In this document: piece after piece, positions 1 to 64,000 of the stretch | Position numbering within the stretch: position 1 is the first letter of the stretch | How the letters are laid out: the number at the start of each line of letters is the position of its first letter | DNA from: a bacterium | GTDB taxonomy: Bacteria; UBA8248 | Direction of reading: 5' to 3' | Assembly: GCA_965219955.1 (NCBI GenBank) | Contig: OZ244799.1 | Span: forward strand, 2,784,001-2,848,000 | Length of the DNA: 64,000 nt | The notes under the pieces: generated by a model | Databases searched by the model: none | Seen by the model: the letters and a program-made list of their open reading frames with translations, nothing else | What the model was told of the DNA's origin: nothing | Translations under genes and position numbers: made by a program

Positions 1-52
1 AAGCCATGAAGCACAAGAGCAAGCGCCATGATGCAGCAGACAGTTTTTCTCA

Positions 53-1474
53 TTATCGTTTTCCCCCGAATGCGCCCGTTAGGTCCCGGCGTCTGAGAAC
101 GCCTCCCATCCCCTCATGGTTTCTGCCGAAAAAAGCGCCAGTGACGTCACCTTCGTCCTTGCTCTCGTGTCCCCAGTTGTGGAAGCCGTTTTCCTGGATG
201 TGGACGGTATACTCGAGATCTCCGTCTCCCCAGGTTTGGGTATTGTCGTATTCGAGATCAGAGAACGAAAGACCACCCGAGGTCAGATCGGCGAGTTGCA
301 CGTCGAGCCTGGCGTCGCCGGTTATCTTACGCCCCGAGGAAGTGAAGCCAAGGAGCGTTCCCACCCATGTGGCGGTTTCCGGCAGGAGACGGTTGTCGCT
401 CAGGTTTCCGGCCGGTCCCGGGCCGGTGGCCCATGGTTGGGCCATGCCGTTTCTCATAGAGACGCCGAAGGCGACCGTTTCTCCGGCTATGTCGAATTCT
501 CCCCGGAGGTGAAACGAGACGCTTTCCCAGGGGCCGAGGTTTTCAGCGGTGATTTCACTTGCCGGCGTACCTGGCTCGAATCTGGCGTAGGTTGCGTGGA
601 TCGCGTCCTTGTCGATTTCCCTGAGCAAAAACGTTCCCAAAAGCGGGATGAGAGCGTTGATTTGCGGGTTCATAATGGAAAGGGGGAAGCGCGTTGCGTC
701 CGTGTGACTATAGAACCCCAGCGCGTGAAGCAGTTCATGGGCGATAACGGCCGTGAAATTGTCATGGTCTTCTCCCGTATCGATCAGGATGTGCGATGAG
801 TGGGCTTCCTTTCGGTCCCTGGTGGTCCACCAACGCGCGATACCGAGCGTCGATGGCTCCGAATATGCCACTGCCGGCCATCTGTACTGGGGGAGAAACT
901 CGACATGGATATTTCCGTAGGAAGGCGCGTCCGTCTGTTGGCCCGGGGCGTAGGACTCAGAAAAGGCGATTTGTTTATCATAAGGAAGGACGGAGTTGAC
1001 GATCCGCACCGCGTGCAGTGTGTCCGCAGCGTATTCATCGCTCGTTCCCTCCACGATGCTTACCGTCGGGGGGTTCTGAAACGTGGCGAGATATCCAGCG
1101 TCCGTGGTCATCTCGCGAAGATAGTCGACGATGTCGGCAGCATTTTCTCCGTCGACAACTCGGCCTTCGTAAAGTCGAACACCATTTGCCAAACCAGTGC
1201 TTCGGAGGTTTTCGGCAGGGGCGCCCCCACTCGTTCCGATGTGGGTGATAATTCCCAGACCCAAAACATTCCATACCGGGCCCGGCAAATTATGTGAAAT
1301 GTGGGGCTGCTCCGGCATCGGTGCAGGTTCTGATACTTCCGGCATCCGTGCCGGTTCCGCGACCGAGACTCTTGAGGCGCCACCTTCCCCGCCGCAGCCG
1401 GTAGCCATGAACGCCACGAAGACCATAAGGAGAAGTATTGAAAGTACTGCAACAAGTTTGCGTTTGGTTTTCAT
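53..1474 (-). CDS. Lipoprotein with metzincin zinc-metallopeptidase domain and C-terminal TbpB-like beta-barrel
   Basis: Signal peptide with lipobox FMATG-C; HELLHALGFYSH (extended HExxH zinc motif) plus Met-turn SIMNP; C-terminus GDVTGAFFGRNHEGMGG...GAFGGKR as in transferrin-binding-like surface lipoproteins. Confidence 0.75.
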   Translation of the reverse strand: MKTKRKLVAVLSILLLMVFVAFMATGCGGEGGASRVSVAEPARMPEVSEPAPMPEQPHISHNLPGPVWNVLGLGIITHIGTSGGAPAENLRSTGLANGVRLYEGRVVDGENAADIVDYLREMTTDAGYLATFQNPPTVSIVEGTSDEYAADTLHAVRIVNSVLPYDKQIAFSESYAPGQQTDAPSYGNIHVEFLPQYRWPAVAYSEPSTLGIARWWTTRDRKEAHSSHILIDTGEDHDNFTAVIAHELLHALGFYSHTDATRFPLSIMNPQINALIPLLGTFLLREIDKDAIHATYARFEPGTPASEITAENLGPWESVSFHLRGEFDIAGETVAFGVSMRNGMAQPWATGPGPAGNLSDNRLLPETATWVGTLLGFTSSGRKITGDARLDVQLADLTSGGLSFSDLEYDNTQTWGDGDLEYTVHIQENGFHNWGHESKDEGDVTGAFFGRNHEGMGGVLRRRDLTGAFGGKR

Positions 1475-1806
1475 TTCACCATTTTGATCTTTCTTCCAAG
1501 TATAAAATGCCTATTTCAGGTAAGGTGGAGCTTACGATGTCTGCAAATCCATTTTCAACCTTATGGTGCGATGAATGATAAGTGGTCGTGCGGAACTCGT
1601 ATTCGAGCCAGATCATTTGGCTACCTCAGTCTCGACCTAAGGCGATAGGCACGCATAGTGTTGGCTTGGGCCGGTCTTGTCGCCATTTTCAACTTTGAGA
1701 AAAGTTGTAGTACATTCCTCGATCATTAGGGCCAGGGTAGGTGGCGTGTCACTAGCGGGGAGGAACCTGAGTTATGGCCATTATAAGGTTCGCGCAAGAA
1801 CCCAAA

Positions 1807-2220
1807 ATGTTCACTAGAATCATTCTCACAGTTGCTGCCTGCGGTGCGCTTACATTTCTGGTCGCCTGCGGTGGAACGATCGATGGCGTGGTAAGGGGCG
1901 AAGGAAGTCGCGTAACGTTCCTGTACAAACAGGGGATAGATCGCGACTTCTACGAGGCGACAATTGACGGTGAGCATTTCAAGGGGCAAGCAGTCCAGGC
2001 TGACACGCGAACCGGTTCAGGTATCGGTTTTTTCCGCGGAACAACAGTCCCCGTCATTACATCATCGACCAGTGGAAATTTCGTGGCTGTAATGTTTGGT
2101 GACAGAGGCTCCACGATACGCTGCAAAATGAACTATGCTGACAGTTCCGGGTTCACTTCGATGGGAGGGGTCGGAATTTGTCAACACAGCGACGGCCGCA
2201 TTATTGATGTAATGTGGTAG
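1807..2220 (+). CDS. Small lipoprotein of unknown function
   Basis: ATG 1807, hydrophobic N-terminus with lipobox LVA-C, Gly-rich beta-type body. Confidence 0.65.
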   Translation: MFTRIILTVAACGALTFLVACGGTIDGVVRGEGSRVTFLYKQGIDRDFYEATIDGEHFKGQAVQADTRTGSGIGFFRGTTVPVITSSTSGNFVAVMFGDRGSTIRCKMNYADSSGFTSMGGVGICQHSDGRIIDVMW

Positions 2221-2567
2221 AAAAGGATTCAATATAACTACGTACTCGTTTGATGAAACCCTCCTAGCCTCGACATTTGAAATTATCATACTCGGTGGAG
2301 GCAACGGCGTTTTGGTCGACGCCGGAAGTGGTATTGCGCAGGAATATCCGATCAAAGGAACTGTTCTTATCGAACCTGAGGGTTCAGTTCCCGATGATTT
2401 CAAAGAACAATACTTGGAATTGAAAAAAATTAGCCGAGAATGTGACGTCGTGTTTTCTGTCGAAGCGTCGTGTTGCTATAGTGTTGACAACTAATCTTTA
2501 TTGAATTATTTGATTAAATAAAACAAATATATTCAATATCTTATATCGAATATAAATTATTAAACAC

Positions 2568-2810
2568 ATGTTTGAGAAGCACGCGAAGAAGGGCCGCCTG
2601 GTCTATGTCGCGGGCAAGCTCCAGACCCGCCGCTGGAAGAAGGACGATGAGGACTCGGACCGGTTCTCGACCGAGATCCTTATCGCGCCGGGCGGACGCG
2701 TGCAGTTCCTGGACAAGGTGAACGGGAACGGCAACGGAAACGGCGCGCACGCCGAGACGGCGGACGTGGTGGCCACTGCGGGCGTAGTGGGCGAAGACAT
2801 TCCATTTTGA
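2568..2810 (+). pseudogene. ssb: Single-stranded DNA-binding protein, C-terminal half only
   Basis: KKGRLVYVAGKLQTRRW...STEI and acidic tail EDIPF; N-terminal half of the OB fold missing, replaced by AT-rich DNA 2494-2567. Confidence 0.85.
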
Positions 2811-2819
2811 GCGCTTCAT

Positions 2820-2853
2820 GGGCCGGCGCCTCGCGCGTCGGCCCTTTTCTTTT
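2820..2853 (+). terminator. Intrinsic terminator after ssb
   Basis: GGGCCGGCGC-ctcgc-GCGTCGGCCC stem followed by TTTTCTTTT. Confidence 0.8.
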
Positions 2854-3150
2854 GCTCGTTATCCAGAGGAAGTCCGCCCTGCCGGCCCTCTCCTCTACCG
2901 GGAACACCCGGTCAATCCTCCGGTTCCGTGAACGATGAACCGTGTTCACGGAAGATCGGCATGCACCCTGCAATCATCCCATGTTCAAGATAGTGGCTCG
3001 ATCTACCCCCCGCTGCGGGAATTTCGGGCCGGAAAAGACGGCCCGAAATGACCCTTTCCGCAGCATGAGAGACTGTTTCCCGATGAGCTTCGCCTTCATC
3101 GTGAAACACCAAAGGCTCTTGTGTCCCGGTGGCGGTACTACCCTCTCTCT

Positions 3151-3341
3151 CTTAGCGTCCTCATTTTAGCACGCACGGCGCGGGGTCAAGGGTGCTTTTG
3201 CAAAGAACGCAAAAGCATCTTTTTTTCAGAAAAAATCGGTGAAGCGTGGATTTTTTCCGCTGCGCGCCCTCCGGGTGAAAAAAAGACTGAAAACCGCCCC
3301 TGACGCCCACGCCTACCACGTGCTGAAAATGGGGCGCTAAG
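3151..3341. promoter_or_regulatory. Frpo/ssi-like single-strand DNA promoter hairpin
   Basis: 3151-3194 pairs with 3296-3341 (cttagcgtcctcattttagcacg / cgtgctgaaaatggggcgctaag; ggcgcggggtcaagggtg / cgcccctgacgcccacgcc), with inner A/T-run stems; the minus strand of the left arm reads TTGACC-N15-TAAAAT. Confidence 0.65.
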
Positions 3342-3377
3342 AAGCGCATCCGTTAACTCTCTACGAAGGAGAAAGGC

Positions 3378-3752
3378 ATGGAAACCACCGTGGTGAACCT
3401 GAATGACTATGTTGCACCCGAATTCGGCGGCGGCTTGCTGGTCAGGATCGACCGCATGACTAAGTGGGGAAACCCCTTCCGCATCGGCCAGGACGGCGAG
3501 CGCGCCGACGTGATCGAGAAGTACCGGCAATGGCTGTGGAGAAAAATCCGGCAGGGGGAGATCGATCTCTACGAACTCGCCGACCTTCAAGGCTGCGAAC
3601 TCGGCTGCCACTGCCATCCCCTCCCGTGCCACGGCGACGTACTCGCACGCGCCGCCGAGTGGGCCGCCGGGTATCTCGACGAGATGCCGAAAGAAGTGGG
3701 GCGCAACGAGCGTGGCTACGCTCTTCCCGAATTCAACCATCCCCTCGCTTGA
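3378..3752 (+). CDS. DUF4326 domain protein
   Basis: TKWGNPF...IEKYRQWL...LQGCELGCHCHPLPCHGDVL signature; AAGGAG upstream. Confidence 0.85.
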   Translation: METTVVNLNDYVAPEFGGGLLVRIDRMTKWGNPFRIGQDGERADVIEKYRQWLWRKIRQGEIDLYELADLQGCELGCHCHPLPCHGDVLARAAEWAAGYLDEMPKEVGRNERGYALPEFNHPLA

Positions 3753-3773
3753 GGACAACGAAAGGAGTGAACG

Positions 3774-4727
3774 ATGAACGCCACCACGACATACAAGGAG
3801 AGCATCATGCACGAGGTCGACAACATCGAAGCGCAGAACGAATCCTTCACCGCCATGGTCTGCGAACAGGCCGCGCTGTTCGGCGCGACCCCCGGACCCG
3901 ACGAGTTCGACAACCGGCCCGTCTGGGGCGAGGCGGAGTCCACCGCCGCCGTCCTCAAGGCATTCCACCTGCTCGCCGAGGCAGCGCCCGACGGCACGCA
4001 ACTGGCCGATGAGCGAAGAAACCTCCTGTGGGGCTTCGTCAACACCCTCGACGCCCAGACACAGCGCCTCGACCGCGCCGCCGACAAACTCATCCCCGGC
4101 ATCCGTGAAATGCAGCGCGAGCAGGACGGCTCCGAGATCCGCTCCCGCGAACTCGAACTCGCCACCGACCGGGCCGAGAACCTCTCCGCCCGCCGCGACG
4201 CCTTCGAGGTGCTGCGCGACACGGCCGCCGAGGCCTACCGCGTCGAGACCGGCGAGGTATGGCGGCCCAGGAGAGGATCGCACGTCAGCCAGACCGGCAA
4301 GCTCACGTCGGCGGTGATCGAGGCGCGCGACTTCCAGCGCGCGAAAAAGGACCGCGAGAACACGGCCCACCTCCCCCAGGGAACCCTCGTCGCCGTCGCG
4401 GGAGGCAAGGAAGCCACCGACGCCGGCAGGATCATCGGCCAGCTCGACAAGCTGAAAGCCAAGTACGCCGACGTCGTCCTCGTCCACGGCGGCGGCCCCG
4501 GCGCCGAGAAGGTCGCGGCCGGCTGGGCCGAGCGGAACGGCGTCCACCAGATCGTCTGCAAGCCCGACTGGGACGCCCACGGCAGGGCCGCTCCCTTCCG
4601 GCGCAACGACGAGCTTCTCTCCCTCCTCCCCAAGGGCGTGATCGCGTTCCCCGGCTCGGGCATCACCGACAACCTCGTCGACAAGGCCCGAAGCCTGGGC
4701 ATCCCCGTCCAGCGCGTCGCCGCATAG
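3774..4727 (+). CDS. DUF2493 (SLOG/YspA-like) domain protein of conjugative elements
   Basis: C-terminal VAVAGG...LVHGGGPGAEKVAAGWA...PDWDAHGRAAPFRRNDELL...IAFPGSGIT; N-terminal coiled helical part; AAGGAG RBS. Confidence 0.85.
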   Translation: MNATTTYKESIMHEVDNIEAQNESFTAMVCEQAALFGATPGPDEFDNRPVWGEAESTAAVLKAFHLLAEAAPDGTQLADERRNLLWGFVNTLDAQTQRLDRAADKLIPGIREMQREQDGSEIRSRELELATDRAENLSARRDAFEVLRDTAAEAYRVETGEVWRPRRGSHVSQTGKLTSAVIEARDFQRAKKDRENTAHLPQGTLVAVAGGKEATDAGRIIGQLDKLKAKYADVVLVHGGGPGAEKVAAGWAERNGVHQIVCKPDWDAHGRAAPFRRNDELLSLLPKGVIAFPGSGITDNLVDKARSLGIPVQRVAA

Positions 4728-4942
4728 GACGTTCGACACGGCGGGTCGCATCACCACACAGGCGGTGCGGCCCGTCGCCTCTCTCCTCGATCATTCCACC
4801 GCTCCTCTCCTGGTTGCTCCACACGCCTCCGACCGCTCAGTCGCCGCGGCGGCTCCCGCTCGTTATTCTCGCCGGCGCCGGTTCCCCCATCTCTCGTTCT
4901 CACGAATTCGGCAATCTGACGCCATTCGGCGGCTCGGGTTGT

Positions 4943-4963
4943 ACACCCCACGCAGCGGGCTGC
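4943..4963 (-). other. oriT: Origin of transfer (MOBF-type nic site)
   Basis: Minus strand GCAGC-CC-GCTGC-GTGGGGTGT^ACAA: 12-nt identity to the F-plasmid nic (TGCGTGGGGTGT) with the same hairpin-then-9-nt layout; MOBF relaxase present in window. Confidence 0.8.
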
Positions 4964-5258
4964 AGGGTGCAGGTCAATCGTGCGCCAAGCATGTCGTTCC
5001 TTGCTCAAACGCCGTCAAATACCGCCCAGCTTTTGTTGGGAGAGCGAATGTCGATCGGCATACGCCCCGATCTCATTGAAATCCCTTCACTTCGAACCTC
5101 GCGCATGTCAATCGACATTCGCTGGAAACAGCGCCCCTCCTCCATGTATGCTGATCGGAATTCGCCGCCCGGGCCGCAAGGAACACCCGTGGCCGGCCGT
5201 TTCACGGTCCGGGTTCTATCGATTTACGGGTCCGAATCATGTGCATGGAGGATGGGAA

Positions 5259-5645
5259 ATGATGAGCGGAATCGACCAAAAACCGACCGGAGACGATGCC
5301 GACACGGAAGAAAAACAAAGCCAGGCGCGCACGTCGAGGACCATCCGCTTCTCCGATCCCGAATGGGAACGGGTCGAAATCGCCGCCAAGCGGCGCGGAG
5401 TCACTGCCGCCGAGTTCATTCGCAACGCCGCTTTGGCGCTCGCCGGAGAAGAAACCAGCGTGGATTCTGGCCCGATGCCATCCGGAATCGCCGCGCAGAT
5501 CGATCGCATCTATCGTGGGGTCTACTTCCTTTCCACGCTGAAGCGGGATGAATTGCTCCGGGAAGGACGCAAGAATGAGCTCGACCGGGTCATGAAAGAC
5601 GCCCGCGAGTCGCAGGCTGCGTTCCTGGACGATACATCAAAATGA
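5259..5645 (+). CDS. Ribbon-helix-helix protein (TrwA/MobC/CopG-like relaxosome accessory)
   Basis: GGAGGA RBS before ATG 5259; SRTIRFSDPEWERVEIAAKRRGVTAAEFIRNAAL RHH motif; next to oriT. Confidence 0.75.
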   Translation: MMSGIDQKPTGDDADTEEKQSQARTSRTIRFSDPEWERVEIAAKRRGVTAAEFIRNAALALAGEETSVDSGPMPSGIAAQIDRIYRGVYFLSTLKRDELLREGRKNELDRVMKDARESQAAFLDDTSK

Positions 5646-5807
5646 GATAATACCCTCCCACATCTCCTTCCCGAGCGTCCCTCTCAGGGGGGATCATCGT
5701 CAAGCCTGCGGTATTTTTGTAGCAAAACCGCACTCGACAAGCGGAGAAATCGAGACAGGCTTACCGAATTTTCTCTTTCTCTCATGTCTCCCGCGCTGAA
5801 ATGAACT

Positions 5808-5984
5808 CGAACAGGTCTGCCTGATCGGGCGTCTACCCGCTAGGCGATGAATGTGGTTTCCCCTAGTTATAGAACTTCAGGTAGCGTTCGAAACTGGCAT
5901 GGACTCTCGAAACACTGTCATAAGCCTGCAGGTAGACCCCTCATACTTGTTCATACGCCAGAACCGCTCGAAGAAGAAGTTGTC
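5808..5984 (-). pseudogene. IS3-family transposase C-terminal remnant
   Basis: Minus strand gives DNFFFERFWRMNKYE/VYLQAYDSVS...RYLKFYN*GKPHSS..G*TPDQA with stops and a frameshift. Confidence 0.75.
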
Positions 5985-6066
5985 CTGTCAGGATGCTAGT
6001 ACCCACGTCCGTAAATTGCGTGTCGCCGGAGCTTTTGATGCGCATTCTAGAGGGAATCTGTAAGGA

Positions 6067-6222
6067 GGGATCGCCTATCGTCAAGTGGCGGGGCTGTTGG
6101 CCAACCCCTCCCCAGTATGGTGTGAACCTGGGCTATTCGTGGGTGGAGAGTGCCCAAATGATAGCTTAATTCGGGCCGTGAACCGTATCAACGAACAGTT
6201 CGGCCGTCACTCCATAGACTAG
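6067..6222 (+). pseudogene. Possible Y-family polymerase (UmuC/DinB) C-terminal remnant
   Basis: GIAYRQVAGLL...EPGLF...LIRAVNRINEQFGRHSI resembles the UmuC/DUF4113 tail. Confidence 0.45.
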
Positions 6223-6374
6223 GGCCTGTGCGTCGGGTAGCATCCGGCAGCAGGCCAGAATAAGGCCTGCCATTCTTAATCTGAAATAGATGAGATCAAA
6301 TGATAAATATTGTAGAGTTCAATGCCAAGCGAGTAATATTGAGCAGCATCCGTTCAACTGCAGAGATGGATCTG

Positions 6375-6610
6375 ATGGATGAAAAGCTAGACGATGTCCT
6401 AACCATCAATGTGTTGACCACGTAACTGAATATCCTGAGGTCAACACCCTACAAACTTGCCTGGAAGGAAAGATTCTTTCCCAGAAGATGGGGTGTCATT
6501 GGCGTTTTCGTAAAGAAGCCATTGACCGGTGGTTGGAGAAAACCTGGGCGGAAGAATCGAAACTTCTAGATAGGGAAGTTCGGGGAGCGGCCTGGGCCAA
6601 GAATGGCTAA
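6375..6610 (+). pseudogene. Excisionase-like HTH_17 DNA-binding protein, inactivated
   Basis: MDEKLDDVLTINVLTT*LNILRSTPYKLA/EGKILSQKMGCHWRFRKEAIDRWLE; TAA at 6423 and a frameshift near 6462; its stop overlaps the helicase start. Confidence 0.8.
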
Positions 6611-9600
6611 AATCGAGGAACATCCTTTGCGCGTCAAAATCGCGATTCAGGAAGGACAGATTCTCACCGGCCCGTTGTTCAGCGAGCCGATGCGAGTGGA
6701 GACCGTTCGCTCTAATGGAACCAATGTCTGGGTCGTTGGTCTTGTCGGTCAGCGGTCTGAGCAGTTTCGCAGAGTTACACTTACTTCAGACGATGTATCA
6801 AACCTGACCATCGCCGACGCTGCTCTTTCCTACGACGGCGACGGGCGGCTTCTGCGGATTGGCCTCCAAGCCTATTCGCTCGGCATCGCCTACGAGTTCG
6901 ATCCCTATTTCGGCCTTTCAATCTCGCGCGTGGACCCGCTGCCGCACCAGCTCGAAGCTGTATATGATCACCTCCTGAAGCTTCCCAGTGTACGCTTCTT
7001 ACTCGCCGACGACGCTGGTGCGGGGAAGACGATCATGGCCGGTCTTTTGGTGCGCGAACTCAAGTTGCGGGGCCTCATTGAACGAGTTCTCGTCGTCTGT
7101 CCCGCCAACCTCTCGTTTCAGTGGCAGCGCGAGCTCAAGGAGAAGTTCGACGAGAAATTTCTCGTGCTGAAGGGGAGCGACATTCGCGATCAATTCGGCG
7201 TCAACCAATGGATGGAGCAAAAGCAGATCATCACCTCACTTGATCTCGCCAAGCGTACAGATATCCTGCCTGGACTCCGGCAGGCACACTGGGATCTAGT
7301 CATCGTCGACGAGGCGCACCGTATGTCGGCACGTGATGAGTCCCATAAGAGCCAACGCTACAAGCTGGGGGAATTGCTGCGCGATAGCACTGATCATGTG
7401 CTTCTGTTGACCGCCACACCCCACAAGGGCGACCCACAGAACTTCACGCTGTTTCTACAACTGCTCGACCGGGACGCCTACGCCGACGTGAAATCGATCC
7501 AAGAGGCCATGAATCGGAGACGTGCTCCCTTCTATCTGCGTCGCACCAAGGAGGCGATGATTTTTTTTCCAGAGCGCCAAGCGGACGGAGCGTGGACTGC
7601 AAAACCAGTCTTTACCAAACGTATTCCGCGCACTGCGGATTTTGCCATTGATGGTCCCGAGTTCGATCTCTATCAGAAGATCACGCGGTTCGTGAAACGG
7701 CAGAGTGCCCGTGCCGCTGCCGAGGGCGACGACCCTCGTGCTCGGGCAGTCGGCTTCTTGATGTCGCTATACCAGAGGCGTCTCGCCTCGAGCACCTATG
7801 CAATGCGGCGATCACTGGAGAATCGAGCAAGGCGGCTTGAGGAGGGTCTCATGCGAGCCCATGAGCTGTTGCGGACAGCGCCGCCGAACCTCCCCGATTT
7901 GGAAGAACTCGAGGAACTTGAGGATGCCGAGCGTGAACGTCTGGAGAGGATACTGGAAGCGATCACGCTTGCCGGAAACGCCGAGCAGGTTCGTGAAGAG
8001 GTGGCTGAGATACTGGAGCTTGCCGAAGAGGCGAAGGCTGTAGAGGGTACCGGCAACGAGGCGAAACTCAGACATCTTCGAGAGATCATGCAGGACGAGG
8101 GTTTTTTCGATCGTCCCGACCAGCGCCTGCTACTCTTCACCGAGTTCAAGGACACTCTCGACCACTTGATGGAGCAGTTGAAAGCCTGGGGATTCAGCGT
8201 CGGCTGCATCCACGGCAGCATGAAGACTGGCTCACGCGACGAACCGGGAAGCAGGCTTTACGCCGAACAGCAGTTCCGCGAAGGGGCAATCCAGGTTTTG
8301 GTCGCCACCGAAGCGGCCGGCGAGGGCATCAACCTCCAGTGCTGCCACATCCTATTCAACTACGACATACCCTGGAACCCGAACCGGCTCGAACAACGCA
8401 TGGGCCGCATCCACCGTTATGGCCAGCGGCATGACTGCCTGATCTTCAACTTTGTTGCAACCAACACCATTGAAGGACGGGTCCTCCAGCGCCTCTTGGA
8501 CAAACTCCAGGAGATCCGAGACGCCCTTGATGACGACGCGGTGTTCAACGTCATTGGCGAGGTCTTACCGTCCGCCCACGTGGAGCATGTGCTGCGAGAC
8601 TACTATGCGGGCAGGCTGGGCGACGCCGATCTTGAAGAGCGGCTGTTGAAAGATGTGGATGAGAATCACTTCCGAGCCATTTGCCAGACGGCATTGGAAG
8701 GATTGGCCGCCAAGAAACTCAACCTCGACATGCTCATTGAGCGCCGAGCCCGAGCGCAGGAGCGACGCGTCGTGCCCGAGAGCATCGCTCGGTTCATCAA
8801 GGAGTGCGCCCAGGATGCGGCCCTGACCCTGAAGCCGGTACGCAATCTAGCTCATACGTTTGAGCCGGGTCGAACACCGTCCAGCCTGAAAAAGTACGAA
8901 TGCGAGACGAACTGGAAACTCTCTGAGTTGTCCATTCGCTACCCACGCCTGTCGACGGATCGCGATACGGCCGAAGAGAACAACCTCGAATGGGTGACCC
9001 CCGGGCATCCGCTGTTCGAGGCCCTGCGCCGGCACGGTTTCGATCTCGGGCAGGATGCCTTCGCCAAGGGTGCCTGCTTCCATTCTCTGGCGCACGAAGC
9101 CCCGGCGCGGCTCGACTTCTACCGTGCACGTGTCGTGGATGGCCTCGGGCACGTCATCCACGAACGGCTGTTCACCGTGGAGTTGACGAATGACGGTTCC
9201 CCCCGCCTGCGTGAGCCAGATGTCCTCGGCGACCTGAATCCCGGCGCGGCAACGGATAATCTACCGCTCGTAGCCACCCTCCCGGAAGCGACTGCTTGGC
9301 TAAATGAAAACGCCCTGGTGCCCTTTATCGACGAGGTTCGCGCAGAACGCTTGGCCGAGGTCGAGCGCATCAGCAAACACGTCGAACTGTCCTTGACCGA
9401 AGTTTTACAGCGGATCGATGAAGAGATCGGCCGCGCCGCAGAGGAAGTGGACATGGAAGTCACAGGCGCCGAGGGACGCCTCGCCCAAGCAGAAGCCCGC
9501 CACGCGGAGGTACTGGGTCGACGCGAGCACCGGCGTGAGGAACTCAAGCGGCAACGCGCGGTAACGCTGCAAGGAGTCGAGCGATTGGCAAGCGTTCTCA

Positions 9601-10067
9601 TTTTGCCTCATCCAGAGAGCGATACATTCGATGTCCAAAACCTACGTCCGAACCCCGAGACGGAGATGAAGGCAATGCAGGTGGTCATCGATCACGAGAT
9701 CGCTCTGGGGCGACAAGTCGACGACGTTCACGAGAAGAACCTCGGCTACGACGTGACGAGCCTTGATCTGCAGTCAGGCGAGCTACGCTTGATCGAAGTG
9801 AAAGGCCTCGCTGCCGCTACGGGCACCATCCTGCTTACCCCGAACGAGCGACGGGTCGCCGAAGACCGTCCTGATTGCTTCTGGCTCTACGTAGTGACCA
9901 GTTGCGCGAACACTCCCGAACTCCAGGAGCCGATCAAAAACCCAGCTCGATTCCCGTGGCATGAGTTCACCAAGGTCGCCCACTACTATTTGAGCGTTGA
10001 TGCCCTAAAGCAGCCGATAGAGGCGAGAGAAGGCACCGAACATTATCGTACCAAGGACGACTCATGA
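6603..10067 (+). CDS. SNF2-family helicase with C-terminal DUF3883 (NOV-like) nuclease-fold domain
   Basis: LLADDAGAGKT, DEAH, LTATPH, TEAAGEGINLQ, LEQRMGRIHRYGQ; C-terminal GYDVTS...RLIEVKG...LTPNE. Confidence 0.92.
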   Translation: MAKIEEHPLRVKIAIQEGQILTGPLFSEPMRVETVRSNGTNVWVVGLVGQRSEQFRRVTLTSDDVSNLTIADAALSYDGDGRLLRIGLQAYSLGIAYEFDPYFGLSISRVDPLPHQLEAVYDHLLKLPSVRFLLADDAGAGKTIMAGLLVRELKLRGLIERVLVVCPANLSFQWQRELKEKFDEKFLVLKGSDIRDQFGVNQWMEQKQIITSLDLAKRTDILPGLRQAHWDLVIVDEAHRMSARDESHKSQRYKLGELLRDSTDHVLLLTATPHKGDPQNFTLFLQLLDRDAYADVKSIQEAMNRRRAPFYLRRTKEAMIFFPERQADGAWTAKPVFTKRIPRTADFAIDGPEFDLYQKITRFVKRQSARAAAEGDDPRARAVGFLMSLYQRRLASSTYAMRRSLENRARRLEEGLMRAHELLRTAPPNLPDLEELEELEDAERERLERILEAITLAGNAEQVREEVAEILELAEEAKAVEGTGNEAKLRHLREIMQDEGFFDRPDQRLLLFTEFKDTLDHLMEQLKAWGFSVGCIHGSMKTGSRDEPGSRLYAEQQFREGAIQVLVATEAAGEGINLQCCHILFNYDIPWNPNRLEQRMGRIHRYGQRHDCLIFNFVATNTIEGRVLQRLLDKLQEIRDALDDDAVFNVIGEVLPSAHVEHVLRDYYAGRLGDADLEERLLKDVDENHFRAICQTALEGLAAKKLNLDMLIERRARAQERRVVPESIARFIKECAQDAALTLKPVRNLAHTFEPGRTPSSLKKYECETNWKLSELSIRYPRLSTDRDTAEENNLEWVTPGHPLFEALRRHGFDLGQDAFAKGACFHSLAHEAPARLDFYRARVVDGLGHVIHERLFTVELTNDGSPRLREPDVLGDLNPGAATDNLPLVATLPEATAWLNENALVPFIDEVRAERLAEVERISKHVELSLTEVLQRIDEEIGRAAEEVDMEVTGAEGRLAQAEARHAEVLGRREHRREELKRQRAVTLQGVERLASVLILPHPESDTFDVQNLRPNPETEMKAMQVVIDHEIALGRQVDDVHEKNLGYDVTSLDLQSGELRLIEVKGLAAATGTILLTPNERRVAEDRPDCFWLYVVTSCANTPELQEPIKNPARFPWHEFTKVAHYYLSVDALKQPIEAREGTEHYRTKDDS

Positions 10068-11257
10068 GAAAACCGACTGTCAAATCGGGTGAGCTTGATC
10101 CCCAGTACGAGTCCATCCTTGGCGATGTGTCCAGGATTGTCGACGCTGCCAGACAGTCGACCGCACGTTCAGTCAATGCGCTCATGACGGCTGCTTATTG
10201 GTTGATCGGGCAGCAGATCGTGGAGTTCGAGCAGGATGGGAAGAAGCGAGCTGGCTATGGGGAAGAGACAATCGAGCGGCTTGCCGCCGACCTTTCCGCT
10301 CGTTACGGCCGAGGATTCTCGATTCGAAACGTGTGGCAAATGAAGGCCTTCTACCTTGCATGGCCAACTCCGCAGACACCGTCTGCAGAATCAGAAGGCG
10401 GAGGAATTCTGCAGACAGCGTCTGCAGAATCTTCGCTATCCAGCATCGCCTCACGCTTTCCACTCCCTTGGTCCGCCTATGTGCGGTTGCTCTCGGTCGA
10501 GAACATGCGTGCCCGTGGTTTTTACGAAACCGAGGCCCTGCGTGGCGGCTGGTCTGTTCGCCAGCTTGATCGGCAGATCAACTCTCAGTTCTACGAGCGC
10601 ACGGCACTCTCAAAGAACAAGACCGCTATGTTGACCAGGGGTCGAAGAACGCGGATCGAAGATGCCGTCCATCCCGAAGAGGAAATCAAGGACCCGTTTG
10701 TCCTTGAATTCTTGGACCTCAAGGACGAGTATTCCGAAAGCGATTTGGAAGAAGCGTTGGTTCGCCGTCTCGAAGCTTTCCTCCTTGAACTGGGTGGCGA
10801 CTTTTGTTTTATGGGTAGGCAAAGGCGCTTGCGTATTGGTAACGAATGGTACCGGGTGGATTTACTTTTTTTTCACCGGCGTCTGAGATGTCTTGTGGTT
10901 ATTGACTTGAAGATCGGGAGATTCACTCATGCAGACGCCGGACAGATGCACCTCTATCTCAACTACGCACGAGAGCATTGGGTCCACGAGGGAGAAAACC
11001 CACCAGTTGGGCTGATTCTCTGTGCTCAGAAAGATGAAGCCGTTGCCCGGTATGCGCTTGAAGGCTTGGCGAACAAGGTATTGGCTGCCGAATACCGGAC
11101 CACCCTGCCGGATGAGGATCTTCTAGCAGCGGAAATCGACCGCACACGGGAGGTCCTGAGCAAACGTGTTTTGCCGCCGGGAAAGGAATCGGTGCAAAGA
11201 CCCAAAAACTCAAAGACAAGACAACGTGGTAACGCCGGGAAAAACAAACACGAATGA
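10064..11257 (+). CDS. yhcG: YhcG/DUF1016 PD-(D/E)XK nuclease-family protein
   Basis: YWLIGQQIVEFEQ...RAGYG, LPWSAY, KDPFVLEFL, LELGGDFCF, DLLFFHRRLRCLVVIDLK, GQMHLYL; ATGA overlap with helicase. Confidence 0.92.
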   Translation: MRKPTVKSGELDPQYESILGDVSRIVDAARQSTARSVNALMTAAYWLIGQQIVEFEQDGKKRAGYGEETIERLAADLSARYGRGFSIRNVWQMKAFYLAWPTPQTPSAESEGGGILQTASAESSLSSIASRFPLPWSAYVRLLSVENMRARGFYETEALRGGWSVRQLDRQINSQFYERTALSKNKTAMLTRGRRTRIEDAVHPEEEIKDPFVLEFLDLKDEYSESDLEEALVRRLEAFLLELGGDFCFMGRQRRLRIGNEWYRVDLLFFHRRLRCLVVIDLKIGRFTHADAGQMHLYLNYAREHWVHEGENPPVGLILCAQKDEAVARYALEGLANKVLAAEYRTTLPDEDLLAAEIDRTREVLSKRVLPPGKESVQRPKNSKTRQRGNAGKNKHE

Positions 11258-11342
11258 CACAAACCAGGAAACATCACCCAGGATGGCGAATCGCGAACAG
11301 CCCAGATTCCTCGGGCCATTCGCCCATGCACATGAGGGCCTC

Positions 11343-14249
11343 ATGATCCCCAAGGAATGCAAGCGGCTCGCTGAGGTGGACTTCCCCATTGCCGAGGTCT
11401 CGAAGCATGCGGCGAGGGAAAGGCGGCGCGGGCATCCCGCCAAGTTGCACCTGTGGTGGGCGCGTAGGCCACTGGCTTCATGTCGGGCGGTGTTGATGGC
11501 GTTGCTGCTGCCGGACCCCTGCGACGAGCACTGCCCGGAGGCGTTCAAGAAGGAGTCACGGCAGATTCTTCTCGGTATGCACGGTCGGCCGCAAGGGTGG
11601 ACATCGATCATCGAGTCGGATGAAGGACTGCGCCGTATCATCCTGAAATTCATCGCCGATTTCGCCAACTGGGACAACGCGGCGAATAAAGAGTATCTGA
11701 AGGTCGGCAGGGGGTTGGTACGCGCCGCCCACCCGGACGAACCACCGGTCATCGTTGATCCATTTTCTGGAGGGGGATCCATACCGCTTGAGGCTCTTCG
11801 GCTTGGAGCTGATTCCTTTAGCAGTGACCTCAACCCAATTCCCGCCTTATTAAACAAAGTCACCGTCGAATACATCCCGCGATACGGACAACGACTGGTC
11901 GAAGCCATAGAGCAATGGTCAAAATCGATCGAAAACGAAGCTAATAAACGATTAGCCAGTTTCTATCCCGCCGACCCGGATGGCGCAACCCCAATCGCCT
12001 ACTTATGGGCACGCACTATCCAATGCGAAGCAACAAAATGTGGGGCAATGATCCCCCTAATGAATCAGACAACCATTTCCAAACGCAGGAGAATAGGAGC
12101 GCGATTATCAGTACATTCCAATTCCGTTGTGATTAATGTCGAGAATGGGGATCCAGGCAGTTTTGGTATAGGCACAGTTACCAACGGAAGAATTACATGC
12201 CCGGCATGTAACTACACAATGTCAGCAGACCGCTATCGCAGTCGCGCTAAAAGTGGGGCCCTTGGCGAATTGCATTATTGCACTATTCTTAGGTATCCAG
12301 ACGGAACAAGAAAATACAGAAACCCCACACAATATGACTTCAACTCATACCGCGATGCTGAAAAAAGGGCAGAAGACTTATCTAATTTACCATCATACGT
12401 GGGAATTCCAAACGAGAGACTAAGCACTACAGAGCCAAGGCGCCTCAATATAATCCAGTACGGATTTGATACATGGGGATCTCTGTTCAACGGCAGACAA
12501 CGTCTTTTTTTACTGACTATGACAGAGATTATGTCAGAATTGCTAGAAAGCATTGGCAGCAAGTATCCTGATAAAAACTTCACGGACGCAATACAAACTA
12601 TACTTGCGATATCTGTGAGTAACACTATCCAGTACAATTGCAATATGTCGACATGGCTTTCGGATGGAATGGTTTCGCTCTTTATCCAGAGTTCATCGAT
12701 ACCGATGCGGGCAGATTATGCTGAAGCTAACCCAATGATGAGAGAGCTTGTTGGAGGGCTTAGATATCAATTCGACCAGACGATTGATGTTCTTCGTGAA
12801 ATATCTAGAGCTATTCAAAAGACGGGCACCACCGCATTGCGATCTGCCACTGAGCAGTTATTGCCGGAACAGTCTGCAGATATTTTGGCGACGGATCCAC
12901 CGTATTATTTTGCAATACCTTACGCGGAGCTGTCAGATTTTTTCTACGTTTGGATCAAACGCTTACTTCGAAATGTACACAGCCAAATACTTTCAAGTGA
13001 AATTACACCAAAGGCAGACGAGGCAATTCAAAACCTCCCACACTCCAAGACTACCGGGCAGAAGGACAGAGCGCATTTTGAGAAAAAAATTCACGAGAGT
13101 CTTGTTGTTGGGCGGTCAGAAATACGACATTCCGGACTTTCTCTAATCATTTTTGCTCATGCAGAGACAGAAGGCTGGGAGTCTCTTATTAGGTCACTGC
13201 TAGGGGCTGGCTGGATCGTTACGGCGTCATGGCCTATCGACACCGAACGCAAAGGCCGGATGTTAGCTTCGAGGCAACGCTCACTCGCCTCGTCCATACA
13301 CTTGATCTGTCGCCCTCGCGCGGATGATGCAGAAGTGGGTGATTGGTTTGATATCTTGCGCGAACTTCCGGAACGAGTCTCAGCCTGGATGGAGCGGCTT
13401 CAGGGCGAGGGCATCCGCGGCGCGGATCTGGTGTTCGCTTGTGTCGGTCCTGCACTCGAAATCTTCAGCCGCTACCGCGCGGTGGAGACGGCTGAGGGCC
13501 ATACAGTCGACCTGCGTGATTACCTGGAAAAGGTCTGGGAGGTCGTTGGCCGTGCCGCGCTTGAGCAGGTGCTAGGCACGGCGGAGGCGCAAGCGCGCAA
13601 TAGCTTTGCTGGCGCGCTGGAAGAGGACGCCCGCCTGACAGCGTTATTCCTCTGGACGCTTCAGAGTACGGAAACCCCCGAAGGGACCGGCAAGGAAAAC
13701 GATGATGACGAAGAAGCCATAGCCAAGGTAGCGGCCAAGGGATTCAAGCTTCCCTTCGACGTGGTGCGTCGTTTCGCCCAACCCATGGGCATTGATCTTG
13801 ATGTCTGGACCGGGCGCATTATCGACCAGGAAAAGGGTGTGGTGCGCTTGCTGCCGGTGGCCGAGCGAGCCATGGAACTCTTCGGTGAAGATGGCGCTGA
13901 TGCTGCCGCCGATTGGATCGAGGCCGACCCGCACGCTGGCCTGCAGCAAAAACTATTCCCCGAATTAGACACAGCTCCGAAACTAAGGAACCGCCGTCGC
14001 GGAAAGAGATCGATCCTTGACAGTGATGCCGAACTTCCGTCAATCGATGCGACCACGTTGGATCGCGTGCATGCAGCAATGCTGCTTCAAGCCAGCGGTC
14101 ACGCCAATGCGCTCCGAACGCTGATCGCCGCTGAGCAGGAGCGTGGGCCCGACTTTCTGCGTCTTGCCAACGCGCTATCAGCCCTGTACTTGCGCGGCAG
14201 CCAAGAAAAGCGGCTCCTTGACGCCATGCTGTTGGCGATACCACGGTGA
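11343..14249 (+). CDS. DUF1156 adenine-specific DNA methyltransferase
   Basis: MIPKECKRLAEVDFP, HLWWARRPLA, motif I DPFSGGGSIPLEA, CxxC zinc ribbon, motif IV TDPPYY; start could be 11283. Confidence 0.9.
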   Translation: MIPKECKRLAEVDFPIAEVSKHAARERRRGHPAKLHLWWARRPLASCRAVLMALLLPDPCDEHCPEAFKKESRQILLGMHGRPQGWTSIIESDEGLRRIILKFIADFANWDNAANKEYLKVGRGLVRAAHPDEPPVIVDPFSGGGSIPLEALRLGADSFSSDLNPIPALLNKVTVEYIPRYGQRLVEAIEQWSKSIENEANKRLASFYPADPDGATPIAYLWARTIQCEATKCGAMIPLMNQTTISKRRRIGARLSVHSNSVVINVENGDPGSFGIGTVTNGRITCPACNYTMSADRYRSRAKSGALGELHYCTILRYPDGTRKYRNPTQYDFNSYRDAEKRAEDLSNLPSYVGIPNERLSTTEPRRLNIIQYGFDTWGSLFNGRQRLFLLTMTEIMSELLESIGSKYPDKNFTDAIQTILAISVSNTIQYNCNMSTWLSDGMVSLFIQSSSIPMRADYAEANPMMRELVGGLRYQFDQTIDVLREISRAIQKTGTTALRSATEQLLPEQSADILATDPPYYFAIPYAELSDFFYVWIKRLLRNVHSQILSSEITPKADEAIQNLPHSKTTGQKDRAHFEKKIHESLVVGRSEIRHSGLSLIIFAHAETEGWESLIRSLLGAGWIVTASWPIDTERKGRMLASRQRSLASSIHLICRPRADDAEVGDWFDILRELPERVSAWMERLQGEGIRGADLVFACVGPALEIFSRYRAVETAEGHTVDLRDYLEKVWEVVGRAALEQVLGTAEAQARNSFAGALEEDARLTALFLWTLQSTETPEGTGKENDDDEEAIAKVAAKGFKLPFDVVRRFAQPMGIDLDVWTGRIIDQEKGVVRLLPVAERAMELFGEDGADAAADWIEADPHAGLQQKLFPELDTAPKLRNRRRGKRSILDSDAELPSIDATTLDRVHAAMLLQASGHANALRTLIAAEQERGPDFLRLANALSALYLRGSQEKRLLDAMLLAIPR

Positions 14250-14253
14250 CGCC

Positions 14254-15219
14254 ATGACCAACGCCGGGAACGAGCATTCAATATGGCAGGTTTCAGGAGG
14301 ACCCTCCGACCGGTCTTACGCGGATCAGTGCTTGAACTACGGCGTAGCACTCATCGGTCCCGGCGATGCGGGGTCGTGGCGACCTGAGCGCTCCGACGAG
14401 GAGTTTGAAGGCGGTTTTGTCCGACGGTTCGCCGAGGAGCTGCGTACAGGCGACGTACTGCTGCTTCGAACGGGCCTGTCGACGATCTGCGCGGTCGGCT
14501 TGGTCGCATCCGAGTATCAATATCTTCCGCAGTTCGACGACGTGAATGGCTGGGATCTACAACACAGCAGACGCGTGCGCTGGAGCCCGCTTCCCGAACC
14601 GTATGATTTCGGCGGACGAGTTTTTGGCGCCAATCCGCCGCGACTCTCTCGTGTTCAGTCGAGGGACATTATCGAGTACGCGAATCGGTTTGTTCGATCA
14701 CCTCCGACGGATTGGCAAAACCGCACCCTAATGGACTTGCCGGTAGAGGAAAAGGAACTTGAAGCCCCGCCAACCCAATTGCGGGAGATAGTCGCTCAAG
14801 TCCATGACCTTTCGGGCCTCTATTGGGATGTGGACGCCTTCGGGGAGCGACCGATGGAAGACGAGTTGGTCGCTCACAACGTCGTTCCTTTCCTGCGCGC
14901 CCTGGGTTGGCCGGTTGAGAGGATTGCGGTGAAATGGCGCAATATCGATTTGTGTGTGTTCTCCAAGCTGCCGAGAATACCGGAGCACTGCTATTACCTG
15001 ATTGAGGCCAAACGCCTGGGCGCTGGCGTGGAAGGCGCACTCAAACAGGCAATCGGCTATGTGTCGGCCCTCGGCGTTCAATGCGACGTGGTTGTTACGG
15101 ACGGCATACGCTATCGCATGTACGAGGCGAGTACGGATTTTGCACCCGTCGCTTATGCAAATCTCGTGCGCTTGAAGCAGTCGTCCCTGGAATTGTTCAA
15201 GCGTATGCGAAGGCCCTAA
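14254..15219 (+). CDS. Putative restriction endonuclease: N-terminal PUA/EVE-like domain plus HsdR_N-like PD-(D/E)XK domain
   Basis: N-terminal RRFAEELRTGDVLLL...AVGLVASEY...RRVRW; C-terminal EDELVAHNVVPFLRALGW, IDL, IEAKR, QAIGY, VVTDG. Confidence 0.7.
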   Translation: MTNAGNEHSIWQVSGGPSDRSYADQCLNYGVALIGPGDAGSWRPERSDEEFEGGFVRRFAEELRTGDVLLLRTGLSTICAVGLVASEYQYLPQFDDVNGWDLQHSRRVRWSPLPEPYDFGGRVFGANPPRLSRVQSRDIIEYANRFVRSPPTDWQNRTLMDLPVEEKELEAPPTQLREIVAQVHDLSGLYWDVDAFGERPMEDELVAHNVVPFLRALGWPVERIAVKWRNIDLCVFSKLPRIPEHCYYLIEAKRLGAGVEGALKQAIGYVSALGVQCDVVVTDGIRYRMYEASTDFAPVAYANLVRLKQSSLELFKRMRRP

Positions 15220-15231
15220 CCTGAGGTAATC

Positions 15232-17994
15232 GTGGACCCTTGGTATAGAGTTGTGACGCTTCGTAAGGAAGTGCGGGAAGGCCGTTCGTTCAGCCCCGAC
15301 GAGTTCGCCATCGCGCTTGAACAGGTGGTTGCGGAGACTGCTCCGATGGATTACCGCGATCCGACCCAGTTTTTTTCACGCACATGTTTCACCCGCGCGT
15401 TGAAGGAGCATGCCGGAATGGTGCTTCGGCGACTTGCCGGCAAGACCGAGAACACTGCACCTGTCCTTACATTGATCACTCAATTTGGCGGCGGCAAGAC
15501 GCATACCCTCACTGCTCTCTACCACTTAGCCAAGGCCGGTGCAGACGCTTCTAAGTTCCCCGGCGTCGCGGATCTCCTGCTCGAAGGTGGGATTGCAGAG
15601 GCTCCCTCCGCGTGTACCGGCGTATTTGTCGGTAATGCATGGGACCCAACGGAGGGCCGGGAGACGCCCTGGATCGATCTGGCTCGTCAACTGGCGGGCG
15701 ATGAGGGCGTCGCTGCGCTTGGCGCTGCAGCAAGGACCACACCACCGGGAACGGAATCCCTAGCCAAAGTGTTCGCGGCCGCACAAGCACCCATTCTGCT
15801 GCTGTTCGACGAGGTACTCAATTTCGTCAATCGCCACCGAGACATGGCCGAAAGCTTCCACGCTTTCCTTCAGAACCTGACTGTCGCCGTCACAGGCGCT
15901 ACCCGGGCTTCGGCGGTCATAAGCTTGCCGCACAGTCAGGTCGAAATGACCGATTGGGACCAGCAGTGGCAGGATCGTATTACCAAAGTGGTCCGCCGCG
16001 TTGCCCGTGACCTAATTGCCAATGATGAATCCGAGATCAGCGAAGTTGTTCGCCGGCGGCTGTTCGAGGATATCGGCAACGGGCGTATTCGTAAAAAAGT
16101 CGCCAAGACCTTCGCGGACTGGTGTTTCGAGCGTACCGCACGCCTTCCGGCAGAATGGCTTGCGGTCGACACCGCAACCACAGAGACCAAGGCAAGAGAA
16201 TTTCTGAGAGGCCGCTTCGAGGCGTGCTACCCCTTCCATCCTGCGACCCTTTCGGTCTTTCAGCGGAAATGGCGTGCGCTGGCCCAATTTCAGCAGACGC
16301 GTGGGGCACTGGCGATGCTAGCCCAATGGATTTCATGGGCCGCCCGCGAGCAGTTTCAAAAGGCACGCACGGAGCCGCTGATCACGCTGGGATCGGCTCC
16401 TTTGGATGTGCCCGAGTTACGCGCTGTAGTTCTTGGTCAATTGGGAGAGGCTCGGCTTGATGTGGCCATAGAAGCCGACCTTGCCGGATCGATGGCGCAT
16501 GCCAAATCCCTAGATATGGATGCCACGGGAGCGCTCCGCGACATCCACCGCCGCGTGGGCACGACCATCCTGTTTGAGTCCTCCGGCGGACAGGTGGACA
16601 AGGTGGCGCACTTACCCGAATTGCGCTTCGCTCTTGGAGAACCGGAAGTTGACACCACGACCATCGACAACGCCGCGGCAGCCCTGGAAGCAACGGGGTT
16701 TTTCATCCGCAAGGTCGGGACGGACGGGTATCGCATCCACCACCAGGCGACGTTGAAGAAGGTCGTTAGCGACCGGCGCGCTTCGCTGGACGAGGATGGG
16801 GAGATCAAGCCGGCGATCCGCAAGCTCGTCGAAGGCGAGTTCCAATCCGGCACTACGCTTCCGGTTGTTCTATTCCCGGAGGAGAGCGCCGCGGTACAAG
16901 ATTCTCCGCGTCTCGCACTGATCGTCCTCGACCCTGATTTAGAATGGATGGGTGGTGACCAGTTGGTTCAGCGCATTGGTAATTGGACGAAAGAGCGGGG
17001 CAACTCGCCACGGCTCTACCCTGGCTCGTTGGTATGGTGTGCGAGAAAACAGGGACAGGAGCTCCGTCAGAAAGTCGAATTGTGGCTTGCTTGGCAGCGC
17101 GTGGCGCGTGAAGTGACGGAAGGCGTCCTTGGTGCGGAGTTTGACCGCGCCGACCGTGCCGAAGTTCAGTCCAAGGTCAGGGATGCGGAAGAGGCATCAA
17201 AAGACGAAGTTTGGGCTAGCTATCGCTTTGTTGCGCTCTCGGATGCAAAGGAGCAACACGGGCTCAAGATCATCGACCTCGGCGCTGGACACTCCAGCGC
17301 GAATGAAACGCTCTGCGGGCGGATCATTGGTGCGTTGAAATCAGAGGCCTTGCTGAACGAGAACGTGGGTGCTGGTTACATTGACCGTCACTGGCCACCC
17401 GCGTTCAAGGACACCGGCGCTTGGCCGCTCACGAGTTTGCGGCAGAGCTTCCTCGACGGTTCGTTAACGCGGCTGATAGATCCCGACACTATCCTTCGTC
17501 GACAGATAACCGAGTTTGTGTCAAAGGGAGATTTCGGTTTAGCGTCTCGCGCCGAGAAAGATGCCACCTATGGTCGGCTTTGGTATGCCGAGGTGATCCA
17601 CCAGGAAGAGGTAGCGTTTGAATCGAACGTCTTCCTACTGACCAAGGCCAAGGCTGAAGAATTTAAAACGGCGCCTAAATCTCCACCTCCGCCAGAACCA
17701 GGAATCACGCCAGATCCTGAACCCGAACCAGAACCTAAACTGGTCCTTGGTCCAGAGCCGACTCCCGGTGCTTCGAAAACAACGCTTCGCCTTGCCGGTA
17801 TCGTGCCTCCCGAAGTCTGGAACCGTCTTGGAACCAAAGTATTGCCCAAGCTGCGGTCCGGGGACGACCTCAGCGTAGGCATCGAGTTCTCGGTGAGCGT
17901 CGGCTCACAGTTTGCGCAGAACATGGAGATGGAACTGCAGCAGATTCTGGATGATCTCGAACTGGGCGACCGGGTTCGTATCGAGCGGTCGTAG
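15232..17994 (+). CDS. DUF499 AAA+ ATPase
   Basis: GTG start after GAGG; QFGGGKTH Walker A, LLLFDE Walker B, VVRRRLFE, YPFHP, FQQTRG; Pro/Glu linker near C-terminus. Confidence 0.9.
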   Translation: MDPWYRVVTLRKEVREGRSFSPDEFAIALEQVVAETAPMDYRDPTQFFSRTCFTRALKEHAGMVLRRLAGKTENTAPVLTLITQFGGGKTHTLTALYHLAKAGADASKFPGVADLLLEGGIAEAPSACTGVFVGNAWDPTEGRETPWIDLARQLAGDEGVAALGAAARTTPPGTESLAKVFAAAQAPILLLFDEVLNFVNRHRDMAESFHAFLQNLTVAVTGATRASAVISLPHSQVEMTDWDQQWQDRITKVVRRVARDLIANDESEISEVVRRRLFEDIGNGRIRKKVAKTFADWCFERTARLPAEWLAVDTATTETKAREFLRGRFEACYPFHPATLSVFQRKWRALAQFQQTRGALAMLAQWISWAAREQFQKARTEPLITLGSAPLDVPELRAVVLGQLGEARLDVAIEADLAGSMAHAKSLDMDATGALRDIHRRVGTTILFESSGGQVDKVAHLPELRFALGEPEVDTTTIDNAAAALEATGFFIRKVGTDGYRIHHQATLKKVVSDRRASLDEDGEIKPAIRKLVEGEFQSGTTLPVVLFPEESAAVQDSPRLALIVLDPDLEWMGGDQLVQRIGNWTKERGNSPRLYPGSLVWCARKQGQELRQKVELWLAWQRVAREVTEGVLGAEFDRADRAEVQSKVRDAEEASKDEVWASYRFVALSDAKEQHGLKIIDLGAGHSSANETLCGRIIGALKSEALLNENVGAGYIDRHWPPAFKDTGAWPLTSLRQSFLDGSLTRLIDPDTILRRQITEFVSKGDFGLASRAEKDATYGRLWYAEVIHQEEVAFESNVFLLTKAKAEEFKTAPKSPPPPEPGITPDPEPEPEPKLVLGPEPTPGASKTTLRLAGIVPPEVWNRLGTKVLPKLRSGDDLSVGIEFSVSVGSQFAQNMEMELQQILDDLELGDRVRIERS

Positions 17995-18623
17995 TATGAC
18001 GTCAGCGCGATAATCAGCTCGACCATTGGACAGTGATTTTCTGAATGATCGTGAAGCAAACACCAATGGCTAAGCAGATGAGCACTATGGAGAGTTCTCC
18101 TTAGTGCTCCCCTGTACTCTGAGGCGGCTCCGAAGAATCGGACATGTAGTTATGTTGTATTCCCTCGACAGAGGAGGGATACGAGATGAGCGCTAGAGGC
18201 AGAATTTCAAGAGAGTTAATGGTGATGATTGCTCTGAAAGTGTTAGTCGGTTTGCAATGTTGACATCAATCGGCACCGAATATTACCTTAAAAAACTGTA
18301 TATGCTGGAACTCCCTTCGTTCATAATAGACGATGCCCTGCAGGTGTTGAGAAATAACTATTAGTACTAGATACCAGCGATTTCCGCTTGCCTTTAATAG
18401 ACGCCTAGGCCTACGTCGTGATATTGCGATCGAGATGGTGCATCAGAGCAGTAGCAATGCCGATAGGAGTCAAAGTAGGAAACCGAATCACAATATTATT
18501 ATCGTGACAAACGCTAATTGGCCGAAAACGTTGCCATAAGGTGGTCTGGCTGCTACTTTATGTGCCTGCAAAGGAGGAAATCACCGCCCTAACCCGTGGC
18601 GCATTGTGGAGTGGAATCATAGA

Positions 18624-19205
18624 ATGCATTTCAAGAATTTCCTGACCGATAAGATCATTTTGGTGAAAAAGGACGGTAAAATCTACGAAAACGTTGATGC
18701 GGGGGTTCAGTCGAAAATGATCTTGATTGTCGACACATCGCTGCCCATTGAGAGCGGCGACAAGATAAAGAGGCGTTTACCGAGCGGCGTCGAGGAGATT
18801 TTCGTCATTACCGATCCAGGGTTCCAGCAGGCGTTCCGCTCAATCCCAGCACATTACCAAATTCAGTACGACCGTGAGGGAAATACTAAACCGACCGTGG
18901 ATCGCGGCAACGTCACTTACAATTTCTCTGGCTCACACTCCCGCGTGAATGTTAATTCCTTAGACCAGTCTATCAATATAGGCGATAACCATGTCGCGAC
19001 GACTCTTGACCAATTACGGGCTATCTTGAATGACCAGATAGCGGACGCCGAAGAACGCTCGCGCTTATTGGCAAAAGTAGATGAGCTTCAGCAGGCACAC
19101 GGCACGGAAAGATTTACAGAAATATATAAAGAGTTCATGGTGATGGCGGCAAACCATATGACTGTAATCGCCCCTCTTGTTCCAGCTTTGACGGCATTGA
19201 TGTGA
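18624..19205 (+). CDS. Hypothetical protein (beta-rich N-domain, N/S-rich linker, helical C-domain)
   Basis: Uninterrupted 193-codon ORF with protein-like composition in otherwise decayed DNA. Confidence 0.7.
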   Translation: MHFKNFLTDKIILVKKDGKIYENVDAGVQSKMILIVDTSLPIESGDKIKRRLPSGVEEIFVITDPGFQQAFRSIPAHYQIQYDREGNTKPTVDRGNVTYNFSGSHSRVNVNSLDQSINIGDNHVATTLDQLRAILNDQIADAEERSRLLAKVDELQQAHGTERFTEIYKEFMVMAANHMTVIAPLVPALTALM

Positions 19206-19884
19206 TACCCGAATTACCTGCTTGAAACACTGCCCGTTTAGCCTGTTGTGGGTACTTTCAGGAGGCTATGCATCCTGTCCTCTATCTTAGCTCATCTGCA
19301 ATTCCGGGCCGACAAGTCTTTCGCCCAAGCAGCCGATTATATCTTCTAAATACAGCCCACCAGGTACCATTAATCCATCGGGTAAAAAGTCATGGAAGAT
19401 AAGTCCTCTCGTCTTGGCGTCGGCCTATTCCTCGTCTGTAGGAACGCCCTGTGTTGGCGATCACGCTAGGACGGTACTCCATCAACGGTTCGATGCTTTC
19501 ACCGGCGAGCGGACCTCGTCGCTGGAAGCCGTCGGGCCAGGGGCATTCATTGCGTCGCAATATACCACCGGGCTTGCAAACGTCGACAACATCGAGCCTC
19601 GTTCTCGAAGAATTTACAAGAGTGGGTTCCAGACTTTCGGTCTAACCAAGAAGCCCTCGACTACCTCATGCCCCATCTTCGAAAGCTAATGGCAATTCAG
19701 ATTACAGACCAAATCGGTTGCATTGAGTTTCAAGAAATCTTTAATTCGCTTCACAAGAAACCACACTCTGATTAGAGAGACTGTGGATTAGTACAGTAAT
19801 AATTAAGCAAAGTTGACAAGATCGATCCTTTGACCTAACTTTAGCAAAACCTGAATGTGCATGTTTTAAGTATCCGCCCGGAAA

Positions 19885-20235
19885 GTGACTTTGGCAATGG
19901 AAAAGAAACATCTTGAAATTAGGGGCACACTGGTTGGAAGATCAAGTTTGTTTCGAGAGCAACGCTCACATTTTGAAAATCTCGCTAAATTACAGAGAGA
20001 AAGACAAGAAGAATTAGCCGATCTATTCACTGATCCACGGGTTTTTCGGAGCAAAATCAAAAAACTGGAAAGTAAACTTCTATCGTCCGAAAAAGAAAAG
20101 AAAGTCCTCATTTCTAAGAATAAAAATCTTGAAGAACTTCTCTTGAAAGCTCACGAGGAAAAGAAAAACATTATAGCAAAACACAAAGACGAAATAGATA
20201 GACTGATGATTGCTTTGTCATTTCTCGATGAATAA
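19885..20235 (+). CDS. Low-GC coiled-coil hypothetical protein (possibly a fragment)
   Basis: K/E/L-rich heptads; AT-rich DNA unlike flanks. Confidence 0.4.
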   Translation: MTLAMEKKHLEIRGTLVGRSSLFREQRSHFENLAKLQRERQEELADLFTDPRVFRSKIKKLESKLLSSEKEKKVLISKNKNLEELLLKAHEEKKNIIAKHKDEIDRLMIALSFLDE

Positions 20236-20596
20236 TTCTAATGCTTAATTAATCCCATATTTCTTTGCACTTTTTCTGAAGAATCTTCTACCTTACATCA
20301 AATTTTTGTCTATTGTTTCATTTATATCTTCTTTGTCTTTCTTTGAATTTTCCAATTCATCTCCAACCAGTTTAATCATTTTTCTATATTTTTGCTTCAT
20401 ATCTGCCCATTTCTTTCTTTGAAGAAGTGTGTCAAGAAGCCAGTCTCTCGTGAATGATTCTCGTAAGTTGGAAATTTCTTATTTGAGATGGCTGATCGGT
20501 GTATTATCGGTCATCGTTGTAGTCGCAGTAGGAATTATATTAAAGGTCTTAAGCTAGGAAATTCCGTTCAGTCTGACAAGGTCATGAGACGGTTTT

Positions 20597-23506
20597 CTAC
20601 ATGTTCATCTCGATCCCGCGCGCTGTCCGGACCTTCTCCATTCCCGGCGCCCGGGCGGGCTCCTGCATTCGCCCTTTATCCGATCCCGGCGGTTCCTTCG
20701 CACGCCCTGCATCCCTTCCGGCCTCCGGTTCCGCCTCCCCCGACTTCACCTTGTCTCCTTCGAGTGCGTCCCGTGCGGTCTCACCGATCCCCTCAAGCGC
20801 CGATACCCGTTCGCCCGTGGCCGTTTCGAGCCGCTCGCGCAGGGCCTTTGCGTCGTCGGTCACGAGTTCCGCCCGGTCGCGGGCGCGGCTGATCTCGACG
20901 TAGAAGCTCTTCTGCGTGGTGAGGTGGGGGTGGTTCGCCTGCATCGCGGCGATCACGTTGTCGACGGTCCGGCCCTGGAAGGCGTGCACGGTCGATGCCC
21001 AAGCATGATCGAGGTGGCGCAGCTGGGGGTCGTCTTGCCTGAGTTCAAGCCTGCGCCCGTCTTCGAGGCGGAAGCTCACGCGCTCGCCTCTCACGTCCGT
21101 GACCTCAGCAGTCCGGCTGTTGACCAGCCCGAGTTTCCTGTCGTTGCGGGTCCAGCGGATACGGTCGCCGGCGCGAAGCTCGATCTCTTCGGCCCGGTAA
21201 ACCTCGGCGCCGCCCGTCCGCCCGGCGATCCGCCCGGGCTTCCATGAGACGCGCCCGCCGTCCTTGCCTTCGAGCACCACCGCCTGGTTCTCGTGATCCA
21301 CGCCCGATACGCGGAGTTCGTCGCCCTTCTCCACACCCAGGCGCTTGTAGGGGCGGTGGAAGGCCACGACGTCACCCGGAGCGTAGTTCGCGGCGAGTGA
21401 TTTCTCTGCGTTCGTATAACCGCGCGAGACGAGCCGCTCCCCCCTGAAGGCGGGGCCGTGGATACTGCCCTCCCGCGCGAGACGCTCCCGTATATGGGCG
21501 TTGATCTTTTGGCGAAGTTCATGACTGGGCGCCATGACGCCGGTGTTCTCGCGCGCCTCGGGCGAAAGAGCGAGCCAGCGCGCCGCCACCGCGCCCGCGA
21601 TGTTGTCGGCCTTCACCTGCGCGACGTTGGAGCCTAGCTTCTCGAAGGCGTTTTTGATGTCGCCCGCGAGGCTCGCCTCGACCGCGGCCTTGAGGTCCGG
21701 GTCGCGCTGGCGCAGGATATCGTCCATCACGGCGGTCTTCATGCCGGCTTGCTGGAGTTGCGCGAAGGGTTTGCCGGCGTCCACGGCGCCGAGTTGTTTC
21801 TCATCGCCCACCAGCACGACCCTGGGGATGCGCAGGGCGCGGGCGACCCGCAGGAGGTCGCGGGCCTCGCGGGTGGAGGCGAGGGACCCCTCGTCCACCA
21901 CGAGCACCGTCTTGCCCCAGGCCGCGCGCATCTGCTTCTCGGCCTTTCTGGTGAGCCTTCCCCCGGCCACGCCGGCGTTTCGCGCGAGGAAACGCTGCAG
22001 CGTCTCGCTCTCGATCCCGGCTTCGGTCCCGAGCGTCTTGACCGCCGAGGCCGAAGGAGCGAGGCCCTTGACCTCGAACCCGCGTTTTTCCAATAACACG
22101 CGGGCGCGGTTCAGCATGGTGGTCTTGCCGGTCCCGGCATAGCCCTGCACGCCGACGACGCGGTCCTTGGCCGAGAGGATGAGCTTGACCGCTTCCCTCT
22201 GGCCCTGCGTCAGCGCTCCCTTGTGCAGATGCGCCTGCACGATCCAGCTGCGCATCGCCACCCGGCCCCGGCCCTGGCCGTCGCGCATCAGCCCGATCGT
22301 CTCGCGCTCGTCCGCCAGCGCCCTGTCGGTCGTCAGGTCGTCCCTCCCGTGCAGCCCCGGCGCGGGGTGAAGCTGTCCCCCTTTTTCGAGGTCGCCAAGC
22401 GCCCTCTCCGCCGCCTCGACGGACACCGCGCCCGGCCGCCAGGCCAGCGCGGCGGCAAGCGCGTCGGCGCGGGCGAACACGGCCTCGCGCTCCGCGAGAT
22501 GCGACACGGCCCATTCCACAGCCTCTCCGGCCGAACCGGTTTCCCGTGCGGCTTCTTTGCCTTCCAAGCTGGCGACCCTTGAAGTCGCTTCGGCCGCATG
22601 GGCCCTGGCGTCGAATCCGAGGTCAGCGGCCTGTTTCTCCCATATGCCTCTGAGCGCGGACTTGTCCACGTCACGCTTGCGGGCGCGGGTCATGAGCGCA
22701 GCGCGCTCGGCTGTACGCTGGTTCTCCGCCGTCGTTCCCAGGCCCCGCTCGGCCATGGCGGCCTCGATCTCCGCCCGCCGGGTCGAGAACGCCTCGATCA
22801 CCTCGCGGCGGACGCCAGCGACCTCGAACCGCCCGTCCGCGTGCGTCTTCACAATCGCGTAGCCCAGCTTCCACAGTCCTTGCGCCAGCTCGCTCCTGTA
22901 GAGCATGCCGATCAGCTTCTGGCTGCGATAGAGCGCCTCGTTGGACATCGTCCTCCATTTCCCGTCCGGACCCCGGACCATGTTGGCCAGCACCGCGTGG
23001 GTGTGAAGCTGGGGGTCGAGGTTGCGCGAGGCGTCGTGGCGGAAGGTCGCGGCCACCGTCTTCTGGTCCCCGGCCCGGACCATGCGTCCCGTCTCCGGGT
23101 CCTTCATCCTGGTCTCCGCGGCGTGGCCCTCGACCCAGGCGAGGGTGCGTTCGACCGCCCGGTCATGGGCCTCGACGACGCGGGCGTCGCCGCCCACCAG
23201 CGAGGCGAGCGAGACGGACTTGGGGGCAGAGAAGGTGAGGTCTCGTCCGGGCCTGTGCTCCAGGACGCCGTCCTTGCGCCTGCGGCCGAGCTTTCTCCCC
23301 GACCCGTCGGGCACATGGCCCTCGAGCACCGCCTTGAAGACTTCCGGGTCGACCGGGCCCGTGAGGCCGAGGTCCTCCGCTCCCCTGCCGGCCCATGCGC
23401 TCACCTCCCTGTGGGCGGGGTCGTCTTTGGCGTAATAGCCGTCGCGCTCGTAGTAGGAGGCGCCCTGGGCGGGGGCGGCGACGGCGCCGATCGAGACGAC
23501 CATCAC
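20597..23506 (-). CDS. trwC: MOBF conjugative relaxase-helicase (TrwC/TraI type)
   Basis: SYYERDGYY tyrosines, DLTFSAPKSVS, HDASRNLDPQLHTH (HUH), helicase QGYAGTGKTT, VVDE, HAWASTVHAFQG, YVEISR. Confidence 0.95.
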   Translation of the reverse strand: MMVVSIGAVAAPAQGASYYERDGYYAKDDPAHREVSAWAGRGAEDLGLTGPVDPEVFKAVLEGHVPDGSGRKLGRRRKDGVLEHRPGRDLTFSAPKSVSLASLVGGDARVVEAHDRAVERTLAWVEGHAAETRMKDPETGRMVRAGDQKTVAATFRHDASRNLDPQLHTHAVLANMVRGPDGKWRTMSNEALYRSQKLIGMLYRSELAQGLWKLGYAIVKTHADGRFEVAGVRREVIEAFSTRRAEIEAAMAERGLGTTAENQRTAERAALMTRARKRDVDKSALRGIWEKQAADLGFDARAHAAEATSRVASLEGKEAARETGSAGEAVEWAVSHLAEREAVFARADALAAALAWRPGAVSVEAAERALGDLEKGGQLHPAPGLHGRDDLTTDRALADERETIGLMRDGQGRGRVAMRSWIVQAHLHKGALTQGQREAVKLILSAKDRVVGVQGYAGTGKTTMLNRARVLLEKRGFEVKGLAPSASAVKTLGTEAGIESETLQRFLARNAGVAGGRLTRKAEKQMRAAWGKTVLVVDEGSLASTREARDLLRVARALRIPRVVLVGDEKQLGAVDAGKPFAQLQQAGMKTAVMDDILRQRDPDLKAAVEASLAGDIKNAFEKLGSNVAQVKADNIAGAVAARWLALSPEARENTGVMAPSHELRQKINAHIRERLAREGSIHGPAFRGERLVSRGYTNAEKSLAANYAPGDVVAFHRPYKRLGVEKGDELRVSGVDHENQAVVLEGKDGGRVSWKPGRIAGRTGGAEVYRAEEIELRAGDRIRWTRNDRKLGLVNSRTAEVTDVRGERVSFRLEDGRRLELRQDDPQLRHLDHAWASTVHAFQGRTVDNVIAAMQANHPHLTTQKSFYVEISRARDRAELVTDDAKALRERLETATGERVSALEGIGETARDALEGDKVKSGEAEPEAGRDAGRAKEPPGSDKGRMQEPARAPGMEKVRTARGIEMNM

Positions 23507-25587
23507 AACCAGTCCGGCGTGCGGGACCCGGCCTCTTCGCCGTCTTCGCCCCGGTTTTGCTCATCGTCATCGGCCGCACCGGCGTCGTCCCCATCCGCGG
23601 GGTGGACCACGGGTTGCGGCGCCCCAGACTTTTCGGAGGTTTGATCGGGTCCTGCCAGGCCTGAGTCCGGCGGCGGAGCAGGTCGTTCACACTCCACTTC
23701 CGCCCCACCGTTTGCGGCCGTATCGCCGGGCGATTCGGGTTCCCGCCGATTCGCCGCCTCACCGGACTCAGGCACCCTCCCGGACTCAGGCATGTTCCCG
23801 GTATGAAAGGGTTCGGTCCCGGCGCTTTTCGCTCCCAAGACCGGCGCATTCTCCCTCGGCATGAAACTCTCGGCCGATTTCGGCCTTTTCACGTAGTCGA
23901 GCTCGATGCGGGCCACCGGCCAGGGACCGGGGAACTTGAGGTAGCCGTGCAGATTCTCGAGACGCATGATCTCCGAAGGCAGCGCGAGGGGCCGCATCTC
24001 GCGGCGCTGGGTGAGCGATACGCCGTCCCTCATCGCGCTCGCGCCGTAGCTGAGCCCCTCCGCGTACTCGGTGACCTCGCCGCGCCCCAGGCTCTCGGCC
24101 GACCAGCGCGCCGTCTCCTGGTCGGGCGCGGCCAGCACCACACGGGTGCCGCACAGGCCCGATACGGTCTCGGCGCCGTTTCGCCCATAGAGATCGCGCA
24201 AGGCGGAGATCACCTGGATCCCGAGCACGAAACACCCCCCGAACTGGCGCGATTCGGCGAGACCGGGTTGCAGGCTCGGCACCTGGTGGAGGGTGGGAAG
24301 CTCATCGAGCACAATCCATATCCTGCGCGCGTCGTCCCGGCCGAGTGAGAGGAGCGCGTTCACGGCGATCTCGAGCCAGGTCGAGATGAGGCCCCGGAGG
24401 CTCGCGTGCTGGTCACCGCGGGAGGTCAGGAACAGGAAACCGGTTTCGTCCTCTCGCTCCACCCACTCCCGGATCGAGAACGGCTTGCCTGAGTCGAGCA
24501 GGCATTCGAGCGCGCCCAGGTGCGCCGTCAGCATCGCCCGCACCGAGAGCGCGGTCTTGGGGTTCTCGGGGTCCACGATGGACTGCGCCACCGTGCCCTC
24601 CATGGCCTCGGCCAGGGAGGTGAGTTCGGTCTTGAGCAGGTGCTCGACGAGTATGCGGTTCTCCGTCACGCCGCGCTTCCACAGGACGCCCGCGCCGTTC
24701 GCGAACAGCTGCCGCGCGGCCGTGACCCAGAAGGGGTCCACCGTGTCCTTCTGCTGGGGTATCAGGGCGGCGGCCATCGTGTCGAAATCCCTGGGCGTCC
24801 TGGCTTCCAGGAAGGGCGACCACCGCGGCGCGCGGGCGTCGAGGGGATTCATCAGCACGTCGCGGGCGGGGTCGAAGAACGCCCGCGTGTAGCTCCCCAT
24901 CTTGTCGTAGAGGATGCAGCGCTCGCCCCGCTCCCTGATCTGGGCGACCAGGTCCGAGATCAGGACGGTCTTTCCCGAACCCGTGGTGCCCGAGACGATG
25001 GTGTGCTGGGTCTCGGCGCGCTCGGGCCAGGGGACGCCCGCGATGCGGGGTCTGGACTTGCGCGCCTTCGGAAAGAATTTTTCAGCCAGGCGGGAGGAGA
25101 GGGGCCGGACACGTCTCCCGAGCGACTGGGCCGATGTCATCTCCGCGCCCCGCACCCTGTGCGCGCGGGCCATGCGCCGGCCGAGAATCCAGAAGAAGAA
25201 CGCGAACAGGGCCACGCCGCACAGGCCGAGCCAGAGGCCCAGCCAGGCTTTCGAATGAATGGTGGCGAGCATGCGCCTCCTGATGCGCTCGATCCTGGGA
25301 TCGCTTGCGATGAGAGATATCCGCTCGATCGTCCGCTCGCCCGCGCCCCACTCGTAGACCTGGCCCGAATCGGGGGAATATCCGATGCCGAGCTTGGCCT
25401 CGGCCAGCGTGCCCAGGCCAATGACGCGCCACTCGTGCGCGCTCGTCGTGGTGAAGACCGTGATCGCGGGCGTCAGGACGACAGTCAGGACGAGTCCAAA
25501 AATTCCCCAGCGCGCGAGCTGGCCCCACATCCTGGCGTCGTGAAGCAGGGTCTGGCCGCCGCGCAGGGTGGCGTTTCCGATGGTCAT
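23503..25587 (-). CDS. traD: Type IV coupling protein (TraD/TrwB family)
   Basis: AAGGAG RBS before ATG 25587; two N-terminal TM segments; GTTGSGKT Walker A; WIVLDEL Walker B; ESRQFGG; acidic tail; stop overlaps relaxase start. Confidence 0.93.
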   Translation of the reverse strand: MTIGNATLRGGQTLLHDARMWGQLARWGIFGLVLTVVLTPAITVFTTTSAHEWRVIGLGTLAEAKLGIGYSPDSGQVYEWGAGERTIERISLIASDPRIERIRRRMLATIHSKAWLGLWLGLCGVALFAFFFWILGRRMARAHRVRGAEMTSAQSLGRRVRPLSSRLAEKFFPKARKSRPRIAGVPWPERAETQHTIVSGTTGSGKTVLISDLVAQIRERGERCILYDKMGSYTRAFFDPARDVLMNPLDARAPRWSPFLEARTPRDFDTMAAALIPQQKDTVDPFWVTAARQLFANGAGVLWKRGVTENRILVEHLLKTELTSLAEAMEGTVAQSIVDPENPKTALSVRAMLTAHLGALECLLDSGKPFSIREWVEREDETGFLFLTSRGDQHASLRGLISTWLEIAVNALLSLGRDDARRIWIVLDELPTLHQVPSLQPGLAESRQFGGCFVLGIQVISALRDLYGRNGAETVSGLCGTRVVLAAPDQETARWSAESLGRGEVTEYAEGLSYGASAMRDGVSLTQRREMRPLALPSEIMRLENLHGYLKFPGPWPVARIELDYVKRPKSAESFMPRENAPVLGAKSAGTEPFHTGNMPESGRVPESGEAANRREPESPGDTAANGGAEVECERPAPPPDSGLAGPDQTSEKSGAPQPVVHPADGDDAGAADDDEQNRGEDGEEAGSRTPDWL

Positions 25588-26094
25588 CCGCTTCTCCTTT
25601 TTCATACTGTCTGCATGGTGGCGCCGCGGGCGTCCTAGCCTCCCCGGAAGTTCTCCGTCCCAGAGAGGACGTCTGCGCACGAAGCGTGCTAGAGCACGGC
25701 TGTCATGTTGATGCGCGAGATTTTCCTGGGGGAGTCACTTGCCGGCCTCTCCCGGGTGGGGTGGAGACATGTTCGGCCAACCGATCCCTGGCGACTATGC
25801 CGGACGGCTTGCGAGCCGGGTCTGGATGCTGCGTCTCGATTGACAGGCCGGGGTGGTTCCGGCGTGGACTTCGATCGTATTCATGTATACGAATATAATA
25901 CGAAAATATTTCGCCGGCAACAGGTTTTAATAGGTCATATCCAACAATTTTGCTCCAAATACGCTCACACTTGCGATTTGGTGCTCAGGGACGTGACAAA
26001 AAAGTGAGAAAACGCGATGGAAGAAGACTATAGAGAATCGCTCCGGCGCGAACCGCCGGTCGCCGTCTGACGTGACGAATGTGCGAAACGTCCG

Positions 26095-29000
26095 CTATTT
26101 GGCAGCCGAGCGGCGATGGCGCACTTCGAGGACCGGAAGCTCCCAGGCGGGCACAGCGACCCGTTTTTGATATTTCGGCTCGCAGTCCTCTGCCACGCGA
26201 AATACCATCCCGAGGACGCGGACTTCATCGACCTGTTGCAACTCTGGCGGCTGCCAGCTTTCCGCCGTGGACTCCGAAAGGCGTGCCACCTGTGCACGCT
26301 CGCGATCCAGCACGAGCACCTGATCAGTCTGGTTTCGTTCCAGCTTGACCGGGTCACCGGCTTGCAGACGATCCAGCGAGCGATGCATCGGGTGTCCTTC
26401 AGGCTTCCAGCTAGCCAGGTCAATGTACAAATCCCGCATCCCGAGCAACGTAAAGCAAACATCGGCATACCCGTCTGATTGACCCTCGGCGACACCGATC
26501 TTGCGGCGGCGCAGGCTCTTCATCTCAAGCTCTCGCACATATGGCAGCGGGTCGTCTTGCCGGTCCATCAACGCGAGCGTCTCGCGCGCTCGCGTCATCG
26601 CCACATAATAAAGGCGGCGCTCTTCTTCTGAACGGTTGCGCTGGCCCACGGATGCAGGGTGAGCGCTCCCCTTCTTCCACCCGCCGCCGAGCACGATGAC
26701 ATGGGCGAACTCCAAGCCCTTCGCCGCATACACGGTTCCGAGCAGCACACCGTCGCCAACGATATGTGAGTGGCGATGATCGGCCAGGCCTCGATGCAAT
26801 GACTCCAATACGTCGATCACGGCACAAGGTTCAGCTCCGAGCTCCGACTCGAGGCCCATCAGCATGCGATCTGCCATCGCCGTCCAGAACGAGGATGCAC
26901 CGCAAATGCTTGGGAGCTGTTCACGCAACTTCGGTATCGAGACTTCAAGTGGTTCCTTTTCTTTTAGGTTCGAGAGCAGACGCTTGAATTCTCGTATGCG
27001 ATCAAGCCGCGGCAATTCGCCCCGAAGAACCCTGCGGACCGGCACACCATTGTGCTCCAAGAGCGCTCGCACCGGGGCCAGTTCATCATTTGTCCGGGCA
27101 AGGATGGCGAAACTACCCCAATCCAGCGTCGGGTCGAGCATCCGCAGGCGCTCGACCTCCGCCAGCACAGTGGCCGCTTGTGCGCCGCCATCCTCTACAT
27201 CAAGTAGCGAGACGTGTCCCTCTGCAACAGTATCCCGCGACTCCCACTTACCACCGGGAGGATCGTTTGCGCGGTCTGCGTTCACCCGAATCGAATATCC
27301 CACCTTCATGCGGTCCCGGTTATGACGGATCAACGCGTTGGACGCGTCGATGATGTGACGCGTTGATCGGTAATTCTCGACGAGGTAGTGACGTTCGGCG
27401 CTGAACTCTTCCTCGAACTGGCGCAGGAATCGGACGTTCGCATCGCGCCACTCGTAGATGCTCTGGTCGTCGTCGCCCACGGCGAGGATGGTCGCGCATC
27501 GATCACGGTCCTCGTCCGCTCGCCGGGCGATGTGGGTGATCAGCTCATATTGCCGCGCGTCAATGTCCTGGTACTCATCCACAAGCACGTACTCGAAACC
27601 CGAAAGCAGCCGGTCTCGCAGTTCGTCCGGTTCCATCCCCACCACCTGCTCTTCGCCCCGCAGCCGGCGGTTCGCCTCGTCGATAATGCCGTCAAAGTCG
27701 ATATCTTTTTGGCCCGCCGCCTCGACCCGGTCCGCTATGGACCGTTCGGTCAGTCGCAGGGCAAGAGAGTGATACGTGTAGACGGCAACCTGGCGGGCCA
27801 GGTCGCCGACAAGGTCCCGAAGCCGCACCCGCAGTTCGTGCATGGCGGAGCGGTTGAAGCAGATTACCAGGATGCGCTCGGGTCGGATGCGCTCGACCCT
27901 CAGCAGGTAGGCGCATCGATGAACCACCACGCGCGTCTTTCCGGATCCCGGGCCCGCCAGCACCAGCAGATTGCGATCCATCGGCGCGTTAACAATCCGC
28001 TCCTGGGCGTCATTGCGCAGGCTTTCGACGATATCCGCATAGCTCTCCCGCGAAGTGGCCCGTTCGAGAGATTTCGGGTCGTTGCCGAAATAGTGTCGAA
28101 TGAACTCGGGTGCAGGCAGGCTGAAGTAGCTCTGCACATAGCGGCGGCCACCGTCGAGCCCCGCCTGTGCTTCCTCCACGTAGCGCCCAATCGCGTGGAT
28201 CTGACACACGCGTTGATCGTAGTGGTCCTGAAGAGGGCGGTAGTGCCGGCTGGTGTAGCGTCCCTCCGCCTCATCCGGAAAGCGGAGGGTCATCGCTTGG
28301 CGGAAGATCGACAGGCCCTTCTGGAGCTTGATGACGTCGTGCTCGTCCAGGAACAGGAGTGTCTTCTCGATAGCGTCGAAAGAGTCTCCAATCCGATGAG
28401 CCAGTCCGAGCTGACCGTCGATGCCGCGCCGGAGGTCCTCCAATGAAAAGAGCACGAGGCGTTCACCGATCAGGCCCTCCCGCTCGGCGATTGCGAGAAG
28501 AGCTTCGAGCACCGTCTGGCTCAGTTGGACGCGCAGGTCCAATTGCTCCTGAAAGCTCGCCCAGCCGGCTTGGAACCCCACATACAATCTGTGCCTGCCT
28601 CCACTCCTCAGCGTGATGAGCGCCGGTTGACCGAAACCCTCCCGCGTCCAGCCCCCGAGAAGCTTCGAGACACTGTCCCGGGTGATCTGCACTCCTTCGG
28701 TTCGAAGGCGTTCCTGCAAGCGAGTAATGGAAAGTTGCGCGTCGACACCGGGCGTCGCGTCAGGATGTTCAGCGCACAAAAGGTCCACCAATGCTTTCTC
28801 GACCCTCACGATATCCGCCAGCCGATCGAGAGATCGGCCCTTTGTCTTGTGACGCACCCACGCCGTAAAGTAGAGCCCGCTCTCCAGTAATCCGGCGCGC
28901 GTCATCTCGTCCAGGGTACGGAGGATCTCCCGTGTCGCGGTTCGATCCCTATTCGCCGTTTCTTGGCCGACACGGGACTTGAGCGACCGAAAAGAAGGCA

Positions 29001-31350
29001 GGTGGGCGAGCTGGTCGGCGTCAATCCCTTCCCGGAGATCTACGTCTTGCAGTTTACCGATCACCTCCAGCCATCGCTGTCGTACATGCTCCGGAAGGTC
29101 AAGACCCTCAATCTTCTTCTCCGCGGTCTCTCGGTCGGGTGCCGCCGGCACACCCTGGAACACGCGGGTCTGGTTCTCGTCGCGCAGCACGAAGCCCGCG
29201 CGCTCCAGCCACGAGATCGCGGTCCGGACCTTCGTGCTGGCGGATGACTCACGCTCGTCGAACGATACCTCGGTGTCCGGCACCCGGAGGATCTCGCCCG
29301 GCGAAAGCACTATCTCCTCGGCGTCCCGACGGCGCGCCCTGCGAATCGCTCTGAGAATCTGGGACATGTCCCGCTGGGTGAGACAACCGCGCGAGGCCAG
29401 GTCGAACTGGTTCTCGATATCGCCCTTGGCGAAGAGCAGGACACAGTGCGCCGACTCGCCGTCCCGGCCCGCCCGGCCAGCTTCCTGCAGATAGTTTTCG
29501 AGCGAGCCCGGCACGTCGGCGTGCACCACAAGGCGCACGTTTTCCTTATCGATGCCCATACCGAAGGCGTTGGTCGCAACGATGACCGGCACCTCGCCGG
29601 AAATGAACGCATCCTGGACCCGCTTCTTATCGGGCGGATCGAGGCCGGCGTGGAAGTGCAACGCATTCCATCCCCGCGCCCGCAGTGCCGTCGCCAGCTC
29701 TTCCGTTCGTTTGCGCCTGCCGGCGTAGATGATTGCCGCGCCTCGCAACTCTGCGGCCGACGGTTCCCCTATGTGCTCCGCAAGCAACTCGAGGATGCGC
29801 GCACCCTTGTGGGGAGTCAGCACTTCCTCCACCGCGTAGTGCAGGTTCTCCCGGTCAACCCTGTCCGTCGCGAGCACCTCAAGCTCTTGGCCGAGTGCCT
29901 CACGGAAATGCGCGACGATTTCCTCGCGCACATCGAGCTTCGCAGTCGCGGTGAAGCACGCCACCGGAGCGGGGTCGATCCCTTCCTCCATCGAGAACTC
30001 TCGAATGAAGCGCGCCGCATACAGGTAGTCCGGACGGAAGTCGTGCCCCCATTTCGAGATGCAGTGGGCCTCGTCGAACACCCACGCGGCGATCTCGCGC
30101 TGGCGTATGGCTGCCTTGAAGGAACGCGTCCGCAGTTGCTCGGGAGATACATAAAGGAGCGCGAACCGTCCGAGCCGTATCCCTTCGAGCACATCGTGGC
30201 GCTTGGGCATGGTCAGGAGGCCGTTCAACGTGGCTGCAAGGCTCCCCCCTCCGGTCTTGCGGTTGAGGTTCTCGACTTGATCCTTCATCAGCGCCTGGAG
30301 CGGAGTGATGACGACAGTAAGCGCTCCGGTTCGCTCGTTATGGACAATGGCGGGTAGCTGGAAGCAGAGCGACTTGCCGCCGCCTGTCGGCAGGACAGCC
30401 AGAATCGGTCGTTGTTCAATGCCCCGCGTGACGATTCGCTCTTGCAGACTGTCTCCGGCGCTCGTCGCCGGGGTCGGGCGAAATCCCGGATGCCCGAAAT
30501 ACGCCTCCAGTTTGCCGCGCGGGTCGTGATGCACGGAACAGTACGCACAACCCGGGTCGTCACAACGAACGCTCCGGACCGAGCGTAGAAACCGGGCAGC
30601 GGCCGGGAATGAGCGGTGTACCCAGCGCGGCAGAATGGACTCCGTCCCGGCCACCGTAAGCCAGGCGAGAGAGTAGGCAGCGGCCGGCCGGGTCGTCGGG
30701 TCGCCCAGAAGAGACGGGAGTTCGCGGTGGATCGCGGCGGGACACGCCTTCTCACGAGAGAAGTACTCGAAGCCGTTGAGCACACGATCGCGTGACAGCC
30801 GCCGGGCACCGAGAGCTTCCAGAAAGTCGCCAGTCCCGTTCAGGTTGAGAGCCGAGACACTGCCGGGAGCATCGGAGTCGTCGAAGCAACTGCGGTAGAT
30901 GGACACGAGACCCGGCTGCTGGCGCTCCTGCTTCTCCAGGATGGCCCAGCAGTCCTCCAACAGCTGCAGCGCGAGACGGCAATCAGCGACGGGATCACTC
31001 CGTACCGCCCCGACTAGCTTGTAATCCTTGACCAGGGGGTGATACGGCCTTTGTGGACGCGCCAGCGGCGCCAGATAGAGCGTGTCTACGACGGGCAGGT
31101 CGAGGAGCGGGGACCCCGGCAAGTGGGTCTCGATGAATCGTCTATCGTGGGCGACGATGTTGTGCCCCACAACGAAATCGGCCCCGTCCGCGAAAGCGCT
31201 GAGTTGTTGGACCGCGTCACTCGACGACTCTGCATCGCGGATTCGCAACTCTCTGTCCCCTCGCAGCGCACCGACGTCCCGGATCCGGCCGTCAGCGCCG
31301 ACTTCGAGATCCAGTACGACGCACTTCTCGATAAAAGCTTTAAAAGACAC
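26095..31350 (-). CDS. Fused DEDD-like exonuclease + RecQ helicase + UvrD/Rep helicase, with possible C-terminal HIRAN-like domain
   Basis: VVLDLEV/VGHNIVAHD/DTL/DPVADC; RecQ PTGGGKSLCFQLPA, DEAHCISKWGHDFRPDY, ATNAFGMGIDK, QEAGRAGRDG; UvrD LAGPGSGKT, DEYQD, VGDDDQSIY, ENYRS, AKGLEF, EERRLYYVAMTRA. Confidence 0.9.
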   Translation of the reverse strand: MSFKAFIEKCVVLDLEVGADGRIRDVGALRGDRELRIRDAESSSDAVQQLSAFADGADFVVGHNIVAHDRRFIETHLPGSPLLDLPVVDTLYLAPLARPQRPYHPLVKDYKLVGAVRSDPVADCRLALQLLEDCWAILEKQERQQPGLVSIYRSCFDDSDAPGSVSALNLNGTGDFLEALGARRLSRDRVLNGFEYFSREKACPAAIHRELPSLLGDPTTRPAAAYSLAWLTVAGTESILPRWVHRSFPAAARFLRSVRSVRCDDPGCAYCSVHHDPRGKLEAYFGHPGFRPTPATSAGDSLQERIVTRGIEQRPILAVLPTGGGKSLCFQLPAIVHNERTGALTVVITPLQALMKDQVENLNRKTGGGSLAATLNGLLTMPKRHDVLEGIRLGRFALLYVSPEQLRTRSFKAAIRQREIAAWVFDEAHCISKWGHDFRPDYLYAARFIREFSMEEGIDPAPVACFTATAKLDVREEIVAHFREALGQELEVLATDRVDRENLHYAVEEVLTPHKGARILELLAEHIGEPSAAELRGAAIIYAGRRKRTEELATALRARGWNALHFHAGLDPPDKKRVQDAFISGEVPVIVATNAFGMGIDKENVRLVVHADVPGSLENYLQEAGRAGRDGESAHCVLLFAKGDIENQFDLASRGCLTQRDMSQILRAIRRARRRDAEEIVLSPGEILRVPDTEVSFDERESSASTKVRTAISWLERAGFVLRDENQTRVFQGVPAAPDRETAEKKIEGLDLPEHVRQRWLEVIGKLQDVDLREGIDADQLAHLPSFRSLKSRVGQETANRDRTATREILRTLDEMTRAGLLESGLYFTAWVRHKTKGRSLDRLADIVRVEKALVDLLCAEHPDATPGVDAQLSITRLQERLRTEGVQITRDSVSKLLGGWTREGFGQPALITLRSGGRHRLYVGFQAGWASFQEQLDLRVQLSQTVLEALLAIAEREGLIGERLVLFSLEDLRRGIDGQLGLAHRIGDSFDAIEKTLLFLDEHDVIKLQKGLSIFRQAMTLRFPDEAEGRYTSRHYRPLQDHYDQRVCQIHAIGRYVEEAQAGLDGGRRYVQSYFSLPAPEFIRHYFGNDPKSLERATSRESYADIVESLRNDAQERIVNAPMDRNLLVLAGPGSGKTRVVVHRCAYLLRVERIRPERILVICFNRSAMHELRVRLRDLVGDLARQVAVYTYHSLALRLTERSIADRVEAAGQKDIDFDGIIDEANRRLRGEEQVVGMEPDELRDRLLSGFEYVLVDEYQDIDARQYELITHIARRADEDRDRCATILAVGDDDQSIYEWRDANVRFLRQFEEEFSAERHYLVENYRSTRHIIDASNALIRHNRDRMKVGYSIRVNADRANDPPGGKWESRDTVAEGHVSLLDVEDGGAQAATVLAEVERLRMLDPTLDWGSFAILARTNDELAPVRALLEHNGVPVRRVLRGELPRLDRIREFKRLLSNLKEKEPLEVSIPKLREQLPSICGASSFWTAMADRMLMGLESELGAEPCAVIDVLESLHRGLADHRHSHIVGDGVLLGTVYAAKGLEFAHVIVLGGGWKKGSAHPASVGQRNRSEEERRLYYVAMTRARETLALMDRQDDPLPYVRELEMKSLRRRKIGVAEGQSDGYADVCFTLLGMRDLYIDLASWKPEGHPMHRSLDRLQAGDPVKLERNQTDQVLVLDRERAQVARLSESTAESWQPPELQQVDEVRVLGMVFRVAEDCEPKYQKRVAVPAWELPVLEVRHRRSAAK

Positions 31351-31879
31351 GGCTTGCGCGACCGCCTTTCAAGATGCTGTTGGGCTAAGAACTCGGGCAG
31401 GAGAGCGTCGAAGCAGTTCCTGTTCACTCCGTAAACGCAAAACGCAGATTATGATCATGACTACCAAACACCATCTGGGCGGTCAAGGACATAGAGATGT
31501 TGAGCCTATCGTGCCCAGTCGATCCCGAGTCCTTCCAGGCGGTGCTCGAAGCTAAGTTCTTGACGGACCACAGCACGACAAGCGAAACAAGACGGGTGTG
31601 GAGTGATAAAAATAATTGCGAATGGCCTGATCCCCTGGGTTCCTCGCCCTTTTATGCCTTGGAAATTCCCTCTATTTTCTAAGGCATTCAGTAATTTTTG
31701 TCTCAGTTTCCAATTATTTTTGTTTCCCAACAACGGTCGTGTTGCCAACCCTGCGATAGACGATATCTCAGTACTGGCAGGGCAGAACGAACCCCTGGAA
31801 CACGCGGACCTCAATCACCTCCAGGTCATCTGTTACACGCTCCCGCTTGTTCTCCGGAAAAGATAGCGGAGCGATCTTT

Positions 31880-32030
31880 TGGATCTCCGTGCCCATGACG
31901 TGGAGTTAAAAACCGTGTTTCGTCAGGTCGATGCCTATAATGTGGATTTGTTCCATGGACAAACCTCCTTCCGGGTGGTAACGACACCACCTCACCATAG
32001 TGTGATGTCCTCGGGAGGGCGCGTCCATCC
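31880..32030 (-). pseudogene. IS110/IS1111-family left end and transposase N-terminal remnant
   Basis: GGATGGACGC... end, GGAGG RBS, ATG 31956: MEQIHIIGIDLTKHGF*LH. Confidence 0.75.
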
Positions 32031-32054
32031 TTTCGTTTACCGGCACGCACGCGC

Positions 32055-32217
32055 CAGGATACGTAGGAGTTATAATTCATCCGTTTCCGATTTGATTACA
32101 TTCTGCAGAAACTGGCTTGAAAACGAGAAAGAAAACATTGAACTATCTCCAATAAAATTAACGCGATATCGAAGTATCCCAGTCGTCGACAATCCCCCGA
32201 TGTCTAAAACGGGCGGA
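32055..32217. repeat. ~160-bp dispersed element, copy 1 (att/res-like)
   Basis: GGATACGTAGGAGTTATAATTC, TTTGATTAC at 32091, GTCTAAAAC at 32202; spacing conserved with the other copies. Confidence 0.8.
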
Positions 32218-32496
32218 AGCGCCAAAAGGCAATTTGATCGAGGTGTATGTGAGGCTAAGAAAGATTTTTGTGGTCTGTTTGCATGGTTTTCTTGAAGTGG
32301 AGCAGACCATCTCATCCGACATCCAGATGGGATGGGCCTTGAAAGATCCAACGCATCTTTCGATTTAAAAGCGAGATTTTGCGAGTTATTGAGGCTTGAT
32401 TGATTAAAAACAATACCTTGGAATCATTAGACTAAGTCAACGAAACACCTTATGCCTCTGATGCGTTGAACTCCAGATTCCGAGGACTGGCAACGA

Positions 32497-32642
32497 GATG
32501 GATGCCTCCTCCCGACAACACCAAACTGTGACGAAGTGACTTCGCTTGCCGTCCTAAAGGAGGCATCCATGGCACAAGTTAGCATAGTCGGGGTCGCCCT
32601 GGAGAAACAGAGCTTCCAATTCCACGGTGCGCGCCCGAAACG
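32497..32642 (+). pseudogene. Second IS110/IS1111 left end and N-terminal remnant
   Basis: GATGGATGCC... end, GGAGG RBS, ATG 32569: MAQVSIVGVALEKQSFQFHG. Confidence 0.7.
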
Positions 32643-32802
32643 TGTCGAATTTGGCCAGAATGCGCATGGCTTCCAGAGGTACCTTCACTATGATCGGATG
32701 CCCTGCGATGGCCTCTTCCAATATTCTCTCGCGAAAGGTAAAAAGATTGCGTGGCATAGCGACACCTAACGGTTCCTAATTGGTAAAAGGCGGGATTTCA
32801 TA

Positions 32803-34029
32803 ATGGCGATTTCCACCGTAGCTGAGTTTCTCGAATGCATCGAGAGAAGCAGAAGTGACGACGAAACAGAACTTCTGTACCGTGGACAAGCCGACGCCAA
32901 ATGGATCGTGGATTGTTCTGCGGTGCGTCGACTCAGAGCCGATCATAACTTTGCGATTGATTCAACACTCATCGGGCACGCTTTGGTCGGATATTTGGAT
33001 GACCTGTTGAACAAGGCGTCACAATATGTCGGTAAGTGCCCGGAACTACCCGGAGGGTGTACCGATCTTGAAGTCCTCGCCCAGCTCCAACATCAGGGAG
33101 CAGCCACCGGACTAATCGACTTCACCTTGGAACCACTCGTGTCCCTCTGGTTCGCGTGCAGTGGGTACCCAACCGAAGACGGTGCGGTGTACGTCCTCTC
33201 CCGCTCCGACGTACAGGAAACAGATGAAGCCGAAGTTCGGGAAAACGGGGTGCTGAAATACTTTTACGGAGCTGGCACAAAAGACTGGGACGATCCTCCC
33301 TACCTGTGGTGTCCTGGTGCGATGTACGGAAGACCCGCTTCCCAAGAATCCGTCTTTATTCTGGGGGTCCCGTTTCTGTGGCCTGCTTTGCTCAATAAAA
33401 TAGTGATTGACAAGAATTTCAAGCAACCTTTACTCGAAGAGCTACGTATCGCACATGGCATCGCGGAAGAAAAGCTGTTTCCCGATCTCTCCGGTTATGC
33501 ACACGCCAACTCGGTCTCCAAACCCTTCGACATGAAGCGCTTTATTCGGTTTTGGGAAAATCGAGTAGAATGGTTTACGAACAACGCAGAGAAAGCACAA
33601 GCGTATGTCGACTGTGGGCTTGCCCACGCCGCAATCAAGCAATACGAGTTTGCCATTGAACGGTACACCGAAGCGATCACTTTTGACGCTGAGAATATAG
33701 GAGCCTACGTCAATCGTGCAAGAACGAGGCAATTGCTTGGCGACCAGACGGAAGCTCTCGCGGACTACAACACAGCGCTTCTAATGTGCGGAAGAGCGGA
33801 AGGACTTGATTCCCGGCAAATCGCTCGTGTCCACTGGAATAGAGGCCAGGCGTACTTTGCATTGGGGCAGGAAGAACAGGGTTGCGCGGACTACAATCGG
33901 GCAATAGGGCTTGGACACAAGTTGTACTTCTACGACAATGGTAAAGACGGAGCACGAATAAATGCCCACCCAGAGTACCTAGAAGAGTATAAGCCATTTA
34001 CCAATGGTGAAGACAGGTCCACGAAATAA
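32803..34029 (+). CDS. FRG domain protein with C-terminal TPR repeats
   Basis: LYRGQAD..W, QHQGAATGLIDFT..PLVSLWFAC, SQESVF, LFPDLSG; three TPR-like motifs (AYVDCG, AYVNRA, HWNRGQAY). Confidence 0.88.
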   Translation: MAISTVAEFLECIERSRSDDETELLYRGQADAKWIVDCSAVRRLRADHNFAIDSTLIGHALVGYLDDLLNKASQYVGKCPELPGGCTDLEVLAQLQHQGAATGLIDFTLEPLVSLWFACSGYPTEDGAVYVLSRSDVQETDEAEVRENGVLKYFYGAGTKDWDDPPYLWCPGAMYGRPASQESVFILGVPFLWPALLNKIVIDKNFKQPLLEELRIAHGIAEEKLFPDLSGYAHANSVSKPFDMKRFIRFWENRVEWFTNNAEKAQAYVDCGLAHAAIKQYEFAIERYTEAITFDAENIGAYVNRARTRQLLGDQTEALADYNTALLMCGRAEGLDSRQIARVHWNRGQAYFALGQEEQGCADYNRAIGLGHKLYFYDNGKDGARINAHPEYLEEYKPFTNGEDRSTK

Positions 34030-34336
34030 TTCGTGCGTATGTTGGGTCCCTTCGGCATTGTGTTTCTGTATGGCTTCCTTGGCTATCACTTCAAGAAAGT
34101 TCGGCAACTGGGGTAATGGACGACCAACACCTGAGCTATGTACTTAAGCGTGACAGCGTGGTTCGCCGCTTTCAGTTTTCAGCAAGGAATAGCTACAAGG
34201 GGATTCGAGTCATGAAATGTCCGACGTCGTACTAGGGTAGCCTGATCCGTTGCTCCACGGACCTCATGTCCGCGGCAGCCGCGGTCCTAGTGGTTATCAC
34301 AGCCCCTTTCTTACTCTCTTGAACAGGAGAACCAAC

Positions 34337-34696
34337 ATGAAGTCGCCTATTCGATCCGCAATGCTCAGCATCATGGCGCTAGCGCTTCTCACGGCTTGTA
34401 CCGCCGATATGAAAAATGAAAATGGGCGACTGACCGTAGAGTCACAGGCTCCTTTTATTGTTCCTTTCGGATTATTGCTGGCTTCTACACATACGGCAAT
34501 ACAGGCCGAGTGCAATGATATAAAAAGAAGAACAACAGATTCTGGCCCAGGCCAAGGACATGCACTTGCGCCGGATTACCAAAAGGTCACGGAATGGACC
34601 ACAGCCATTAAAACCTTCTTTGGTTTGCTTCCTATCAATGAATATAAATGGGTTGGAGAATGCGATTACGAGGGAGAGACCGCTAAAGGGAATTGA
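34337..34696 (+). CDS. Small lipoprotein of unknown function
   Basis: AGGAGA RBS, ATG 34337, lipobox LTA-C, two further Cys. Confidence 0.7.
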   Translation: MKSPIRSAMLSIMALALLTACTADMKNENGRLTVESQAPFIVPFGLLLASTHTAIQAECNDIKRRTTDSGPGQGHALAPDYQKVTEWTTAIKTFFGLLPINEYKWVGECDYEGETAKGN

Positions 34697-34699
34697 GTG

Positions 34700-34912
34700 A
34701 TGAATTACAAGGTTACATCTAAGAACAATAGGAGCAATACTATTAAAGCTAACGATGTTCGTATGCGGTTCATCGACTCAAAGCTTATGGTTGTTTTTCT
34801 GTTAGGAAGTCCTAGGCAAATTCAAATGGAAGGAGCACAGGTAAAAGCGATGTTTGAGTTCGACAATATCAAAAGCGTTGTGAGGGAGCAAATGCGAAGC
34901 TCTGACAAATAA
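34700..34912 (+). CDS. Small hypothetical protein
   Basis: Starts directly after the lipoprotein stop. Confidence 0.4.
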   Translation: MNYKVTSKNNRSNTIKANDVRMRFIDSKLMVVFLLGSPRQIQMEGAQVKAMFEFDNIKSVVREQMRSSDK

Positions 34913-35684
34913 GCGCTCCCACTAGGACCGCAATCCCCGGCGGGAGCAAACCACGAGAACACATACCTTCACCACAAAGGAGTAAGACCATGTCACATTT
35001 CAATGCTCGTGTCCTCGCGGTCCAAAAGTGTTCTATCTAAAACATCCCTCTCAAGATCCGCAGTTCCTACACGGATCCTCCCGATAATCAATGAGCGTCC
35101 CGTTTCAGCTTGAGCATGGCTCATCCGCGACCTTCTCCACGTTATAAACGGGTGACTCATGTTCGACCACTTTGACGAAAGAGTAGCGGGACCTAGCGTG
35201 CTCGAATGCGCGCTCGCAGGCATTCTCGTGAGCCGAGAAGGTCGTGATTTGCAGCAGATACCCGCCGTCGACGGCAGCTTCTACTCACCATTCTTCGCCT
35301 AGGTTTTGAACGATCCTGTAAGGGAAGTCGTCGGTAGGCTCATGGATAGCTTCTCTTGGGGGCTCAAGTTTGAACACCTTGGCATGGGTTTTAAGTTTGC
35401 CCATGAGGAAATACTTAGCTAGCTAGGTCAAAAGACCCATAGTATCGATTTAATATGAACTTGATGTGCCTTTTGCGGTGTTATCATGGTTTAAATATGA
35501 CCATTCATGGCGCGGGCGTCATTTCCCGCGGCCTGGAACTCGTAAGCGGTCGATCTGTAAAGTCCGGTGAACTATTCGACGAGGAGACGTAGTGATCGAT
35601 CCATATCCACCGAATCCCGAGGCGAAAGCGTTCAGGCGGTGCATCTCAACGCTCAGCATGTCCATCCCATCGGTTACGATTTGC

Positions 35685-35902
35685 GGCCTGTTAGGAGGGG
35701 TCGTTGCCGAGCCCCTCCTAACAGGCCCGACTTGCCCGCCCTAGGATACGCAGAAGTTTGATTTCGCCCACTTCCGATTTGATTACGTATTGCAGATAAG
35801 CAAATCCCCAACGAAATTCCCAAAAACGGATACCCGCAATAATATCAACAAGCTACAAGAATTCCCCACCCGCTGGAAACAACCCACCGTCTCAAAACAC
35901 GC
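35685..35902. repeat. Dispersed element, copy 2, with preceding 16-bp perfect hairpin
   Basis: GGCCTGTTAGGAGGGG-N11-CCCCTCCTAACAGGCC (35685-35727); GGATACGCAGAAGTT; TTTGATTAC 35778; TATCAACAAGCTA (IHF-like); GTCTCAAAACAC 35889. Confidence 0.8.
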
Positions 35903-36304
35903 GGCAACAACTCCGAGCGAAAGCACCGCCCCGCCCCCGACCTGTCCCGCGTCCGGGGAACACCAATCCGCACCGCACCGACACCCGTCAAAACCTCCCG
36001 CGACGGCAGGTAGCCGCCCAGCACCACCGCGCGACGGCCTCGCGTGTCTCGCTCGGTAGAATGCTCTTCCAGAAAGGTCCCCAACTCCGCTTCCACCGCC
36101 CGGCGGATGATTCGCTGCGCGCCTTCGCGCACCAGTTCGCTCAACTCCTCTCGAAAGGCTGGATTCGTAAAGGGAATCGTCGTATCTTTGTGCATGGTGG
36201 CGCATCTCCTGTTTGCTGAATGACAGGGCTTCTCACAACCCCATTCCAGCAGGAATGCGCCGCCTTCTTCAATTCAACCCATACACAAGATCTGAGGGTA
36301 ACTC
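35900..36304 (-). mobile_element. Truncated IS256-family element (left end plus about 98 N-terminal codons)
   Basis: End GAGTTACCCTCAGATCTTGTGT (from 36304); ATG 36195, LSELVREGAQRII..AVEAE...GYLPSREVLTGVG..VPRTRDR...FRSELLP then break. Confidence 0.85.
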
Positions 36305-36322
36305 CATAATATAGTGTCCTCC

Positions 36323-38227
36323 CTAAAACGCCCCGGTGACGCCGACGAGGAAGACATCGGAGCGCGCCGAGGCGTCACTGTGCGTTTGGTCCGGCATTAT
36401 CTCGCCGTTTTCGTCCTTGATGTTGCCGCCGCTGATGAAGTTCAAGGGTGTGTATCCATCGACACGGATGTATTCGGCAAAGAGCTTCACGCTGGGCCGG
36501 GGCAACCAGGCCACGCCCAGGGCAAGCTGGTTCTGGCGCTCCCACGGCGCGTCATCCGGACCGGCGACGAATCGGCTGAGTTCGATGGAAAAATCCAGAG
36601 GGCCGCGACTGGAGTCGTACCTGTATCCGGCCCCGACCCTGAAGCTCGTCACCTTGCTCGCCGGGAATTGCGGGATGCCGGGGTTGAATGTAGCGGGCCA
36701 CTCATTCAGCGTACGGATGAACTCGCCCCCGATATTGAGATTGCCATGGACGAGTTTTCCGTAAACGCCTGAAGCCGGGTTGTTGTCCTTGCAGGGCGCG
36801 AAATGAACAACCGGAAAATCCTGGCAATAAGCCGTCCCGCGCAGGTATGACCCTCCCAGGAGAAACGTGCCCCAGGAAGCGAGTTCTACCGTGTAGTTCG
36901 CGTCGACGGTGAAGTTGTTCAGTTTGCTCGGGACCGCGGTTCCGTTCACCGGGGTGTTTGCGGCCCTGAACTGCGCTCCTCCCTGCACGCCCATGAAGGA
37001 GAGGTTCAACCCGTCGCTGGAATAGCCCAGCTTCAAGCCGTTGGCCAGCCCTCCGAAGGCGTGCCAGACGCTCGAGGCGGAGAACGGATTGACGGTATCC
37101 GTGAGACCGAAGGGAATCGCCATCTTGCCCAGGCTGGCATAGAGCGGCGACCTGTCGAGATTCCCGATCAGGACCCAGGCGCGCCGCAATTGCAACTGGT
37201 TGCGTTCCAGGTCCGTATTGGTTCCCTGGCCGAAACTCTGTTGCGGATCATAGAGAATCTCGGCGTTGGCGGTAATCCACCCGCCGAGCGCACCCGTGAA
37301 TCCGAGTTGCGCCGAATGGATCGCCGCCTCGGAAACCACGGTCCCCGCCTGATTCTTTGCGGTCGGGTGGCGCATCAGGTATCCGAACTTGTTCTCCCTG
37401 TTGCTCGACTGGTAATCGGCTATCGCGGTGACCGCACCGTGCAGGTGAACGCTGTCCGGGGCGAGTACGCCCTCTTGCTTGCGCTGGAGTATCAGGCGTT
37501 GCTTGGAGTTGATGTTCGTCGTCGGGTCGAGGATCTCGTAGCCGAATTGCGGGTCGATCTGGATGAATCCGGTTTTGGCTCTGACGGGCGCTGCCTCCCT
37601 CGCGGATACATCCACTGACAGGTCGCCCGAAGCGTAGCGGACGAAGCCGCCCGCTTCCACTTGCGCGGAGCTCCCCTCGAGCGAAGGCGTCAGCACGAGG
37701 TTCTCCCCGAAGCGCGAAGAGCGTGAGCTTTCGGGCGGTGCGCGAACGCGGCTTGCATCCCCGTCGACTCCGGGCAGGCCCGGCGCCGCCTCGCCGGTAT
37801 CCGCCGGCGTCGTGGCCGTGGCGACCGCAGAGGGAGGCCCCGCTCCCGACTCGCCGACCGCCGAGACGCGGTAGTGGTACGTCGTGCCTCCCGGGAGGCC
37901 CGAGTGCCTGTACTCCGTGTCCCTGACGCCCGTCTCGGGGACAAGGTCGCTCCAGCCCGCCTCCTCTTCGCGGACCTCTATCCGGTAGCTCAAGAACGCC
38001 GATTCGCTGACCGAAGGTGCACGCCAGGACAGGAGGATGACCGAAGGCCCCTCCGCCCGCGCCGTGAGGCCGCCGGGCACGGTCGCCGCCGTGCCGTTGA
38101 ACAGAGTGGCGGCCTCGGTCCCCTTGCTCCATACTTCGATGACGGCCTGGGCATGGGCCAGCCCGGCGGAGGCCGGTGCCATGACGGCGAGGAGGACGAG
38201 ACACGCCGCGAGACTGCTCCACCACAA
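36323..38227 (-). CDS. Secreted fibronectin type III domain fused to a porin-like outer-membrane beta-barrel
   Basis: Signal peptide ending AHA; FN3 VPGGLTA...LSWRAP...YRIE...GLPGGTTYHYRVSAV..GAGPPS; alternating beta strands; terminal Phe (VGVTGAF); start uncertain. Confidence 0.75.
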   Translation of the reverse strand: MWWSSLAACLVLLAVMAPASAGLAHAQAVIEVWSKGTEAATLFNGTAATVPGGLTARAEGPSVILLSWRAPSVSESAFLSYRIEVREEEAGWSDLVPETGVRDTEYRHSGLPGGTTYHYRVSAVGESGAGPPSAVATATTPADTGEAAPGLPGVDGDASRVRAPPESSRSSRFGENLVLTPSLEGSSAQVEAGGFVRYASGDLSVDVSAREAAPVRAKTGFIQIDPQFGYEILDPTTNINSKQRLILQRKQEGVLAPDSVHLHGAVTAIADYQSSNRENKFGYLMRHPTAKNQAGTVVSEAAIHSAQLGFTGALGGWITANAEILYDPQQSFGQGTNTDLERNQLQLRRAWVLIGNLDRSPLYASLGKMAIPFGLTDTVNPFSASSVWHAFGGLANGLKLGYSSDGLNLSFMGVQGGAQFRAANTPVNGTAVPSKLNNFTVDANYTVELASWGTFLLGGSYLRGTAYCQDFPVVHFAPCKDNNPASGVYGKLVHGNLNIGGEFIRTLNEWPATFNPGIPQFPASKVTSFRVGAGYRYDSSRGPLDFSIELSRFVAGPDDAPWERQNQLALGVAWLPRPSVKLFAEYIRVDGYTPLNFISGGNIKDENGEIMPDQTHSDASARSDVFLVGVTGAF

Positions 38228-38629
38228 GGTCAGGGGCCGCCGGTCGGGGGGGATACAGGCGGGTGTTCGGCTTCTTCGGTCTCGAGCCCCTCGATGAACT
38301 CGGGACAGGCTCTGCCGATGACGAGGGAGCCGGCTTGCGCACCCCGTTCGGGCGCTGCGCGCTCATGCCGCCCTCTTCTTCCAGATGACAGACTATTGCC
38401 GATGCCGACTCCGGTTGCAAGCCCCACCAACCTCTCCACGCGATGTCTCATTTCTGAATCTACTTTTCCCGGTATTGCGAGGGAGCCGGACCAGCGGTTC
38501 CCCTCCCCATGGAACGTCTATTCATTTTTTGCTTGAAGTTTACCAAAGTCATATGTATTTATCATATCTATACTCTTGTTATATATATCATTAACATATA
38601 TAATTCTGTTTTCCGCCCGGGAGGCAGGG

Positions 38630-38715
38630 ATGATGAACGGAAGCGAAGAGGAGGGGCGCATCTCGCGGCTGTGCGCGGCGTCGGCTACACGATGCCGGAG
38701 CCGGGCGAGGGGCAG
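38630..38715 (+). pseudogene. Extreme deletion relic of a hybrid sensor/OmpR-type regulator gene
   Basis: Start (MNGSEE..RISRLCAA) and end (RGVGYTMPEP) match the longer relic at 41231-41580. Confidence 0.6.
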
Positions 38716-39070
38716 CGGTCACGACACGGTAACGATTCGGTGGCAGTGTGATGGCCACGCTGAAACCGGCGGCTGCATGAAGTATGGTCCGAAAGGAGTC
38801 AGACCAGCGCCCTCACCACTTCGGCAGTGGCAGGAGATTCAGGCGTCCCGGTGAATCAGCAGCATTCTCGCTGACCGTGGGGGACATCGGCCCGCGCCGT
38901 TGGCACTCACTCAGGAGAGTCCGTGATTCGCTCTATCACCCCAGTGGCGAACACATATATGAACGGAGTTACCGTTCAGTCGCGGGGTGATGAGCATCAA
39001 GAATTCGCCGGCCCAAACCGGATACACCATGCTATACCAATAACTGCTTCCGGGTTTTGCGCCATTATCA

Positions 39071-39264
39071 CCCCTCCTACCCGGCCTCCGACTGAGACGC
39101 TTCCCCATACGCAGGAGTTATAATTCGCCTTCTTGCGTTTTGATTACTTGTTGCGGGAATCGAATCTCCGAACCAAATTCGAAAAAAACAAATACCTGCA
39201 ACAGTTTCAACAAACTACAAGGATTCCACGGCCGTTGAAAATACCCCACTGTCTGAAAACACGC
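39071..39264. repeat. Dispersed element, copy 3
   Basis: CCCCTCCTACCCGGCC (right hairpin arm only), ATACGCAGGAGTTATAATTC, TTTGATTAC 39139, GTCTGAAAACAC 39251. Confidence 0.8.
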
Positions 39265-39295
39265 GAAAGAGGGCGAAGAACCACGCGCCAGCTTT

Positions 39296-40659
39296 TCATG
39301 TGGAACGGGTCGCCAGCAACTCCGCAACTTCTTCGGCTGCGTCGACGCCGCTGGCCAGGGCGCCGTTCACAATGGGCGACCGCATGTAGTCGCCCGCCAG
39401 AAAGAGATTCTTCACGTCCTGGTTGAGTCGAGCGCGCATATCCACTATCGCCTTGAACATGCCGGGCAGCCCCATGCACACGGCCTCTCGCCAGCGGTAC
39501 ACGCGGGTAAACAGCACCTCGTCGTCGCCGGGAAGGTTGGAGCCGGGAGGAGGGTTCCGGCGCACGTCGGCGAGCATCCGGCGCCTGATCTCCGCATCGT
39601 CGAGCGGAAGCAGTTCCTCAGCGCGGTTCTCGCCCACCCAAAGGTCCAATGTGCTCTTACCGGGCGGTGCGCAGGCGGGCAGGTTGATGGTCCGGTCCAA
39701 GAGCGCCGGGGTGTCGTCTTCGGGGTACAATGCGACAGACCAGCCGGGGGGGAGCGGCCGGTGGTCGAGGCCGACTACTACTCGAATCCCGCGCGAGTAA
39801 GTTACCTTGCCGAGCGCGTGGCGAATCCCGGGCGGCAGGTCGGGGATAAGTTCCAGCGCCTTCGTGGCTTGCACGGCGCAGATGACGGCGTCCGCCTCGA
39901 TGAGGCCGGCGTCGGTGATCACGCCCGTCACGATCCCGTCCCGGATGACCACCTGCCTGACGGGCGTCGAGAGGCGAATATCGGCTTCCGAGGCGTCGGC
40001 CAGGGCGTAGGACAGGGAACTGCAGCCCTCCTCCGGCACGTAGAGCTGCTCGGGTTTCAGCAGAACTTCTCCCAGAAATGCCCGAATCCACGTCGCGCCG
40101 AAGTCTTCGGGGTTGCCCATCGTCAATTCCAGGAACCCCTCCAACGTCACCCTCAGAGACTCGGGAATACCAAGTCTGTCGAGGTAGTCGCCGTAGGTCT
40201 CTTCCCCGTCGAGCTCGGCGATTTTGTGGTCGCTGGAGTAATTCAGGTACTCCGAATCGTCCTTGATGCTCTTGACCAGCTTCAGGGTCGGCCACAACCC
40301 CCGAGGCGACAGGAACTCTAACGTCCAGAACGGCGCCAGGTTGCTGATGAAGTCGCCGAGGGATTCAATCGGCCTCGTCACAACCCATCGACCCTTTCTG
40401 CGCCAGTCGATGTTCATCTTCGTGCGAATCAAGGGTAACCCCAACTCCTCGCACAAGCGAAATGCGACGTCGTAACAGGCCGGGAAGAAGTCCGCGCCCG
40501 CATCCACCGAAAAGCCATCCACCCTGTCGCCGCCCATGCGTCCGCCTATCTGGTCGTTGGCCTCGAGCAAGATGGATTCGATGCCGCGTTTCTTGAGCGT
40601 GTACGCCGCGCTAAGTCCGGCCGCCCCCCCCCTATAATTACAACGGTATTCTTTCTCAT
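39296..40659 (-). CDS. FAD-dependent oxidoreductase (amine oxidase / protoporphyrinogen oxidase family), frameshifted in a G9 tract
   Basis: ATG 40659 MRKNTVVIIGGG/AAGLSAAYTL...LEANDQIGGR, DAGADFF, C-terminal FLAGDY..NGALASG; start is 89 nt from the long ORF, one base short. Confidence 0.85.
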
Positions 40660-40710
40660 GTAGCTTTCCTCATGGATGTAAAGTTATCGCAACATTCTTA
40701 TGGGTAGGCA

Positions 40711-40944
40711 TCATGAATGATTCCTGTCGATGGCGATCAGCGCGTTGTCGGATGAGGAGAAGGTGTGTTCCAGCGCATCGAAAGCAAGGAGGTAAGGGTT
40801 GTCCTTTTGGAACAAAATGCGGTAATCGCTCGCAACGGTGATGAATCGCCCGCCCGCTCCCGCGATGATCATCAGCAAAACGGCCAGCGTTATGATCAGC
40901 CACCAGTGGCGCAAAACGGCGTCGATGTATCGGTCCAGTTGCAC
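40711..40944 (-). pseudogene. MMPL/RND-family transporter relic (N-terminus only)
   Basis: LDRYIDAVLRHWWLII..TM..DYRILFQKDNPYLLAFDALEHTFSSSDNALIAI then stop after DRNHS. Confidence 0.7.
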
Positions 40945-41230
40945 GAGTATTATCGCATCCTCATCACGGGTAGCCCGTGAATCATGACGGACGGCATGAT
41001 TCGCTCCGGTTTGTCGCCTTTGTCGCCGCCCCCGCCGCAAGAGGTTGTATTGTTCTCCATTCAAAGGAGTCGCGGCGGGGACGACTCGCCGTCCGGATGT
41101 GGTCACCGGAATCAGCTTTCATTTTACAAAAACTTTATATCTGTTTCATATCTGAATTATTTATTTTCATATTATTATCGTGTACATTTGCGTTTTTTGC
41201 CGTATTTCCCGCTCACGGGAGGCGCTGACG

Positions 41231-41580
41231 ATGAACGGATGCGACGAGGCTTCGGAAGATCGCATACCGCGGCCGTGCGCGGTCCTTGCGCGGACCACCG
41301 CGAGCCTGGACCCCGGGACCGTGCTGCGCGAGATCGTGGAGGGCGCGGCCGACTACATCGTCAAGCCGTTTTCCACAGTGGAACTCACCACGCGGGTCGG
41401 GGCCGAGCCCTTCGTGCTCGGTGAGCTCGCCATCGACTGCGAGCGGCGGCTCGTGAGCATCGGCGGCCGCCCCGTGGAGATGACCGCCACCGGGTACGAA
41501 TTGCTGCGCCGGGTCTGGACCCGGCGCTATGACGCAAGCGCGGCGTCGGCTACAGGATGCCGAAGCTAAGCGAGGCGTAG
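41231..41580 (+). pseudogene. Internally deleted hybrid GAF sensor / OmpR-type response regulator
   Basis: ASLDPGTVLREIVEG (GAF entry helix) fused to AADYIVKPFS..EL..RV (receiver end), LGELAID..RRLV..GRPVEMTATGYELL and RGVGYRMP (winged helix). Confidence 0.75.
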
Positions 41581-41586
41581 CGGTTA

Positions 41587-41793
41587 GGCCGGGTAGGCGG
41601 GGGCATTGCTGCGCCCCGCCTACCCGGCCAAAGGTTACCCCGACAGGCACCCGCCGGGATGCGCAGGGGTTTTAATGAACCCGCTTTCATTTTGATTACC
41701 GGCCTGGCAGGAAGGATTTTCAAAAACCTCTTAACTGATATTATTACAGCATCTTACAGGAAAATCGGAACTGCTCGTGTTTCTAAGACGAAC
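41587..41793. repeat. Dispersed element, copy 4, with preceding 16-bp perfect hairpin
   Basis: GGCCGGGTAGGCGGGG-N11-CCCCGCCTACCCGGCC (41587-41629); GGATGCGCAGGGGTTTTAAT; TTTGATTAC 41691; distal part shorter and more diverged. Confidence 0.7.
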
Positions 41794-41811
41794 AAAAGCG
41801 CACTGCCTCTT

Positions 41812-41839
41812 GTAGGGACAGGTCGCGACCTGTCCCTAC
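41812..41839. repeat. GTAG-type REP palindrome
   Basis: Perfect 28-bp palindrome GTAGGGACAGGTCGCGACCTGTCCCTAC; near copy at 43867-43894. Confidence 0.85.
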
Positions 41840-41928
41840 GGACCCTCCCTCCCCGGCCAGCAACATACGCCGAATGACAAAATCAGGACTTCTTCAACAA
41901 CCCCGATTCGGTATGAAGTAGGGTAACC

Positions 41929-43782
41929 CTACGCTTTCGACTGCGCGGCGGCCTCCCTGATCCGCCCGAAATACGCCTTGGCGTCGTCGGGCAGGGAGGT
42001 GAAGCGAAGCATCAGCCGCCTCCCCTCCGCCTCCACGACCTTCGCGTAGATTTCGGACACGTCCGCCTCTTCCGCCACCCGCAGCATGAGGTTCGCGTTT
42101 CTCTCGAAGGGGGTTTCCGCCTCCACTTCTATGCAGTTCTCGGAAACCCGCCCGATGGCGGCGGCCACCACCTCATCGGACACCGTCTTGCCCTCTACAG
42201 CGAAAATCCGCGCGTCTATGGGCGAAGCGAGGTCGACGAACGCCTCGGGCGCGGTTTCCGGCATCTCGCACGCATAAGGCCCCGACATGCCCCGCACCTC
42301 GTAGACGCGAACCGGCTCCTCCAGCCCCTTGAAGCGCAGATCCTGGGTCTCACCCACCTGAACGAATTCCGCCATCTTCTGGTAAGTATCCATGCTGATG
42401 AGCACCTGCCCGCTCACGGTGTAGGACTCGATGCGGTAGGCCGTGTTGATGGCCGTGCCCATCGCGCCGTACTTGGTGCGTTTTTCCGAACCGATGTTGC
42501 CGACGATCACCTCGCCCGTGTTGATGGCGATTCCCATGTGAAGATCGGGCATGCCGCGCGCGCGCTGCTCCTCGTTGATCTCGACGAGGGCGCGCTGCAT
42601 CTCCACGGCGCAGGCCACCGCCCGGGCCGAGTCGTCGGGGGCGGCGAGCGGCGCCCCGAAGAACGCGAGAATCCCGTCTCCCTGGAACTCGTCCACCGTG
42701 CCCCTGTGTTTGGTGATGATCTCCACCATCGGCTCGAGGAAACGGTTCACGACATCGATGACTTCGCCCGGCTCAAGGCGCGAGGAGAGGGCGGTGAACC
42801 CCCTGAGATCCGATACCAGGAAGGTCACCTCGCGCACCTCGCCGCCGAGCTTGAGGCCGTCGGGCGAGTTCAGGAGCTCATCCACGATCTCCTTGCTGAT
42901 GTAGCGCCCGAAGGTGTCGCGGATGAAATCGCGCTGCTTCAATCCCTCGATCATGCCCTCGAACGAAGTGGCCAGACGGCCCACCTCGTCGTGGCTTCTC
43001 TTCTCGGGAACGGTGACGTCGAGGTTGCCCCGGCTCACCTCTTCCGCCGCGCTCGTCAGGTTCCTGATCAGGCGCAGCATCCGTGAGGAGATGAGCCAGA
43101 AGAGGATGAGGCCCAGGGCGACCAGGATGATTGTGAAGCGGAGCAGCTTGAAGGTGTTCGTCGCCACCTGCTCGGCCACGGGGTTCGCGAGCTTGTTGAG
43201 CACGAGGATGGCCACGACCTTGCCGCCCAGCTTGAGCGGCGTGTTGAGCTGCAGGAACTGGTCGAACTCGCGGTCCCCCACCTTTCCGCCGAAGAGCCGG
43301 GAGCGCATCATCTCGCCTTTGTTCCAGGTCTCGTTCGTGGCTTTGAAAGTGGCGGGAAATAACTGGTGCAAGTGGACGTCCTGACCAATCTGAAAGCTGT
43401 CGTGTCCGGCGGCGACGTATTCGTAGCTGCCGTTCGGCCGCCTGCGCATGATGATGGCGTTGTCCACGCCCGAGTTCCGCTTGATGCGCCGGAGCACGGC
43501 GAGCACTTCCCTGTACTCGGCAGTATTCTTGTCGGCGGGGATCCTCAGGCTGTGGACGGCTTCCGCGTCGATGAACGAGGTGGCGCGCTCGGCGATGAAC
43601 TCGAGTTTGGCCGAGAGCACGTTGAGCTCGTAGTTGTAGCTCGATTGATAGTAGCGATAGGACATCGGGACGATGGCGACGATGAGAATGATCAGGACGA
43701 GGATGAGGCTCTTGAAGACGATGGAACAGTAAAACCCCTGCTTGGCTGGAACTTCAGGCTCGACACTGCTGGATTGGGACAT
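41929..43782 (-). CDS. Membrane class III adenylate/guanylate cyclase (sensor-TM-HAMP-cyclase, possible PilZ-like tail)
   Basis: Two TMs, HAMP (DEVGRLATSF), FLVSDLRGFT, DEFQGDGILAFFGAP, GNIGSEKRTKY, INTAYRIE. Confidence 0.92.
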   Translation of the reverse strand: MSQSSSVEPEVPAKQGFYCSIVFKSLILVLIILIVAIVPMSYRYYQSSYNYELNVLSAKLEFIAERATSFIDAEAVHSLRIPADKNTAEYREVLAVLRRIKRNSGVDNAIIMRRRPNGSYEYVAAGHDSFQIGQDVHLHQLFPATFKATNETWNKGEMMRSRLFGGKVGDREFDQFLQLNTPLKLGGKVVAILVLNKLANPVAEQVATNTFKLLRFTIILVALGLILFWLISSRMLRLIRNLTSAAEEVSRGNLDVTVPEKRSHDEVGRLATSFEGMIEGLKQRDFIRDTFGRYISKEIVDELLNSPDGLKLGGEVREVTFLVSDLRGFTALSSRLEPGEVIDVVNRFLEPMVEIITKHRGTVDEFQGDGILAFFGAPLAAPDDSARAVACAVEMQRALVEINEEQRARGMPDLHMGIAINTGEVIVGNIGSEKRTKYGAMGTAINTAYRIESYTVSGQVLISMDTYQKMAEFVQVGETQDLRFKGLEEPVRVYEVRGMSGPYACEMPETAPEAFVDLASPIDARIFAVEGKTVSDEVVAAAIGRVSENCIEVEAETPFERNANLMLRVAEEADVSEIYAKVVEAEGRRLMLRFTSLPDDAKAYFGRIREAAAQSKA

Positions 43783-43859
43783 GCTCACGCCTCCGGCGGC
43801 GGCTCCAGAGGCCAGTATACACCACACGCGCGGGGGGAAAAGCCGAAAACATGGGGGAT

Positions 43860-44597
43860 ATCCACCGTAGGGACAGGTCGCGACCTGTCCCTGCACCGCC
43901 CCCTTTTGCCTGTGCTCACATTCCGGCGCATTCCGGAATAACGAACCAGAGCATGGGCATAGACGGGATTACCCCGCAGGGACAACCCTCCGTGGTTGTC
44001 CTTTGTCGGGGCGTCAGGACAGGCACGGAGGCCTGTCCCTACAAAAACCGCTCCTCCCCGGTCGCCTCCTCGCCTTGAAAACCAACCCCCCTACCCCCCT
44101 TGTCAGGGCTTGTTGAAAAAGCCAGAGGAGAGAGGAATCACTCCCCCCTTGAGGGTCTGGCTTCCCGAGGGGAAAGCCAGACGATGAAGCCGAGCGGTTT
44201 GTGCGAAGGCTGAATCGGTGGGGGGTGAATCGCGTTTTATCGCCACTCCGAATTATACCCCCCACCGAATCGCTTGCGGGCTTACGCCCTTAGCTCTTCG
44301 ACTCCCCCTCAAGGGGGGAGTGATTCCTCTCTCGTCGGTTGGCAATGACCCTCAAGGGGGGAGAGCGCTTCTTCTCTACTCGGTCGGGTTCGACCCGTTC
44401 CTCCTCACCCTGAGTAGCCGCCGAAGGCGGCGTATCGAAGGGCGAGGGGAATCGAACGCCGGGCGAGAGGGCATCCTTCGATACGGCGCTTACGCGCCTA
44501 CTCAGGATGAGGGGTGTCGGGGAACGGCGGAGCCTGTCCCGAGTCAAGTCGAGGGGCCGCTACTCAGGATGAGGCGCAAAGGCCTTTCCAACAACCC
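43860..44597. repeat. Mosaic of palindromic intergenic repeats
   Basis: GTAG REPs 43867-44042; CACTCCCCCCTTGAGGG...CCCTCAAGGGGGGAGTG unit 44138-44323; CCTCACCCTGAGTAG...CTACTCAGGATGAGG units; TGTTGAAAAA ends. Confidence 0.85.
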
Positions 44598-45614
44598 CTA
44601 CGCCGTGCGCTTTTTCCCCACGTAGTCGAGCAGGACGGCCAGGATGATGATCGCCCCCACGGCCAGCAGCTGCCAGTCGGCGGCGATGCCCAGGAGATTC
44701 AGGCCGTTTCGGATGCACGCGATGATGAGCGTGCCGATGACGGTGCCGATGACGCGCCCCTCGCCGCCGAGCAGCGAGGCGCCGCCGATGACGACCGCGG
44801 CGATGACGTCCATCAGGTCGAACATGCCCATGATGGCCTGGGCGGCCATGAGGCGCGAGGCCATCACCACGCCCGCGAGCGCGCCGCAGAAGGCGCTGAA
44901 CACGAGCACGAACAGCTTGACGGCGAAGACGTTCACGCCGGCGACGCGGGCGGCCTCCTTGTTGCCGCCGACGGCGTAGATATTCGTGCCCAGAACGGTG
45001 CGCGAGAGGATGAGGTGCGCGGCCAGGAAGACGACGCCCATGATGACGGCGGCCATGGGAAACGGGCCCAGGTAGCCCTGCCCGACGACGCTGAACGCCT
45101 CGGGCAGGCCGAAGATGGACTGTTCTCCCGTCAGGATGAGCGCGCCGCCGCGCGCGAGGCTGTCCATCGCCAGGGTGAGGATGAAGGCGGGAATCGCGAA
45201 CCAGCCCACGAAGACTCCGCTCACGGCGCCCAGAACCACTCCCAGGAGCAGCGTGGCGAGCACGGCAGGCACGATGGGCACGCCGTATTCCTTCAGCAGA
45301 AGCGCGACGACGACCGCGCCCATCGACTGGATGGAGGCCACCGAGAGGTCGATCTCCGCACAGATGATGACGAGCGTGAGGCCCGCCGCCATGATGCCGA
45401 TGTTCGATGACTGGAGCAGGATGTTCATCATGTTCGAGACGGTGAAGAAATTCTCCGCCGTGATGGAGAGAAAGACGATCAACAAGACGAGCGCGAGGTT
45501 CAAGCCGTATCTGGAAAAGCCGGACGCGACGAGGGAGGAGATGCTGTACCCCTCGCTCGCCTCGGCTTCGGCGGCCGAGCCACGCCCGGTATCCGTCTTC
45601 ACCTCATCGCTCAT
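44598..45614 (-). CDS. Sugar (ribose-type) ABC transporter permease
   Basis: EIDLSV, IPAFILTL, IYAVGGNKEAARVAGV, VIAAVVIGGASLLGGEG. Confidence 0.93.
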   Translation of the reverse strand: MSDEVKTDTGRGSAAEAEASEGYSISSLVASGFSRYGLNLALVLLIVFLSITAENFFTVSNMMNILLQSSNIGIMAAGLTLVIICAEIDLSVASIQSMGAVVVALLLKEYGVPIVPAVLATLLLGVVLGAVSGVFVGWFAIPAFILTLAMDSLARGGALILTGEQSIFGLPEAFSVVGQGYLGPFPMAAVIMGVVFLAAHLILSRTVLGTNIYAVGGNKEAARVAGVNVFAVKLFVLVFSAFCGALAGVVMASRLMAAQAIMGMFDLMDVIAAVVIGGASLLGGEGRVIGTVIGTLIIACIRNGLNLLGIAADWQLLAVGAIIILAVLLDYVGKKRTA

Positions 45615-45642
45615 CGTCTCCTCCCTTACTGCACCATCTTGC

Positions 45643-47229
45643 TTACGCCGCCGTGCCCGTCGCGTAGCGCATGATGGTTTCCGCGTCGGCGTCTTCTCTT
45701 GGAACCTCGCCGGTGATGCGGCCCTCGTTCATCACGATGATCCGGCTGCAGATCGCCGTGACCTCGGGCAGTTCCGAGGATATCACGATAATCGCCACCC
45801 CGAGTTGCGCGAGTTCCTCGAGGATGCGGTAAATCTCCACCTTGGCGCCCGCGTCGACGCCCTTGGTCGGCTCGTCGAGGATGACGATGCGCGCGCCCGT
45901 GGATATCCCCCGCGCGAGGAGCACCTTCTGCTGGTTCCCACCGCTGAGCTGGGCGATCTGATCCGTGAGGGAAGCCACCTTGATGCTCAGCCGTTCCACG
46001 TAATCGCGCGAGAGGCCATCCGCACCCGAACCGTTGACCCAGCCGAGCAGGCGCGTGAGCCTTCGGGAGCGGCTCTCCCTGCCGAAGTTGAACAGGGTGA
46101 TCAGCAGGTTCTCCAGCACCGAGAGGAGCGGGAACACGCCCTGGTTCTTGCGGTCTTCGGTCAGGAAAGACAGCCCGTGGCGTATGGCGTCGCGGGGTTT
46201 TTTGATTCTCACCTGCTCGCCGTCGATGAACACCTCGCCGCCGTCCAGCCTGTCGAGACCGAACAGCGCGCGGAACAGTTCCGTCCTTCCCGCGCCCACC
46301 AATCCCGCAAAACCGAGGATCTCGCCCCTCTTCACCTTGAAGCTCACGTCGCTGAACACGCCTTGCGTCGTAAAATTCCGGACTTCCAGAACCTCCCCGC
46401 CCACCTTTCCCGAAATCCTGGGGTAGCGCTCGCTGAAGGTGCGCCCCGTCATCATGCGGATCAGGGTGTCGACCTCGGTGTTCTCGGCGCCGATGGTCCC
46501 GACGTGGCGCCCGTCGCGCAGGACGGAAATGCGATCGCCGATCGCGAGGCAGTCCTCCAGCGTATGGGAGACGTAGACGACCCCGATGCCGCGCGCCGTC
46601 AGGCGCTCGATGACCTCGAAGAGCGCTTCCTTCTCCCCGGGACCCAGGGACGAGGTGGGCTCGTCCATCAGGATGACCTTGGCGTCGAAGGCCACCGCCT
46701 TGGCGATCTCGAGAAACTGCATGTCCGAGAGACTCAAACCCAAGACTTGGGCGTTGGGGTCGATATCCAGCTTAAGTTCGGTGAAAATCTCGCGGCAGCG
46801 CCGCTCCATCGCCGCCTCGTCGCGCACGCCCAGCCGCCCGAGCCATCTGTTCCTGCTCCTCATATCGCGGCCCAGGAAGAGGTTGCTCTTGACGTCCATC
46901 AGCCGCACGAGGCTCAACTCCTGATGGATCACGCTGATGCCGAGTTCGCGCGTGAGCGCGGGGGAGCACCTCTCGATCACCTCTCCCTCGAACTCCATGC
47001 GCCCCGAGTCTTTTTCGACGACGCCCGAGATGATCTTGATCATCGTCGACTTGCCGGCTCCGTTCTCGCCCAGCAGCACGTGGACCTCTCCGGGCCGCAC
47101 GCTGAAGTCCACCTCGTCGAGCGCCACGACGCCCGGAAACCGCTTGCCGATGCCGCGCATGTCGAGGATGAGGCGCTCACCCGCGCCGTCTGTGCGGGAT
47201 TCGGCTGGATGGGAGGGGGATGACGTCAT
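45643..47229 (-). CDS. Sugar ABC transporter ATP-binding protein (RbsA type)
   Basis: GENGAGKST, MDEPT, LSGGNQQKV, DEPTKGVD, ISSELPE. Confidence 0.95.
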   Translation of the reverse strand: MTSSPSHPAESRTDGAGERLILDMRGIGKRFPGVVALDEVDFSVRPGEVHVLLGENGAGKSTMIKIISGVVEKDSGRMEFEGEVIERCSPALTRELGISVIHQELSLVRLMDVKSNLFLGRDMRSRNRWLGRLGVRDEAAMERRCREIFTELKLDIDPNAQVLGLSLSDMQFLEIAKAVAFDAKVILMDEPTSSLGPGEKEALFEVIERLTARGIGVVYVSHTLEDCLAIGDRISVLRDGRHVGTIGAENTEVDTLIRMMTGRTFSERYPRISGKVGGEVLEVRNFTTQGVFSDVSFKVKRGEILGFAGLVGAGRTELFRALFGLDRLDGGEVFIDGEQVRIKKPRDAIRHGLSFLTEDRKNQGVFPLLSVLENLLITLFNFGRESRSRRLTRLLGWVNGSGADGLSRDYVERLSIKVASLTDQIAQLSGGNQQKVLLARGISTGARIVILDEPTKGVDAGAKVEIYRILEELAQLGVAIIVISSELPEVTAICSRIIVMNEGRITGEVPREDADAETIMRYATGTAA

Positions 47230-47329
47230 GGGCGAGTCTTCCAGTTGGAGCAGTCGGAGGATCGGGGGTCTGTGGAAAAACCCGGCACACGACCCCTACG
47301 AAGTCGCTTTACACAAATGAGAACACCAA

Positions 47330-47656
47330 AATCACTCCCCCCTTGAGGGTCTGTTGAAAAAGTCCCGTGGAGCGATTTTGGTTGAGCGCACGCTTTTGAA
47401 GTTCACTCCCCCCTTGAGGGTCTGGCTTCCCGAGGGGAAAGCCAGACGAAGAGCTGAGGGCGTAAGCCCGAAAGCGATTCGGTGGGGGGTATAATCCGGA
47501 ATGGCAATAAAACGCATTTTACCCCCCACCGATTCAGCCTTCGCACAAACCGCTCGGCTTCATCGACTCCCCCTCAAGGGGGGAGTGATTTTTCTCTCTC
47601 GTCGGTCGGTTACATACGAAAAATCCAGAGTTCCGGGCTTTTTCAACAACCCCCTC
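47330..47656. repeat. Palindromic repeat cluster (second copy of the 44138-44323 unit)
   Basis: 47403-47588 has the same flanks as 44138-44323 with the 113-bp core reversed. Confidence 0.85.
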
Positions 47657-47721
47657 AAGCGGTGCTGCGCTCGCCGGGTTCGCCGCGGCCTTGAGCGCGA
47701 GAACATCCTCCCCGCTCGCCG

Positions 47722-48927
47722 CTATATCTCCAGCGGCTCTTTGGGAAAGGACGTAAAGGAGACGCCGCCGTCTTTCGTGACGTGCACCATGTCCTCGTTG
47801 CCGAACAGGTAGGTGTTGTCGACGGCGATGCGCGGCTCGACGGCGAGCACCATATGTTCCTCAAGGGGGATCTTCTCGATGCCCATGTCGGGGCGCTCGT
47901 GGATGTCCCACCCCAGGCCGTGGCCCAGGAACCTGTCCCACAAATCGAACCCGGCGTCGCGGGCCATCGCCTCGGCCGTGTCGACGAGCCTGCTCGCGAT
48001 AACGCCCGGCTTCGCCTCCTCAATGACCGTCCGCTGAATCTCGAGAATCGTCTCGTAGGCGCGCCGGTGGGTATCCGTCACCGGCCCCATGGCGCGCGTG
48101 CGCGAGGAGTCGACCGGATAGCCCTCGAACCTCATGCAGATGTCCCAGTGCACGACGTTGCCGCGCTCGATGGCCTTGCCCGGGCTGGGCATGTGCAAGA
48201 GCGCGCCCGCCACCGGATAGCCGCTGCAGATCAGGCTGGGCGAACTGCTGCACGAATCCTCGTAAATCGGGTCCGCCGAGCGCATCGCGTGCTCGGCGGC
48301 GCGGATGAGTTCGAGTTCGGTCGTGCCGACGCCCTCCTCACCCAGGATGGCGGCGACGGTCTCATGTCCCAGATCCGCCACGCGGCCCGCCTTGCGCATC
48401 ATCTCCAGGTCGAAATCGCTCTTCACCATCCGGAGTTCCTCCACGATGGTCGAGCGCACGATTTCGAGATCGGGGAACGTCTCCCTCATTCCGGCGTAGA
48501 GCGGGGCCGGGAACTTGTCGAACGTCTCGACGCCGACGCGCTTCACGTCGCCCGCCTCGCGGATGAGTTTTTCGAGATTCTCGACGGAGAGGCCGTCGCC
48601 CTTTTTCGCCGAAAACCCCTCCCCCGCCACGATGCGCGGGACGCACACCTCGCGCGTCGGCATGAGGCCCGGATCGACCATGAGCGCGGGATCGTCGGTT
48701 TGCGTGATGAAGGCCGCGCCCCCGTCGACGATGGAGGTCTCCGTGGACGTCAAGCTGATCCAGCCCGCCCGGTCGGGAAAGTAGTCGGTGAGATAGCGCA
48801 GGCTGCCGGAGAGCTTGTTGTTGCCGTAGACGATCAGGGCGTCGTATTCGCGCTCCGCCATCAGCCGCCGGGTGTTCGCCAGCCGCCGGTCGATTTCGGC
48901 CTGGAGCACGTCGCGTGGAATGGGCAT
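47722..48927 (-). CDS. M24-family (Xaa-Pro peptidase/creatinase-like) metallohydrolase
   Basis: LRMVKS, DICMRFEGYPVDSSRT, GHGLGWDIHE, AVEP, EDMV. Confidence 0.9.
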   Translation of the reverse strand: MPIPRDVLQAEIDRRLANTRRLMAEREYDALIVYGNNKLSGSLRYLTDYFPDRAGWISLTSTETSIVDGGAAFITQTDDPALMVDPGLMPTREVCVPRIVAGEGFSAKKGDGLSVENLEKLIREAGDVKRVGVETFDKFPAPLYAGMRETFPDLEIVRSTIVEELRMVKSDFDLEMMRKAGRVADLGHETVAAILGEEGVGTTELELIRAAEHAMRSADPIYEDSCSSSPSLICSGYPVAGALLHMPSPGKAIERGNVVHWDICMRFEGYPVDSSRTRAMGPVTDTHRRAYETILEIQRTVIEEAKPGVIASRLVDTAEAMARDAGFDLWDRFLGHGLGWDIHERPDMGIEKIPLEEHMVLAVEPRIAVDNTYLFGNEDMVHVTKDGGVSFTSFPKEPLEI

Positions 48928-49008
48928 GTCCGTCCCCTCGGGCGAGGACGCGCGGGGAGACGGGAGGTCGATACCCCCGCCTCCCCGCGCGGCGCCGCGT
49001 TTGAACTC

Positions 49009-49959
49009 TTACTTGATGCCGGCCTTGAGGTTCTTTCCGACCGCCTGGAGCAGTCTCGTGTCGAGCGGAATCGTGCCGGTGTCGATCGTGTACTTGGACT
49101 TGTCGTCCTTGTCCATCGCCACGTCGACGCCCGTGCGCACGAGCTGCTTGCCCACGGAGTCGCAGAAAGTCAGCACGGTCGCCAGCATGTTGCCGCGGTA
49201 CACTTCCTGCATCGCCTCCTCGACGCCGTTGAAGCCCGTGACGATGATCTTGCCGAGCTTGCCGCGCGCCTTGACGGCCTGCAGCGCGCCCAGGGCCATG
49301 TCGTCGTTCACGGCGACGATGGCCGAGATGTCGGGATGCGCCGTCAGGATGTCCTCAGCCTTCTTGAGTCCCTGCGCGCGGTCCCAGTTGGCCGCCCAGA
49401 CGCCGACCACCTTGATGCCCTTGTACTTGGCCAGCGTGTCCCTGGCGCCCCTTTTCCGCAGGATGCTGGACATGTTGCCCGGCACGCCTTCCATGAGCGC
49501 GACCTTGCCCTTGCCGCCCAGCTCCTCGGCGACGGCTTTGGCGACCGCGGACTGCCCGTAGTACTGATCCGGCCCGACGAAGTGCCGCGCCACCTGCTTG
49601 GCCAGATCGTCGGAATGGATGAGCACGCGGATGCCGCTTTTCTGCACTTTCTTGACCGTCTGCACCATCGCGTTGGGGTCGATGGCGCTGAAGGCGAGCA
49701 CGTGCACGCGCTTCTGGATCAAGTCGTCGATCATCTTCGTCACGCCGATCAAGTCGGTGCCCAGGGCGCCGCTCAATACCGTGAGCTTGACGTTGGGATG
49801 ATTCTTGGCCTCCGCCTCGGCGGAACGCTTGAGACACGCGAAATACGGGTTCCCCAGCGTTTCCACCACGATGCCGATCTTGATGTCCTTCGCGAACGCG
49901 GGCGACGTGAACCCGGCGAACGCCAATGCCACGATAACGATGCCAATCATGCGCTTCAT
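49009..49959 (-). CDS. Sugar ABC transporter substrate-binding protein (RbsB type)
   Basis: Signal peptide AFA; LGNPYF, ANWDR, NDDMALGA. Confidence 0.92.
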   Translation of the reverse strand: MKRMIGIVIVALAFAGFTSPAFAKDIKIGIVVETLGNPYFACLKRSAEAEAKNHPNVKLTVLSGALGTDLIGVTKMIDDLIQKRVHVLAFSAIDPNAMVQTVKKVQKSGIRVLIHSDDLAKQVARHFVGPDQYYGQSAVAKAVAEELGGKGKVALMEGVPGNMSSILRKRGARDTLAKYKGIKVVGVWAANWDRAQGLKKAEDILTAHPDISAIVAVNDDMALGALQAVKARGKLGKIIVTGFNGVEEAMQEVYRGNMLATVLTFCDSVGKQLVRTGVDVAMDKDDKSKYTIDTGTIPLDTRLLQAVGKNLKAGIK

Positions 49960-50142
49960 AGACTTTCCCTCCCCGGTTGGATCTATGGCCCAGTGTGCAA
50001 TCGTATTCTCTGAAATGTGGTGATGGGAAAATCATCACACACAGGTCTCGGCCCGTCAAGAAAGGAGACCGGCGACTGCCCGGAAGCACCGGCGTGCGAC
50101 GAAGTTTCAATCCGGAGCATCCGCCTCGATGGATTTATTTCC

Positions 50143-51276
50143 CTAAAGCAGGCTCACCACCCGCTCCAGTTCTTCTTCGGTATTGTAGAAATGCGGCGCG
50201 AAGCGAAGACCATTGTTGCGCGCGCTGGCGATGATTCTCTTCTCGCGCAGGCGCGCCGCCGCCTTGGGCGGGTCGGGCGACTCGATGCTCACGATGGCGG
50301 CGCGCTCCTCCCAGGGTCGAGGCGTCAGAATCTTCTCTCCCCGCCTCTCCAGCAGTTCCATCAAGTATGTCGTCAACCCCCGCACGCGCTCCTCGACCTG
50401 ATCGAGACCCACCCCGGCCAGGAACTCGACCGAGCGGCCGAGCACCCACAGTCCCAGGTAGTTTTGATTCCCGATCTCGAAGCGGCCGGCGTCCGGGATC
50501 AGTTCGACCTCCATCCGGGGGCGCGCTTCAGGCACCATGCTGGCGCGGGCGAAGAAAGGGGGCGTCATCCCGGGAATCAGGTCTTCGCGGCAATAGAGAA
50601 AACCCGTGCCCGGCAGGCCGAGCAATCCCTTGTGGCCGCCGCAGACCACGATGTCCGCCCCGAGGGCCGGCAGCGACGCCGAGAGTATCCCGACCCCCTG
50701 AATCGCGTCCGTCATCAAGACGACACCGCGCTCTCGGCAGGCCGCGCCCAGGGCGGGCAGGTCCACCCGGCAGCCGGTGCCGAAAGTCACGTAGGAGACC
50801 GCCACGACGCGCGTTCTCCCGTCCATCGCCTCGACGAACGCCTCCACGGGGGGATAGCCGTCCCGGCTTCGCACCCACCGCAATTCGACACCTCTATCCT
50901 CCAGGCGCTTCCAGGCGTACACCTGGTTCGGGTGGTCCATTTCCGCCTGGATGACGTTGTCCCCCGCCTTGAGATCGAGCGCCTGCGCGGCGATGTTCAT
51001 GCCCTCCGACGTATTCTTGATGAACGCGATCGTCCCCGGCGCGACGCCCAGCAGCGAAGCCAGCGAGGCGCGAACCTCCTCCACGCGGCGCTTGGAGAAG
51101 GCTTCCCGGACGCCGAGTTCGTTCATCTCCCGCAGGAAATCGGGGATGGCGTCCTGGGCGCACTGGGGAAGGGGCGCCTTGTTGGCGAGGTCGAGATAGG
51201 TCCAGTTCCGGGTGACGGGAAACGCATCCCGCAGCGCCGCAAAATCAGGAGCAACCGCCCCCTGTTGTTCGTTCAT
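50143..51276 (-). CDS. Class V PLP-dependent aminotransferase / cysteine desulfurase-like
   Basis: YLDLANKAP, NTSEG, DAIQGVG, GGHKGLLGLPG, RFEIG, RFAPHFYN. Confidence 0.9.
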   Translation of the reverse strand: MNEQQGAVAPDFAALRDAFPVTRNWTYLDLANKAPLPQCAQDAIPDFLREMNELGVREAFSKRRVEEVRASLASLLGVAPGTIAFIKNTSEGMNIAAQALDLKAGDNVIQAEMDHPNQVYAWKRLEDRGVELRWVRSRDGYPPVEAFVEAMDGRTRVVAVSYVTFGTGCRVDLPALGAACRERGVVLMTDAIQGVGILSASLPALGADIVVCGGHKGLLGLPGTGFLYCREDLIPGMTPPFFARASMVPEARPRMEVELIPDAGRFEIGNQNYLGLWVLGRSVEFLAGVGLDQVEERVRGLTTYLMELLERRGEKILTPRPWEERAAIVSIESPDPPKAAARLREKRIIASARNNGLRFAPHFYNTEEELERVVSLL

Positions 51277-51339
51277 CCGTTTTCTCCCGTTAGATAATTT
51301 GGTGAACCCTGATTCGGTGAATTATATACAATCCTGCCC

Positions 51340-52190
51340 GAAGGGGGTTATTGAAAAAGCCTTCTTGCGGCGCAATCCTCTTCTTCGTCCTGCACTGCCC
51401 GCCGCTCCGCCTCACCCTGAGTAGCGGCCCCTCGACTTCGCTCGGGGCAGGCTCCGCCGTCCCCACCACTTTCCTCACCCTGAGTAGCCGCCGAAGGCGG
51501 CGTATCGAAGGGCGAAGTTCGTGCCCCCCATCCTTCGATACGGCGCTTACGCGCCTACTCAGGATGAGGGTTTGGGGCGCTTGCCCGGGATGAGGGCGTC
51601 AAGGGGGGAGTGGTTCTTTTCACTCCCGTGAATTGGCGACGGCTCTCAAGGGGTCAAATCCAAACGATGTGGGAAAACCACCGTCATTCCGGCGAAAGCC
51701 GGAATCCATTTGCCTTTCGTTTTTATACTGTCATTTACGAACTGAACATCGAGAAATGGAAATACCGCAATATGCGCCCCCCGTCTCTTTTTGGATTCCG
51801 GCTTTCGCCGGAATGACGAACAAAGCCGAATCGCATCCGTAGGGACAGGCCTCCGTGCCTGTCCGAGGGGCCCTGCGCCCGTCCTGACGCGGGACTGCAA
51901 AACCTCCAGGCGGCAGAACCACTCCACCTCATCCCGAGTAGGCGCGCTCGCGCGCCGTATCGAGGGAGCGCCCCTTCGACAGGCTCAGGACAGGCCCTTC
52001 ACCCGACGCAAGATGAACCCGTAGGACCGCGTGTATGGGACCCCTGCACCAACACCTTGCGCGGCGATTGTAGGAGTCGCATACATGCGGCCCATGACGG
52101 GCGGCGAAAAAGGCCGGGTCGCATGTATGTGTGGGGCGGTCCCGAGGAGGAACCGCCACCTACAAACCCATTGCGTACCCCCCGGGGGCG
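51340..52190. repeat. Mosaic of palindromic intergenic repeats
   Basis: CCTCACCCTGAGTAG units 51410-51570; GTCATTCCGGCGAAAGCCGGAATCCA and its inverse 51683-51818; GTAG REPs from 51839 and 52021. Confidence 0.85.
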
Positions 52191-52193
52191 GAC

Positions 52194-53498
52194 CTATGCG
52201 TCCACGCCGCACCATTCGAGTATCAGGTGCAGCAGCCCGTCGACCGAGAGTTCCAGCTCGTCGATAAACGTGAATTCATCGGGAATGTGGCCCCGCGGGC
52301 ACTCCCCGCCGAACATGATGGTGGGCGTGCCGCCGTAGAGAACCGGGAACCGCATGTCCGTCGTCCCGTTCAGCGCCTGGCGCTGGCAGGGCCGGCCCGT
52401 GACCCGCTCGGCCACCGACAACGCCGTTTTGACGAACGGGTGTTCGGGGTCGGTAAGGCAGGGCTCCGCGCGCCTCTCCGTCCATTCCAGACGGGGCGGA
52501 TGCTCGCGAAGCCACGGGTCGGCTTGGGCGGCCCGGGCGAGGTGGTCTTCCACCAGTTGTTTCACCTCCTCGAGACCCTCTCGCGGGGCCACCCCCGCCA
52601 CGCCCTCCAGCACGCACTCGGCCGGGAGCTGGCCGATGGACACGCCCGCGCGGATCACGGTCACCACGAGGTTCACCGTGCGGGGTTCGAGCCCGCTTAT
52701 CTCGAAGCGTTTTTCCACCAGCGGCTCGCGAACCGCCTCTGCTCTTTGCGCGTCCAGCTCCCTGAGTGCTGCGTGGATATATTCGGCTTTCTCGATGGCG
52801 TTCACGAAAAGGTGCGCCGAACCCTTGTGACCGGCCTGGCCCGGCACGGTGATCCTGAAACTCACGTCGCCGCCCGAACCGATGTCCACGCCGCCGAGTC
52901 CGCCCGGCTTCATGTGCGTGTAAACGGCGCCATCCGCGCGAAGGCCACGGAGAACGCACGCCAGCATGCCCCCGCCCCCGCCTTCTTCTTCCTCGACGGT
53001 GGAGAGGAACGTCAGATCCCCCTTGAGGCGCACACCGGCGGCTTTCAACGCCTGTGCGCACGCGATCATGACGGCCAGCCCAGACTTGGCGTCTCCCGAC
53101 CCCCGCCCGTAGAGCCGGTTACCCTCCACCTCCCCTCCGAAGGGATCCTTCGTCCAGGCGCTTCCAGGGCCGGGCGGAACCGTGTCGGCATGGCAGAACA
53201 GGAGAAGCGACCTGCCGCCTCCCGCGCCCGGCATGCGGCCGATCACGTTCGGCCGCCCCGCATAACCGTTCTCCAGCGATGAGCGCGGGGCCGAGAACGC
53301 CGGATGCTCCCTCAACTCTTCCAGGTTCGCCTCGAACGCCTCCACATCGAGACCGGCACCGGCGAACCGTTGTTGCACCAGGGTCTGGACCGCCGTTTCC
53401 TCCCCCGTGGGGCTGGGGATCCGGACGAGTTCCTGAAGCAGGGCGGCCACGTCCATTCGCCGGGCCTGCGAAATCACCTTTTCGAGAGCGTCATCCAT
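52194..53498 (-). CDS. M20-family metallohydrolase (ArgE/DapE-like)
   Basis: CHADTVP, LYGRGSGDAKSG, VEEE, GTTDM, GHIPDE. Confidence 0.92.
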   Translation of the reverse strand: MDDALEKVISQARRMDVAALLQELVRIPSPTGEETAVQTLVQQRFAGAGLDVEAFEANLEELREHPAFSAPRSSLENGYAGRPNVIGRMPGAGGGRSLLLFCHADTVPPGPGSAWTKDPFGGEVEGNRLYGRGSGDAKSGLAVMIACAQALKAAGVRLKGDLTFLSTVEEEEGGGGGMLACVLRGLRADGAVYTHMKPGGLGGVDIGSGGDVSFRITVPGQAGHKGSAHLFVNAIEKAEYIHAALRELDAQRAEAVREPLVEKRFEISGLEPRTVNLVVTVIRAGVSIGQLPAECVLEGVAGVAPREGLEEVKQLVEDHLARAAQADPWLREHPPRLEWTERRAEPCLTDPEHPFVKTALSVAERVTGRPCQRQALNGTTDMRFPVLYGGTPTIMFGGECPRGHIPDEFTFIDELELSVDGLLHLILEWCGVDA

Positions 53499-53577
53499 GA
53501 AAAACCCTCCGCCTTTTTACATCTGCGGGTTGAATTCAAAATTCCCTCTCCAAAACCACTCCCTGGTGCCTGGGTTT

Positions 53578-53880
53578 TCTCACTCCCCTTTTGAGGGGGC
53601 TGTTGAAAAAGCCCCCCGAGGAGGGAGGGAATCCCGAGCATCGAATTGTTTACCGTAGGGACAGGCCTCCGTGCCTGTCCTGACGAAGGACAACCACGGA
53701 GGGTTGTCCCTACAAAACCATCGTAACCCCACCGCTTGAGGGGACTTTTCAACAATCCCTCAAGGGGGGAGTGATTCTGGTATGCTCCATGGTGGGAATA
53801 CCCCCCAAGTAGAATGATAGACACTTTTCCCTGGTCGGTTTTGATCGCCGTTATTCCGGCGCATGCCGGAATCCAGAGCT
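53578..53880. repeat. Mosaic of palindromic intergenic repeats
   Basis: CACTCCCC..GAGGG / CCCTCAAGGGGGGAGTG arms enclosing TGTTGAAAAA / TTTTCAACA and a paired GTAG REP 53655-53713. Confidence 0.8.
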
Positions 53881-53942
53881 CGGTATCCCAGTGCTGAGTC
53901 ATATATATAATCCCCAAAAGAAAGGCCCGGCAGCTAAGTGTA

Positions 53943-54965
53943 TCAATCGGCCGCGGCGTCGACGCCGACGTCGCCTGCGAAATGACAGGCCACCGTATGG
54001 CCGGGCCGGAGCTCCTGCAGCACCGGCTTCTCTTCCACGCAGCGCTTCTCGCTGTAGGGACACCGCGTATGGAAGCGGCACCCCGTCGGCGGGTCGAGGG
54101 CGGAGGGAACCTCTCCCTCGAGGATGATGCGCCGCCGCTTCCTGGCCTTCACCGGGTCCGCCACCGGCGTGGCCGAGAGCAGCGCCTGCGTGTAGGGGTG
54201 CAGGGGGGTCGTGAAGAGCGACTCCACCGCCGCAAGCTCCACGATCTCGCCCAAATACATGACCCCCACCCTGTCGCAGACCGAGCGTACTACGCCTAAG
54301 TCGTGCGTGATGAAGAGGTAGGAGAGATCATGCTGCGCCTGAAGAGCTTTCAGGAGGTTCAGGATTTGGGCGCGGATGGAGATGTCGAGCGAGGAGACCG
54401 GCTCGTCTGCGATCACCAGCCGGGGCTTCAGCGTGAGCGCCCGCGCGATGCCGATACGCTGGCGCTGGCCGCCGCTGAGCTGGTGGGGGTAGCGGTCCAT
54501 GAAGATTTCGCCCGGCTCCATGCCCACCTGGTTCAGGAGCCCGACGACGGTCTCGTCGATCTCCCCTTTCCCGGCCGCGTCATGATTGAGGAGGGGCTGG
54601 CGCAGGATGGCCCGCACGGTGCGCCTGGGATTCAGGGATTCGAAGGGGTCCTGAAAGATCATCTGCACGTCGCGGTTGTACTGCTTGAGGGCGGGCCCGC
54701 TCAGTTCCGCGACCTCTTTCTGGTCGAAGAGGATGCTCCCGTCATCGGGTTTTTCCAGTTTCGCCAGCAGGCGCGCCGTCGTCGTTTTCCCGCAGCCGCT
54801 CTCACCCACCAGGGCGAACGATTCGCCGGCGCTGACCGAGAAGCTGATGTCGTCCACGGCGTGCACGTGGCGGGGAGGCCTGAGCCATCCCCCGTCGACG
54901 GGGAAGTGCTTCGTCAGCCTTTGCACTTGGAGGAGTGAATGATTCATCGCGGCGGACTCACTCAT
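53943..54965 (-). CDS. Peptide/nickel ABC transporter ATP-binding protein (OppF type)
   Basis: GESGCGKTT, LSGGQRQR, ADEPVSSLD, HPYT, GCRFHTRC. Confidence 0.95.
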   Translation of the reverse strand: MSESAAMNHSLLQVQRLTKHFPVDGGWLRPPRHVHAVDDISFSVSAGESFALVGESGCGKTTTARLLAKLEKPDDGSILFDQKEVAELSGPALKQYNRDVQMIFQDPFESLNPRRTVRAILRQPLLNHDAAGKGEIDETVVGLLNQVGMEPGEIFMDRYPHQLSGGQRQRIGIARALTLKPRLVIADEPVSSLDISIRAQILNLLKALQAQHDLSYLFITHDLGVVRSVCDRVGVMYLGEIVELAAVESLFTTPLHPYTQALLSATPVADPVKARKRRRIILEGEVPSALDPPTGCRFHTRCPYSEKRCVEEKPVLQELRPGHTVACHFAGDVGVDAAAD

Positions 54966-55941
54966 AAAGCCAGCAAGCCACCATCCGTCCCTCCCCCAGA
55001 TCCAGGGATGGCGGCGACTCCTCGCGGCAGATGTCTTTGACGTGGGGGCAACGCGGGTGGAAGCGGCAGCCCGAGGGCATGTCCGTCGGGTTCGGCACCT
55101 GCCCCTCGATGGTCTCGAATACCTCGACCCGCTTGTCGGGGCTGAGCGTCGAGCGCAGGAGGCCCTCCGTATAGGGATGCTTCGGTTCGGCGAACAGGGT
55201 GAAGGTGTCGGCGTGCTCCACGATCTGGCCCGCGTACATGATGTAGATCCGGTCGCAATGCTCCGCCACCAGGCCGATATCGTGGGTGATCAGGAACAGG
55301 GCGTTCTGGAGTTCCTCGCGGAGGTGGGCGAGCAGGTCCATGATCTGCGCCTGAATGGTCACGTCCAGCGCCGTGGTGGGCTCATCGGCGATGAGCAGGG
55401 ACGGGCGGCACGAGATGGCCATGGCGATGAGCACCCGCTGGCGCATGCCGCCGCTCAACTGATGGGGGTAGCTGTCATACACCCTCTGAGGCGACGGGAT
55501 GCCGACGCGCTCGAACGCGTCGAGCACCTGCGAGCGGGCCTCCCCCTTCGAGACGTCCTGGTGTTCCAGCACCACTTCCGCCACCTGGGCGCCCGCCCGC
55601 ATGACGGGGTTCAGATACGTCATGGGGTCCTGGAAGACCATGGCGATTTCCGTCCCGCGCAGGTCGCACATGCCCGCCGTGTCCAGCGTCAGAAGATCCA
55701 CGTCGTTCAGCAGTATTTCGCCCGAGAGGATGCGGGCCACGACCGGCTGGAGCCGGATGATGGTGAGCGCCGTCATGGATTTCCCCGAACCCGACTCGCC
55801 GACCAGCGCAACGGCTTCCTTGCGGTTCACTTCCAGCGAGACGCCGTCTACGGCCTTGATCACGCCGGAGGGGACGTCGAGATAGGTCCTGAGGTCCGAG
55901 ACCCGCAGGAGGCCGTTTCGGTTTTCAGCGGTCGCGTTCAT
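54958..55941 (-). CDS. Peptide/nickel ABC transporter ATP-binding protein (OppD type)
   Basis: [31 protein letters not shown]; ATG 55941 overlaps upstream stop. Confidence 0.95.
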
Positions 55942-56837
55942 AGGCCGGTCCGGTGAATCTCGGAGGAGCGGGGGTTGAGCACGTCGTTCAGGCCGTCTCC
56001 CAGCAGGTTGAGCGTCAGGACGGAGAGAAAAATGCCCAGACCGGGATACACGGCCATCCACCACGCCTGGCGCAGAAAGGGCTGGGCCTCATACAGCATC
56101 CGCCCCCAGGTGACCAGGCTGGGGTCTCCCAGGCCCAGATAGCTCAAGCCCGCTTCGAGCAGCATCGCCTGCGCGGTCAGCAGCGAGGCGTTCACGACCA
56201 CGACACCGATGGCGTTCGGCAGAATCTCGCGGAAAATGATCGTCGAGCGCTTCGTGCCGATCACGTGCGCGGCGTCCACGAACTGCCGCGTGCGCAGGGT
56301 CAGGAACTCCGAGCGGACGAGGCGGGCCGTCACCGGCCACGTCAGGATGGATATGGCCAGGATGATGTTCCAGATGTTCGCCCCGAAGAAGGCCACGATG
56401 ATAAGAGCCAGGAAAAAGCGCGGAATCACCATGAAGGTCTCGGTGAGCCGCATCAGGATGTCGTCCACCCAACCGCCCAGGTAGCCTGAGATCGTGCCCA
56501 CGAGAAGGCCCAGGAACGTCGTGGCGAAGGCCGCCGAGAAACCGACGAATATCGAGACCCGCCCGCCCCACAGGATGCGGCTGAAAACGTCGCGGCCGAG
56601 GTTGTCTACGCCCATGATGTTGCGGAAGCTATGCCCGCCCAGCCTCGAGCCCGAACCCAGCGCGTAAGGGTCATAGGGCGCCAGGACGGGCGCAAGCAAT
56701 ACGAGCAGAACCAGCACCAGAAGAATGGACCCCGCGATGGGCACCGCGCGGTTCTGGCTGAACGCTCCCCAGACGGCTCTCCACTGGAGCCCTCTGTTCG
56801 AGCTTCGATGATCGATTGTATCCGCCGATGTCGTCAC
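55938..56837 (-). CDS. Peptide ABC transporter permease (OppC type)
   Basis: GVDNLGRDVFSR, ARLVRS, EILPN, EAGLSYLGLG, NLLGDGL. Confidence 0.95.
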   Translation of the reverse strand: MTTSADTIDHRSSNRGLQWRAVWGAFSQNRAVPIAGSILLVLVLLVLLAPVLAPYDPYALGSGSRLGGHSFRNIMGVDNLGRDVFSRILWGGRVSIFVGFSAAFATTFLGLLVGTISGYLGGWVDDILMRLTETFMVIPRFFLALIIVAFFGANIWNIILAISILTWPVTARLVRSEFLTLRTRQFVDAAHVIGTKRSTIIFREILPNAIGVVVVNASLLTAQAMLLEAGLSYLGLGDPSLVTWGRMLYEAQPFLRQAWWMAVYPGLGIFLSVLTLNLLGDGLNDVLNPRSSEIHRTGL

Positions 56838-56849
56838 GAGCCTGAGTTC

Positions 56850-57833
56850 CTAGTTATACGCCACGCGCGGGTCGATCAGGGCGTAGAGAATGTCCGTGAT
56901 GAGGTTCGCCAGCATGATCATCATCGAGACGACGAGGAAGATCCCCAGAATCATCGGGTAGTCCCGCGCGGTGATGGATTCGAAGATCAGCCTGCCCATG
57001 CCCGGCCACCCGAACACGGTCTCGGTGAACACCGAGCCCGCCATGACGTAGGCGAAATTGATGCCGATCACGGTGACCACCGGGAGCAGCGCATTGCGCA
57101 GGGCGTGCCGGTAGAGCACGCGGCGTTCGTTCAACCCCTTGGATTTCGCGGTCAGGATGAAGTCCTGCGCGAGCGTCTCCTGCATCTTGCCCCGCGTGAT
57201 CCGGAACACGAGGGTCATGTGGTAGGTGGCGTAGGTGATCGCGGGAAGGAGCAGGTGCTTCAGGACGTCCAGGACCGCGGGCCAGCCGGGTTCCACCCCG
57301 CGCATCGAATACATGCCCTGGCTCGGCAGCCAGTCCAGATAAAGGGCGAAAAAGAGTATGAGAAGCTGGCCCAGCCAGAAAATGGGCATCGAATAGCCGG
57401 CGAGCGAAGCCAGGGTCGCCAGGTGGTCGCCCACCGAATAGGAATAGCGCGATGCGATGACGCCGAGAACCACCCCCATGAGGCTGGCGATGGAGAAGGC
57501 CGTCGCCATCAGGAGCATGGTCGCGGGCAGACGATCGATGATGACGCCGAGCACGGGGGAGTTGTGCCAGGTGGAATAGCCCAGGTCCAGATGAAGAAGC
57601 TTCCAGAGGTAAATCCCCATCTGGACGTAAAGGGGCTTGTCCAGGCCGAACTCCTTGCGCAGTTCCGCATAGGCCTCCGGCGTGGCCTCTGTGACGCTGG
57701 CCAGGTAGATGGCCGGATCGCCCGGAGCGAGATGTATGATGGTGAAGTTGATGATGATGACCCAGAAAACGAGAGGGACGGCCTGGAGGATTCGCCTTAC
57801 GCTGTAACGCAGAAGCGGATAATCGCCTGCCAT
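56850..57833 (-). CDS. Peptide ABC transporter permease (OppB type)
   Basis: LAPGDP, FGLDKP, TAKSKGL, HALRNA, ETVFGWPGMG, IDPRV. Confidence 0.95.
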   Translation of the reverse strand: MAGDYPLLRYSVRRILQAVPLVFWVIIINFTIIHLAPGDPAIYLASVTEATPEAYAELRKEFGLDKPLYVQMGIYLWKLLHLDLGYSTWHNSPVLGVIIDRLPATMLLMATAFSIASLMGVVLGVIASRYSYSVGDHLATLASLAGYSMPIFWLGQLLILFFALYLDWLPSQGMYSMRGVEPGWPAVLDVLKHLLLPAITYATYHMTLVFRITRGKMQETLAQDFILTAKSKGLNERRVLYRHALRNALLPVVTVIGINFAYVMAGSVFTETVFGWPGMGRLIFESITARDYPMILGIFLVVSMMIMLANLITDILYALIDPRVAYN

Positions 57834-57867
57834 GGATCGCCCCTCGGTGAGACGTCAGGAAACCCGC

Positions 57868-57893
57868 GGGGCCCCGCCCGGAGACGGGGCCCC
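57868..57893. promoter_or_regulatory. GC-rich stem-loop between binding-protein and permease genes
   Basis: GGGGCCCCG-N8-CGGGGCCCC; typical mRNA-stabilising or attenuating hairpin position. Confidence 0.55.
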
Positions 57894-57917
57894 TGAAACA
57901 CGATTCGAATACCGGGA

Positions 57918-59534
57918 CTACTTCTGGTAAGCGTCCTCCCGAGTGCAATACGCGCAGTAGGGACGCGTGACCACGTCCGCCCATTTCGCCGAATGCGTGT
58001 GGACGAAGGGCGTCTCGAACAGCGGGATCACGGGCGCGTCGGCCGCGACCATATCGACGATCTGACGCCACGCGGCGCCCCGCTTCTTCACGTCGGGGAT
58101 CTGCCATTCGGCGTCGAGGAGACGCTGAACGCCGACGTTGATGTAGGACGGCGCGTTGTTGAAGTTCGCCGAGCCGATGTTGTTCCTGTCATAGACCCGC
58201 GTCACGCTGATCTTGGGGTCGGGCCCGGTGGTGAAGAACTGCATCATGATGTCGAAATCATGATTGATGTACACCTTCTTCAGCGTCGCCGCCCGGTCGA
58301 AGGACTCGATCTTGATGTCGATGCCGACCTTCTTGAGCTGCTGCTTGATTACCTCGGCCGCCAGTCCCTCGAAGCCGCGGCCCTTGGCCCAGGTTACCGT
58401 GAGGCTGAAGCGCTTGCCTCCCTTCATCGGGTAGCCCGCCTCGTCGAGCAGCCTGTTCGCCATCTTCAGGTCCTGCTTGTACTGGGCGAAGCTGCCCTTG
58501 TGCGCCCACTTCATGGCCGAGTGCATGATGCCGTTCGCCACTTTCGCGGTGCCCCCGGTAGCCAGCTGGCTGATCTGGTTCTTGTCCAGCGCATACGCGA
58601 TCGCCTGGCGAACCTTCGCGTTCCCGGTGATGGGCCGCCGCATGTTCAGGAGCATGAACTCGACCTGACCCGTCGCTTCTCCCCCCTTGTCGAGGACGAC
58701 GAGTTTCGGGTTCTTCTTGAGGCGTGCGGCCTGATCCCAGGGGATGAGGGCCGCGCGGAGATAGTCTATCTCCCCTTTCTCCAGGGCGATGAGCCGGGTG
58801 TTGGCGTCCGAGACGAACCGGATGACCAGCTCATCCGCGTAGGGCTTGGGCGCGTTCCAGTAATTCGGGTTGCGCACGAGCCGGACGTGGCTGCCCTTCT
58901 TGTACTCCTTGAGCATGAAGGGCCCGGTTCCGACGGGTTTCTTGCTATACGGAGCGTTCAGGAACGCCTTGCGGCTGCCCACGTGATCCTTCCACAGATG
59001 CTTGGGATAGATGGCGGGGCCGCCGAAGATCACGCCCATCACGGTGAGCAGGGGGGCGAAAGGCTTCTTGAGGCGGACGACGATGGTGTACTTGTCCGGC
59101 GCCTCCACCTTCTCCGCCACCGGCTTCCAGAACACGCGCGAGCGCGGGTTGTACGGCAGGCACTTCTCGAGCGAGAACTTCACGTCTTCGCTCGTCATCT
59201 CCTTGCCGTCGTGGAACTTCACGCCCTTCCGGAGGTGGAAGACGAGCGTCTTCCCGCCGTCCTTGACCTCCCAGGATTTCGCCAGCTCCGGCTTCGGGTT
59301 GAGTGCGAAATCGAGCGTGATCAGCTTGTTGTAGATGTTCACGGCCGGCACCTGGACCGTCGTGCCCGGTTTGACGATCAGGTTGAAGTGCCCCGGATCG
59401 GCTTCCAGGCCAATGACCAGCGTGCCTCCCCGCTTCTGGGCCCATGCGGACCCTTGAACCTGGCCGAATACAAGCACCGCCGCGAGAATAAAGAAAACAG
59501 CGACTCTTCCGAACCGGATCTTATGCCGTTCCAT
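57918..59534 (-). CDS. Peptide ABC transporter substrate-binding protein (family 5)
   Basis: GGAGGG RBS, ATG 59534, signal peptide AWA; PELAKSWE, LRKGVKFHDG, PVGTGPF, VRQAIAYALD. Confidence 0.95.
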   Translation of the reverse strand: MERHKIRFGRVAVFFILAAVLVFGQVQGSAWAQKRGGTLVIGLEADPGHFNLIVKPGTTVQVPAVNIYNKLITLDFALNPKPELAKSWEVKDGGKTLVFHLRKGVKFHDGKEMTSEDVKFSLEKCLPYNPRSRVFWKPVAEKVEAPDKYTIVVRLKKPFAPLLTVMGVIFGGPAIYPKHLWKDHVGSRKAFLNAPYSKKPVGTGPFMLKEYKKGSHVRLVRNPNYWNAPKPYADELVIRFVSDANTRLIALEKGEIDYLRAALIPWDQAARLKKNPKLVVLDKGGEATGQVEFMLLNMRRPITGNAKVRQAIAYALDKNQISQLATGGTAKVANGIMHSAMKWAHKGSFAQYKQDLKMANRLLDEAGYPMKGGKRFSLTVTWAKGRGFEGLAAEVIKQQLKKVGIDIKIESFDRAATLKKVYINHDFDIMMQFFTTGPDPKISVTRVYDRNNIGSANFNNAPSYINVGVQRLLDAEWQIPDVKKRGAAWRQIVDMVAADAPVIPLFETPFVHTHSAKWADVVTRPYCAYCTREDAYQK

Positions 59535-59705
59535 TGCTCTTCCCTCCAAAATGATGGGTTGCCACGAACACTCCCGCATGGATCGGGACTTCGTGCCGCA
59601 ATGTCCTATCACCTCCGGGGTTGAACCCCCGCCATGAGTCCAGGGATCAGCAACCGGGGGCGATGCAGCGTTGAATCCGTTCTCCTCTCGAGTTCGACTC
59701 AAGTT

Positions 59706-60761
59706 TCAGCCGGTGAAGGAAAATTCCATCTTTCGCGTGACGCTGTGCGTGTTGCCGAACGTCGGGATGACGAGGCTGTGCTTGCCGAGGCCGCCCGCCA
59801 CGAACAGGCAGATGCTATCCACGTCGTCTACGACGGGAACGCTTTCGAGGTCTTCCTGCGCCATGAGGTCGTCCCGGCGCCCCCGCGCGCGCGCGAGGTT
59901 CGCCGGCGCAAAAAGAAACGTCGGCACCCGGCCCCGCTCGTACAGGAAGGCCCGGATCCGAGGCGGATCCCAGCCGTCGCGCACGAGCATGTCCACGTGT
60001 TCGGGGCCGAGGACGACCACCATCTCGCCTCCGAACAGCGCGTTGTTGCTCCCCGCCTGCATCATCGACGAAGCGATGGACTGAAGCACGCCCTCGCCGT
60101 CCGTGCTGGCCGCGTCGTTGACCATGATGTGTGGGTCGACGGCGATGACCGTCACGGCGCTGTCGGTGCGCTCAAGGCCGCGCTCGACGTGGAGCGGCGG
60201 CCACGGGCTGGCCTCTTCGTTCTCGCCGATGCAGCTCGAGAACTTGCCCTGGTGGCCGAAGGTGCTGCGGTCCGTATCGCCCGGCTTGGCGCCCCCGATA
60301 TTCTGGAGGATGAAGCGAAAGGCTCTTCCGATGGTGGCGTTGGCCCGCCAGCCCTGGCCGAAGAGGTTTTCCCTGCAGTTGATCCCCAGCGCGCCCCGGG
60401 CGGGGCCGTGGACGACGATGAGCTGCGCGATGCAGTTCGTCGTCCCCTGAACGCCCGGCAGGTTGTATATGGGGTCGAAGATGGCGTCGACGGCGGTAAC
60501 GAGCACCGGCATGTATTCGGGCTTGCAGCCCGCCATGGCGGCGTTGACGGCGATCTTCTCGATCGTGGCGTCGCCGAACAGGTGGGGGATGCGGCCGCGG
60601 GATTCTTCGGGCGGCCGTCCCGATGCCTCCACCATGGCCGCCACCCGCTCTTCGGTCGGCGGGATGACGGGCAGCCCGTCCCCCCAGCCGCGTTCCATCA
60701 CGTACTCGAGGAGTTCCAGGGGGGATTCCGCCACCTCGTGGCGCACGGAGGCCAGCTTCAT
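59706..60761 (-). CDS. Conserved hypothetical partner of UGSC (seleno)proteins
   Basis: GWGDGLPVIPPTEERV, TIEKIAVNAAMAGC, RANATIGRA; ATGA overlap with the UGSC gene. Confidence 0.8.
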   Translation of the reverse strand: MKLASVRHEVAESPLELLEYVMERGWGDGLPVIPPTEERVAAMVEASGRPPEESRGRIPHLFGDATIEKIAVNAAMAGCKPEYMPVLVTAVDAIFDPIYNLPGVQGTTNCIAQLIVVHGPARGALGINCRENLFGQGWRANATIGRAFRFILQNIGGAKPGDTDRSTFGHQGKFSSCIGENEEASPWPPLHVERGLERTDSAVTVIAVDPHIMVNDAASTDGEGVLQSIASSMMQAGSNNALFGGEMVVVLGPEHVDMLVRDGWDPPRIRAFLYERGRVPTFLFAPANLARARGRRDDLMAQEDLESVPVVDDVDSICLFVAGGLGKHSLVIPTFGNTHSVTRKMEFSFTG

Positions 60762-61315
60762 CCTTCGTCTTCCGGCGGCGGCGCCTGCGTCAGGGACTCC
60801 GCCACGCTTTCGAGGATTCCGTCCGCGTGGGCGTGCACCGTATCGAGCGGTATTCCGGTGATGGGGTGGGGGATCGAGACGATGGGGAGGCCCGCGAAGC
60901 CCAGGGCGCGCGCCTTCTTGCGGCCGAAGGCCTCGAACATGTCCGTGATGATGGTGAGCGTGGGGAGCCCGCGCTGTTCGAGCTCAATCGCGTCGTGGAT
61001 ACTCCACGGCGTGCAGGACCCTCAGTCGGGCACCGCGTTCACCACGAAGTCGCACTCTTCCGCCATCCGCTCGATCAGGTCCTCCTCCAGGGGGAGCGCG
61101 CTGCCGCCCTTGCGGTAGTGCGTGAACGAACCGATGGGGTATTTCCCGCGCATCTGTTCTTCCAGCCGGAAGAGCAGCTTGTCGGAGTTCGGTTTCGTGT
61201 TATCGAGAAGACCCAGGCGAATGCCCTCGGGGGAGGCGGGGCGCGCGGCAGGCCGCACCTTCTCCATCGGAGGGGGTATTCCCGAGGGATCGAGGATCAC
61301 CAGAGTCTTCGCCAT
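60758..61315 (-). CDS. UGSC-family selenoprotein (185 aa; UGA at 61024-61022 read as Sec)
   Basis: ORFs 61022-61315 and 60758-60940 are in frame across ...VPD-TGA-GSCTPWSIHDAIELEQRG...; LLDNTKPN motif. Confidence 0.88.
60990..61012 (-). promoter_or_regulatory. Putative bacterial SECIS element
   Basis: CGCCGTGGA-GTA-TCCACGACG hairpin starting about 10 nt after the UGA, G first in loop. Confidence 0.65.
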
Positions 61316-61527
61316 AAAAGACTCCTCTCCTTCAACTACGTGGAGTCGTGCTTAACGCGGTCTGGAATCAGGATAAATGCTGAATCGCTATGATGAAGTA
61401 AGATTGTTGAAATTATCATCTATTCTTGCTGATAGTGTCAACAAACCCTCAAAACGCCTCTGCGCGTAGGCGTATGAGGTGAATCGGCATCCCGTCCGGC
61501 CGTTCACCCGCCGCCGCCGGGAATTCC

Positions 61528-63273
61528 CTACTTGGGCGGAATGACCGGCAAGAGCACGTGGGAGGGATGCTCGGGGCCGGTGTGGATCGTCACCTCGCCG
61601 CCGAATACCTCGGGCGGCCGGTCGACCGGGTCGTTGTGCCTAAACGGCCCCACGCCCGAGAACACGGCGGGCATGTTGGGAAGCCCCTGCGTGACGCCTC
61701 CCGGATAGACGTAGTCGCATCCCCGGATGCTCAAAGCCAGGCGATACCCTTTGGGAACCACGATGCAGGTGGGCCATATCTCGACGTCGAGTTCGTATAT
61801 CTCGCCCGGCGTCAGCGGCTGAATCTCGTCGTGCGCGTGGTAGGGCCGGTAGGGCAGCGTGAGATTTTCATCGAGCTTTCGGTGCGAGGCCCGGAGCCAG
61901 CCCTGGGCCACCGGGGTGTGCGGGTCGAGCGCGCCCTGGAAGGTGACTTCCCTGAAATCGGGCGTGAACAATCTGAGAACCAGGAACAGATCGGCGTCCT
62001 GGGTCTCGGACGACACCCACAGCTTCGACGCCAGGGGGCCGGTGATCTCGGTTTCACGCTTCAAGGGAGGCGAGACGAACGTGACGCCGTCGCTCAAGCC
62101 GGCATAGGCCGCCGTACCCGCCTCCTCCGGCGCGGCCTCGCCGAGCAGGTGGCCTTCCGCATGGAGATAGAGCTTCGTCCAGTTCGTGCGCGCGATGGGC
62201 CACTCGTTCTCCGCGCGCTCCACGAACTTCTCGCCCGGGTGGCGAATCTTGAGCTGCACCCTCGGCTGATCCTTCCAGCCCGTGTCCTCGCCCTTCAGGT
62301 AATGGCCGAAAAATTTCTTCTGGAGCGCCACGCCGTAATCGGTGTAAAACTCCGTCCAGTGCTCGATGCCGTGGCTCTCCAGCCATTTCTCCTTTGAGGC
62401 CGCGCGCATGAAGGCCTCGCAGTTCCCCCTCGGGTGAAGACCCTGCCCGCCCCAGTTGTTCGAAGACAGGAAAGGCACTTCCACTTTCGACCAGTCGGGC
62501 GTTTTCGCCTGCCAGTATTCGTCATCGAGCGGATGCGCGCGCATCTCCGCCCCCAGGCGGCAGCGGTTCGCGCCCAGTTCCTCCTCGCTCAGCGTGTCCG
62601 GCCCCGAGACCCAGTCCCCCGTCACCCGGCTCTTGTAGCCGCGCTCGCCCAGGCCGTGCTGCTTGGAGCGGCCCCTGTTCTGATACCAGTTCTCCGTGAA
62701 GGTGCAGTAGATGCCCCCGTGGTAGTTCATGTCGCGGTAGAAATCCGCCGCCCCCTCCCAGGCGCACATGGCGACGAGATGAGGCGGCTTCAGGCACGCG
62801 ACCTGCCACTGGTTGATGGCGTAATAGGAGATGCCGTTGGCCCCCACCTTCCCGTTGCTCCAGGGCTGCACGCCCGCCCACTCGATGCACTCGTAGAAAT
62901 CGCGCGTCTCGCGATCCGAGAAGGGGTCCATATACCCCGGCGAGCGGCCGGCACCCCTCGAATCCACGCGCACGCAGGCGTAGCCGTCCGGCACCCATTT
63001 CTCGGGGTCCACGACTTCCCAGTTCTGGTACTTGTTCGAAGAACCCAGGGCGACGTCGGGGTGTTCCTCCACCATGCGCCGCCACTGCTCGGGATAGCCG
63101 TCCTCGAAGTGGAGCCACTTCCCGTAAATCCCGTATGTGATGATGACGGGATAGCGGCCCTCATCAACAGGCCGGTAGACGTCGCAGCGCAGCACGAGTC
63201 CGTCGTCCATCTCGACCGGAACCTCCCAGTCGATCCGCATGCCGTCGGCAATTTCCGATTTACGCCCTCTCAT
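61528..63273 (-). CDS. CocE/NonD-family hydrolase
   Basis: MDDGLVLRCDVYRP, VRVDSRG, QPWSNGKVGANGISYYA, C-terminal PepX-like domain. Confidence 0.93.
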   Translation of the reverse strand: MRGRKSEIADGMRIDWEVPVEMDDGLVLRCDVYRPVDEGRYPVIITYGIYGKWLHFEDGYPEQWRRMVEEHPDVALGSSNKYQNWEVVDPEKWVPDGYACVRVDSRGAGRSPGYMDPFSDRETRDFYECIEWAGVQPWSNGKVGANGISYYAINQWQVACLKPPHLVAMCAWEGAADFYRDMNYHGGIYCTFTENWYQNRGRSKQHGLGERGYKSRVTGDWVSGPDTLSEEELGANRCRLGAEMRAHPLDDEYWQAKTPDWSKVEVPFLSSNNWGGQGLHPRGNCEAFMRAASKEKWLESHGIEHWTEFYTDYGVALQKKFFGHYLKGEDTGWKDQPRVQLKIRHPGEKFVERAENEWPIARTNWTKLYLHAEGHLLGEAAPEEAGTAAYAGLSDGVTFVSPPLKRETEITGPLASKLWVSSETQDADLFLVLRLFTPDFREVTFQGALDPHTPVAQGWLRASHRKLDENLTLPYRPYHAHDEIQPLTPGEIYELDVEIWPTCIVVPKGYRLALSIRGCDYVYPGGVTQGLPNMPAVFSGVGPFRHNDPVDRPPEVFGGEVTIHTGPEHPSHVLLPVIPPK

Positions 63274-63298
63274 CGCGCACCTCTCATCCTGTGGGGAA

Positions 63299-64000
63299 TC
63301 ATCCTTTCGGCGGAATCACCGGCAGCAGTACGTGGGACGGACACGACGGGCCGGTGTGCAGCGTCACCTTTCCGCCGAAAAGCTCCGTCGGCCTGTCCTC
63401 TTTCAGATCGTGCTTGAACGGCCCCACGCCGTAGTAGACGCGGCCCGATATTCTGGGCGCTGACGGCTCGTAGCCGGGCCAGACGTAATCGCGCCCCCGG
63501 ACGCTGATCGCCAGGCGGTATTCCTTGGGGATCACGATCGAGGTCGGCCAGATCTCGACGTCCAGTTCATATATCTCGCCGGGCGTAAGCGGCTGAATCT
63601 CGTCGTGCGTGTGGTAGGGCCGGTAAGGGAGCGTGAGGGCTTCATCGAGTTTCCGGTGCGAGGCTCTGAGCCAGCCGATGGCCACGGGCGTGTGCGGGTC
63701 GTTCGCGCCCCGGTAGACGATCTCCGTCATGTCCGGCGTGAAGACGCGCAGGGTGAGGAAGAGGTCCGCATCTTCGGTATCGGAAGAGACGAACAGCTTG
63801 GCCGCCACGGGGCCGGTGATCTCGGTTTCCTCGGCGAAGGGATGCGAGACGTAGACCAAGCCGTCGCCCAGGGCGTCATAGGTCTTCGTCCGCTCGTTGG
63901 TCTGGGGTTCCGCCCGGAAGGTGCCCGAACCCGAGTGGAGGTAATACTTCGTCCACTGCGTGCGCGCGATGGGCCACTCGTTCTCAGCTCTCGGCACGAA
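63299..64000 (-). CDS. CocE/NonD-family hydrolase, C-terminal part (runs off window)
   Basis: ENEWPIART, TEITGP, GWLRASHRKLD, ELDVEIWPT; paralog of 61528-63273. Confidence 0.9.
   Translation of the reverse strand, partial: FVPRAENEWPIARTQWTKYYLHSGSGTFRAEPQTNERTKTYDALGDGLVYVSHPFAEETEITGPVAAKLFVSSDTEDADLFLTLRVFTPDMTEIVYRGANDPHTPVAIGWLRASHRKLDEALTLPYRPYHTHDEIQPLTPGEIYELDVEIWPTSIVIPKEYRLAISVRGRDYVWPGYEPSAPRISGRVYYGVGPFKHDLKEDRPTELFGGKVTLHTGPSCPSHVLLPVIPPKG

Follow-up and report, generated by a model that had tools for sequence, protein, structure and literature searches.

The window, that is, the whole 64,000-nucleotide stretch of DNA that was analysed, contains a gene encoding in one chain an exonuclease, a RecQ-family helicase, a UvrD-type helicase and a HIRAN-like domain. 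In the ORF listing the gene starts with GTG at position 31350 and its stop codon occupies positions 26095–26097. The gene, its predicted domains and its surroundings are as follows (positions in the window).

26095–31350, minus strand: exonuclease-RecQ-UvrD-HIRAN-like fusion gene, a single intact ORF of 1751 aa
30901–31350, minus strand: predicted DnaQ-like (DEDD) 3'-5' exonuclease fold, aa 1–150 (AlphaFold2 model and conservation)
30451–30900, minus strand: helical connector with a conserved Cys/His cluster, aa 151–300 (helices of the model and alignment)
29410–30447, minus strand: RecQ-family SF2 helicase core, aa 302–647 (Pfam and TIGR00614)
28036–29388, minus strand: family-specific linker, aa 655–1105 (no Pfam or PDB match)
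26569–28014, minus strand: compact UvrD-type SF1 helicase core, aa 1113–1594 (Pfam)
26098–26478, minus strand: HIRAN-like domain, aa 1625–1751 (comparison of predicted structure)
20597–23506, minus strand: TrwC relaxase (Pfam), downstream of the fusion gene
23503–25680, minus strand: TrwB coupling protein (Pfam), on the same strand as the fusion gene, with a gap of 414 bp
32803–34029, plus strand: FRG-TPR gene (Pfam FRG and TPR), divergent, 1452 bp from the fusion gene
26068–35754, no strand: strain-specific cargo segment of 9.7 kb with the fusion gene, a low-GC spacer, FRG-TPR and small ORFs (genus comparison)

The fusion gene is a genuine, undamaged gene that evolves under purifying selection. 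All 1751 codons are open in translation, with no internal stop. More than 100 full-length relatives, with identity of 44–83%, are found among the matches listed. The window protein matches 289 of the 291 family columns that are conserved at 95% or more in the other 169 sequences, hence this copy is not decayed. Elsewhere in the family, the copy from another genome of the genus (G028) has an in-frame TAG, and the annotation of the Nostoc pNPUN02 homologue splits it into three CDS, as would be expected of a chance ORF or of a decaying, non-functional fusion. For the window copy this explanation is rejected on the strength of the open frame, the relatives and the conserved columns, and its probability is practically nil. 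The scan for promoters and terminators at the locus yielded no signal above that in shuffled controls.

All four modules are present, the first and the last of them at the level of the fold: the DnaQ-fold exonuclease with the DEDD tetrad, the RecQ-family core, the UvrD-type core and the C-terminal HIRAN-like fold. The N-terminal one had been noticed earlier from the sequence as a DEDD-like nuclease; the fold and the acidic tetrad bear this out, whereas sequence and profile searches gave no Pfam or PDB match for aa 1–300. The Pfam RNase_T family matches two of 68 family members, with the best E-value of 0.002, and the window segment itself matches no family. The AlphaFold2 model of aa 1–300 has pLDDT of 92.4. 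Its best Foldseek matches are the exonuclease of Pol II, a TREX1 homologue, a Cas2-DnaQ domain, S. aureus DinG and RNase T (probability 1.00 and E about 2e-3 for the DnaQ-like matches). In the VIA structure comparison, the best match is S. aureus DinG (9ii8_A, Z 13.3, 233 residues aligned), followed by Pol II (Z 11.5) and Pol III epsilon (Z 10.3), and the interval of Z 10–13.3 also takes in Cas2-DnaQ and Exo I. By structure comparison of the model, the N-terminus thus has the RNase H-like exonuclease fold, although these fold searches of aa 1–300 barely bear on residues beyond about 181.

In the 170-sequence alignment, four acidic residues are invariant wherever the column is filled: D14 (158/158), E16 (159/159), D69 (169/169) and D123 (170/170). 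Judging by the sequence pattern and the fold, these probably are the Exo I D-x-E, the Exo II D and the Exo III D, respectively. Seven more residues, H63, N64, D89, Y103, H104, K108 and P120, are conserved in at least 168 of the 170 sequences. The fifth DEDD residue, H or Y four or five positions before the last D, was not found in the same alignment, position 118 being N (92 sequences) or S (75) and position 119 being D or N. Y103 and H104, situated in a low-confidence loop of the model, might substitute for the canonical Exo III H/Y. Since the canonical Exo III His/Tyr position is N or S, exonuclease activity of the N-terminal domain is likely, yet unproven. In the connector, the conserved Cys/His residues are C203, C263, C268, C271 and H275, possibly a putative zinc site.

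The two helicase cores are defined by clear matches, and the complete RecQ SF2 and UvrD SF1 motif sets described in the earlier note are confirmed in one chain by Pfam, TIGR00614 and the readable motifs. In the SF2 core, the Pfam domains DEAD (aa 302–474, 95 bits) and Helicase_C (aa 533–631, 70.5 bits) are above the curated cut-offs. The NCBIfam subfamily model TIGR00614 (aa 283–647) scores 285.7 bits with the cut-off of 219.8, placing the core in the RecQ family, while the equivalog cut-offs for RecQ are not reached (TIGR01389, 337.3 vs 640.2; NF008279, 257.2 vs 1015). The motifs TGGGKS (322–327), DEAH (426–429) and the arginine-finger motif QEAGRAGRDG (about 621–630) are readable, and G325, S327, D426, E427 and H429 are invariant in the 170 sequences.

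In the SF1 core, the Pfam domains UvrD-helicase (from aa 1113, 155.5 bits vs 23), UvrD_C (to aa 1594, 71.1 vs 25.6) and AAA_19 (79.5 bits, above the curated cut-off) are found. The motifs are GPGSGKT (1133–1139), DEYQD (1258–1262), VGDDDQSIY, NYRS, KGLEF and VAMTRA, and the invariant residues in the 170 sequences are G1137, K1138, D1258, E1259 and Q1261. With the UvrD-helicase and UvrD_C domains over the gathering score and GSGKT and DEYQ near-invariant, the core belongs to the UvrD/Rep/PcrA group of SF1A. The cut-offs for orthology are not reached: pcrA, 199.7 vs 911; uvrD, 180.5 vs 1144; rep, 159.9 vs 951; helicase IV, 143.7 vs 543. The NCBIfam recB and addA models give weak matches, all far below the cut-off. 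In the family alignment of 170 sequences, the tabulated Walker and DExx positions are invariant or nearly so in both motors.

The linker between the motors is family-specific. Pfam yields no family for aa 660–1100 at E up to 10, and no RecQ zinc-binding, RQC or HRDC domain is listed, whether the whole protein (E ≤ 1) or this segment (E ≤ 10) is searched. With a linker profile built from 47 sequences, PDB gave no match at E ≤ 0.01 (the single row had E 0.081), and the Atlas search with the linker gave nothing above 0.79. Two matches obtained with the N-terminal, C-terminal and linker profiles against PDB, an HIV gp120 chain (E 0.021) and an outer-membrane protein (E 0.081), were rejected as chance.

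The C-terminal domain had been suggested to be HIRAN. The fold part of this suggestion stands; no sequence match was obtained, and the signature loop is not conserved. In the VIA-wide comparison of the predicted model of aa 1596–1751 (pLDDT 89.5) with 48,161 chains, Z of 5 or more is reached by three only, each of them a HIRAN domain: the bacterial lp_0118 (3k2y_A, Z 9.1, rmsd 3.3, 97 residues aligned), HLTF (4xzg_A, Z 7.2) and residues 174–293 of Rad5 (6l8o_A, Z 6.9). No other chain exceeds Z 4.9. The 13 Foldseek rows listed among ranks 1–15 are all these HIRAN proteins, with E of 0.015–0.12. The canonical HIRAN profile matches 3k2y (E 1.8e-9) and HLTF (about 2e-6), hence both are confirmed as HIRAN. 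On the other hand, there is no detectable sequence similarity between the fusion domain and the HIRAN domains of HLTF, Rad5 or lp_0118. The Pfam HIRAN family (PF08797) does not match the window segment and matches one of 68 relatives at E 0.22, and hhalign against a thin alignment of five HIRAN sequences gives probability of 0.6% and E 0.1. In the model, the HIRAN-like fold is shared, and the sequence gives no support for membership of the HIRAN family.

The loop N-x-Y-D-x-N-A-I, seen in lp_0118 and HLTF, lines the 3'-end pocket in HLTF. In the fusion family it is not conserved, aa 1673–1679 being variable in 68 members; hence binding of 3' ends by the HIRAN-like domain is an analogy rather than a finding. 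The family has its own conserved positions in this domain: W1736 and P1739 are invariant, L1636, G1665, L1691, S1692, W1699, E1737 and E1742 are conserved at 90% or more, H1656 is present in 59 and R1718 in 60 of the 68 members. The profile of the domain, run against 1.84 billion representatives, retrieved 1036 proteins at E ≤ 1e-3, the best 150 of which all were members of the fusion family or fragments thereof, with the domain at the C-terminus. The Atlas search with the domain gave 0.82 at best, probably for the family's own fragments, and neither HIRAN nor another family. Nor had the C-terminal segment itself any significant match to PDB sequences.

The surroundings of the gene are those of a mobile element. 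The TrwC/TrwB module has many copies, 75–93% identical, both across the genus and within the genome that contains the window. Its homology stops at positions 26047–26067, that is, 28–48 bp before the fusion gene, and most of its copies in the genus lack the gene, with homology ending just short of it. The cargo segment is covered by no match among those listed for 22 same-genus genomes, and the homology to one of them (G026, 96%) resumes at position 35755. The GC content at 32–36 kb is 0.50. A search of positions 25500–36500 in Rfam yielded no families. A multi-copy repeat of about 400 bp at 35901–36304 has no plasmid or Rfam match. The same element carries an HmaA/B/C-type cluster (SNF2 with NOV_C, DUF1156 and DUF499, by Pfam); HmaA-type defence against T4 is reported in PMC11232893. 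On this conjugative-type element, which also bears an Hma-type defence system, the fusion gene is strain-specific cargo. This agrees with the mobile-island setting proposed earlier, the strain-specific segment abutting the multi-copy TrwC/TrwB module.

The fusion family (about 1750 aa) is named in databases only as "RecQ family helicase". One scan of species-representative genomes yielded 586 confirmed stretches of it, and in the tree it reaches at least a dozen phyla. The nearest relatives of the window copy, with identity of 74, 69, 65, 63 and 61%, come from Gammaproteobacteria, Acidimicrobiia and Planctomycetota. Within the phylum, full-length copies are present in five of 51 genomes, all of them from one genus (about five of 23 there), and none of these genus or phylum copies in the 51 genomes is closer than 40% to the window copy. 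The same genome has a second paralogue elsewhere, 39% identical to the window copy, and the two fall in separate, well-supported clades. The tree mixes phyla, their labels requiring 20 changes vs the minimum of 11. At the same time, it contains a 14-member clade formed by the single family Methylococcaceae, which looks partly vertical. In 22 plasmid records there are copies with query coverage of 80% or more, the plasmid carriers being mostly typed as non-mobilizable (128/152 records). None of 50,697 phage records has at least 80% of the query, and phage origin of the gene is rejected. The family is patchy and exchanged between phyla, lacks a conserved partner gene, and occurs on plasmids and islands and not in phage records.

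The gene was described in the earlier note as standing alone between the coupling protein and FRG-TPR, and the comparison of loci agrees: relatives of TrwB, TrwC and FRG-TPR occur at none of the 83 homologue loci. These three and ten other window neighbours were tried as partners and rejected, as nothing matched in the 83 loci apart from proteins with generic SNF2/helicase similarity and one HmaA-like gene (locus L016). The largest non-self neighbour cluster, of response-regulator-type proteins, covers 15 of the 83 loci; the only recurrent neighbours are response regulators, SDRs, ABC ATPases, histidine kinases, DUF4143 ATPases and Fic. A multi-gene system formed with the local neighbours (FRG-TPR, small upstream ORFs, TrwB/TrwC) would explain their physical proximity, observed in this window only. 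However, the neighbours do not recur, no cluster of ORFs of at least 90 aa is position-fixed, and the 149 nearest ORFs at 69 chromosomal loci are spread over 147 Pfam families. Such a system is very improbable and close to refuted.

The same 69 loci, all of the fusion family, bear on defence. The commonest families of nearest neighbours reach two or three members. PIN, N6_N4_Mtase, ResIII, Fic and HNH_2 are of the toxin–antitoxin or restriction type, and the majority are housekeeping genes, metabolic or regulatory. Enrichment of the homologues in defence islands is not demonstrated by this uncontrolled census of 149 ORFs, and the words "strong candidate antiphage/antiplasmid system" used of the gene earlier are not supported as stated. 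Among seven annotated plasmid loci, six have restriction–modification, CRISPR or toxin–antitoxin genes within about 7 kb, the seventh has transposases only, and transposases or an integrase also are near the fusion copies at some of these loci. Plasmids, however, generally are rich in such genes and in transposases. As the neighbourhoods are mixed, a defence role of the family is plausible but not demonstrated.

Another possibility is that the gene serves the element itself, in establishment, replication or recombination of a plasmid or ICE, or in countering host nucleases or defence, e.g. by processing the transferred strand. Consistent with this, the gene is 414 bp upstream of trwB-trwC on the same strand, module A of the same element family lies within about 3 kb at three of the four genus paralogue loci examined, the 22 plasmid records contain copies that cover 80% or more of the query, and conjugative elements with multi-domain helicase proteins are a subject of PMC5512222. 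However, TrwB, TrwC and module A are found in the 10-kb flanks of none of the 83 loci from other taxa, the fusion gene is missing from most TrwC/TrwB copies of the genus, and the plasmid records are predominantly non-mobilizable. We consider an element-serving function quite improbable.

In the literature searched we found no characterised system with the exonuclease-RecQ-UvrD-HIRAN-like architecture, in agreement with the earlier note. No PADLOC-DB v2 model covers the fusion; the helicase cores are similar to those of DpdF (E 3.8e-103, aa 281–654), PsyrT/RqlH (PsyrT, 2.4e-77) and GajB (3.7e-51), and RTasHel and Cas3-like models also give partial core matches. Each of these matches takes in one motor only and a part of the model (e.g. 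14–352 of 610), and the fusion has no conserved partner at the 83 loci. The RecQ-like RqlH is reportedly a 3'-5' translocase.

The eukaryotic WRN protein has an N-terminal DEDD-type 3'-5' exonuclease followed by a RecQ-family helicase in one chain, and the fusion has the same order of these two modules. Unlike in WRN, no RQC or HRDC is found in it by Pfam, and it has a whole UvrD-type SF1 motor and the HIRAN-like domain added; moreover, the fusion family is bacterial, mobile and patchy, whereas WRN is eukaryotic. The fusion exonuclease is closest to those of DinG, Pol II and the epsilon type, WRN being absent among the structural matches listed. DinG is a chromosomal stress-response gene; its helicase belongs to the XPD/Rad3 rather than the RecQ type, and it has neither a second motor nor a HIRAN-like domain. 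The DEDD domain of B. subtilis DinG is described in PMC12525004 as degrading ssDNA 3'-to-5'. HLTF and Rad5 resemble the fusion in joining a HIRAN or HIRAN-like fold to a DNA motor. However, in HLTF and Rad5 the HIRAN domain is N-terminal to an SNF2 translocase, whereas in the fusion it is C-terminal to an SF1 helicase. RecBCD, AddAB and AdnAB are multi-subunit machines with two SF1 motors and PD-(D/E)XK nucleases. They share with the fusion the combination of two helicase-type motors and a nuclease in one machine, acting on DNA ends in the RecBCD-type enzymes, and differ from it in that the fusion is one chain with SF2 and SF1 motors and a DEDD nuclease. According to the PDB titles, HLTF HIRAN was crystallised with ssDNA and with duplex DNA, and FBH1, a UvrD-family 3'-5' translocase, is reported to reverse forks.

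The exonuclease, RecQ, UvrD and HIRAN-like set fits fork repair equally well. The protein could be a horizontally spread DNA-repair or fork-rescue enzyme of the host chromosome, a bacterial analogue uniting the exonuclease and RecQ motor of WRN, the removal of proteins and the fork reversal by FBH1 or UvrD, and the capture of the nascent 3' end by the HIRAN domain of HLTF/Rad5. Its task would be the reversal of forks that have stalled and the trimming of nascent strands. The match of the modules to these fork-remodelling toolkits, the many family members among housekeeping genes at the 69 chromosomal loci, the partly vertical Methylococcaceae clade and the strict conservation of both ATPase sites and the DEDD tetrad agree with such a role. 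Its probability is lowered, to a level that we would call unlikely though appreciable, by the patchy occurrence in the phylum and even in the genus, the two divergent copies in one genome, the mixing of phyla in the tree, and the copies on plasmids and islands; core repair genes normally are not strain-specific cargo of conjugative elements.

The reading that we tentatively prefer, giving it somewhat less than an even chance, is a stand-alone four-module DNA enzyme with an accessory role in genome conflict, carried as single-gene, defence-like mobile cargo. As to the activity, the best inference from the sequence, the models and the analogies is a stand-alone enzyme that would unwind and degrade DNA from 3' ends. 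The C-terminal HIRAN-like domain, perhaps with the linker, would dock on a free 3' end or on a single-/double-strand junction. RecQ- and UvrD-type families move 3'-to-5' on single-stranded DNA; by analogy, both motors may unwind or remodel the duplex, and at a fork, with one motor on each arm, their pulls would oppose each other. Digestion of the freed 3' strand would then fall to the N-terminal exonuclease. The targets might be replicating or incoming foreign DNA exposing 3' ends, such as intermediates of rolling-circle or recombination-dependent replication, or transferred single strands.

A more specific version of this proposal is rather doubtful when taken as a whole. It is that the fusion is a new single-polypeptide immune or surveillance enzyme, carried as cargo of elements and plasmids, with a divergent HIRAN-like domain recognising free 3' ends or junctions characteristic of invading or runaway replicons (intermediates of rolling-circle and recombination-dependent replication, incoming transferred strands), two opposed 3'-5' motors of different superfamilies reeling in and opening the DNA, and destruction by the DEDD nuclease. 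It would then do in one protein what RecBCD-type machines do in destroying ends, with parts resembling those of eukaryotic fork remodelling (WRN, FBH1 and HLTF).

Each of the modules is familiar, and for the union of a DEDD exonuclease, an SF2 RecQ core, an SF1 UvrD core and a HIRAN-like fold we found no studied precedent; the family is nevertheless common, with 586 stretches in species-representative genomes and at least a dozen phyla. If the defence or surveillance role is true, a single-gene mechanism of end sensing would join the known repertoire, and bacterial immunity would be linked to the eukaryotic fork-remodelling toolkit. In the case of repair, bacteria would have in this family a horizontally moving fork processor similar to WRN and HLTF. 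Either way, it would provide a compact, testable model of two helicases of the same polarity cooperating with a nuclease.

The fusion helicase gene has an intact reading frame, and both of its motors are covered by Pfam domains.

26095..31350, minus strand: fusion helicase ORF, 1751 aa, GTG start, translation free of stops
aa 302-631: DEAD/Helicase_C pair, each domain over its curated Pfam cut-off
aa 1113-1594: UvrD-helicase/AAA_19/UvrD_C set, each domain over its curated Pfam cut-off

The classical motifs of the RecQ and UvrD motors are both readable in the sequence, and the tabulated Walker A and DExx positions are invariant or near-invariant in the alignment of 170 family sequences. Moreover, the window protein agrees with the family at 289 of the 291 columns conserved at 95% or more in the other 169 sequences, and therefore this copy is intact. 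It passes the RecQ-family subfamily model of NCBIfam (285.7 bits, cut-off 219.8), whereas the equivalogs for RecQ, PcrA, UvrD, Rep, helicase IV, RecB and AddA all score far under their cut-offs. Hence, as judged by these models, the protein combines a RecQ-family motor with a UvrD-type motor and is an orthologue of no named enzyme. The earlier note named no characterised system of this architecture, and this still holds: nothing in PADLOC (2023) beyond single helicase cores matches the protein, and literature searches gave no description of such a fusion, although candidate lists in supplementary tables may name it. Pfam, Atlas and PDB profile searches gave no explanation of the fold of the linker between the two cores (aa 655-1105).

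The N-terminal segment has no match to Pfam or PDB as a single sequence and no PDB match with a 68-sequence profile; Pfam RNase_T is matched in just two of the 68 relatives (best E 0.002). The AlphaFold2 model of aa 1-300, with the 68 aligned relatives as input, has a pLDDT of 92.4. With this model Foldseek retrieves DnaQ-like exonuclease domains at probability 1.00, with E only about 2e-3, among them E. coli Pol II, a TREX1 homologue, a Cas2-DnaQ domain, S. aureus DinG and RNase T. The VIA-align Z-scores are 13.3 for S. aureus DinG (233 residues aligned), 11.5 for Pol II and 10.3 for Pol III epsilon. D14, E16, D69 and D123 are kept in all sequences of the 170-sequence alignment that have a residue at those columns, and each of H63, N64, D89, Y103, H104, K108 and P120 is the same residue in 168 or more of the 170. 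The canonical Exo III histidine/tyrosine position is occupied by N or S in the family, and the invariant Y103 and H104 are situated in a loop beside the sole low-confidence stretch of the model, residues 110-115. This domain is likely an active DEDD nuclease, its general base being assigned by neither the alignment nor the model. Residues 151-300 are helical in the model; the conserved C203, C263, C268, C271 and H275 may form a zinc site.

The C-terminal domain (model of aa 1596-1751, pLDDT 89.5) resembles HIRAN domains. All 13 rows listed among Foldseek ranks 1-15 are lp_0118 (3k2y), HLTF HIRAN or Rad5, with E of 0.015-0.12 and none at 0.001. In the VIA all-against-all comparison with 48,161 chains, only three reach Z of at least 5, the next chain having Z 4.9.

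3k2y_A: Z 9.1, rmsd 3.3, 97 aligned
HLTF HIRAN, 4xzg_A: Z 7.2
Rad5 residues 174-293: Z 6.9

When canonical Pfam-HIRAN proteins of the genus are made into a profile, it finds 3k2y (E 1.8e-9) and HLTF (about 2e-6), thus all three top structural matches are true HIRAN domains. However, Pfam HIRAN is seen in this domain of only one of the 68 relatives, at E 0.22, hhalign against a thin 5-sequence HIRAN alignment yields a probability of 0.6%, and the loop N-x-Y-D-x-N-A-I, prominent in the canonical profile matches, corresponds to a variable stretch in the fusion helicase family. The family conserves instead H1656, G1665, S1692, W1699, R1718, W1736, E1737, P1739 and E1742. Hence the HIRAN suggested earlier from a short sequence pattern stands as a predicted fold but not as membership: we call the domain HIRAN-like and do not assign it to the HIRAN family. 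The HIRAN domain of HLTF binds the DNA 3'-OH end, and by analogy the C-terminal domain may do the same. A canonical Pfam-HIRAN protein is encoded elsewhere in the window's own genome (G000:C1:3939776-3939985, open frame of about 267 aa, E 1.8e-9) and also in four other genomes of the genus; the own-genome protein is unrelated in sequence to the C-terminal domain.

The family is widespread. The best 120 relatives are 44-100% identical, and 118 of them have both PF00270 and PF00580. A scan of species-representative genomes produced 599 pattern matches, 586 of them confirmed; the 80 loci kept belong to the Pseudomonadota, Thermodesulfobacteriota, Verrucomicrobiota, Actinomycetota, Planctomycetota, Bacteroidota, Spirochaetota, Chloroflexota and others. 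Among plasmid records, 22 have a copy spanning 80% or more of the query (34-39% identity); among 50,697 phage records, none has. Of the 51 species genomes in the window's phylum, five have full-length copies; all five belong to a single genus, and these copies share at most 40% identity with the window copy. The own genome has a second full-length paralogue, 39% identical (G000:C1:1889785-1894848, minus strand). The nearest relatives of the window copy come from the Gammaproteobacteria (74% and 69%), Acidimicrobiia (65% and 61%) and Planctomycetota (63%).

In the FastTree phylogeny of 74 full-length proteins, the window copy falls in a clade of eight with relatives from these three groups (100% support). 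The second copy and two genus relatives (79-88% mutual identity) group with the Thiothrix, Cereibacter and Allochromatium plasmid copies. The phylum labels require 20 changes on the tree, the minimum being 11. With phyla mixed in the tree and a patchy distribution within the phylum, the homologues are not the vertically inherited core genes that would have counted against the reading of the earlier note. Near-identical copies in a Gammaproteobacteria MAG and a Bathyarchaeota MAG (L066 and L069, end branches of about 0.05) reflect either a very recent cross-domain transfer or a binning error. Not every family copy is whole: one in the genus (G028:C4:3486462-3491546; L094/L099) is broken by a single in-frame TAG, and on Nostoc punctiforme pNPUN02 (L084, 7001-11392) the annotation divides the homologue into three successive CDS ('RecQ family', 'UvrD-helicase domain', '3'-5' exonuclease').

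The window DNA was searched against 22 same-genus genomes and its own genome, and two multi-copy segments of one element family were seen.

2566-5726: module A, overlapping ORFs on both strands
20586-26067: TrwC/TrwB module (TrwC, TrwB and about 400 bp), multi-copy per genome across the genus at 75-93% identity

The own genome has further copies of the TrwC/TrwB module; one of them, with 90% identity, is located some 20 kb ahead of the window (G000:C1:2758568-2763863). Homology of the module ends 28-48 bp short of the fusion helicase stop codon. Among the matches listed (133 weaker ones lie beyond these), positions 26068-35754 are uncovered in the genus; 96% homology to the genome G026 restarts at 35755. 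In module A, the plus-strand ORF 3774-4727 is better conserved than the antisense ORF (83-91% versus 62-76% amino acid identity), and where its tblastn matches fall on plasmid genes, the annotation is DUF2493. Module A is 12-15 kb from TrwC/TrwB copies in two other genomes, as in the window. Of four genus loci examined, three have a module A copy about 3 kb from the paralogous helicase; by chance, such proximity is estimated at roughly 5% per locus, a 4-Mb genome having some tens of module A copies. Given this proximity and the end of TrwC/TrwB homology before the gene, the fusion helicase family in the genus is repeated cargo of one conjugative-type element family and lies outside its backbone. 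Service to the mobile element, whose modules accompany the gene but do not include it, seems an improbable role.

At the second paralogue, a module A copy is 2.7 kb off, and a neighbouring protein of 1000-1176 aa with weak helicase similarity is shared with the genome G028 at 89% identity. The TrwC/TrwB-helicase block has a low-GC stretch on either side (18000-20000 and 32000-36000; 0.47-0.50, compared with about 0.62), and over 1.45 kb upstream of the helicase no convincing gene is present. A repeat of about 400 bp (35901-36304), with many copies per genome in the genus at 80-90% identity, is situated at the junction of the strain-specific segment with conserved DNA; it matches no Rfam family, and no plasmid match was obtained with its ORF of 140 aa.

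The element that has the fusion helicase as cargo also carries a cluster of SNF2+NOV_C, YhcG, DUF1156 and DUF499 genes, situated between module A and TrwC/TrwB.

6603-17994, plus strand: Hma-type cluster, four genes plus inserted YhcG
within it, plus strand: SNF2+Helicase_C+NOV_C, 1154 aa
within it, plus strand: DUF1156 methylase-like, 1027 aa
within it, plus strand: ORF, 358 aa
within it, plus strand: DUF499 ATPase, 920 aa
10064-11257: YhcG PD-(D/E)XK nuclease gene, inserted behind the first gene of the cluster

The SNF2+NOV_C/DUF1156/DUF499 arrangement is the Hma architecture; in the genus its DNA is matched in G029 only, at 75-79% identity. PMC11232893 reports HmaA-type defence against T4, and also hma clusters into which other defence genes have inserted.

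The fusion helicase has no fixed company. The 83 homologue loci gave no relative of TrwB, TrwC or FRG-TPR in a tblastn search with 13 window-neighbour proteins, and all-against-all clustering of 917 flank ORFs found no neighbour fixed in position. The largest cluster, response-regulator-type proteins, is present at 15 of 83 loci, followed by SDRs, ABC ATPases and histidine kinases. At 69 loci, the 149 ORFs closest to the gene represent 147 Pfam families (raw counts, without a matched control): DUF4143, PIN and AAA_14 occur three times each, N6_N4_Mtase, ResIII, Fic, HNH_2 and DUF5615 twice, and the remainder are mostly housekeeping. Seven annotated plasmid loci carry type I RM with HNH, CRISPR I-D with WYL, RES and BrnT toxins, a methylase-helicase pair, HipA, VapC/Phd, several transposases and an integrase. 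Since no recurrent partner emerges, the gene is a stand-alone accessory gene, whose surroundings are often, not always, mobile or conflict-rich. As to the defence-island check proposed earlier, conflict genes are observed at plasmid loci, but enrichment is not claimable from such a census.

The modules and the conserved catalytic residues are established, and the mode of action is drawn from knowledge of the families. RecQ-like and UvrD-like motors, FBH1 among the latter, translocate 3'-to-5'. DEDD domains joined to helicases, e.g. DinG, degrade ssDNA 3'-to-5' (PMC12525004), and HIRAN domains have been crystallised with ssDNA and duplex ends (PDB titles). Because these three lines point to 3' ends and forks as the target, the C-terminal domain would dock there, opening or remodelling of the DNA would fall to the two motors, and the N-terminal exonuclease would take off the 3' strand. 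A fork repair enzyme could act in this manner too; we hold that role possible, if somewhat less likely than a conflict-related one. Other roles, unnamed ones included, share the small remainder. Our tentative preference is that the fusion helicase may be an accessory, conflict-related (defence-like) protein.

Follow-up and report, generated by a model that had tools for sequence, protein, structure and literature searches.

We read the four diverged direct repeats found between positions 32040 and 41798 of the window (the whole 64-kb stretch of DNA that was analysed) as conserved right-end attachment-site arms of integrative mobilizable elements, stacked by accretion in a composite island, and we give this reading a probability of roughly 0.7. 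Each copy would be an attR-type junction, because the arm is internal to the island and runs straight up to the core at which strands are exchanged. Since the stacking occurs at the end of a 92-kb island, it is a large example of a known form of island growth and not a new kind of system. Copy 4 would be the current right junction of this composite island (~91.6 kb), and copies 1–3 older right junctions that probably became internal, in an order of events deduced from the layout, as further DNA joined at the core (accretion). The blocks between copies would then consist of remnants that have no integrase and of captured chromosomal DNA. The first-pass annotation had already proposed that elements which integrated one after another left stacked att junctions, and the proposal is upheld by arms at the right ends of islands with integrases at the left, and by breakpoints at the arm's right end. 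The source genome is G000, and the relatives named below are G002, G003, G004, G008, G010, G012, G016 and G034.

The copies are ~180 bp each and their internal spacing is conserved. AT(A/G)CG starts at window positions 32059, 35746, 39107 and 41659, and TTTGATTAC starts exactly 32 nt later in all four copies (32091, 35778, 39139 and 41691). This spaced pair has four matches in the 64-kb window and no others, with 0.12 expected, and none of 100 shuffled windows reached four. GTCT(N)AAAAC starts at 32202, 35889 and 39251 in copies 1, 2 and 3 (111, 111 and 112 nt past the start of TTTGATTAC) and is missing from copy 4. The copies, their 32-nt spacing and the three occurrences of this last motif are all where they had first been annotated. 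An alignment of the four copies covers ~185 nt at a mean column identity of 68%, and a repeat search found the other copies to be 67–74% identical to copy 1 across 70 nt. All four read on the plus strand, and the first three belong to subfamily A. Copy 1 (32040–32225) contains the palindrome-like GGAGTTATAATTCATCC, TTTGATTAC at 32091–32099 and GTCTAAAAC at 32202–32210, with a probable crossover zone at ~32211–32219. Copy 2 (35727–35912) has TTTGATTAC at 35778–35786 and GTCTCAAAAC at 35889–35898, and copy 3 (39088–39273) has TTTGATTAC at 39139–39147 and GTCTGAAAAC at 39251–39260. Copy 4 (41640–41798), the terminal right-end arm of the ~91.6-kb island, has TTTGATTAC at 41691–41699 and a candidate core, GACGAACAAAAG, at 41787–41798 (plus strand), after which comes a REP-like palindrome that is present also in relatives' empty sites.

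The first ~80 nt of the arm are homologous to the leader immediately before intA and hold two boxes, a dyad-like one and CCGCTTtCGtTTTGATTAC, whose sequence suggests that they may be arm-type or regulatory binding sites for the integrases. An AT-rich tract of ~110 nt would permit bending, and strand exchange would take place at a core of ~8–11 nt, which lies just beyond GTCTNAAAAC or, in members of the second subfamily, on the far side of a short hairpin. The quasi-palindromic box had been taken for the crossover; it is an internal conserved box, and the crossover is placed ~150 nt further on, just past GTCTNAAAAC. Minus-strand peptides read from the same box had been likened to alternative 3' ends of a target gene. 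Indels between the copies are not multiples of three, and no conserved ORF ending in the element was found, so that this idea fails for want of a coding signal.

Folding against shuffles bore out two hairpins, one ahead of copy 2 and one ahead of copy 4. The one directly before copy 2 (35685–35727, plus strand) has a perfect 16-bp stem and an 11-nt loop (z −7.27), and the one before copy 4 (41587–41629, plus strand) also has a 16-bp stem and 11-nt loop, with compensatory changes relative to the first (z −7.2); for both, none of 200 shuffles folded as well. Copy 3 keeps a single hairpin arm (z −0.18). The copy 2 hairpin is a separate palindromic element outside the conserved arm, and its sole genomic match of at least 25 nt is itself. 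Two other islands have pieces related to the copy 4 hairpin, ~1 kb and ~4.5 kb ahead of their terminal arms.

Window positions 1–41798 are part of a ~91.6-kb insertion (genome ~2734260–2825800), located between an ammonium transporter gene and a cyclase gene; G002, G008 and G012 do not have it at this place. In all three of these relatives examined, the flank genes (the cyclase and a homologue of genome 2732456–2734240) are 228–270 nt apart; the same two genes are ~91.6 kb apart in G000, which therefore carries the insertion. The right flank is conserved chromosome: the HAMP-adenylate/guanylate cyclase gene (41929–43896, minus strand) is found in 18 of 18 same-genus genomes searched. The island ends with tandem tyrosine integrase genes on the left and copy 4 on the right, and all four copies of the window lie within its last 10 kb. 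Its putative attB, attL and attR share GACGAACAAA, an alignment that is weaker than at the other islands of the genome because it sits in REP-like palindromes that recur in the genome.

Three further islands of the source genome have the same layout, each with a duplicated 8–11-nt core inside a split multi-copy repeat. The core direct repeats are 11 nt long at two islands and 8 nt at the third, all within a split repeat of ~165 nt, and at these islands the two flanks put together restore an intact target. The island at 1848859–1951091 (102 kb) has intA/intB at its left and an arm at its right; G003 has the empty site, joining genome 1848859 to 1951091, and attB, attL and attR share AATTCGAT. 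The islands at 2561021–2644932 and 3691317–3727254 are bounded by halves of the split multi-copy ~165-nt repeat, with an 11-nt duplication, and again have intA/intB left and an arm right. A fifth arm (296166–296333) is fused to half of a repeat of the ~165-nt type. Island sizes in this one genome range from 36 to 102 kb, and the multi-copy nature of the target repeat explains how a single genome can hold several islands.

The integrase genes stand at the left end of all four islands. The absence of a recombinase from the window was confirmed, as PF00589 (Phage_integrase) has no match in its genome range and the nearest matches are 28 kb and 47 kb before its start. The intA/intB pair of the window's own island is at genome 2734889–2737222, ~47 kb before the window start and at the opposite end of the island from the copies, and its intA is frameshifted. 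IntA and IntB are P4-like paralogues (~51–53% identical), both with Arm-DNA-bind_3 and Phage_integrase domains. The integrase leader shares the element's boxes: weak nhmmer matches of the element at 1849084 and 2734823 lie directly before intA start codons, and at 6 of 24 related integrase loci the 78–87 nt before the start codon match element positions 2–89 (E 4e-5 to 5e-4).

Across the genus, which is uncultured and marine, the element has 412 matches in 18 of 23 genomes, with 5–51 arms in each of the 18. Arms occur together with the integrase in 17 of the 23, neither is present in 5, and one genome has arms without integrase; the integrase never occurs without arms. Related loci are labelled Nitrospinota/Nitrospinaceae, and stretches of the region turn up in metagenomes of sponges and corals. 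Sequence boxes are conserved across 42 copies. G034 has an integrase pair at 2394199–2396548 and then 10 same-strand arms at 2442689–2485843, contig C3 of G004 also shows the integrase pair followed by arms, and G008 has two runs of five arms. The source genome holds ~18 copies, 13 of which have one of four plus-strand integrase pairs to their left and are in integrase orientation. Genome-wide scatter, which the first-pass annotation had set against its own proposal, was thus found; the other two parts of that pattern were not, since the copies are linked to recombinases at the scale of islands and strain breakpoints fall at the core. Several observations do count against accretion. The internal copies are all of subfamily A and three of the four terminal copies of subfamily B, which a simple accretion model does not predict. 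G010 has 12 arms and no integrase match at E ≤ 1e-60, the remaining 5 of the 18 arms in G000 are orphans in no demonstrated island, two minus-strand integrase pairs in the same genome have no partner arms, and one block edge, at 38289, is off the core.

The blocks between the arms carry unrelated cargo. Block 1 (32226–35684) encodes an FRG and TPR protein (32803–34029, plus strand; Pfam) and a 148-aa ORF (34250–34696, plus strand) with no Pfam match; among the matches listed, those from relatives leave its body uncovered. Block 2 (35904–38289) holds a transposase fragment, the N-terminus of a Mutator/IS256-type transposase truncated at the arm's end (35845–36195, minus strand; a weak, sub-threshold match of 19 bits). 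It also encodes a protein of 634 aa with an fn3 domain (36323–38227, minus strand; Pfam). The cargo of block 3 (39296–40735, minus strand) is an amine oxidase gene (Pfam) with ~165 nt of upstream DNA; gene and upstream DNA together are a 98% duplicate of genome 3121063–3122518, and the homology begins at the stop codon, 23–36 nt from arm copy 3. Pfam thereby agrees with the earlier naming of FRG-TPR, fn3 and oxidoreductase (the amine oxidase) cargo, and the labels "porin" and "lipoprotein" found no confirmation. Each block has a core at its left, arm and core at its right, and neither an integrase-side arm motif nor an integrase or relaxase. No integrase or relaxase remnants were found between arms in the window or, by tblastn, in the G034 and G008 arrays, and the left-end (integrase-side) arm motif had one match after internal cores where 3.4 were expected. 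Because such remnants are missing, a simple history in which whole elements integrated in tandem and then decayed would need many deletions.

Strain comparisons put a breakpoint exactly at the element's right end. Between G000 and G002, identity is ~72% across the arm of copy 2 and steps to ~97% from ~35900–35904 onward, so that block 2 is shared with G002 at ~97% identity behind a different arm; the second edge of this shared block is at 38289, not at a core. A metagenome contig from run X23 joins 39262 directly to 35904, which is also the linear order in G002. For the one orphan arm copy tested, several relatives have its two flanks at separate loci (in G016, for instance, they fall on different contigs, and in G012 ~590 kb lies between them), and the region is collinear, arm included, in two relatives.

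It is unlikely, though it deserves some weight, that the array is a working device for gene capture instead of a graveyard of past junctions. Arm plus core would then be the recombination site of each integrase-less block, and IntA/IntB would excise and insert blocks in trans, core by core. The analogy is with attC and with cer/res sites, in which the accessory DNA lies to one side of the core. Long regular arrays (G034 has 10 arms on one strand within 43 kb, G008 two runs of five, and the window four) whose members have no integrase or relaxase remnants between them would suit such a device, as would the 3–8 arms per integrase pair, the sharp arm-to-cargo boundaries at GCGGGCGRAAG, the recurrence of the same cargo behind different arms and of the same arm before different cargo, and the joining of a 98% chromosomal gene duplicate to the core at its stop codon. 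However, the integron-like cassette mobility that had been suggested for the array was not seen: no block with cores on both sides was found at different places in different genomes, or at differing array positions, and the one shared block ends off the core at 38289. The blocks are 1–35 kb long, contain gene fragments and genes in both orientations, and have promoters of their own; the joint of 39262 to 35904 fits the linear order of G002 equally well, and the island's intA is frameshifted. If this explanation were true, arm-plus-core sites would recombine mutually and with core-like secondary chromosomal sites, and integrase-less blocks, including fresh host-gene copies, would be piled up and reshuffled and would travel with a mobilised island. 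The result would be a functional integron analogue built from lambda-type att arms and not from attC hairpins.

The islands also carry mobilisation genes. In the window's island, a module at 20597–25680 consists of a TrwC relaxase (20597–23506, minus strand) and a TrwB/VirD4-type coupling protein (23503–25680, minus strand). G000 has four TrwC genes, and several islands carry one, with or without a coupling protein. No CagE_TrbE_VirB match (VirB4) was found in the G000 genome (completeness 94%); relaxase and coupling protein were found here, and no full transfer apparatus. Very improbably, the arm's right end would be an oriT/nic-like site, which may resemble known nic regions, with TrwC making the junctions through oriT-specific recombination or aberrant initiation or termination of transfer. 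Copy 1 lies ~700 nt upstream of a minus-strand trio of helicase, coupling protein and TrwC genes, and in some arms a short hairpin ends a few bases short of the junction, both as this origin would have it. Yet the 8–11-nt target duplications in the split repeat at three islands are the signature of tyrosine-recombinase integration, the left half of the arm is homologous to integrase leaders and not to relaxase-proximal DNA, and neither TCTAAGCGGGCG nor GTCTNAAAACNNGCG occurs beside any of the four TrwC genes (1 mismatch allowed).

There is next to no chance that the copies are a MITE-like, non-autonomous repeat that spreads by itself and lies near islands by coincidence. The number of diverged copies genome-wide, with five outside demonstrated islands, is what such a repeat might leave, but the orientation is locked to integrase pairs, arms stand at island ends, terminal inverted repeats are lacking (the first 30 nt match the reverse complement of the last 30 nt at ≤47%), and no solo-insertion polymorphism was seen, the tested orphan copy lying at a synteny break. 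An expression signal (a promoter, terminator, leader or small-RNA gene common to unrelated genes) is hardly credible either: an AT-rich non-coding stretch with conserved boxes, a left half that resembles a gene leader and one terminator-like site called in copy 4 are set against a consensus fold of 0 pairs in 16 sequences and a weak one or none in 4, folding no better than shuffles (z 0.01 and 0.74), 6 promoter-like sites with 4.9 expected and 11 terminator-like sites with 12.1 expected, none of them common to the four copies, and adjoining genes of mixed identity and orientation. A structured or small RNA was rejected, as there was no Rfam family match and no conserved structure.

Right-end arms stacked by accretion provide a working anatomy for an island family that is widespread in an uncultured marine genus: two paralogous arm-binding integrases, which may be active at present, a ~180-bp right arm with defined boxes, and a crossover located within a few bases. 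The arms are a practical marker of island ends and internal seams in metagenome-assembled genomes, and arm counts follow genome plasticity. Compared with textbook accretion, the arrays are longer and more pared down; they include a recent host-gene copy and are therefore a natural place to study tyrosine-recombinase islands as gene collectors.

Among known systems, the attP sites of phage lambda and P4-type elements contain arm-type and core-type integrase sites. The likeness lies in conserved boxes at a fixed 100–150 nt from the core, separated from it by an AT-rich tract, in the N-terminal arm-binding domain of the integrase, and in a leader with the same boxes, which suggests possible autoregulation. 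In contrast to lambda and P4, there are two integrases here, the right arm recurs many times per island, and binding to the boxes is putative. Integron attC arrays also have ordered site-like elements beside unrelated cargo and a crossover at one end of the site. An attC site is an imperfect inverted repeat that folds single-stranded, conserved in structure and not in sequence, whereas the element described here is conserved in sequence and has no folded single-strand form (0 consensus pairs, 16 copies). An integron array was rejected because no PF00589 match stands at the array head and intA/intB are P4-like with an arm-binding domain; unlike in integrons, no integrase gene adjoins the array, and the cargo is made up of several genes in mixed orientation, often mere fragments. 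A CIME keeps attL and attR without integration and transfer genes.

Accretion of integrative elements together with decayed, integrase-less relatives is in print, and the parts of the review consulted here describe ICESt1/ICESt3-CIME tandem accretion, which likewise has islands at a specific site, integrase at one end, direct att junctions inside a composite island, and integrase-less segments between the junctions (PMC5704250). One of the titles cited in the same review presents gene capture as an outcome of accretion. Compared with ICESt1/ICESt3-CIME, our arrays are much longer (4–10 arms), the blocks are small, with no remnants that could be recognised as integrase, relaxase or integrase-side arm, insertion is into a multi-copy ~165-nt repeat or REP-like spacer and not at the end of a single-copy gene, and the recombinase is a tandem pair. 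The Vibrio strand-biased circularizing elements SE-6283 and SE-6945 likewise encode two tyrosine recombinases, IntA and IntB; compared by description, their core set comprises four genes and their ends carry 19-bp inverted motifs, and the passages of their report considered here describe no arm arrays (PMC9345347). Elements that carry two tyrosine recombinases in tandem are in print too, and in the review's passages on the 'Tyr duo' elements MTnPi1-3 of Prevotella intermedia, two adjacent tyrosine recombinase genes likewise make up the integration module of a mobilizable island; again compared by description, the two recombinases are distantly related there and ~51–53% paralogues here (PMC5704250).

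Four islands in this genome that carry a tandem pair of tyrosine integrase genes end, on the other side, in the ~180-bp element repeated in the window, and we read that element as the right arm of their attachment site. The four direct copies pointed out in the first-pass annotation are indeed there (32040, 35727, 39088 and 41640, numbered here copies 1-4). Only four matches to TTTGATTAC occur within the 64-kb window, against 0.12 expected; in all four copies it stands 32 nt after AT(A/G)CG, and all but copy 4 have GTCT(N)AAAAC a further 111-112 nt on. Aligned, the four copies cover ~185 nt at a mean column identity of 68%, and across 42 copies the conserved boxes are a dyad-like box, CCGCTTtCGtTTTGATTAC, TaTCAA, ATTT, and a right-end motif. 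The long hairpins described ahead of copies 2 and 4 are also real, with one hairpin arm retained at copy 3. The ~130 nt ahead of copy 1 (31900-32031) form a repeat of their own, which several genomes share at 76-80% and which also precedes the arms at genome positions 2608026 and 3552281 (whole-contig numbering), and other arms bear a different upstream module of ~100 nt. A ~400-nt piece beside copy 2 (35902-36305) recurs many times, at 80-84%, in the source genome and its relatives. It probably represents one end of an insertion sequence of the Mutator/IS256 type; its Pfam match is weak (19 bits). IS110-type transposase N-termini beside copy 1 were considered and rejected, as the 10 intact genes that PF01548 matches in the genome all lie outside the window; for the 77-aa ORF at 32536-32769, Pfam gave no match.

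The element is a dispersed family and not confined to the window array. With an iterated nhmmer profile, ~18 arm copies were detected over the 4.28 Mb of the genome, together with weak partial matches. Across the genus, a sequence-only covariance model (E <= 1e-5) gives 412 matches, spread over 18 of the 23 genomes; arm-carrying genomes hold 5-51 arms each, and the other five hold none. Arm arrays are the rule: 13 of the 18 copies lie downstream of an integrase pair on the plus strand (four such pairs are involved), oriented as the pair is and in groups of three or four. In the relative G034, an integrase pair (2394199-2396548) is followed by ten same-strand arms (2442689-2485843); a contig of G004 (C3) has a pair and then four arms, and G008 has two runs of five arms each. 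Arms and integrase occur together in 17 of the 23 genomes, neither occurs in five, and arms occur without integrase in one, counts that are not independent because these genomes are kin. G010 has 12 arms and, over its whole genome, no IntA/IntB match at E <= 1e-60; its arms may be orphans, or a more distant integrase may be present. Five arms and two integrase pairs in the source genome are unpaired, and at one orphan arm synteny with relatives is broken. One arm (L012 5010-5263; genome 4086209-4086462) abuts tRNA-Ser(tga), its end being ~10 nt away from the 3' end of the tRNA gene. A 26-nt repeat of this 3' end, 10.4 kb away, resembles an att repeat, but it belongs to a second tRNA gene and was rejected as evidence for a tRNA target. 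In two genomes an inverted arm lies directly behind the second integrase gene (L054 5522-5691; G002 C1 2035911-2036091), which suggests islands abutting tail to tail.

The source genome has six paralogous integrase modules, each of two tandem genes (intA and intB). Members of a pair share ~51-53% identity, and corresponding genes of different modules share 60-93%; Arm-DNA-bind_3 and Phage_integrase domains were found in both genes of the single pair scanned, and two of the modules have a TrwC relaxase gene behind the integrases. One intact pair lies at genome 2561366-2563707. The element is also tied to these genes by sequence. Two weak profile matches lie directly ahead of tyrosine integrase start codons, the boxes of the element recur in integrase leaders with their order kept, and among 24 related integrase loci in public genomes, six have 78-87 nt immediately ahead of the start codon that match element positions 2-89.

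Comparison with relatives shows that copy 4 is the end of a large insertion. In G002, G008, and G012 the cyclase gene that flanks copy 4 on the right (window 41929-43896) is 228-270 nt from an ammonium transporter homologue; in the source genome the transporter gene is at genome 2732890-2734173, ~91.6 kb away. The insertion starts on the left with REP-like repeats, the leader of an integrase pair, and the pair itself, intA/intB (2734889-2737222); the integrase-side arm is predicted near genome 2734690-2734890. Within the insertion lie two genes for TrwC, one for a coupling protein, and a cluster of defence-like genes (window 6603-17994: an SNF2-type helicase with NOV_C, a YhcG-type PDDEXK nuclease, a DUF1156 methyltransferase-like protein, and a DUF499 protein); a search of the whole genome for a VirB4-type gene found none. 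The intA of this island, outside the window, is frameshifted (genome 2734889-2735981, split over two frames), so the island may have lost the ability to move on its own. On the right, the sequence past GACGAACAAAAG matches the empty sites of relatives, and a similar core, or crossover sequence, stands at the left junction; this core assignment is tentative because both lie in REP-like palindromes. Several families of such palindromes crowd intergenic regions and island junctions (window 41811-41841, 43865-43895, 44012-44042, 51839-51864, 53653-53685, and others), among them a GTAGGGACAGG...CCTGTCCCTAC type, a CGTCATTCCGGCGAAAGCCGGAATGACG type, and a TCACTCCCCCCTTGAGGG type.

Other islands have the same layout. 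A contig of G003 joins genome 1848859 to 1951091, and therefore a 102-kb island lies between these points in the source genome, with intA/intB at its left, an arm at its right, and AATTCGAT common to attB, attL, and attR. Islands 2561021-2644932 and 3691317-3727254, whose limits rest on a split repeat and a duplication in the source genome, are each bounded by halves of a ~165-nt repeat with an 11-nt duplication (TTTCGATAAAT), again with the integrase pair left and the arm right; a fifth arm is fused to half of such a repeat. Because the arm is island-internal in every case and extends as far as the core, we take the element to be the right arm of the att site. The multi-copy ~165-nt repeat is the putative attB, or integration target, of these islands. 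It has 19 genomic copies of at least 100 nt and 56 pieces of at least 40 nt, contains two TTCGATAAAT motifs, and is found, outside the window, at genome 2124428-2594 and elsewhere, in L035, and at genome 1951091, 2561021, 2644875, 3691317, and 3727200.

Breakpoints within the array also fall at the core, whose putative positions for copies 1-4 are window 32211-32219, 35900-35904, 39262-39265, and 41787-41798. G002 has block 2 (window 35904-38289), the cargo after copy 2, at ~97% identity behind an arm only ~72% identical to copy 2, and identity steps up immediately after GTCTNAAAACAC. In a metagenome contig from another study, an arm like copy 3, ending at 39262, is joined to 35904 (the start of block 2). 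Together these show the same cargo behind different arms and the same arm before different cargo. In addition, the right ends of one of the two arm types (subfamily A) stop sharply at GCGGGCGRAAG in two other genomes, with unrelated flanks beyond. Block 3 contains a 98% copy of a chromosomal amine oxidase gene from the source genome itself, whose stop codon forms the joint, 23-36 nt from the arm; with the upstream region, window 39296-40735 duplicates genome 3121063-3122518 (98%), and homologues in relatives reach only 72-78%. The island limits, core duplications, and breakpoints at the core thus support the stacked att junctions proposed in the first-pass annotation.

It is also conceivable, though we think it improbable, that the arms are in more active, cassette-like use. 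Room for this is left by the unpaired arms and pairs, by the orphan arm, and by features of the array itself. The blocks are bare: no integrase or relaxase remnants were seen between the arms, and a search for integrase-side arm remnants after internal cores gave 1 match where 3.4 were expected. Internal arms belong without exception to one subfamily and three of the four terminal arms to another, and the block that G002 shares has its far edge (38289) away from any core. Metagenome joints 38289->41187, 38381->41290, and 41586->39256 have undefined intervening sequence and are not counted as clean deletions; the first is compatible with the order in G002, where ~220 nt of other DNA would lie in between. 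Most of window 32334-35673 had no contig cover in metagenome runs X1, X2, and X23, which is not evidence of absence. The labels "response-regulator fragment" (41180-41569) and "RND fragment" (40711-41106) were readings by eye and were dropped, neither stretch having a Pfam match. An 11.4-kb block (window 50075-61505) is present here and partly in G011 and is missing at this site in G002, G008, and G012, the empty site in G008 being 19 nt. It has no bounding arms here and lies elsewhere in G002 between two arms; because half a target repeat follows the first of these, we read it as flank and not as a cassette. Two adjacent stretches, 61532-62226 and 63306-64000 (1774 nt apart, ~78-81% identity), look like tandem gene paralogues.

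Readings of the element other than as an att arm fare worse. The TrwC genes might point to junctions of relaxase-based origin, but this is very unlikely, as oriT end motifs are absent beside them. That the element, dispersed as it is, is a MITE is less credible still, since terminal inverted repeats are missing, and an expression signal is equally hard to credit: hexamer readings of the boxes are unconvincing, and a promoter/terminator consensus scan gave no enrichment and no site common to the copies. An RNA or attC-like structure is ruled out by zero Rfam matches in the window, by consensus folding (only weak pairs, 7 and 28, with the four copies, and 0 with a set of 16), and by single-strand folding no better than shuffles. 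The integron-like array suggested earlier is not borne out, and nor are alternative 3' gene ends, since there is no coding signal; no conserved ORF ends ahead of the arms.

The island family has published counterparts. PMC5704250 describes how integrative elements accrete in tandem with relatives that lack an integrase, and how such elements are mobilised in cis, as well as mobilizable elements with two tandem tyrosine recombinases, and another two-integrase element is described in PMC9345347. The islands here follow the same logic as these published cases, but differ from them in that their arrays are longer and barer, their integrases are paired paralogues with arm-binding domains, and their target is multi-copy.
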